Part shown: one piece after another, positions 1 to 64,000 of the stretch | How positions within the stretch are numbered: the first letter of the stretch is position 1 | How the letters are laid out: each line of letters begins with the position of its first letter | Assembly (NCBI RefSeq): GCF_003704095.1 | Contig: NW_020845796.1 | Span: forward strand, 1-64,000 | Direction of reading: 5' to 3' | DNA length: 64,000 nt | Origin: Pocillopora damicornis | Lineage: Eukaryota | Made by a program: the position numbers and the translations under genes | Notes under the pieces: model-generated | What the model was told of the DNA's origin: nothing | The model's database searches: none | Seen by the model: the letters and a program-made list of their open reading frames with translations, nothing else

Positions 1-12156: not shown

Positions 12157-14936
12157 ATGGAGCAAAAAGACGTGTATTACAACAAAGCAGAATATATAGA
12201 AACTGTAAGTGTAACAGATCGTTGATTTGAAACCCTACATGATTCAATTTAGGCGTGTGCTTGAACCATCTGGAGGCATTCTCCATTCTTCACGAGGAGT
12301 TAAACTTGTTTATTTGTTACTCAGGCATCAGGAAATAAAGTAAGCCGTCAGTCAGTTCTCTGTGGGAGTCAAAATATTGTTTTAAACGGAAAGGTAGGTC
12401 TTATAAAATCGGAGTGGTATTTCACTGTCATCAAATATCATTGAAAGTTGTTTACTGATCAACAATATTAATCCCTCTTTCAGACAATCATTCAATCGGA
12501 TTGTATTTTACGTGGAGATCTTGCAAATGTCAGAATCGGAAGACAGTGCGTGATCAGTAAAAGAAGTGTAATTAGGCCGCCATTTAAGAAATTCAGCAAA
12601 GGGTTTGTGTTGTTTTTTGTTATTAACCCTCTTTGCCCAAACATCAGTATGCATATTCTCTATACTGTTCTTTATACATTTCCTAAAGTACTGACAAGGA
12701 GAACTTGTTTAACAATCAAGAGCTTCTTTAGTAGGTGATCATTTCCTTTATTCTCCTGACCTCAATATGTGATTCAGGGGTGATTCTGTAAGGAGAAATT
12801 AGATGCTGGTCATTTGAAGAGGTCAAAGGGTTAACATTTCTTAACATTTCTGCCTTATTAATTATTAGTTATTATTAAGTAATTACTAGGGAAGATGGAA
12901 TTTTTTTACAACTTAATGGCTTGTTTTTCAAGTGCGAGAACTATACTGTTATATCTCAAGAATACTGAATTGATTGTACTTCTCTTCTGATTTGTATTTA
13001 GAGTTGCATTCTTTCCCCTCCATATTGGAGACCATGTTATTATTGAAGAGGATTGTGTCATCAATGCTGCTCAAGTTGGTTCTTATGTCCACATAGGAAA
13101 AAACTGTGTAATTGTAAGTTTGAAAATTAAAGTATACCTTATAAACAGTAGATTACTAAATTACTACTAACTAAACTTTCTGCTGATGAGAACATCTTCT
13201 TTTGAATAATACTGGTCTATGTGTCTACCTAGTTCTAAAATGCATTAATTAACTTACAGCCCGTCTGTAATTTGTCTTGATAGAATATGTTGGGTTGAAA
13301 TGCATTCACATTTTTCAAGATCATATTTCATCCTAAGCTAACATTGTATTACCTTGGTGCTAAATTTTCTTCATCTGAATAAAAGAAGGATTAAGCCACA
13401 GATTTGAAGTCCTCATATTTATATTCCTTAAATTTTCCTTTACCATATGTTAATGATCTGCTGGATTAGTCCCTCTCTCAAGAATATTTGGATGACACTT
13501 AACAATAAAGTCTTGAGATGAATTTTGCAATTTGGACAGAAAATGTGGAATTCAAAATTTCACATCATGCTGCTCCTCTTATTTTTTAGAGGAGTTATTT
13601 TAAAGGATCAAATCAAAACTGCCCAAGAAATACAAATAATAATTGCAATTATTGAAGTAAAGGATTACCATTTTTCTGTTTGATGTCTTTTTAAGGGTCG
13701 CCGAAGTGTATTAAAAGATTGTTGTGCTATAGCTGATAACACAGTCCTCCCCCCTGAAACTGTTGTTCCACCTTTTACTCTGTATTCAGGCTCACCAGGT
13801 ATGTCACCAATTTTTCTGTACAACTTTAGTTCCCATTATGACTAAATTGAACTGAACCACCTCCTCACCCGACTCTGATGCTTACTTCTCCACAGGTTAA
13901 CAAAATTTAAGCCTTGATAAAAAACAACAGTTCCTCCAGAGAATACATTCACCTGATTGTTCAAATCATATGGTGCACACCCCTATTTCTTCATTGTAAC
14001 AAAATCCTGCATATGTCATCAAACACTTTGATCAGTTTGTGCCCCTAACCCTTCAAGTCCCAGAAGTGATTCATGTGTAACTTCTCCCTAAAATATCCAT
14101 CCACAATCTAGCAAACAGGTAATGAGAGTACTCAAATGTATCGGGTAGAAGTTGTTATCTTGATCTAACACCAAATTCTTGTAACTAATTTACAAGGAAA
14201 TGTATAGCAGCAAGAGGGGAGAATTAACAATCAGATCCTGGGAGTTAAAGGGTTAGGGGATTTTTCATAGGAAACCCTGGAGAGTATTTGTTTATAATTG
14301 AACACAAACATTAATCTCCTCAAACATAGTACTTTTTATGGGTGTTCTGTCACACTAACCTGTTAGTTTCTTTGTTTTACCCTATTACTTTGGATGACTT
14401 TTTCTCCTTAAAAGCTTCAGATTTTACATAGTTAATGTGATTTATCATAGATGAATCACAGACCAGCAATTAAAAGACACAAGAGAAATGTTTTCAAATT
14501 GGATCAATGATAATTAGCATATAGTGAAACAGTGGTTAGCATTGAAGGCGTGCTCTGATTGGCTACTCAAAGTCCAAATATCCTTTGTTATTCACCTCCA
14601 AGCAAGTCAAGCAGACTTTGCACCTGAAAATATTTTAACCCTTACTGGAACAAATGAGTTAAAATCATCTTTTTGTGCTATATCATTTTACTGTTTTAAT
14701 ATCACATTGTGCTAAAGTGACTTTCTACCTCAATGTCAGTGGCCAGTGGTGTTCCACCATCAGCCACTGCACTTCGGTGTTTAGATTTTAATTATAACAA
14801 AGTGAAACAACTCACTTACGGTGCTTTCTTGTCAGGTGTGTTCTCAGCAGAATTACCAGAATGTATGCAGGAAATTATGACAGAGAAAACGAAAGACTAT
14901 TACCAACACTTTCTACCCATTTCAGAAGAGAAATGA
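12157..14936 (+). CDS. DCTN5: Dynactin subunit 5 (p25), left-handed beta-helix protein
   Basis: Exons 12157-12204, 12325-12393, 12484-12602, 13002-13113, 13696-13798, 14836-14936. Translation [115 protein letters not shown] closely matches metazoan DCTN5. Confidence 0.96.
12623..12834. mobile_element. TTAA-flanked piggyBac-type MITE, subfamily B
   Basis: TTAA-CCCT...AAAGGG-TTAA, 212 bp, in DCTN5 intron 3. Confidence 0.8.
14045..14256. mobile_element. piggyBac-type MITE, subfamily C (reverse orientation)
   Basis: CTAA-CCCTTCAAGTCCCAG...CTGGGAGTTAAAGGG-TTAG, 212 bp; near-colinear with 39676-39887. Confidence 0.8.
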
Positions 14937-16487
14937 CAATCAGACGACTTCATAGCCTATCTATTTAAACAATTAGGCGAGTTTTTGTGATTATGAAAAT
15001 ATAAAACAAAGGCAGAAGGTTGTGGGTTTTGTTGTGTGGATCAGGTTTCCTCCATTCATTGGTTTTCTTTATAATCAAATTATGGAATGTAATTCATTAG
15101 CCATAATAGCTGTAAGTCCTCTTATAAATGGTTACTGTTTCATGCTGGGGGTCCTCTGGTAGATATTTAATTTGTAAAAGCCAATGATATCAAGTATTTG
15201 TGACAGTTGAGTCATGCTAAGGAAAATAGATAGTGAAGTGTAAGGAGCTTGTCTCCATCTGCTTAATTTGCATGTTAGCAAATAACATAGATTCTCGGGA
15301 AAATAAATTGTTTAGTGTAAGGTGCTGTGTCTATATCATGCTACATTTACAAATTACAGACATTCCAAAGATGATAACTTTAAATGATAAGTTACTAAAG
15401 GTACATGATATAAATCATGTATACGACTTCTTTTTCTCCCTGACACTTACAGAATAATTTTGGCCAGGATATTTTTGATGATTTAGACTTAAAGAAAAGG
15501 AATAAGTCAATCTAGTGATAAAAAGTATTTTCTTCATGGGTAATCTCACAAGAAACTCAAAATGATGTAAAAGAGGCCCGTTAGTGATAGGGACTACTAC
15601 TCAAGAAAATCTGATTCTCTTTTTTCTCTTAAAACTGCAAGGAGGGAAAAGGCAGACAGATAGACGGGCAGACATTATTTAACAGCTAAATGTAGCATAG
15701 TAATAATGTGAGCTCAGTGATGTGTGGGTTGTAGAATACTGCTCAAACCATAGCTTGGTTTAAAGGGGAGTGCACAATCTCAGAGAACAAGTACTTAGGC
15801 TGATGTGAATCTTATTTTGCATGGTTGAAAATTCTCACTTGGAAAATTACAGCCAACTAGAACACAGTATTCCAGAAATTAAGTGTTCTAAAATAGGATA
15901 TACATGGAAGTCACTTGGGTGAACATCTGTTGTAACAGAAAGCACACGCAAAGTTTATGGTTATGGTGATGTTTGGATAGCAAACACCTGATTAACAGTT
16001 TTTAATGCTTATTTTTGTTAGTTATTAGGCAAAATAAAAAAAATGTAGCTATATACACCATGCAAACTGTTTGGAATACTTACTTTGTTTAACTCTGCAG
16101 GCGTTGACCTGTTGACATTATTAGCATTTACATTTGCGATAGCTGACTTTTTGTGTTTACAAAACTTCATTGCGAGGGGTGGCACAGGAGAGTTTGGCAT
16201 GGTTATGTTACCCTGAGACAGTATGAGGGTTTGCATGACTTGATGCAAGAGATAATTCTGCATTTTGCTGATATGTAGGTAGCCTAATCTTCCTTGTTAG
16301 CACCTTGGACCACATTTAAATATATCAGGAGAATGTAAAGGCCCCTCTGATCCGTGAAAAACGTGGGTTTTTTCGAAGCAGTTCTACGATATTCGATCGT
16401 CTTGTTTCGAGTTTCCATCCCAATTCCACGTTCCTCGTTTGCCATTATCTATCTTCCAGTCTCTCGCAAATCAAGTATTCTTTCAAT

Positions 16488-18275
16488 ATGGCGGACGCCG
16501 GCAGTGAGTTACGAAAGTTTACCACGGATTTATCACTGTACGAAAAAGGAAGACCAGAATACACTCAAGAATCTGTTAGATGTCTCCTTAATCGTGTCGG
16601 TGTACTGCCCTGGGACAGGAAGGAGCCCATAAAACTTTTAGAGATTGCCTCTGGAACTGGAAAATTTACGCGAGCTATGGTTAAGGTGTTAGAGGCAGAG
16701 AGAGCTAACGTGGAAGTCATTGCCAGTGACTCTCAGGAGGTAATGTGCGATACGTTCCGAAAACTTGTCCCTGGAATCGAGGTGTATCACTTCCCGGCAG
16801 AGAAAATCGGTGAGGCACAATCCACGCCATCATGATGTTTGACTCCCTCTTGACCTTCTAACTCAAATTATGTTGAAAATAACCCATTTCAGCGAGTTAT
16901 CCATTTCTCGGTTTACTACATAAGAGAAGCCCTCCCTTGTTTTTTATTTAGAATTTGACTTATCTCTTTATTCCTAAGAGCGGTCGTAAATATACCTATA
17001 CAGGCTCTTATAATTTCGCAAGAACTGGAGCTTGGGCCACCTGTGCACGCACACACTTTGATCTCTAACATGCGGAACACTAAATTTTGTATGTGGAGAG
17101 CAGCGAGTCAAATCAACCACGTTACCCCTATTCCTTGGGAGGACTTTGAATTTTCTCTTTTTGTCACACTCGAGATGATACCAAAAACACCTTTCGTTTT
17201 TTTTTTTTTTTACAGAGTTTGTTTGACACGAGAAAAGGTCTTCAAATTTGTAACCCATCCTCAGAAGGGGTTGGCCAGTGTTAATTTTGTTCCTGCCTGG
17301 TCTTTGGGTGTATATCATATTATCTTCCACTTGCAGTTTGGAACATACACATACCAGCTTGTTTTATCATACAAGATAATTGATTGGCTTTTAACTGTCA
17401 CATGCTACTGCCCCCCCATAGCCACACCTCTACCAGGTTAGATAGTGTGATCTTGCAATATGTACCCCATAAGAAAAACCGGCAATTTCTTAATGCTCCA
17501 ACTTTGGAAAATATAGTAAGTTTTGAGTCTGTTTAGAGGCCATAATATTTGTAAATATGATTTAATTTATAGTGATAACTATTTCAATTTTTTCTGCATC
17601 AATCTCATCTTATCAGAAAGAGGATGTTGAGGATAAATGTTTTGATAAATGTTTTGATAAATGTCACAGTTTAAACCAGTCAAAAGCATGGTGAAAACAG
17701 TGGCAAAAGTTGCACCCTCTTGCATTCTCCTTTTCAGTGCTACATTTCTTGTCTGAATTATTCCTTTGTCTTGTGTTAAACTTTCAGCTCTGCCAGATGA
17801 AAGCATTCCAGTTATAATTTGTGCACAATCATTTCACTGGTTTGCCAGTGAAAAGTCTGTTGCTGAGATTTGTCGTGTTCTTAAACCTGGAGGCAAGTAC
17901 GGCATGATTTGGAACCATAGAGATTTTTCTGTTCCATGGGTGAGAGCTATGCAAGATATAGTCAATCCATTTGTGAGACAAAAAGATATGCCACCTGATC
18001 CTAGAGAACTAAAATGGATGGAAAGTTTAAATGGCTCTGGCAAAGTTACCTCAGTAGAAAGGGACATTAGCTGTAGAACATACCTGGAAGGAGACATTGA
18101 TAAGATAGTGTCTGTGATCATGTGTATCAGTGCAATCAGCCAGAGCAGCAAAGAAAAGAGAACAATAGTTGAATCTAAGATTAGAGATATTCTGATCAAC
18201 CACCCTGATCTAAAAGGGACACAAATTTATAAGCTACCTTATATCACAGATATCTGCTGGTGTAATAAAAAATGA
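16488..18275 (+). CDS. Class I SAM-dependent methyltransferase (Methyltransf_11-like), 269 aa, two exons
   Basis: Exons 16488-16809 (donor GTGAGG) and 17788-18275 (acceptor tttcag) join in frame (810 nt including stop). Motifs YEKGRPEY, motif I LLEIASGTGKFT, IICAQSFHWF, EICRVLKPGGKYGMIWN. Confidence 0.9.
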
Positions 18276-18796
18276 TAAATCTCCATGATTTTAGTTAGGG
18301 TTTGCAAAATATTGACATAAGGAACAATAGACCAGCAACTTCAGGCATATAAAGAAATTTGAAAGCTGAAGTGCTTTGGTGGAATAAAGTGCAATATTAA
18401 GTAAATGACTTTTCAGTACTCAACTTGAATGTATAACAGCTATTAAGAAGCCCCTGTTTTGTCATTTATTTACAAGGAAGGCTAACAGCCTTTGGATTAT
18501 TCAGATTATATGATGTTGATTATCTTGGTCTCAAATTCTCATATAGTAATTTAGTTCAAAGCAAATGTATTGAAGGTAATCAGCTAACGACAACAACTAG
18601 GATATGTTAGAAAGTGGACCTTAAGATCTTAATTTAAATTGGTAATTATTGTTTAGAAAATAAACATGTCTATCACCAGAAAGATTTGGCTATGTATTGT
18701 AATACAATCTGCAATGTTTGATTAGGATAAAGAATATTGAAAACACGAGCCACATGACTTATATGTATCACAAGCATGAACTGGAAAACAGAACTG

Positions 18797-19079
18797 ATTA
18801 CGATATTTCCTTGAATAAGCACCTATGCTCTAAAAAGTGCTCACCCCCTGAGCAGATACATCAAACAAGCACCCCCTCCTCTCCCACTTTCTTAAATAGT
18901 AGGAACAGAAGAAAAACCTGTTTCTAGTGCCACCCTGTTTATAACTTTTTAAGCTTCAACTACAGCTGAATCACTACAGGTTAAGAGTTTCTTAACAAGC
19001 ACCCTCATTCGAACGAGTGCCCCTTCTTTTAGCTGAAAATTAATTAAGCACTTGGGCACTCACTCTATGAAATACAGTA
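18797..19079. mobile_element. Degenerate MITE with TAC..TATTTC..GAATAAGC-type termini
   Basis: Left TACGATATTTCCTTGAATAAGCACC and right GGGCACTCACTCTATGAAATACAGTA are imperfect inverted repeats; internal AAGCACCC repeats. Confidence 0.45.
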
Positions 19080-20171
19080 TAATGGTTATTACATAGTGAA
19101 TATATGCAATTCAAACAGCTGTCCTTTGGACACAAAACACACATGGACAGTTGAAGTAAAATCAGTATTACTTGTGGGAATTTTAAAGGAAAAGTGAATT
19201 ATTATTGTGTGATCTGCAAGGAAAAAGACTCAGTTTAATGCTACTACTGACAGTGAGTGTAACACTGGAATTTATGGCGACAGTTTATGGATCCTTGGGT
19301 TGTTGAGATCAAATGCATTTTACATCTACACACTTATCAGTGGTATTATTGCATACAAAATAACCAATCCTGGTAAGCATGTAAACTGCTGTGTAAAAAA
19401 GTCTGCCACAATTAATCACAAAATATTAACAAATTATATTCACACGTAGTTTCTGTGATATTTACAACAGGACTGTATGCAACTAGTACGTACAACACTC
19501 CATAAACATGTGACCCTCTCTAGAAGTCGTGTTGTTTACAGACTATGCAATAACTTTTAAGAGAGAGCCTTTGAGGCTATTTACCACATTGGGCCACAAA
19601 GACAACAGATTCAGGTTTCAAACCATTTCCAGAAAGAATTTACATCAATACAAGAAAATTTTCTATTCTTTTCAAACATTTCATGGCATTTCAGGAGACT
19701 CAGATTTTTACCCTCTTCATTTACAGAGGAATTTCTCAAGAGAGTTTCTTGACCACCATGATATACATATTGGTGGAATATGCTCACTTGTAACATGTTA
19801 CTTTTAAGTTTGTGAGTGTTGTGATGTGTATGATTTTGTGTATATAAAATAAGTGTTGCTTTTTTGAGAGCAATATGTCTTGAGAGTTTTCATGTTACTT
19901 TACTTTTCACCAGGCTACTGTTTTGCGGTTGTTTTTGGGACATTGTGCATTTGTTTTCCAATGAAATTTCTATCATTTGCTGGATGTTAGGTCAGATTCA
20001 GTGGGATCATCCTGTTCCCCGAATGGTTACCCTTTGCACACAAATTTTACTCTGCCCTCCCCTTCCTCTTCAGTCAAACTGGCTAGATCTTGTTGTACTG
20101 TACTATCTTTTCAATTCATCCTCTGAGTATGGAGATGTGCTGTTGGGAACTCCAATACTGGTTCATGCAAC

Positions 20172-23100
20172 CTAATCAAGTTCAGCCCTGACGTTCCACA
20201 TCAAAATTTCTGACTGGCTTGTTGAACACAGTAGTTCCCCAGTTGGTGCAAACCTAACATTGTTCACACCATCACAGTGTCCCACGAAATCCTGAAAGCT
20301 TCCCTCATTGTAGTCCATCAGTTTGACTAATCGCTCTGTAAGTAGAGCAAAATAGATTCTCATCGTAAGGGTTCTTATTGATTATAAAACAATTGAGATA
20401 CTGCAAGAGATACTACTTCAGCTTTTGATTTAAAAACTTTTTTTGTGTTCTTCTACAAGAGGGACAAGGTTGGGTTCCCTTATACAGGGAGTTACAATTT
20501 GGTATTGTGTGGTTTACAAACCTTTTCATTCTGAAAATGGTATTGCTTGGATATTGCACAAAGATATGTAAAAGTAAATTTGACTCACATCAAAGGTTTT
20601 GTTAGATTTAATTTCCAGGTGTGTAGAGTTTTGCTTGAGCTCAGACTTGTGCTGTGGGTTTCAACTAAATTTTACCACAATGCCTTTCAAGCAAAAAAAT
20701 AAAATATATTGTAACACCAGACTACCTTCTGTTGCAAAAGCAATGAGATGTCCCATGGGTGATATATCCATGGAGGTCACCCACTGAGTGAGTGCTGCAG
20801 TATGTACAACCTGAAAAGAGACATATATTAGGATGTGAAAAAGTTGACCCCTCACAGCAAAACAAGTCTGAAAACTGAAGGCAGCCATTAGAATAGGCAC
20901 CCCACAACCACAGTAGTCTTTATGAATAGTTTAATTGTACAGATAGTAAATAACAAGTGAACATGCAAACTTCCTGATTTAGATATATACATTTTAGCAT
21001 TTAACATCAACTCTCACAACAAGGCTGTGGGGAATAAAACCAGTAAATTCTGTTGTTTGCTACCCAGGGCTTCACGCCAAGGTCTTTGTGTTAATATTGA
21101 AAATTAACATATTGAAGTTTGGTTCTTGCAAGTGACCTTTCTACTATATTGGAAATATTACTCTAGTCTGCAAACATGGGACAGTGCACCATTGGTTGAA
21201 GTGAGATTGCATGACATCATAGTTATATACATTGAAGATGAGTCAAGACAGGGGAGAAATGAGGGTTGAGCTGCTAAAAAAATATTTTACACACAACATT
21301 TTTTATTTTCTCTTTGTAATTAAGAAAAAAAAACAAAGGAGAATTATCCAGAGTCTCCTAATTTGTGTTGATGACAGAACCAATAGAGTGAGGAAGATGC
21401 TACATTTTGAGTTTGGAAATTTTCAATTTTATTTAAGTGTAGTGCAAAGGGGAATTCTAATGGTACTGGAATGATGGTACCTTTTTCTGAGCCAGACTGT
21501 AGAACTGAACAGCTTTCTGCATGCCATAGCCAGTGTAAACAACAATGTCAGGGTCTGTAGGAGAGAATTGGGCCAGGCTTGGAGGCAGCTGTGAGAAGTG
21601 GGCCTGTTTTAGGTGATATTCATCAACAAATAAGCTTCATGACAAGTAATGTCACTCTCTAACTTATAGCATGATGAAGTCACAGCAAACAGTTATATAC
21701 AGTTATTGATTCTTGCAATGGTATTATTTTGCCCACTGGTCAAGACCTTTATAATTTAAACTCAGTCTAATCATTTGGGATAGGGAAGTACTGACATGCC
21801 TTGCTGCTGGTGGCAGTGACTATAGGTTTCAACAATGTGAGCCAAAGTAAACATCAGAGTGAAGGGACTGATAATGACTCTCAATCTCTTAACTACTGAC
21901 AGCAACCCTTGTAAAGACCACTCTCAGCTGAATGGCGAGACTTCAAGACACATCACCCTCTTACATTGTGGGCATTGTACAAAGTAACCATTACGTTACT
22001 GTTACACTGTTACAAGGAGCCCTTCAAGCTCATAATAAATTAAACTAGTCTAACAATCATGCTAACATCAAGTATGAGATGAACACCAAAAACATGTCAA
22101 ATATTCTTAATATATTTCTACGTGACATACAGGGTCCCCTCTCCTAAGAGCTTGTCCATCAGGTCCAAAGGGTGGGGCAGGAAATGTCAGCCAGTCTACT
22201 AATTCACAGAAGTCTTTGGACCAGTCAGCACTCCAGATACTGATGCGGCGATCAGCACTTGCTGCTAGCCACAGCAATGGGGATGACATTGGGTACTGTT
22301 GATCCTGTGGTGGTGTAAAGAAAAAGAAGAAGAGTTACCAAAATATTTAACAATGTAATGTTAACTCTCTTTAATAATTGTAAGAAACATGTAAAAAAAC
22401 CTAACTTTAAGGCTAAATTATATTGAAAAATCACTACTTAACGAAAGAACTGCATGCATGCTAACTTGCAAGATGAAAGCCATCATTGAATGAATTGTGA
22501 AGCAATGAAAAAGATATTAAATTTTTTTAAATTTAGCATGGAATTTATCGTCGGTCGTTGAATTTTCCTATGGAATCTTGAATTATAACTTAAGATAATT
22601 TAGTCTTCAAAGAAAAAGTTACACTGTAGCTTAAAGTCCAATTATGAGTGGCATGTCTACAGGTATAATGCAAAATGCATGTAACAATGCAGCAATGTTC
22701 ATAAGATAACTCTAGGAAACTTCAGTTGACCTTAATAGATGAGATGTGAATACATGTGATTGGTGCACCCTTGTGATCATTCAGAAGTCTCACTGTCAAC
22801 CCTGTTGAGGGACTACTGATAGCCAGCAAACCATCTTCAGCACCACTGATAATCACTCTTCCTGTAACAGTTATGCATGTATTACAGTGTGTAAAAGGTT
22901 AATGAAGTTACATGCATAACTCAGCATAGTATTTTGCTGTCTTCTTTGTTTTTTGTAAAAGAAGTAACATTAAACCCTTCCACAATGTATCCCAGACACT
23001 CCAACCATCTTGAAGCTCAAGAGAAGAGCCACATGATTTGTAAACTCGTTTTTTAGTGTAAATCTAGAAACCAGAAGAAACACAAAAATATTTTTGGTGA

Positions 23101-23719
23101 AAAAATGCACCGACATATGATGCATACTCTTACCAAAAGATGAGAATGCTATTGCTGTCACTGCGGCAGCATGAGGCTGCATTTTCATAACCATTTCCAC
23201 TTTACCCAAATCAAATATTCTGATAGTTCCATCACTGTACCCAGCAGCACAATGTGAAGGGTGAATAATAGTCTCATCATCAGGTTGAGGCTGTGGGTGG
23301 ACAGTTGCGATAGTCTGTCCCTCGTTTGTGACAGATTTAGTGGGAGTGGCAGTTGGTACTGGACTGAAGGACACACAGTTGCAATTCTGGAAAAAATTTA
23401 GTTGTTGATAAACCCACAAATTTAAAGCTATTTTTTCTACTTTCATCAAGATACTTGCTTCTTTTCTGCAAGGCTTGAAATTTGGGATAAAATCAATTGG
23501 GGAATTTCACCATGAAGCTCAAAGTTTTCCAAAAGCTTTCCTCCCTGAAAACTGTTCCCTTCTTGAAACAGATAATGTCTGAGAATTGACAACTATATAA
23601 GCAGAGTTTGGCATCAAATGGGGACTATTACTTAATACATATTCCAACAGCTTCAGTTTAGGAAAATTTTGGTCCCACGAACTTTTTAAATCAATAACAT
23701 GCCAGCTAAAATATGATGG

Positions 23720-23757
<38 letters not shown>

Positions 23758-26700
23758 AGTACCAATGAAACCAACAAATAATATGCAGTATTATACCTGT
23801 CCAAGAACTTGAAACTGAAGATGTTCCAAGTTATCCTTGCTCCAGAGATGTAAGATTCCATCAGTGCTACATGTTGCAAAGTATTGGTCATCTGGACCAC
23901 TGAAGAGTAAGTCATTAATCTACAAATAGGAAAAATGGTGAATCATCATTGAAAATTGTTTTAATTAGGTATCAGCACTAATACGTTTCTTGTTATTGAT
24001 AATATCTGAAAAGATAAGCTTCAAGAAATTTATAGCATGCCTAGTCATGCTGACATGCATACCATGGAACTTTCTGGAATGTTCCAATAGGTCGCGTAGT
24101 TATGATGTAAAACTACCAAAACAGTTTTGTTGTAAGATTCCTGAATGTTCTAGAATACTTTGTAAATGTATACATGGACTGGCACTCATGTGGTAGTAGT
24201 TGTTGTTGTTGTTGTCAGGAATGACTGAATTTCTGGATAGCTAGACTGAGAGAGACCTACTGTGGAAGATTGTTCATTTCAAGGAACTTTGGAGAAAATT
24301 GTGAGTTTGTGTCAGTGGAGATCTAAGATATAGACTGCGGTAGGCTTAAGTAAGTTTATGGAGGATAATAACTGTTTCCTTGTTAAGAATATCACTCGAA
24401 GTTTAATAAAGTAGTTGAGTTTTTAGGATTGTAGTGTTCTTTCTGTTGGTTAAATTAAACTGTAACATTCTATACTCAGCCAATCACTACATCATGCTTC
24501 AAAACTGAAAAGACAAGGTTACACTATCATGCTAAACCATCAAACTGGTTAACTAAGCAATCGTAAACCAATCAGGAAGAATGAATGATCAACATTGAGA
24601 GTAGGACTTCCTATAAATCCTTCAAAGAAGCAATACTCACCTTCTGTGCATGGCCACTGACCAACCTGATACTGGTTCTTTCATCCCAGTTGACATACCA
24701 TAATGTACCTGATGATGTACCGATAATGCCCTTTAAAAAATGACACAACATGAATTCCATTAATTCTGTTAATGTAGTAATGATTATAAAGTACAGTGAC
24801 ATGAAATCAACAAGAGGTGCAAGAAAAGAATGAAACTCACAGTTTCCAATGCTTCATCAAATGATGCAGAAATAATGGCTCCATCAAGTGTCATTTCATC
24901 TTCCATAACCAAACCATTGCTGGATAATCTAAAAAAAGTACAGATTAATAAAATTCTCTTTTTCACTTGGGTGGTAATAATTGTTAAATGTGATGGAAAC
25001 TGGGCATTTGAGAGAACTTTCCATGACTGAAGTACAGGAAAGCTAATGGAATCAGGCATAAAATTAAATATTGTCTGTGTTAGCTATGAACTTTTCATTG
25101 TGGTTTATTGTACCTTGTGGCATCTCCAGGAAGTCGCATCTCACTCACTCCTACCACAGACCACAATCTGAGATTCCCTGAGGCACTGCCAGCAATAAGA
25201 GTACCACCATATCCCATAAGCATACCTACAAAAATTTAATCATGTTTTTAAAAGTCAGAAATGTACCACTGCATGTACAATATATGGTATGCAGTAAGCA
25301 ATTTTGGTTGTCATTGATTTATAGCAGTGTTCTGTGTTTGCTCATTGTATCTAGTATTTCCACCATCTCTCAGGGACCTCCCCAAAACTTCAAAGCCCAT
25401 GTGACATTTGTCATGTTTGCACTCATCCATTCCATTGAAGGCTAGATTTCTCCAATGCCTTTTTCTAAATTCTACTACACCTGCGTACCAATTTCAGCAG
25501 AGTCTCCTTGCCAGTGAATGAAGCACTTGTTCTGCCTGGTGTCCCAGGCAGATAACATTCCTGTTAAAAAAAGACACATTTTACCTATTGCCTTCTGTAA
25601 TGTTTTTTTAAATAACCCTTCAACTCCAAAGAGTAACTAGCTTCTAATTTCTCAATACAGTATCATCCCTGAGTAATCCCTCTAACTTGGCTTTATAAAG
25701 TCTAAATAAGTCAATTGAAGAACAGTTAATTGCACAATGAAGAAGTAGTTGTGCTGTCAGAGGTGACAAGAAAGTACTATGCATTACAACTTCGACAGGT
25801 GTATATTGTTTAGACTAGCAAATCACTGCTGGGTGTTTAAATACCTGAGCTTGTAGCAGCATACATAGTACTGTCTCCTGCATACCAAACAGCTGTGAAA
25901 TCATAATACTCATCTCTCTGTGAAGAAAATTAACTTAGTTCTTGTAAAGGATTCACTTATTGTGCATTGTAGTATGTTCTTTATGATCCTTTTCAGAGCA
26001 GGTTGCCTTAAAGTACTATTAGAACTCTTCAAAAGTTATAAAATTGATATGAAAGAAGGTAATCACAATGGCCAAATAAAGCCCTAAGACCATTTGGGAG
26101 ATTAGAAAAAGGGGAAAACTACCCTACAGGTTGTTTCATGACCTTAGAAAAACTAATACTACTGAGAAGACAAACAAAAGCAAAAATTAATGAAATAAAC
26201 TTACAACTTTCTTGGACTGTGTAAGTTCATCTGGAACCTCTGGCTCATGAACCTAAACAATATTGAAGAACTATTAGTTGCTCTGAAAAGACTTTGGTTT
26301 CTCATTTAAAAAGCTCTTTCCCTTATCCTTGACTTGTATGAGTGCTGCTGTTGGGCAGGGGGGATTCAGTGTTTGGGCTGATCACATTACAAAATAGGCT
26401 GTAATAATTGTTTGGTAGGGAAGGGGGCAAAGTTATTATTAATAGCTGGTTGTCTGAGGGAAATGTTACACATCTGATTACAAACCCCCTCCAAGCTCTA
26501 ATCCAAGGTTATTGATTTTCAGTTGTATTTTAAAAAAGTTAAGCTAGTGTTTACGTACATTGAGTGTCATCTGATCACCAGTCTCATCCAGTAACCAAAA
26601 CAACACAGAGCCATCTTGACCCACAGAGCAAAATTCATTAGCAGTGTATGGATCCCACATGATGTCATGAACTGGATGCCTGGCAAAAGAGGAGGCAAGG

Positions 26701-29700
26701 ACTACCAAGTCTCTTGTGCTCCAAACCACAACAGAACACTCCCTGTAATCACCCACTGACACAAGGAATCTGTCATCACGGGAATATGCTAGACAGACTA
26801 TCTCATGTTCATGGTGGGTTAGAACCTGAAAGAAAATGACTTGTAATAAGGAGACAAAAAAAAAAAAACAAAACAAAACAAAAAAAGAAATGAAGAGACA
26901 GGACAGGAGCAACATGATGGGACAGAGATTAGGGATCAGTCCAGAGCTCAGGTCAAACAATGGTGACAGTCTCATTCATTTGTGTTCTTATGCAATTTAC
27001 CCATACAATGCCTCTTATTACACAACAGTAGAAAAACACTAAAGGAAAAAGAGGGGATGTGGAGGTTTACAAGAAGGCATTTGCAAGTTTGGTAATGGTT
27101 CACAAAAATGCTTGAGTCAATAAAACTGGTATATCATAATATAAAATAATATCAGTTATTAAATACAATGACACACTCTCTAAGTATGATGTTTGTGTAA
27201 GGCTGTGAAATCTGACTCTGCTATATGTAAATGACCATGTGAGAGATATATACTACACAGTTACATTCTTACCAACAGCCCCTGTGCTCACCAACTGCAT
27301 TGATTATTTATGCATTGCAAGCATGTGCATCAAAGTAAACACAAGAAACATACCTTTTGACAAACTCCATCTGGCAGGTTCCACAAGAGGATCTGACTGG
27401 CTACTGTATCAGAAGGCCCAGAAGCTGAGGCCAGCATCAGACCATCATGTTGTAGGGCTAATGTAGAGATCTCTTCTGTGTGCCCCATAAGGTGCCTTTG
27501 AGTACCAGAATGAAGGTCCTCCATGACCACAAGACACCCACTGGTGTAGGCAAAGAGGCCTTGATGGAGAGCAAAAGAACATTTATTTAACAAGTGACTC
27601 AACTTGATTCAGCAGTATGGTAAAAATGACATCATCAATTAAACATGCTTTGAAACTCTAAGTTGTCAAAGGTAATATTAACTTTTTACATTCCCCTAAA
27701 CATTTCAATACTGGTGATGAGTAACTAAAAAAGTTAACAACTGGAGGATATTATCCAGTCTTAAAAACCTTTTGCTGTTGATTTACTAACAATGTACTTT
27801 TATTTGTGCCAATATTCTACAGATGGTGCAAAACTATTTTCACTTACACCAAAGATCATTTATTGACAGAAAAGTAGAAAAATTAACATTCAAGACATTC
27901 TTCCTATTTCTCCAGACTCCATGTTGTATCTTGAATCTTCCTTTGATATTTCATATTAAAAAAAAATTGAAAAGAAGACAGTGAAGACTTTCTGGCTAAA
28001 CATAAATTTCATAAAATAATAACCTGTCTATGAAGTTTGTCTATTATCTCAGTGTAAAAATACCTGTGTCATATTTCCAGACCAAATTCTTCCTTCCATT
28101 CCCATTATATCCAAGAACAGATTTTAGCTGGAGTCCTGCTTGGTTTGGAGGAGCTGTGTATCTGCGGTCGGCCAAAGAGGAAGTCCTTGCACGGCACCTG
28201 TAGTGTCTAGTGACCTTAGGGACAGGATGGTCATCACTGTTTACTACTCTTGATCCACCCGGTGGGGGAACATTGAAGTTCAATCTTCTGGCAGGAGGTT
28301 TAGTCTTGACAGGGGAGCCCTAGGAAACAATGTGATGCAAAACATGGGGTGAGTGAGTCATTTCACCAATGATACACACAGTACAGAGCAACAACAAAAA
28401 AACAAATCAACAAGTAATTTAATTTAAAATAAGAAAATTGTAAATGAAAACTTCATTCTTACAGATTCACCAGTGTTGAGCAAAACTTGTTTTTGGGGGC
28501 TTTTGCTTTTCTCTGGAGAGTAACTATCATGAACTTCACTCTGCAGCACTCTATCAAGGGTACCACGAACATTTTCGCTGTCATGCACATCAGCAGGAAT
28601 TGGGCTGATGTCAAACTGAGGAGGTTCATATTTAGTTGGTACTGGAACTGATTTTCTTGGGATGACTGTGTTAGGATGACCATTTGGTGGACTATATGGT
28701 CTTTCAGGAGTGATTTTCACACTTTTTTCTGCTTACACATGACAAAAATAAGGACAGTTTAATTGGTTAGTCTTAAGGTAAGTCTTACTTTTTTTCTTGG
28801 GAAATATTTATAAGGATGTCATTCAACAATACCTGCTAGTTCAGGAATGTAACTTTTCTGTGGGTTGCGTCCTCTGGAAGGTAATCACCAAATCAGTAAT
28901 CGTTACCGTAATTAACATGCAATTCATCCAATTTGAATGAGTTTTAATATTCTGAGGAAATCTATTGTACAACATAAATGAACATGGAAGACCCACAATG
29001 TTTTGCATGACCCTGAGGTTACATACTAGTATCAACTGAAATAATTAGAAAAAAAAATATATTCATTCAAGGTAATTCATGCTGGTGTTATCATAAAAAC
29101 TGTTTGACACTGTTTTCAAATTCCAGGCAAGAGGATTTAAAAACTGTTCTTATTCATATGTATTGTTTGCCAATATACAAATAATTATCCTGCTTTTTGA
29201 TGGAAAAAAACTTACCCATTCACTTGTGTCTGCCTCACTCTTCCATGAAAATCCCATAACAAAATGGCCTCTCCTACACTAATTAGCCCAAGATTATCTG
29301 GAGTGAAAGCAACTTGCTGAATGTGATCTGAATGGCCAATAAAGACCTATTTAAAAAATCGAAAAAAAGACTTTTGATTGTGATTTCCTATTGAAGTTGG
29401 AATGATACAGAGATCATGAAGTATGCAAACTTTTCTGTATGATGAGTCAAGGTTTCCCAGCCAATCAAGGATCTTTTCTTCATCCCTTGATGACAAGGAA
29501 AAGTACTAAACATGCAAGATTTCAACCCAGTCCCAAAATTTTAGCTGTACGTGAGGTTTCTTTCCAACCAAGTGGAACTACCTGAAAGTTAATGTCCAGT
29601 CGCATATGATAATCCCAAATCTTTACAACTTTGTCTCCAGCAGAGGCCAGATATTTTCCATCATGGCTCACAGCTAAACTTGAACAGTTACCACGATGAA

Positions 29701-32700
29701 TATTGGAAACCTGAAAGGTATAACTAAATTAGCGTTGCAAAGGATGTGGAACTTCATCTTTACAAGTGTTAGTCTTCACCAGTAACATTTTTAATTTAAG
29801 GGCCTGCTATGTTTCTCACATCAAATCAGTATTCTTCTTAGCTGAGGAGGAACTGACCAGTTATNNNNNNNNNNNNNNNNNNNNNNNNNNNNNNNNNNNN
29901 NNNNNNNNNNNNNNNNNNNNNNNNNNNNNNNNNNNNNNNNNNNNNNNNNNNNNNNNNNNNNNNNTATGGATAGTGGAATGTTCTTGCTATATTACCTAGT
30001 GACCCTGCACTGTGCATGAATTCTCCATTAGGTGTAAACACCAAGCCTGTCACTTGGCCAGCATGCTGGTTATGTTCAGCTAGCAGATTTGTTGTCCCGA
30101 CATGGAACACTCTTACACATCCTGACATAAACCCACAGGCAAAGCACTGCTGCTGAGGGTGATATGCAATGGCACAGGGGAGCTCACCAGGAGCTTGAAA
30201 GTCAAACAGCTGTGCAAGAGTGTCAAGATCCCAGACTCGTATTGATTCATCAAAGGACACTGTGGCCAGATAACGGTGAGTGGAATCAAATGACATGGCT
30301 GAGATCTTTTGCGTATGAGATCTCATCAGTGTGGAGTAGGTGCGGGTTGATGTATTTAATACACCAAGATTACCCTGAAAGGTGTAAGAGAACAACGCAA
30401 ATTAGTGTTTACAAGAGAGAAGAAAAGAAATTTTAACTTCAGAATGAACACTATTGATAGGTCATCACTGACTGAGCATTTACTGACAGTTTCTTGCCAA
30501 TGAATAACAATATGAAATATGCAATATGAAAAGACTGAGCTCAGCAAATGTTCAAAATTACAAGTCTTGATATTCTACATTAATCAAACAGAGACCATTT
30601 GCATAAGATATCTTTTTTCTCCAAGTTGGATACACAAAATCATTATTCTCCGAGTTGGATATACACAAAAAATGGCTGTTGCCTAATGGAACTTTTGTTA
30701 TCAGTACACAATAGCAAGCGCTATAATTTACCGTGTTTGTTCCTGCTAACACATTAAGTCCATCACTAGAGATGTTAACAGCTGTGATTGGGCCCTCGTG
30801 TTCTTAAACAAAACAGCATTATTTATCAATTAACTCTTTCAGAAACTATTGTTGGTAGTTAAGTCACCTGCACAAATAAAAAGTTGCCCACACTGCAAGT
30901 ACCCCAGCTACCAAGGAGTTATGCAAATACCATTGTTCAGTAAAGAAATGCTCCTGGGAAGTGAGCTGCAATTTTAGCAATTGCAGAAAAGAAGCCTGAA
31001 ACAGTTTAGGCTTCAATGGGATTCCAACACATGCTTCCCAGATACTAAGTGGGTGCTACTACCAGTTGAGCTACAAAGCCTGGCCATCATATTTCACCGA
31101 CAATTTCCTAGCATGTGATCCTACTCCTGTGTGAGAGGAGGTATTGCACGAGCAAAGTATCTTCCCCAAGACCACAGCAGAAAACACAATGACCCAAGCA
31201 CTGGCTCACACCCAACTAATACGAAATAGAGTCAACCATGCTACTACTGTGTCCCTTTCATTTTGTTTGCAAACTGTTCTAGCCTGGTAAGTACTAGTTA
31301 GATTGGTTGTGGCTAACATTCTCTCCTGTACCTGCAAATCCAACCTACTACTTCTTCACTACTATTACTACTACTACTAATAATAATAAACTTTATTTTT
31401 CAAGGGTGGCACCTGACAGCATAAAATACTGATAAACTTGTGGCTCTCATGGACTGATTCCCCCCTTTGATCAGCATTCACTGGTAGGCAGTTATAGTTA
31501 CTTGCCCATTAGATCTTAGTTAAAATTGCTGATAGACTTGAACTGGAATTTGGTATTTAAAACATGATACTTACCAGCTTCAAGGAACACAGTGGAAAAA
31601 TCTAAAGGCCACAACCGAAGGAAACCATCATCTGAGCCAGTGGCACAAAATGACTCATTTACATAGAGTGAATTGAGTCTGATTCCAAACTCAGTTGGAA
31701 TTGTACCACCATACTTGCCAACTAGGTTGCTACGAGAACCAATAGGAAGAAGTCTGATTACTTTGTCCAGCATGATCTTCTGATAGTCAATCTGATAAAT
31801 TGTCCCTTGGTTTGTACAGGAATAACTGTAAAGGAAAACATGATTAAATATCAATGATCATAGCACTTTTTTTGGTTTTGTTTTGGATCTTAGTGAATTA
31901 GCTGCTTGGAAAGGCTTAGTTTTTAATGCAAAATACTGGAAACTTCTCTTGGGGGAATGCCCTGGGAATCAAGCAACCTCTTCCAGTATATGGAATACTT
32001 TGGAAAATGAACAACACATAACCCTTTCACTCCCAAAATCTCATTTAGTAATTCTCCTTACTGTCTGCCATACAATTCTTGTGATTTTAGTTCAGAGAGT
32101 TTAGTATTGGATCAACTAATAACCCCCTCTAATTGATATTTTTCTTCATTCTCATCACTTGCCTGCTTATTATTGTATTAACATTGTAAGAGGAAATTCT
32201 GTCTTGGTCAGTCGTGGAAGTTTAAGGGTTAACACATACAACTTTAAAAAATAAAACTCATAGTGACAGATGGTAGAGTAAGGTTCATTGATCAATGTAA
32301 CATGTCTACTGTCAAGGAAATTTATGTAAAAAAATTGCATGAATTGAATCAAACTTCTTCCCCCTATAACTGTCATAGATTTCCTTGTAAAGTGGATGTT
32401 ATGTTTTACATCCCCCAATAGTTTATTCATTCTTGTCACCGTTTTCCTGAATAATGTGCTATTATTAATGAGAGAGGTGAAATGTTTAAAATTTCTTCAA
32501 ATTTAATATAGGGTCACACCAGGTGAGATTTTTTTCTTTCTCAGAGTACTTGCAAGTTGAGTTATTCAAAGTATAAGTATAACAATTTAATACTACAATT
32601 TAAGATACAAATTTGCCAAAGCAATATACTTTTCTTACACTTTTCTAACTGTAGGATCTGCACTTGTGGGATTTTTGGCTCCATAAGCTATATCAGTGAA

Positions 32701-35700
32701 ATGAACCAAGCCTTGACGACCAAGATCTACTGGACAAGACCTCAAAGAGCCATGGCGAATTCGCCAGAAACGAATGTTGTCATTACCACAAGAGATCAAC
32801 CTTAACAAGAAAGACAGTAGTTGAAAATACATATTGCATGTCAATGATACATTCAAGCATTAGTAGAATACAAACTAAACCTTATAGAATAAATTCGAGA
32901 CAAAACCCAGGAATCCTAAAGTAAAGTAAATCAGTATAATTGTGTTACATGAATTGTTAAAAAGGCTGTTCCAGCTGTTTGGAACAAAAGCAAATGCAAG
33001 GCAGACAGAGATTTTCCATGTAGACCAGAGTATATTGAATTAGTAAAATGTATCATCAATAGGAAAGACAGTCTGAATACTCAACAATATTGAAAGTGAT
33101 TTTGGATGCTAAAAAAATTAATATGCAAACAATTAGGAAGAAAAAGTTATTCTTTGGAGGACATATTTCCATGGTGGATGTGGTTTTATTCTGTAATCTT
33201 CTAACTATCTCACCACCTTAAATACTGGCCAAAATGAAACACCCTAGCAAATGTCCTTAGAAATAATATGTTCTGTTCTAAGACCAAATTTTCTTGTAGT
33301 ATTCCCCACCCTTGTAAATAAGATGGCAATACATGCCTATTCTCAGTTCTTTTAACACTGTAATCAGTACCTGCTGTCATCAAACTCTGCAATTCTCATG
33401 CGCTGAATATCAATATCAGTGTGTGCTTTGGCAATAATGGAAACTTCTCCACCTCTGATAGCATGACTGATATCCCAAACCACAATCAGCTACATGAGGC
33501 AAAGGTAACAAAAAGTAAGTTCACATTCTTTTTTGATTAATGGTAATGTTCCTTGTTTAACAATGGCTACTAAGGGTGGAGAAATACCAAAGATACACTG
33601 TAACTCCTTTAACATATTGTAAATAAACAATCAGTCAAATTTTCCTTACCAAGCTACTAGATTTAAGTGAAACAACTATACCTGCTTTCCAAGGTTGTCT
33701 TTTCCAACACCACATAAAATGTTGCCACTGTATGAAAGACTTAAAACAAGAAATAATTCATAAAGTTAATTTAATAAGTTTGCCACAAATTTAAAATGAA
33801 ACTTGCAGAATTACTAAACTTGGCATGATCATTCAAGTAAGGAGGTTTATTTCTCTGTTTGGATGAAAAAGTAAGAGAACTTTCAATTGTAAGAAAGGCC
33901 CATTATTTGGTAGGATTAATGAAATCTCTTGGACAAGTGATACTATAGATACTTGTTACGAATGGTGCCATTACTACCATTTGAGGGCTAGTCATTTATG
34001 CAAGGTTTAACCCAAACTGCAGTTTTATGCAAACAGTGGGCCTTATTCATCCTCTGTAAGAGGGTTGTTTTAATTAAATATTAAATGTCCTTAAACTACT
34101 ACTACAAAAATAAATGTTCAGATAAAAGATTCAGCTAAGGATAGTTAAGAACATGGCTTTTGTTAAACAACAGTTGAAGCTGGCCCTGAAGGTTTTCAAA
34201 AGAACATTTATGACCACACCTACCTTATACAGTGCACATCATGCACTTCGGCTCGAAACATTGCGGTGCACTTTTGTGAGTGGTACTTCCATATTCTGAT
34301 AACAGAAGGAGATCCAGTCTGGGCTGAAGCTAAAATATCTCTTTGACCATCAAAGGCCAGGGCTGAAACCTGAAAAGTATTTGTGACATAGTTGTAATTA
34401 TAATTTAAATTCTCTTACATGAACACTATCAAATATTAGGTAATAAAAATGGCCTTTTTCTCTCTCTCTCTCTCTTTTTTTAAGCTTTAATTTCCACTCT
34501 ATTTGATTTGTTTTTGATAAGCTGAGATTTCCCAAGACCAGTTCACTAGAATTGTATTTTATCTCAAGGAATTTTTCAACCTTGATCAAATTTTGTTTAG
34601 TTTTTTCACTAGATATTTTCTCAAGTGTTTCTTCCAAGATGTCCAAACCATTTTATATATTTTTTTAATCCTTTGATTTTAAAACCACTTTTTATTAAAT
34701 TTTGTTGTAAGATTCCTTTTTTTTTTTTTTTACTAGCTCTTCTGCATCTTTGGCTTTAAAAAAGGGCAAACTTTGTGTTTTCAAAAAAAATGTTCACAAG
34801 TTTAATACACTTATTCATAGTAACAGTTACCTTGTCTGTGTGACCCATAAAAAACTGTTGTTGTCCAGATGACACATCTATTGNNNNNNNNNNNNNNNNN
34901 NNNNNNNNNNNNNNNNNNNNNNNNNNNNNNNNNNNNNNNNNNNNNNNNNNNNNNNNNNNNNNNNNNNNNNNNNNNNNNNNNNNCACCTCCAAACCCCACA
35001 ACTCTTTTCAGAGACAGAATGGGATCTGGTTTGAGCGTCTGAAAAGAATATAAACAAATGTAAGTTATGAAAAGCAGATCCATGAAGGAGCAGTAAGCTC
35101 TTTGAACTAGAGATGAGATAAAAGCATTATTATGCAAAACGTCACAAATTATTTGACTTGAGTGTTTGTGATAACTGCTGCAAGACTCTTCAGAATAACA
35201 ATAGTACAATATAAAGTGTCAAGAAAACAGTATGGAGAACTTGCAAACTGATCCTAGAGTGTAAAGGGTTAAGTTGTATTCTTATAATTCAAATGATTCA
35301 CTCTTTCTCACCGTGAAGTTTCCTGCCCTAGAAGCCTTTGGTATTTCCATTCTTTCCAACTAAAATCAGAATCAAATGTAAGAAAGAAGGATCAAAGATA
35401 GCCAGTTTTATTTCAGAGAAAATAAATTGAACCTCTCCGATTATACAGTGTTTACCTGTTGGACCTTATCTGGTTCTTTCCGTTGTTGAAGATTAGTGAC
35501 AGATTTATTTGGGTGGGCATAGACATGTACTTCACCAAAATTTGGATCTGCCACTTGTGCTCCTTGGATTCCTACTGCTGGTAGGGCAGTAGGAACAATG
35601 TGTTTGCGCTTTTTTGGGTGTTGCTTGTGTGGATTAAGTCTGTCCACTAATGCTACCCTTGAGGTTACTGCTTGACGTGTCTGTAAAAATATACAGTTGG

Positions 35701-37778
35701 TGGCAAAAAATAATAATCATATGCTGAGAGTATTCACTGTTCTCAAAAATTAATGACAAAGTTTCCTAGTGAGTCTAATGATGAGGTGAATACTTAACAA
35801 TCTATTATCATCCTTGTAGAATGTATTGTTAATTTATCTGCCAACTCAAATAAGTTTTGAGATTGGAGGAGACTGTGTGGTGTGCCATGGGTCAAGACTC
35901 ATTTACCCCCTAGGCACAAACATAACTCAGTAACTCCCTGGGGAAACAACAGCTCAAAGTTTCACCTTATACCTGATCAGGTTATCAGCTTTTTTGGGAA
36001 AAAAGCTTGAAATCTACTAACAAGGCCAACTACAATAATGTGAAAACATTGAGAGACTTCTTCGGAGATTTAAACTAAACAGACCTTAACAATGAAAGTG
36101 CTCAAGAATGCAATAGCTCACTTCATCCAAGAGTTCTATGGCAAGGATATACTATGCTATTGCCAGATACTTGCAAGAGAAAAAAGGTTTAAAACCAATG
36201 AAGATGAAGCATTTTATTTGGCCAATGAAGTGATTTGGACTGTGACTATAGAACTGGAAAAGCTTGGGAAGGCAAACATGTATAATTTGTTCTATTTTTG
36301 AGTTGGGATATATTACAAATCACTTGATGACTGGGCCCCCCCAGGAAACACTGAATTTTGTTTTTTTGGGGGCCAGTCATTAAGTGCTTATTGTACACAG
36401 CACATTTCATACCTTTATGTCACCTCTTGAGTGTTGAGAAGTTTCTTGGGAAAGTTTTGCAGATGAACCAACCTGATTGACATGATTTACTCTGACCCGT
36501 CTTTCTTCCCTTGCAGCGGTTGGAGGTTGCTCCCCATTGGCATGTTGTAATGTAGACTTCATATTTGCCATGATTCCAAATTGTGCAATTTTGGAATCAG
36601 GAGGGAATTTGATGTAGTCATATAACTGGTCCCAATCTGCTCCCTTGGCTAAAGGAAATGCCATTTCTCTTGGCAAAGGACTGATTCCTTTATCCAGTAA
36701 GCCTAGTTTTCTGGCTTCAGAAGCAGAAATGCCAGGTGCATAATCTATGTCACTTGTAAAGAGTCCTTTGAGAAACATGTTGGCACACAAGCGAATGCTT
36801 TTCATGTAAGAATATTGGCGGTTCAGGTAGACAGAAAGGATGTATCGAAAGTCTAGCACCAGAACAGTCCAGCGAGTTGTTTGAGAAGTAGTGCCCACAA
36901 GACCTGATGGAGAAAAATGAACAGAAGGAATACCAAGCCTAGTCAATAAATGTGTAAAATTGTACTACACTCAGTCTTATTTCTATTATATCACCACACA
37001 CAAAACCCACCAGTTACCTATTTACTCCAGTGAAGGGTTAACCCTTTAGCCCCTAACATCAATATCCATTTTCTCCATACTATTTACTATACATTTCCTA
37101 AGGTGCTGACAAAGAGAATTTGTTTAATAATCAACACCTGCTTTAGTTGGTGATCATTTCCTCTATTCTCATGACCTTAATGGTTGATTCAAGGGTGATA
37201 TTGTAAGGAGAAATTAAATGCTTGTCACTCTTAGAGGTTAAAGGGTTTATAGAGCTTAAAATGACAGCTTTTCAAAATTTACCATGTCTCTTAACTGACC
37301 TTTATCAATTTGTGGCTGATAATAACCACCTATATGTATTCACTAACCCACCAATCTAACATGAAAGTTCTTTTCCAAACTAATAAACTCATTGCCCAAA
37401 AAAGGTTATGTCTGGTTACATTTAGTTATACCAACTGATGCTAACACAATCCTCACTTGTTATGGTGCCCGCTTCACTGAGAGTAGCTTCATCCACTGAA
37501 CCAGGAGGAGGGCTGGAGACAAATGGAAACTGTAGCCATGTTGAGGTGGACTTGAACTCTTTAAACATATTTGAGAAGGAAATCCTAATGGTAAGTCCAT
37601 CATCTGTTGCTAAATCCACATGGACAACAAAGTACTTTCCAGCAATCGGACGGAATAGGCAGTACAAGAATCTACCGGTCAACCCTAATGACTGAGTGCT
37701 GGTGCGAGGGAACTGAATGAAGTTGCTGGCAGGAATTGATCCAGTGATTCTATAAACTGTGCCTTTCACCTGTTTGTC
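20172..37778 (-). CDS. WDR90: WD repeat-containing protein 90 (centriolar; CFA20/DUF667 domain plus multiple WD40 propellers); first exon and some internal sequence lost in N gaps
   Basis: N-terminal DKQVKGTVYRITGSIPASNFIQFPRTSTQSLGLTGRFLYCLFRP..ISFSNMFKEFKSTSTWLQFP is the WDR90 CFA20 domain. More than 30 GT-AG exons encode WD40 repeats (e.g. 37778-37457, 36902-36414, 31826-31574, 30374-29995, 28319-28064, 27559-27354, 26826-26559, 23386-23133, 22304-22129, 20335-20172), ending LMDYNEGSFQDFVGHCDGV..ILMWNVRAELD*. Confidence 0.93.
23721..23756. repeat. (TTA)12 microsatellite
   Basis: Direct reading of the sequence. Confidence 0.95.
23991..24467 (+). mobile_element. Solo LTR (probably Gypsy-type) in a WDR90 intron, antisense to the host gene
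   Basis: Termini TGTTA...TAACA, 4-bp target-site duplication TTCT on both sides (23987-23990, 24468-24471), AATAAA at 24405-24410, length 477 bp. Confidence 0.75.
24066..24156. promoter_or_regulatory. Two perfect four-unit heat-shock elements (HSF sites) and a CCAAT box inside the solo LTR
   Basis: gGAActTTCtgGAAtgTTCc (24066-24085) and aTTCctGAAtgTTCtaGAAt (24137-24156) are uninterrupted alternating nGAAn arrays; CCAAT at 24084-24088. Confidence 0.7.
32018..32232. mobile_element. piggyBac-type MITE, subfamily A
   Basis: ATAA-CCCTTTCACTCCC...TTTAAGGG-TTAA; body colinear with 47843-48054 and 59821-60028. Confidence 0.8.
36318..36390. repeat. Short inverted repeat (internally deleted foldback element)
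   Basis: AATCACTTGATGACTGGGCCCCCC ... GGGGGCCAGTCATTAAGTGCTT. Confidence 0.55.
37038..37249. mobile_element. piggyBac-type MITE, subfamily B
   Basis: TTAA-CCCTTTAGCCCC...GGTTAAAGGG-TTTA, 212 bp; body matches 12623-12834. Confidence 0.8.
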
Positions 37779-37958
37779 CTGAGAACAAAAGGCATTATAC
37801 AGTAGTTNNNNNNNNNNNNNNNNNNNNNNNNNNNNNNNNNNNNNNNNNNNNNNNNNNNNNNNNNNNNNNNNNNNNNNNNNNNNNNNNNNNNNNNNNNNNN
37901 NNNNNNNACCGCTAGTTAGCAGTGCATGCGGACTCACTTAGAAACAACAGAAACAAAC

Positions 37959-40776
<2,818 letters not shown>

Positions 40777-42172
40777 CAAAGGCCCAAGTGAAGAGTAGAG
40801 ACATTTTTATATTTAAAAATAAATTATTTCTCACCACTTAGGTACTAGAGTAAATTCAGCTTCAGCTTCTAGAAACTCCTCTTACCTGATATTTAGAGCA
40901 GATTCATGCAAAACTGCTATGTTCCCATTAGTGCATTGAAAAATTTTAAGGGAGCCAGTATCTGTGAGTGTGGCCCAAATTGTGGGTATTATTTGTGGCC
41001 CTGATCTCTTCTTACAGACTCAAAACATATTTTTCCTGTCCGACAACTGAACAAAGAAACACACTTGTGTATGAAGTTGAAGGGCATTTTTGCAGAGTGT
41101 TCTTTTTCTGAATGGAAAAACAATAATGGTGTGATACCCTAAACAAGAACAGAGAATGTACCACCAACTTGTAAAAATATTTTTTATTGAAAGTTCTATT
41201 TGATCTGTATATTGTTAACCTCTTAGTGTAAGATATAGATATTTATGAATATCATACACATTTTTTTAGTGTTATACCTAACCTAAACTAACATTAATTT
41301 TCAAAAAAATAGTTCTTCATGTATCACCCTTCAACCTCAAGTTCACAACACTTCTGTTACTTTTGAACACACATGCAATTTGGAGGTGTGTCAAAAATCA
41401 CTGCCTGCTGTCCAAACATTTAAATGCAAGATAAAGTCCAAAAAATTAATCCTGTCTTGCTCTAACCAAGGCTTGTAAAACCAACCCTTTCAAAGACTAT
41501 GACCCTTTAGCAGCTATGTACCAGACACCATAGGGGCCTAGAACCCAATTTGATAAATTAAGTAATTTATTTTAATTAAAATGGGACAGTTTTGAAAGCA
41601 TTAAGGCAAAGAAAAAGAATCTAAATAATTTTTTAATCCATATTGTAACCATCTCATAATCATTCTAAGCACAGAAATATCAAGCAAAGCTCAGCAGTGC
41701 TGGTTAAACCAGTAATCTACTCATGTCAAGATTAAATGTTCTGACCTTTCCACAAAGGTAATGCGAAACTTTGTAGGATGTACATGTAAATGAAGTCTGG
41801 CTCAAGCTATGGTTTAAACAACTTATGGACCAGCAAATTTCTTTAAAAGTGGTTTGTTTGAAGTGAAAAATTAGATTATTTTATGAAGTGTTAGATGCCA
41901 GCCTTCTTTGAAATGTTCACACTAATCAATATTCAAATAAAACACTTAATTTGGCCAAATAGGAGATAGCCTGTGAGCAGGCCATTTCAGCACAAGTTCA
42001 CAGGGAAAGTATGAGGCCTTCAGCGACTGGAGCTGGCAAGAGGTCTTCAAGGGATTGAGTACTGAGAATGAGGCAAACCTATCCCTGACTTGTCTCAAAT
42101 CTTGTGGGGAGAGAAATGTGCATCCTGCAGCATTTATAATGGGGGCCTACTTAAAGGCTAAATAGAACATTG

Positions 42173-42380
42173 TTAAGCGTTTCCACCCTAACATCAGTAT
42201 GCATATTCTTCTTACTCTTCTCTATACATTTCCTTTGATACTGACAAGGAGAATTCATTTACCAATCACAGCTTCTTAGGTTGTGATCATTTCCTTTATT
42301 CTCATGATCTAAATGAATGATTCACCAGTATTATTGTAAGGAGAAATTAGACGCTGGCTACTCAGGGATTAAATGGTTAA
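42173..42380. mobile_element. piggyBac-type MITE, subfamily B
   Basis: TTAA..CCCTAACATCAGTATGCATATTCT..GTAAGGAGAAATTAGA..GG-TTAA. Confidence 0.75.
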
Positions 42381-42850
42381 GAGTGGTTTTTCCTCAAAAA
42401 CAGCTTAAGTTTGATAAAAATAAGTAGCCCCTCATAGACCACAGTGTACATGAAAGCCTTTCACATCAAAAGGAACAAAAAAACATTATCAACTTCTCGA
42501 CTATTCCTAATAAAAAGTTTGAAAACCAGAAACTAGAAAATGTGTTCGGATGAGAACTGTGACGCTACACCTCCCTGTCAATGTCTAAAGTACAAAACTA
42601 TCCGACCGTTGAAATCAAAATTATTCTGCTATCAATCAGAGAATTCCATAAAATACAAAATGCACCAAAATTGAAAGATGTTACAACTGCTAAAATCTTT
42701 GACAACAGTCTAAAACGTTAGCCTAATTTCTACAGTTCGTTGCTTGAGACTGTGCTTGCTGCTGAAAGAGGTTAACACAACAGTTTGAAAAGGCTCAAAC
42801 ATTTTAATCAGCATCTGAAGAAAATTCATTGTCACTTGAGACTACTGCTG

Positions 42851-45800
42851 CTAGCAATAAAATCTTGAAAATGCAACTTTGGTGTAATCTGGTCTCTGAT
42901 TCCAGCTGTTTTCAGGTACTGTGGCTATACCTTTTGAAATACAAAGAAATATCAGTGTGGAACAAAATGTAACAATATCTAATAATATCACCATCATCAT
43001 CATGGGTATTATTAAAAGCTGTGTTCATGGACATGACACTTAAATTTCACAATGCCTCTTTCAACCTAGCAATGTTAATGGCTACCAAAAAACTTCCCAG
43101 GAAACAGAGAAAACAAAATTTGCCAGTAAGTTACTTTCAAAGGTTCAGCCCTACACTCAAGGGAACTTGCAACCTAAAGTCTACTCATGCTTTGTAAACT
43201 GAGCTATGCTCTAGAATTTCACTGAGTTGGAAAGACTTCACCTAACCAATCAGCAGTGTATAAGATCAATTGCTCTGACTGCCATGCATCCCACATCGGT
43301 GAGACTGGCAGAAACCTCACAACTAGACTGACTGAACCTAAACAGTCACAAATAGTCACCACTACCGATACCAGTCTTTCTCAGGACTTCACTCACCCAG
43401 ATGATCAAACAACACTATTACATGTTACCTCTGCATTCAAACCATTTACTATGTGTAATATATCAATCAACACAAATAAAGTAAGCTTTTTCAAGTACAA
43501 TATACGTGTAAGTGGAACTATACAACCATGGACAACATCAACACCATCCTCTGAAAGTTGTACTCACCATCAGTCAATGCTCGCTCTACTTTTTCATCCT
43601 CGTGGATTTCCCTGTAAAATAATTTTCAAGTTATGCTCACACAACTCAAATTAACTCTTAGTCATTAATTTGCACTACATCAATTTTTCACTCTTCTAGT
43701 GGGGAAAGAGAAATTAGTGCAATGATGTATGAAAATAGACCATCACAGAGACTCCAAAATCCTCTGTTTACACTCTAGGATAAGTGTGCATCCTTGAAAA
43801 CAAAATCATTTGTTCCACAAGTGACTAAAATGCATACTCCTAAAAGATGTCTTGTGTTTCATCTGAAAACCAAGGAGATGGTGTTTGAAACTTCAAAATA
43901 GTCTGACTAATGGAGTAAATAACTGCAATGGCTTGCAAAAGGATGTACAATTTTTTTCAGTTGGAAAGTGGCATAAAAGATACAAAATTATCNNNNNNNN
44001 NNNNNNNNNNNNNNNNNNNNNNNNNNNNNNNNNNNNNNNNNNNNNNNNNNNNNNNNNNNNNNNNNNNNNNNNNNNNNNNNNNNNNNNNNNNNCTCTGTTT
44101 TGCATAGTACAGAATGAGACAGTACAATTTGTAAAGGTTACTTACAGGTATATCAGTTCTGACTCCCTTCTCATTATCACATTCCTTTCATGAACCACAC
44201 TGAGCCATTCCCTCAGAAGTTCTTCCTCACAATCATTGAAGGGTCTTTCAGCTATAGAGATAGTTTGAAAATATTGTTCAAAATCTCAACTATCAAAATT
44301 TTCTGCACAAGGATTACATGCACATAGAGCTTAATTAAGACAGTATTTTTAAAGTATCTTTCTTAATGATTTAATTGTGAAGTAAGGTGTTTAAAATTCT
44401 GCATTTGTGTATAAACCAAGCTGGAGAAACAATTGCATACTTACAGTCCATACTTTCCCTCAAGTTGTGTTCAATTTTCACTCCCCGTCTTTCCAGCTCT
44501 CTGTGTAATGCCTCCAGAGACTGTAATTCAGTATCAATCTCTGCAGGAGAAAGTGTTATTTCTTCCTCCTTAATCAGATCAGTACTGTTACAGCCGTGAT
44601 TCTTAGCACCCCGCAATGAGAAAATTGCATCTCTTTCTGCTCTGCTGGTTTTACTATTTTCTCTACCAAAGCAGAATTCTCCCTCAACTTCCATGACACA
44701 TTGATGCTCCTCTGCAATCCTATGATATTCCAAGTCCCAGGGTTCCATGGTTTCAACAGTGAAAAATCTGCTGTTAATTTTGGTGGTAGCTGCTTCCTGA
44801 GCTATGATGATGGACATTCTAGGTGAGCTGCATGATGAACTAGAGCCACTAAAAGATGCTCTGTGTTCACTTGATAAAGGCAAGGACCATTGAATCTCAG
44901 GCAAATAGCCAATACCTGGTGATGATGGATCACCTGAAGTTTGCAAATCTTTCAAACTTTCTCTTGGCAGTTGTTTTTCAGTGGGTGACACAGATGAATC
45001 ACTTCCTGAGAAGGAAAATTCTGCTGCAACTTTCAAATTCCTTGCAGACATTTTGTCATCAGCTGACAGAGACCTCTGAAAATTACTTTGTGTATATAAA
45101 GGCATATCAATACCACTGTCATGGGATGCTGAATGTCTTTTTAACCCTGGAGAATTTTGTTCATGATTAGGAGAATGAGGACTAGCAGGTTCAACTTGAA
45201 GTGATGGAACCTCGCTTGACACCTGGTCAGACTTAGTCTCCGAGTAATCATTTTCTGTAGAAGGTGGCCCTCCACTAATTTGACTGTCACTTGAAACACT
45301 TTCATCTTGTTGCGTGTGATCAACATTTATAATTACTATGTTGTCATTTGCATCTATACTTTGCAATCTATCTGTAGAAGTATCAGGTAAGGTAACAAAT
45401 TCAGTATCCCTAGAGTCAGATGAATTATTGTTGTCCTTAGACCCAGTTGTATGATCATCAGCTTGTTCTGTACTTTCTTCACTTCCAAGCTCAGAAGAAT
45501 CAGATTTTTCTTTGGATTCACTTGAAGGGAGATCAGCTGTTTTTTCTGTAACAGTAATATTTGACTTTTGTTCAATTCCTGCGGAGGAATTATCAGATTT
45601 TGATGGTACTATATCTGATTTCCCTCCAACAGATTTTCTTTCACTACTTCCATTGTCCATATACATTTTTCTTAATTCCTTAACACTCCGCCGACTTGTA
45701 CCAAAGCTTGGTTTCTTTACCTCAGCTGCCTTTCCAGAGCTTATTGAATGTTTCCTTGATGTAACTTGATGAGATTCTGTCTGTTGTTTCCAAGCAGAGA

Positions 45801-48800
45801 CACACCTTAGTTCTCTCTGAATTTCAACACTTTTCTTCGCCAAGTTATTCTTGTGTTTTTCATCAATCATGTCATTAATGTTCAGAAACTTTTCCCGCAG
45901 TCTTTGTACACCCTTGGCAGCTGTTGAAGGCTCAGACTCTTCAGAAACACTTGTCTTCCGTGATGACACTGATTTTGTTGACTTAGTTGAATCACTTTGG
46001 ACACTAGAATCTGAACATTTATGCTGATTGTCTGGCTTCTCCAAGTTGTCCTCTTTTGAGTTCCTGACATGACTATCAGATTCATTTTCCAATGAATCAC
46101 TGTCTCCAGTTTTGCTGTTTCCTAATTTTGTCTTGGGTTCCTGATTTGAAAATTCTGGTGTAACACAATCAGTATCACCTTCCTTCGCTACCTTATCATC
46201 ATCACTATCCATTTTACCTTCTGTTGCCCTCTTCAGTAATTCCTCTTTAAAAGAAAAAAGAAGATTCACAGAAGGCGATTCTGGCTCTTTTGTAGACCTT
46301 TGATCATCAGGTTTCTGTTTAAGTTTTTCCTCCTCCTCTTGCTGTTCTTCAGATACAAAAAGAGACTTTGATAATGAAATTCCTGAACTATCATCTGGTA
46401 CCTTCACACTCAAGGTCTTGCTTACCACTTCACTACTGCTATTTTTAACACTATCACTTTCATCATCAACTAGACTAATATCAGGAGCTCGTCTTTTGTT
46501 TTCTGGTGACCAGGAGGAATTTCCCTGATCACCCAGTTCCTCAGAGTCAAAATATCTTCCTTTCCCATCACGTTTTTTCCTGGGTCTTCCTCCACCAGAG
46601 AATCGCCGTTTTTTCTCACCAGGCTCAATTCTCTTTGCCTGTGACCTGTCATAACGCTGTGATGAGTGTGACTGCTTTTGGCTTTTCATAACACGAGGTT
46701 TCCCTTGGGTTAGTGGCTGTGGCAATGCAGCTAATGTTATTGCATTCTTTTTAACAACTGAGAACTGTCTCTGAAGTGGGCTTTTATCAGATGGTTTTGT
46801 AGAATTGTTATCGGACAGATTGGGAGAAGATTCAGGTGATGGACCCTCCTCTGTTTGTTTTTGCTGGGCAGCATTTGTTAAGGGTTCTAGTTTAATTTTT
46901 ATGGGATTTTCCCTCTGACCTGTTGGGTAAAGCAGAAGAAAGAGATCTCTCAGACTTAACAGTCTCACTCACAAAATATAAATATAAATTCTCCATACTG
47001 TCTGTTAACCATTTCTCATAATTTAAGCAATGAGAATTTGTTATTAAATCAGTCAGTATTCCCCACTTAATATTCTTTCCTTCAAACCTTGAACAAACTG
47101 ACCACTAGCAAGAATATAAGACTAAAACATAATTAACACAAGTAATATTAAAATTGTTCCATAAAATCCTCCAAAATCTGATCTTTAACTCTCCTCTCAA
47201 GCTGCTACACATTGACTTGTAAATTAGTAATGAGTATTTGGTGTTAGATCAAGATAACAACTTCTACCTGATAAGTCTGAGTATTCTCATTACCTGTTTG
47301 CTGATAATGTATGAATATAATAAGGAGAATTTACTATTTAATCATTTCTAGGAGATAGAGGTTGAACTTAGTTACACCAGAGCCTCCAAAATAAAACTTT
47401 AGTAGAAAGCTATGCACTAGAATCCTATTGTTGGCTTGACATCTTCTTTCTGAGTATACTAGTATTCCTGATTGCAGTCTTTTGTATTAAAACTTGATTG
47501 CTTTGATTCATAAGTTAGAGAATTTTGGTATCAAAATTATTTTGGTAGTAAAATTGTAATTTCAGTACCTCCTGGGCAATCAAATAAACAGCAGAACTTC
47601 TGGGTATTAGGAAAGTAATGATATGTTCCAGGTCGAAGGCAGGCTTTGCATTTATCACATCTGAAGCATGCCCTGTGGAACAGCTTCCTTTCTGCAATCA
47701 GTCTTTCCATGAGAAACACTCTGCTGTGACAGATAAAACAATCATTTCCCAGCAATGGTGATTTTCCTGGTGCACTTGGGATGAGTTCATCAGTATTTCT
47801 GTTCTAAAAATAATACAAGGAATATCAATTATTATTTTCTGTTAAACCCTTTAACTCCCGAGATCTCATTAGTAATTCTTCTTACTGTCTGCCATACAGT
47901 TCTTGTGATGTTAGTTGGGAGAATTTGGGATTAGATCAACTTATAATCCCCTAATTGGTATTTTTCTTTATTCTCATCACTTATCTGCTTGATATTGTAT
48001 TGATATTGTAAGGAGAAATTCTGTCTTGGTCACTCATGGGAGTTAAGGGGTTAACTGAACTGTGATGATCACAGCCCTTTAACTTCAAGATCTGATTTCC
48101 TCCTAAATGTATTACAAGAATTTGGTTTTAGATCATATGACAATTTCTACCTGATATGGTTGAGTATCCTCTTTACCTGTTTGCTAAAAAATATATCAGT
48201 ATTTTAGGGAGAAGTTAAATTTTAATCCATTGTAGAGTAAAAGAGTTCATGACAGTGATCATCTGAGGGAATAATAATAATATGCTAATCATATCAAAGC
48301 AAGATGCTTCAAAAGGCGATGTGTAACCAGCTGGTCTCATTATCTGAAGAAGACTTGCAGATTGCAAAGTAACCAATGAGAGCATACCTTCTTAGGGAAA
48401 AAATTCCTGTTATATAAATCTAACAAATAATTATAAAATACATGTACTACTATCAACACTTACTGTTTCCTGGTTTGTCCTTAAAGGTTCAACGCTTAAA
48501 TATTTACTGCCTTGACCCTGCTCCTTGCTCTTGGTTGATTCTTCTTTAGCATCAGACTTGAAAACATTCCGCAAGGCTGTAGCAACCCTCTTTGCATGAC
48601 CTGACAAGAGGTATATCTGATGGGAAGGTGAGATACGCTTGCTGCCTTTGTGACCTGTAGATTCACTTCGTGTTTTTGGCTGGATATTCATCTTAGTGGA
48701 ATAGCCCTGGTTTGCTTATAATCAACAGAAAAAAAATTTCAACTTCAATACCTCAAAGCATATCAAGGTCTAAAAAAGTGCTAACAGAAGAGGACCTAAG

Positions 48801-51783
48801 CGCTAGTCTTTACTTCTGTTTTGAATCAACATTCCTCAGACTATGGCAAAACATATGCATTTCTAATAGGACTTAGCTTCTAATTTCTTCTCACAATATC
48901 ACCGCTGAATTGCAAATTAAGGTCACAAGAACAGAGGAAATGATCACCAACTAAAGAAGTTCTAGATTGTCAAACAAATTCTTCTTGTCAGCACCTTAAG
49001 AAATGAATGGGGAACAGCATCGCGAATATGCATATCAATGTTAGGGTGTTAAATCTGACATCAATCTAAGCAATCCAGGTTACAATCATTCAAGTTGACA
49101 TGGTGACTACCTAAAACATTGGTGACTTAATGTGCAGCAGGGTAGTTTACCAAATTGGCAAATTAGGTTTATCAGTCTTATTCTCATTACATGTTTGCTG
49201 GATAATGTATGGACATTGAAGGGAGAAGATACATGTTCATCACCTCTAAGAGTTAAAGAATTAAGAACAATTAAGAAGCATAAGGCACAGATTTTAAATT
49301 GACAGACTACATACCTGGAGTTCTGTTCTTGAAGTACTCGTACAGCTGCGAGACATAGGTGATAACACTCAATTTATCTGGAATGATATTTTCTACCATG
49401 TCACCTGCATCAAGTACGATTGGAATACCAAAATGCTTCTCTGCCACACTAAAAGCCTGTGAAGAATTTAAAGTATTGCTTATAAAATCACTTCAAGCCC
49501 TAAAATAAGTCAAACTTCACACTGAACTAACCCAGTATCAACCCCTTTTCCATAGTAGAAGACCCTTATCACTAGGCCACTTGATTTAACCACAGACCAT
49601 TTGCAGAGCTCTCAAATTAGATTGCTGACAAAGCGTGAGAATTTTTACCTCATTTCCATTAATTGTTACTCTGCAGGCATCATACTGTTGAAGGGCGGGG
49701 AAAAGAGAGAATATGCATACCAATGTTCAAATTGCCACTAAAAATTATGAAAATATGAAGTACCTATGACACATATTTCTTTATTCTGAGTGTGTGCAGA
49801 GCGAGTCCATGTAAACCACCTGAACTAACATGAGAGCATGTGCACTAATAATTAAAACCACAGACTGGTGAAACGGATGCCCTGCACAAGGATTTCCAAT
49901 TGCTGGGATGTGTTCAAAGAACAAAGGGATAAAGGAACAAATTATATCTAAAAAGATAATTGTATGGGTACTTAACTAAAGCAGCACTTTGCTATCTCAA
50001 AATCAACAGTTTAAATCAGAAATCTTACTTGTGTGAGAACAAGTAATATTAGCGTGAGAGCCTGAGACTGGATTTATTAGTGTGAGCCTCACACTCAATG
50101 TGTGAGACTTCACAGCTGTAATGCTATTTCAACATCGTAACCCTATATCAAAATGATCTATTTGGATATTGTTCTATAGCAATTTGCGAGGAATACTGCA
50201 TCAAGTTTGTGCAACAAAAACAAAGGAGGTGGTCATGACCCAAATCATAACCTGTTAAAATTAATCATTAGTTAATGGAGTTGACTCTTTGATTAACTTA
50301 ATTCTGTGATCACATTGAGCTTAACAGAAGTTCAACTTTGGATGAGATCCAAGCTTTAATATTGCTAGCCAATATTGTGTCACAGTTGAATGCAACCATT
50401 CATCCTGAAAGCAGATTGCTGTGCCCACTCCAGTAAATTATTTGAAGGAATTCAAAGCAGGCATTTGCGATAAAAAAAACTTTGAGATGTGGCAGAGGCT
50501 GTTAATATGTTGAGAAGATAACCCAATATACACGATGATCCCTATCTCAGGTTAAAATAACACGTAAATTACATTTAAAGCTGAAAACCTGACACGGAAT
50601 CCCATTAAGTATAAGAACTGGATCGTCTCTTAAAATTAAAAGAGCCGCTGGCAAAATTCCAGGTCTTTGTTAAAATAGAATCTGTTATGTCTGAAAGGGT
50701 TAAGAAGGTTGTATTTGAGAGTTCGTTTGTGAACGACAATATTGCTACTGACGTTTTATAACTTAAAATCTAAACAAAAAGCGCAAACATCCAGCAGCTC
50801 AAACGCCTACGGCCAAGACACCAACTCTTTCACGTTAAAAATTTCATTGAATTCGATCGGAAAATAAAGAAATTTAAAGAACCCTGCCGGGAAGTGAGAG
50901 ATCACATTTGCATTCCGAAGCGTCACGCAAAAAGATGCTGTGTGCAAATATTTTTGCAACTATATATCAACACTCAACAATTCTCTCGCGGAATAAAATG
51001 TATTCAATAACGTGACGCCTTCCGATCTCATGAACAATGCTAACGACATGACTAAGGATGAAACCCAACCGTCTGTGTATTATAAACAAAAGGTCCTCAC
51101 GACAAATTAGTACCTCGCTGCAAGAATGTCAAAATTATACGCTTTGCAAGGCCGCGACCGGAAATTAGACACATAAATCTCTGACAACAATATTTGTTTA
51201 GCTTTTCAATAAAGCGCACATTTTCTTATCTCTGTTTCTAGCATCTATTCTAATTGTTATGACACCATTAAGGGAAAATAATTGAAACACAAGAGCATGA
51301 ATTTTAACAAGTGTCAATGTACCATGAAAAATCTATTTTCAGCGATGCTAAGAGACTGTCTTAGTTTCCTCCCACGATTATACAACTTACAAGCTCATTG
51401 TTTTCCATGATGTTCTCTTTGGACAGCCTGTCGAACTCTCTGTAATTGAAAAAAAAACATTTTCAGTTAAACAATAAAACAATAATGCATTTCATCGGGA
51501 CAAACATATCAACTTGAGTCAATTGGCCGGTCAGTAACAAACAGAATGCACCTAAATCCACGACCAGTAAGATTTTTCCATCTAACAATTACAAGCTCTA
51601 GGCTTACATCAAATCCGGCCTGTAACGGTGGATAATCGCACAGAACGCCAAACCATCCCGCCATGAAGTCGACATGTTAAACACATTCACATCGTTGTAA
51701 CTCTCTGTCTGTTGTCGACACCAAAATAACAGGGACCTTGTCCCGGAAAATGAAGTTTTTGCAGCCTTTGGATCTTGTTCCAT
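42851..51783 (-). CDS. MICAL-like protein (calponin-homology + LIM + long disordered region + C-terminal bMERB Rab-binding coiled coil; no monooxygenase domain)
   Basis: Exons 51783-51608, 51439-51391, 49456-49315 (CH: [70 protein letters not shown]), 48714-48464, 47803-47569 (LIM: [26 protein letters not shown]), 46919-44445 (2.5-kb exon ending in the bMERB start [13 protein letters not shown]), 44251-44146 ([24 protein letters not shown]), gap, 43611-43569, 42930-42851. MICALL1/2-type architecture. Confidence 0.88.
43250..43455 (+). mobile_element. Penelope-like retroelement relic: GIY-YIG endonuclease fragment plus pLTR remnant
   Basis: Translates [27 protein letters not shown], the PLE GIY-YIG signature VYxIxCxxC..YIGETGR.L..R..EH. 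It is followed by non-coding sequence with degenerate relatives at ~13871-13966 and ~21800-21935. Lies in an intron of the MICAL-like gene. Confidence 0.75.
47165..47366. mobile_element. piggyBac-type MITE, subfamily C, degenerate ends
   Basis: Body GGTGTTAGATCAAGATAACAACTTCTACCTGATAAG..ATTACCTGTTTGCTG matches the 38331 copy. Confidence 0.7.
47843..48054. mobile_element. piggyBac-type MITE, subfamily A
   Basis: CCCTTTAACTCCC...GGGAGTTAAGGGG-TTAA, 212 bp; followed by a deleted subfamily-C copy at ~48075-48249. Confidence 0.82.
48872..49264. mobile_element. Two partial piggyBac-type MITE copies (B reverse ~48872-49053; C 3' half ~49170-49264)
   Basis: Internal matches to full-length copies, e.g. 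GGAAATGATCACCAACTAAAGAAG and TGTTTGCTGGATAATGTATGG..GAGTTAAAG. Confidence 0.65.
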
Positions 51784-52639
51784 GTCAATCCCGTTCCTCT
51801 TTTTTAAAGCTATTTACAGGCAATTGTAGTAAAAATGAAGCTTAGAAATTCAAAGGTGTTGGTTTTCCTGGTCTCTTGACCGGCTGTTGGAGAACACCGT
51901 ACATCACTGAATCAATGACTAGTGAAGTACGAAGCTCAACTGCAGCATGAGACCGAAAATTTCCGCACAGATGTCAAGGAAATCTCGCCGTAAAAGTGAA
52001 TTTCAGCGTAGAGAGAGGACACAAACAGCCCATCAGGCCACACAGTCGGACGTAACTTAACTCGTTTTGCCTTGCACGGGGCCAGAAGGCTAAGGAGAAA
52101 AAGAAATTTACGAACGCTATCGCTATCTCGGATCTTCGTGGTTGGTAATCTTTGAGTACGTTCCTAACATTCCTCTGCACGCTGACAAAATTTGCTCGTT
52201 ACCGAAGGCTCCAGAAAACTTAAAAAATCTTTCCGGATCAAAAACTTGTTAAAAAATTACGTCGGGTCATTTCCTGGTAATAACAATAGTAAGCCAGGCC
52301 AAACTTGCAAGGAATTAACTCCACCCGAGAATATACGGACAGTGTACTCAATGGCTGTTTGGAATGAAAGCAGATTCTCGTGGAAATAGTTGAACTGGGT
52401 GAAGTCAACGGAAGGGCGTGGGAGCAAAGCGCTTTTTGAAACGTAACAAATTTTTACCTTCAAGTTCTCAGAGAAAGGAAGATCTTTGCTATGTTTCACT
52501 GAGGGTATCCAGCTCGGGCCCTCTCTTTTGTCCTGCAGAATCCTTTCTTGGATCAATATCAGTATCTAAGCAACTGCCCACCTACCCCTCCCCTAACCCA
52601 ATATTAACCCTCAATTGTTATCAATTTGACTGTTGTTGA

Positions 52640-52644
52640 AAGAA

Positions 52645-52689
<45 letters not shown>

Positions 52690-52800
52690 TATAGCAGGTA
52701 ATTTAGTGTTAACAACTGGGTTGAAAACGTAAATTAGCCACCGTAAAGGGTAGAAAAGCTGACGTTTCGAGCGTTAGCCCTTCGTCAGAGCGATTAGGGG
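52640..52800 (-). mobile_element. 161-bp hammerhead-bearing retroelement fragment (Penelope pLTR / retrozyme-like)
   Basis: Flanked by a 10-bp direct repeat CTGTTGTTGA (52630-52639 and 52801-52810); interrupts a foldback MITE; contains the hammerhead motif. Confidence 0.75.
52757..52792 (-). ncRNA. Minimal type I hammerhead ribozyme motif (Penelope/retrozyme type)
   Basis: Minus strand reads GCU-CUGACGA-A-GGGC-UAAC-GCUC-GAAA-CG-UC-AGC: conserved CUGANGA and GAAA boxes, 4-bp stem II, palindromic ACGU in place of stem III, GUC cleavage triplet, GCU/AGC stem I. Confidence 0.8.
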
Positions 52801-55800
52801 CTGTTGTTGAGTTAGGGGAGGGGTAGGTGGGCAGTTGCCCAGATACTGATATTAATCCCATTTCTTTTTCCGTCCTTGACACCCAGTTTCTCAGCTATTA
52901 TTAGTAAATCCGACGTTTTGCATGTCACCTTCCCTTCACCTTCATATAACACCCTAACTAAAGAATTGTTTCAAATCAAGAGATCTTTCTACGAGGAAAG
53001 ACGAAAATCGAAAACACTTGATCGCCGTAAGTTAACACTCTAGCTTGTTAAGCAAGGGGTTTGCAGCCTCGTTCCCAGGGCCTTTCCCTTATAAAATGGG
53101 TACGAGGCCTTCCTGATTTTCGAAGGAAAATAAAAAATTAAAATTAAACAAAAATATAATACTGTATAGAAGAAGATCGTCCTCTCTTGCACTTTATAAA
53201 TATCATAACTCACACAAACTTCTCCAATAGGAAAGCAAGATGAAAATTCCCGGCCAAAAGGCCCTGTTTCCTTAGAACAGTTAAACACTCGTTTTAAATT
53301 TCGCCATAATAGATGTGATTATCGAAATCACTGGTATGAAATTAAGATACACTTAAACCCAATTCGGAGAAAGAAGAAGAGAAGTGTCAAGTCGAGAATT
53401 CCTTCTAGATACGAAGCATCTTTAAAGTTAGAAGGAGCGTTCATGAAGTAGTCTCTGCAGTTCTTCTTAGGGCTTGTATAGAATATTCTTTCCCCAGAAG
53501 GCTTAGAAAGTATCATTCTTTCCCTAAAAATAGCTCACTGAGTAATTTGGAAACGCCAATTCGAAATCATTTCATGTTGCTAAGATGGCCACAAACTTCA
53601 ATTGAATCGCAAATTCAGAGTGAAATTTGTCGAGCCTGATCCATAAGCTTCATCGCAGAGCAGGCGTAATTTTCTTAGTCTTTCTGGCGAACGGAGGTCA
53701 CGCACAAGGGTAGGAATCATTTTTCCACGCTCCTCCGCTCGCTCGCGTGTGACTCGCGCTTCCCTCCATTCGCCTTAAAACGCTAAAAATTATGCATATT
53801 CTGCAGGCTAAGACATCAAAGCTAAAAGACTAGGCAGTAAAGAGAGACAAATTTTGATTTTTAGTACTCTGAGTTTCAGTTTGCGTACAGTCTCTTTTGC
53901 CAGTTTTTGCCTAAAGGCTTTGCATCAAAACTACGGCAAGTGCGTAGCCTCTGGAATGACGACAATATTTCTATTTTACGCTTAAAGACTAATTTTCACA
54001 AGAAAGGTTATGCACCTCCTCACCTTATCTTGAAAATGAAGGTCTATAGAGCTTAGAAATTGCCTGTTAATTATTTGCTTAATTACATTTGGCGAGAAAG
54101 ACATGTGTGATTTTTTTCTTTACATCTGTTTAACATCTTACCTGTGTTTCATTTCAAGTAATGGATTAAGCAATACCTATCATGACATTAATCAGCAGAC
54201 AACTGATGCGATTATCAACGTAGAATTAGTGAGACAGAGGATTATCTCCCACACACTGTAACGCTAGTATTCATATTCTTACCAGTCATCTCTCTACATT
54301 TCCTTTGGTAAGGACAATGAGAAATTGTTTACCAATCAGATTGAGAAATAAGAAGCCAGCCACTCTTATGGAGACGAAGGGTTAAACGAGATATGTATCA
54401 TGCACATTTAATTGCAATGCTTAATGTATCATAAATCGCACTGAACAGTTTAGAGAAATCAAGACTAAAATCAGTCAATGAAGTGTGCAAGTGGATCAGC
54501 TAAATGTCTTTCTTTTGATACTTAGAGATTGATGTAAAGAACGAGGAAGACTGGGCACGTTCTGCGAAGAGAGATGAGTGACATGTCGCTTGAACCATGG
54601 CCTAAGCACCAGAAGACTAAGTAGACCTGGGGCGTGATGAGATAGAGGGATGGAGAAGGAAGGAGGCTGAGGCTGGGGTCTGGGAGGGAGGTAAGCCAGC
54701 TTTCGTGGGAAGCCAAAACAAAAGCTGCGAAATATTCAGCAAAATGTATAGAATTTTAAATCATTCTTTGACAATCCTTTGACACACATATGGAATCAAT
54801 AATTGACCATAATTCCACCCCACTCCCTCTCTCTCAAACGGGAACGAGCAATGCGTGCTAAGAGCAGAACACATCTTTATGCATCGGTCAAATGGCGGAA
54901 AAAGGGAATAGGGTTAGCGCACATGCTTCTTTTCTTTTCTCAAAGATTCTAAGAACTAGACAACTTCTTTGTTCCAAGTCCGAGGAGTAATTACAACAAC
55001 AGAACTAGAAAATCTAAAACTTTATTTTTCATTCTAAAACTAAATATTCATTATATTTTCTCTATATAATATAAACGAGAGATTTGGCCGTACGAGCATG
55101 GGAGTTATGTTACAAAAGCATACTTTAAGAAGTGGACTGTACACATATTTACAAACATGAACTCTTTTCTTACAGTTAACCTACATTACAAATTCAACAT
55201 TACCAGCCGGCTGGCTGCTAGCTCCAGACTTTCCTTATAAAAAAATATTTTAGATATTTTTTTGCACACAATATGAATTTAAATCTCCATTAGAAGAGAG
55301 GAGAATTCTAGTCATTTCGTCTGCGTTTGAGTACGTATCGGAAATAAGCAAGATTAGGAGCTAATATGAATTAAGATGACAGCGTGAACACAAGATAAAA
55401 TCGCTTCAAGCGAAATGACGCAAAACACGAATTTCGTGTACTTTTCTAAGAATCCCACGCGAGGAAACACGTGCGATTTCTTCGCAAACAATTTATGCAC
55501 TTCGCTTTAAGTTTTAAGGCTGGAGGATTGCCCGGTTAAAAGGCGATGGAGGATTAAATTAAGGACGTTATGAGCTGTGCTTTTATCGTTCCGTGACAGC
55601 GTAAACAAGAAATATCTCTCAACGTGATTACCACAAGGAAATAAAACACCACTTTGGACTGATGAACATTCACCAGTCTCGTCGTTTAAGTCTGTAATGA
55701 GAGGGTAAGTTTAAAAAGGGTAAACGAGGCAATTATCACACTTTCTTCTTCTCCTCGCTTGAGATGTACGATTTTGATGCAGATCCAATATCTATTGTCA

Positions 55801-56157
55801 GTAACAACTGTTCATTCTCTAGTCTTCATTTGAATGTTTTAACCTAGTGGAAACGATGGCCCTACCAAAGACAGAATAACTACCACCACTTGGATAGAGA
55901 AGTGATGATTTGTTCCTTAACTTTACAGACTATTTTTCCATCAACTAAGACAATTTGCTTTGGCGCTTCGTGGTCTTTTACCTCTTGAGAATTGGGAGCG
56001 CCTCTGATTGGCCAACAGCAACCAAAATAACAACCGATCGCAGCATGAGAATTTCATTCTGAACGCAACGAAAGATAACATCGCGTGGAAAACACAACGC
56101 ATTCGGCATTCCGCTACACTCCAGACATCACAGTTTTAGGCTAACGTCACACTGGAT

Positions 56158-63674
<7,517 letters not shown>

Positions 63675-64000
63675 CTAAATGACATCACGACAGTTTAAAG
63701 AATTATTAAAACTGAAAGGTGAAACGATGGACCCAAAAGAGGCCGTTAGCAAATGAGACAAATGTGGACTCAAAATTTTAAATGATCATAAATAGGAATC
63801 TATAAGCAAGCTTAGTGTCCCACCCAGCCAGAGCTTATGCCAACTTCCATAGCGTGAAGCGACCTGGAATATTACTACTACCCCTTGCATGGGGGGTATG
63901 CTAGTCCATCGCACTGTTACCCCCGACAGTTCATCAGATAATTCCCCTACTGTCATTGTCATTGACACTCCTGGGTAGAGAGAGACACTGTAAGAGGAGA

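What the first reader, a model, noticed from the sequence alone, without database searches (positions are those of the whole stretch)
23991..24467. Solo LTR carrying two perfect heat-shock elements: footprint of a heat-inducible retrotransposon, antisense within WDR90
Seen: TGTTA...TAACA termini, TTCT target-site duplication, and AATAAA about 60 nt before the 3' end. The U3-like part has two flawless four-unit nGAAn arrays (24066-24085, 24137-24156) plus CCAAT. Established: three or more alternating nGAAn units are high-affinity HSF1 sites, and LTRs that captured HSEs (plant ONSEN) are heat-activated and confer heat response on neighbouring sequence. Inference: this animal, probably a coral, hosts an LTR family wired to the heat-shock response. 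Dispersed solo LTRs could act as thermal-stress promoters, here driving an antisense transcript into WDR90. This would be relevant to bleaching biology.
Basis: partly seen in the sequence, partly recalled or inferred. Interest (0 to 1): 0.75.

Follow-up and report, generated by a model that had tools for sequence, protein, structure and literature searches.

The report
Old coral LTR with heat-shock sites
A 477-base relic of an ancient jumping gene sits in an intron of a coral's WDR90 gene, and its whole repeat family was built with binding sites for the heat-shock factor in front of its promoter, although nothing yet shows that this copy responds to heat.

Summary
Window 23991-24467 has TGTTA..TAACA ends, a TTCT duplication and AATAAA 57 nt from its end. 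It also holds the only two perfect four-unit nGAAn arrays in the 64 kb (shuffles expect 0.00 and 0.01).

It is one of at least 230-250 dispersed copies, at most 77% like this one and at most 88% like each other. Homology stops exactly at these ends, and the 4-bp duplication recurs across copies.

The arrays are ancestral. Copies share this order: array, ARE-like motif, array, array, TATA, about 230 nt, AATAAA. That is an LTR laid out as a stress promoter.

No full-length partner turned up. All 39 other copies inspected are solitary or lie inside segmental duplications.

A second, younger 229-bp family in the same genome has the same layout and is a proven LTR. It is preceded by a polypurine tract and broken RT, RNase H and integrase pieces.

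Together the two families supply at least 55 of the genome's 192 perfect TTC-first arrays.

The host gene is WDR90, and the element lies antisense in one of its introns.

Heat induction is untested. This copy's TATA is damaged, its own poly(A) signal is intact, and the RNA contigs look like unspliced intron.

Other readers of this scan noted likely sister copies elsewhere in this genome.

The parts
23991..24467 (+). The 477-bp element, read as a solo LTR (U3-R-U5) of 'family 1'
   Evidence: Homology to 29 other copies stops exactly at these two bases. There were 237 first-look candidates in the genome and 40 were scored, at 70-77% identity.
23987..23990 (.). Left copy of the 4-bp target-site duplication TTCT
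   Evidence: Family-wide, 20 of 30 copies match at 3 or more of 4 letters.
24468..24471 (.). Right copy of the target-site duplication TTCT
24019..24038 (+). Decayed first heat-shock array ('HSE0'): two perfect units (TTC, GAA), then TTA and GCA
   Evidence: At this position 8 of 30 copies keep 3 or 4 perfect units.
24039..24048 (-). ARE-like core: GCCTAGTCAT on +, which is ATGACTAGGC (RTGACnnnGC) on -
   Evidence: GCnnnGTCAY is in 16 of 30 copies and TGCTGAGTCA in 6 of 30. The motif names are recalled, not tested.
24066..24085 (+). Heat-shock array HSE1, four perfect units
   Evidence: 17 of 30 copies keep 3 or more units here.
24084..24088 (+). CCAAT, private to this copy
   Evidence: Present in 1 of 30 aligned copies.
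24137..24156 (+). Heat-shock array HSE2, four perfect units, ending 12 nt before the TATA position
   Evidence: 12 of 30 copies keep 3 or more units and 10 of 30 keep all four.
24169..24177 (+). Damaged TATA box (TATACATGG)
   Evidence: 14 of 30 copies have TATAWA here, for example TATATAAGG in L016 and L021. The window copy does not.
24197..24215 (+). Short GTT/TTG repeat at the presumed start of R; its length varies
   Evidence: One RNA contig of run X1 has an extra GTT behind 24198 (table 4).
24405..24410 (+). Poly(A) signal AATAAA, followed by a GT-rich stretch
   Evidence: AATAAA is at this position in 14 of 30 copies.
23920..24640 (-). Intron of the host gene that holds the element
   Evidence: Joint 23919>24641 with CT..AC ends (GT..AG on the minus strand) in RNA contigs of X1 and X4 (table 5).
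23797..23919 (-). WDR90 exon downstream of the intron in gene direction
   Evidence: Joints. The neighbouring exon stretch 22973-23506(-) hits PF23342 (WDR90 4th beta-propeller), 59.3 bits against a cut-off of 50.
24641..24729 (-). WDR90 exon upstream of the intron in gene direction
   Evidence: Joints 23919>24641 and 24729>24840.

Best explanation
This is a solo long terminal repeat left by an old LTR-retrotransposon family that now appears to be extinct in this genome. Shown: it is an insertion with TG..CA ends and a 4-bp duplication; it is one of a few hundred diverged copies; and they share one layout. Inferred: the family's U3 was built like a heat-shock gene promoter. It has up to three arrays of nGAAn units and an ARE-like motif packed into the 150 nt before a TATA box. 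About 230 nt of R follow, then AATAAA and a short U5. While the family was active, HSF trimers bound under heat would have switched on element transcription, as in plant ONSEN and flatworm LTR elements. The window copy is a fixed intronic relic in WDR90, antisense to the gene. It keeps two perfect HSF sites, but its TATA and first array are damaged and its own terminator is intact. At most I expect it to bind HSF and give a short, self-terminated antisense RNA or a weak enhancer effect. An effect on WDR90 is unlikely.
For: - Ends, duplication and chance level.
- Copy number and age: 231-252 first-look candidates; the best identity to this copy is 77% and the best between any two copies is 88%.
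- Shared layout in 30 aligned copies: HSE0 with 3 or more units in 8/30, ARE core in 16/30, HSE1 with 3 or more units in 17/30, HSE2 with 3 or more units in 12/30, TATAWA in 14/30, AATAAA in 14/30, all in one orientation.
- A 30-mer over HSE2 hits 76 places at up to 3 mismatches, against 0 for the reversed control.
- No tRNA or Rfam match, so it is not a tRNA-type SINE.
- No internal terminal direct repeats, so it is not a miniature LTR element.
- Analogy within the same genome: a 229-bp family has the same order (4-unit array, GTCATGCTGAGTCAT, a weaker array, TATAAAAG, AATAAA). It is preceded by the purine run AAAGAAGAGAGGA and by RVT_1, RT_RNaseH and rve ORF pieces, and it lies beside integrase in 4 of 30 integrase loci.
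- Host gene and orientation.
- Precedent that HSE-bearing LTRs are heat-driven: PMC12801592 (abstract and passages read).
Against: - No paired LTRs, primer-binding site, polypurine tract or gag-pol were found for this family. All 39 other copies looked at are solitary or lie in segmental duplications.
- The one purine-run pattern hit was not a family member.
- None of 30 integrase loci carries this LTR.
- The heat-shock core columns are only slightly better kept than the rest (0.876 against 0.834). As 20-nt blocks they rank 15th, 96th and 187th of 401, so nothing shows selection after insertion.
- This copy keeps 23 of 24 core letters against 83% elsewhere, which is about a 7% chance outcome (my binomial).
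- RNA evidence comes from contigs only and fits unspliced intron.
- No heat experiment or HSF binding data were available.
Confidence: 0.7

Rival explanations
1. One reading: this copy is a working heat-inducible promoter that sends an antisense transcript into WDR90 and so changes the gene's output under thermal stress.
For: Two perfect four-unit arrays lie 71 nt apart. The element is antisense in a WDR90 intron. The insertion is kept in the DNA of two other organisms (table 8).
Against: - The TATA box is altered in this copy.
- An intact AATAAA plus GT-rich tail about 230 nt downstream should end most transcripts inside the element.
- The RNA contig of this very copy spans 24126-24366, which is upstream of the TATA position. 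Another RNA contig bridges the 5' edge (23936-24104). Both fit intron read-through, at depths of 2.5-10.8 against 35-55 for the exons.
- No antisense joints were seen.
Confidence: 0.1
2. It is not an LTR. It is a non-autonomous unit moved by a DDE transposase or integrase that also makes 4-bp duplications and uses TGT ends (Ginger-type, recalled), or some other unclassified short mobile element.
For: No partner with internal genes was found for about 250 copies. The two ends share an imperfect inverted match of about 11 nt in many copies (by eye).
Against: No terminal inverted repeat extends beyond those few bases. The unit carries a promoter and a poly(A) signal in a single orientation, conserved across subfamilies. 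That is what an LTR needs and a cut-and-paste element does not. The look-alike family 2 is a proven LTR.
Confidence: 0.15
3. The nGAAn arrays are not HSF sites in this animal. They could be sites for another factor, or a by-product of sequence periodicity carried along by the family.
For: No binding or expression data exist. Conservation of the core letters is only modestly above background.
Against: Three separate arrays in register sit directly upstream of a TATA box, and the same arrangement occurs in an unrelated-looking second LTR family. The reversed-pattern control is 3.3-fold rarer genome-wide for the TTC-first array (192 against 58). HSF and its motif are conserved across eukaryotes (established knowledge).
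Confidence: 0.05

Closest known systems
ONSEN (ATCOPIA78) of Arabidopsis and other Brassicaceae
   Same: The LTR carries canonical heat-shock elements upstream of its start site, so the host's HSF drives the element under heat. This is as summarised in PMC12801592 (passages read); further details are recalled.
   Different: ONSEN is a plant Ty1/copia element with full-length active copies and shown HSF binding. Here the host is an animal, the family exists only as old solitary LTRs, its superfamily is unknown, no heat response has been shown, and an ARE-like motif sits between the arrays.
HSE-bearing Ty3/Mdg4 (Mag, CsRN1, Gmr1/Osvaldo) LTR retrotransposons of the flatworm Macrostomum lignano (PMC12801592, Mob DNA 2025)
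   Same: These are animal LTR families with one to four canonical HSEs upstream of the start site. They are more than 250-fold heat-induced, and mutating the HSEs abolishes the response. That paper notes that heat-induced LTR elements in the coral Acropora hyacinthus have no known cis-element.
   Different: The flatworm families are young, low in copy number (4-20 copies) and full-length. Family 1 here has hundreds of decayed solo copies. Family 2 here (RT, RNase H, integrase order, broken) is the nearer counterpart. Neither has been tested for heat response.
Helitron-borne HSEs of Caenorhabditis (PMC6927752, eLife 2019; abstract seen in the search listing)
   Same: A repeat family carries a large share of the genome's HSEs and can spread heat responsiveness. 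Here at least 55 of 192 perfect TTC-first four-unit arrays lie in two repeat families.
   Different: Helitrons are rolling-circle DNA transposons. In the worm, heat-dependent HSF-1 regulation of nearby genes was shown, whereas here the evidence is sequence only.

Membership tests
Solo LTR of an LTR retrotransposon | 5'-TG...CA-3' ends with a short terminal inverted repeat | tested here: met
   TGTTA..TAACA in the window. TG..CA is kept at the aligned ends in 16 of 30 copies.
Solo LTR of an LTR retrotransposon | Target-site duplication of fixed length, 4-6 bp | tested here: met
   TTCT/TTCT here. 20 of 30 copies match at 3 or more of 4 flank letters, against 1 of 16 for the control.
Solo LTR of an LTR retrotransposon | Dispersed copies with the same two boundaries | tested here: met
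   231-252 first-look candidates.
Solo LTR of an LTR retrotransposon | U3-R-U5 layout: promoter with TATA, then a poly(A) signal, in the same orientation | tested here: met
   TATAWA in 14/30 and AATAAA in 14/30 at fixed aligned positions. In the window copy the TATA is altered.
Solo LTR of an LTR retrotransposon | Related full-length copies: two LTRs flanking a primer-binding site, gag-pol and a polypurine tract | tested here: not met
   None was found among 39 other copies or in four place listings. The same-strand pairs on C1173, C3290, C905 and C1962 are segmental duplications or unrelated copies. The purine-run search and 30 integrase loci were negative. Only the best candidates are scored by the tool, so absence is not proven.
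Canonical heat-shock element (HSF site) | Three or more contiguous alternating nGAAn/nTTCn units | tested here: met
   Two arrays of four perfect units.
Canonical heat-shock element (HSF site) | HSF binding and heat-dependent transcription | not testable with these tools
   Only assembled contigs of RNA runs were on offer. They show no starts, no strand and no condition.
Heat-activated LTR retrotransposon (ONSEN-like, flatworm-like) | HSEs are a feature of the family, not of one copy | tested here: met
   HSE1 has 3 or more units in 17/30 copies, HSE2 in 12/30 and HSE0 in 8/30. 36 genome sites carry the two commonest family HSE2 18-mers.
Heat-activated LTR retrotransposon (ONSEN-like, flatworm-like) | Element RNA rises on heat stress | not testable with these tools
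   No heat-stress read data could be laid. Literature searches found no coral study linking LTRs to HSEs.
tRNA-, 5S- or 7SL-derived SINE | Pol III head related to a small RNA; A-rich or simple-repeat tail; duplications of variable length | tested here: not met
   No Rfam hit at E up to 1 and no tRNA-like gene in 23700-24800. The copies end precisely in ..CA and have a fixed 4-bp duplication.
Cut-and-paste DNA transposon or MITE with 4-bp duplication (Ginger-type, features recalled) | Terminal inverted repeats of tens of bases | tested here: not met
   The inverted match between the two ends is 5 nt perfect in the window, and no longer arm pair was found at the ends.
WDR90/POC16 (host gene) | WDR90-specific beta-propeller domains plus an N-terminal CFA20/DUF667 domain on the same strand | tested here: met
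   PF23342 scores 59.3 bits (cut-off 50) on 22973-23506(-). PF05018 CFA20_dom scores 27 bits (cut-off 24) on 36410-36964(-). Exons were searched singly and not joined.

The most novel reading that the evidence does not exclude
At least two LTR families have seeded this coral genome with ready-made stress promoters made of heat-shock arrays, an ARE-like motif and a TATA box. They supply at least 55 of its 192 perfect TTC-first four-unit HSF sites. A useful fraction of these copies may still bind HSF1 and fire under heat. That would explain the unexplained heat bursts of LTR-element RNA reported in corals and would give nearby host genes a transposon-borne heat or oxidative-stress response, a coral counterpart of the Helitron story in worms.
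Probability: 0.25. Interest if true: 0.8.

Novelty: new member of a known kind. Interest (0 to 1): 0.6.

Why it matters
Heat stress is what bleaches and kills reef corals, and HSF1 is needed for coral heat tolerance. That rests on a paper I saw only as a reference (Cleves et al. 2020, listed in PMC13104882).

A 2025 paper on flatworm LTR elements states that corals show up to 250-fold heat induction of LTR elements with no known cis-element (PMC12801592, passage read). LTR families that carry canonical HSF sites in front of their TATA box are a concrete candidate for that missing element.

Their hundreds of scattered copies also form a defined set of places where heat-responsive regulation of host genes can be looked for with ordinary ChIP, CAGE and reporter tests.

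For this single copy in WDR90 the likely importance is small.

Tried and rejected
Looking for a full-length family-1 element:
- All-against-all BLAST of 1.5-kb flanks of 30 loci found only a segmental duplication (L009/L018) and unrelated small repeats.
- Six further loci, including the four fetched copies that match the 30-mer perfectly, gave nothing beyond the element.
- The same-strand pairs on C3290 (14.3 kb apart, 77% alike), C905 (7.9 kb) and C1962 (2.9 kb) were rejected as LTR pairs. Their homology runs past the element ends, or the two copies are no closer to each other than to other copies.
- A pattern for a purine run abutting the family's 5' end gave 1 hit. That place has no family homology and lies among receptor-like genes.
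- 30 integrase loci gave 0 family-1 LTRs.

Other checks that led nowhere:
- Two metagenome scans gave 0 hits and then 3 chance 22-mer hits.
- A miniature-LTR (TRIM) structure was rejected, because there are no terminal direct repeats inside the 477 bp.
- A SINE was rejected.
- Homology between families 1 and 2 is not significant overall. Local alignment z-scores are 1.4-3.7 and the shuffle maxima are about as high as the real scores. Only the module of array plus GTCATGCTGA aligns.
- Selection on the arrays after insertion is not shown.
- RNA depth over R against U3 is not informative, because the same 4-5-fold step is seen in DNA (table 2).
- The site group TTCTGGAATGTTCTTGAA on C4221 is a 1.77-kb tandem duplication unrelated to either family.
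- No empty-site joint is listed, but 7 of 22 joints were not shown.
- Supplementary tables of PMC12801592 were not opened and do not bear on the claims here.
Full report
THE SEQUENCE.
- TGTTA is at 23991-23995 and TAACA at 24463-24467.
- TTCT is on both sides, at 23987-23990 and 24468-24471.
- AATAAA is at 24405-24410.
- Two arrays of four perfect alternating nGAAn/nTTCn units are at 24066-24085 and 24137-24156.
- CCAAT is at 24084-24088.

Each four-unit pattern occurs once in the 64-kb window, and 100 dinucleotide-preserving shuffles gave means of 0.00 and 0.01. The three-unit pattern has 5 strand matches in the window, and 4 of them are these two arrays.

IT IS A MOBILE ELEMENT WITH THESE EXACT ENDS. 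A search of the window's own 234-Mb genome gave 237 first-look candidates, of which 40 were scored, at 70-77% identity over nearly the full 477 nt.

The ends TGTTATG... and ...CGTAACA recur. The 4-bp duplication is a family trait. 20 of 30 copies match at 3 or 4 of the 4 flank letters. Among the 16 copies that keep TG..CA, 12 do so, against 1 of 16 for control flank letters.

The family is old and split into subfamilies. No two copies are more than 88% alike, and the window copy is at most 77% like any other. Searches with two other members gave 231 and 252 candidates.

THE HEAT-SHOCK ARRAYS BELONG TO THE FAMILY. I aligned 30 natural copies and built no consensus. They share one layout in one orientation:
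- a first array ('HSE0', window 24019-24038), with 3 or more perfect units in 8 of 30 copies; the window copy has 2;
- an ARE-like core GCnnnGTCAY in 16 of 30 copies (window 24039-24048), with the longer TGCTGAGTCA in 6 of 30;
- HSE1, with 3 or more units in 17 of 30;
- HSE2, with 3 or more units in 12 of 30 and all four in 10 of 30;
- twelve bases later a TATA box (TATAWA in 14 of 30, for example TATATAAGG in L016 and L021);
- about 230 nt, starting with a GTT repeat;
- AATAAA (14 of 30), a GT-rich stretch, and about 40 nt to the end.

A 30-mer over HSE2, copied from L026, hits 76 places in the genome at up to 3 mismatches. The reversed control hits 0.

This is the layout of an LTR (U3 with enhancers and TATA, then R, a poly(A) signal and U5) whose U3 resembles a heat-shock gene promoter. 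CCAAT is private to the window copy (1 of 30).

IS THERE SELECTION ON THE ARRAYS? Only weakly, if at all. The window copy was left out of this test. Core GAA/TTC columns have a mean plurality share of 0.876 against 0.834 for other columns, and 149 of 10,000 random column sets reach that value. As 20-nt blocks with the same mask, however, the three arrays rank 15th, 96th and 187th of 401.

The window copy agrees with the plurality at 83.2% of non-array columns and at 23 of 24 HSE1+HSE2 core letters. By my binomial estimate that is about a 7% outcome. The arrays are therefore ancestral parts of the element that decay roughly like the rest. Nothing shows that the host has preserved them.

IS IT REALLY AN LTR? 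The defining test is a full-length relative, and it failed.
- Flanks of 30 loci share nothing next to the element, except in one segmental duplication (L009/L018).
- Six more loci gave nothing.
- Across the place listings, the only same-strand pairs within 15 kb are on C1173, C3290, C905 and C1962. All are segmental duplications, with homology running past the element ends, or unrelated copies that are 77% alike.
- A search for a purine run abutting the 5' end gave one place with no family homology.
- None of 30 integrase loci carries this LTR.
- Two metagenome scans gave nothing useful.

Against the alternatives:
- No tRNA-like or Rfam match.
- No internal terminal direct repeats.
- No terminal inverted repeat beyond a few bases.
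- A promoter and terminator in one orientation, kept across subfamilies, is what an LTR needs and a cut-and-paste element does not.

I put the LTR reading at about 0.8, with the whole population being solo LTRs of a lineage that has died out here.

A SECOND FAMILY SETTLES THE PRINCIPLE. I counted all perfect TTC-first four-unit arrays in the genome: 192 sites, against 58 for the reversed control. 84 of them have the central GAATGTTC, against 8 for the control.
- 36 of the 84 carry the two commonest family-1 HSE2 18-mers.
- 19 belong to a different repeat.

That repeat is a 229-bp unit with 32 candidates at 77-93% identity over its full length. It starts TGTAG and ends TTCA. It runs: a four-unit array, GTCATGCTGAGTCAT, a weaker array, TATAAAAG, AATAAA. 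That is the same grammar as family 1, although the overall similarity is not significant.

On C3883 (L049), three copies of it are each directly preceded by the purine run AAAGAAGAGAGGA. One lies downstream of ORF pieces that hit RVT_1, RT_RNaseH and rve, in that order. It also lies beside integrase matches in 4 of 30 integrase loci.

Family 2 is therefore a genuine LTR of a Ty3/Gypsy-order element, broken in the copies seen, and it carries canonical heat-shock arrays. So this coral does host LTR elements wired in this way. The two families together supply at least 55 of the 192 perfect TTC-first arrays. GAA-first arrays are less enriched (121 against 78).

THE HOST GENE AND THIS COPY'S STATE. 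RNA contigs of two studies give a chain of minus-strand GT..AG introns. The element fills most of intron 23920-24640.

Exon stretches searched one at a time hit the WDR90 fourth beta-propeller (PF23342, 59.3 bits) and, further upstream in the gene, the CFA20 domain (27 bits). The gene is WDR90/POC16 and the element is antisense to it.

DNA contigs of two other organisms bridge both edges with 2-3 differences in 300-530 nt, and no empty-site joint is listed. The insertion therefore looks fixed among close relatives.

In RNA libraries, a contig identical to this copy covers 24126-24366 at depth 10.8, and another bridges the 5' edge (23936-24104) at depth 2.5. The exons are at 35-55. Both contigs include U3, as unspliced intron would, and contigs cannot show starts or strand. 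The high depth over 24260-24443 in RNA mirrors the same step in DNA and reflects other copies.

This copy's TATA is changed to TATACATGG, its first array is decayed, and its AATAAA is intact. A transcript started in it should mostly end inside it.

WHAT IS KNOWN. Canonical HSEs in LTRs that confer heat activation are established for plant ONSEN and, since December 2025, for four flatworm Ty3/Mdg4 families (PMC12801592; abstract and passages read). That paper notes that heat-induced LTR elements in the coral Acropora hyacinthus (Traylor-Knowles et al. 2017, seen only as its reference 34) lack any known cis-element. HSE-rich Helitrons diversify the worm heat-shock response (PMC6927752; abstract in the listing).

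Five full-text searches found no paper describing HSE-bearing repeats in a coral or other cnidarian. A Nematostella preprint (PMC13104882; passages read) counts promoter HSEs but does not link them to repeats.

Two first-reader notes on other pieces of this genome (s1-783766, s1-777715) describe 450-488-letter LTR-like elements with heat-shock elements and an antioxidant-response element. They are probably sister copies. They gave me the lead to look for the ARE-like motif, which I then counted in my own alignment. I did not check that those places belong to this family.

VERDICT. This is a new member of a known kind: LTRs that carry heat-shock elements, here in a coral, as an old solo-LTR population plus a younger proven LTR family. 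Heat responsiveness itself, and any effect on WDR90, remain untested, and for this copy they are unlikely to be large.

Noticed in passing
L048:1489-1717 (G000:C1766:41469-41697); L049 (G000:C3883:1574800-1584500); L043-L047: A second, younger LTR family of 229 bp with 32 candidates. It has a perfect four-unit heat-shock array, GTCATGCTGAGTCAT, TATAAAAG and AATAAA. On C3883 it is preceded by a purine tract and by broken RT, RNase H and integrase pieces in Ty3/Gypsy order.
   Followed up: yes
G000: C266:287150, C1535:157161, C1546:197651, C1801:296842, C1899:721311, C352:4005: Six of the first 50 listed GAA-first four-unit arrays share nearly the same 18-mer (GAACGTTCYRGAATGTTC). This may be a third repeat family that carries heat-shock arrays.
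   Followed up: no
L080 (G000:C4221:3700-6700); also C3883:555087 and C3883:555835: Sites reading TTCTGGAATGTTCTTGAA on C4221 lie in a tandem duplication with a period of about 1.77 kb (92% alike). It is unrelated to both LTR families.
   Followed up: partly
window 24197-24215: The GTT/TTG repeat inside the element varies in length. One RNA contig of run X1 has an extra GTT behind 24198.
   Followed up: no
window 2382-4421 (-): A single 680-residue open stretch with a MYND-type zinc finger and SET-like motifs by eye. It looks like a SMYD-family gene with a very long exon.
   Followed up: no
window 16320-16832 and 17757-18272 (+): Two open stretches that look by eye like a class I SAM-dependent methyltransferase gene, on the strand opposite to WDR90 and just beyond its 3' end.
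   Followed up: no
window 44374-46968 (-) and 47540-47803 (-): An 865-residue serine-rich open stretch, followed upstream by a cysteine-rich LIM-like exon. This is a separate minus-strand gene beyond the WDR90 start.
   Followed up: no
window 12620-12856, 14039-14255, 37035-37271, 38334-38544, 39669-39886, 47845-48061 and others: Several short dispersed repeats of 80-230 nt occur in direct and inverted orientation across the window. They look like MITE or SINE families. Another first-reader note (s1-769294) places a hammerhead ribozyme at 52630-52810.
   Followed up: no
L037 (G000:C905:480000-489900), L038 (G000:C1962:22500-28000), L009/L018 (G000:C1173): Family-1 copies have been carried along in segmental or tandem duplications of 3-13 kb at three places.
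   Followed up: partly
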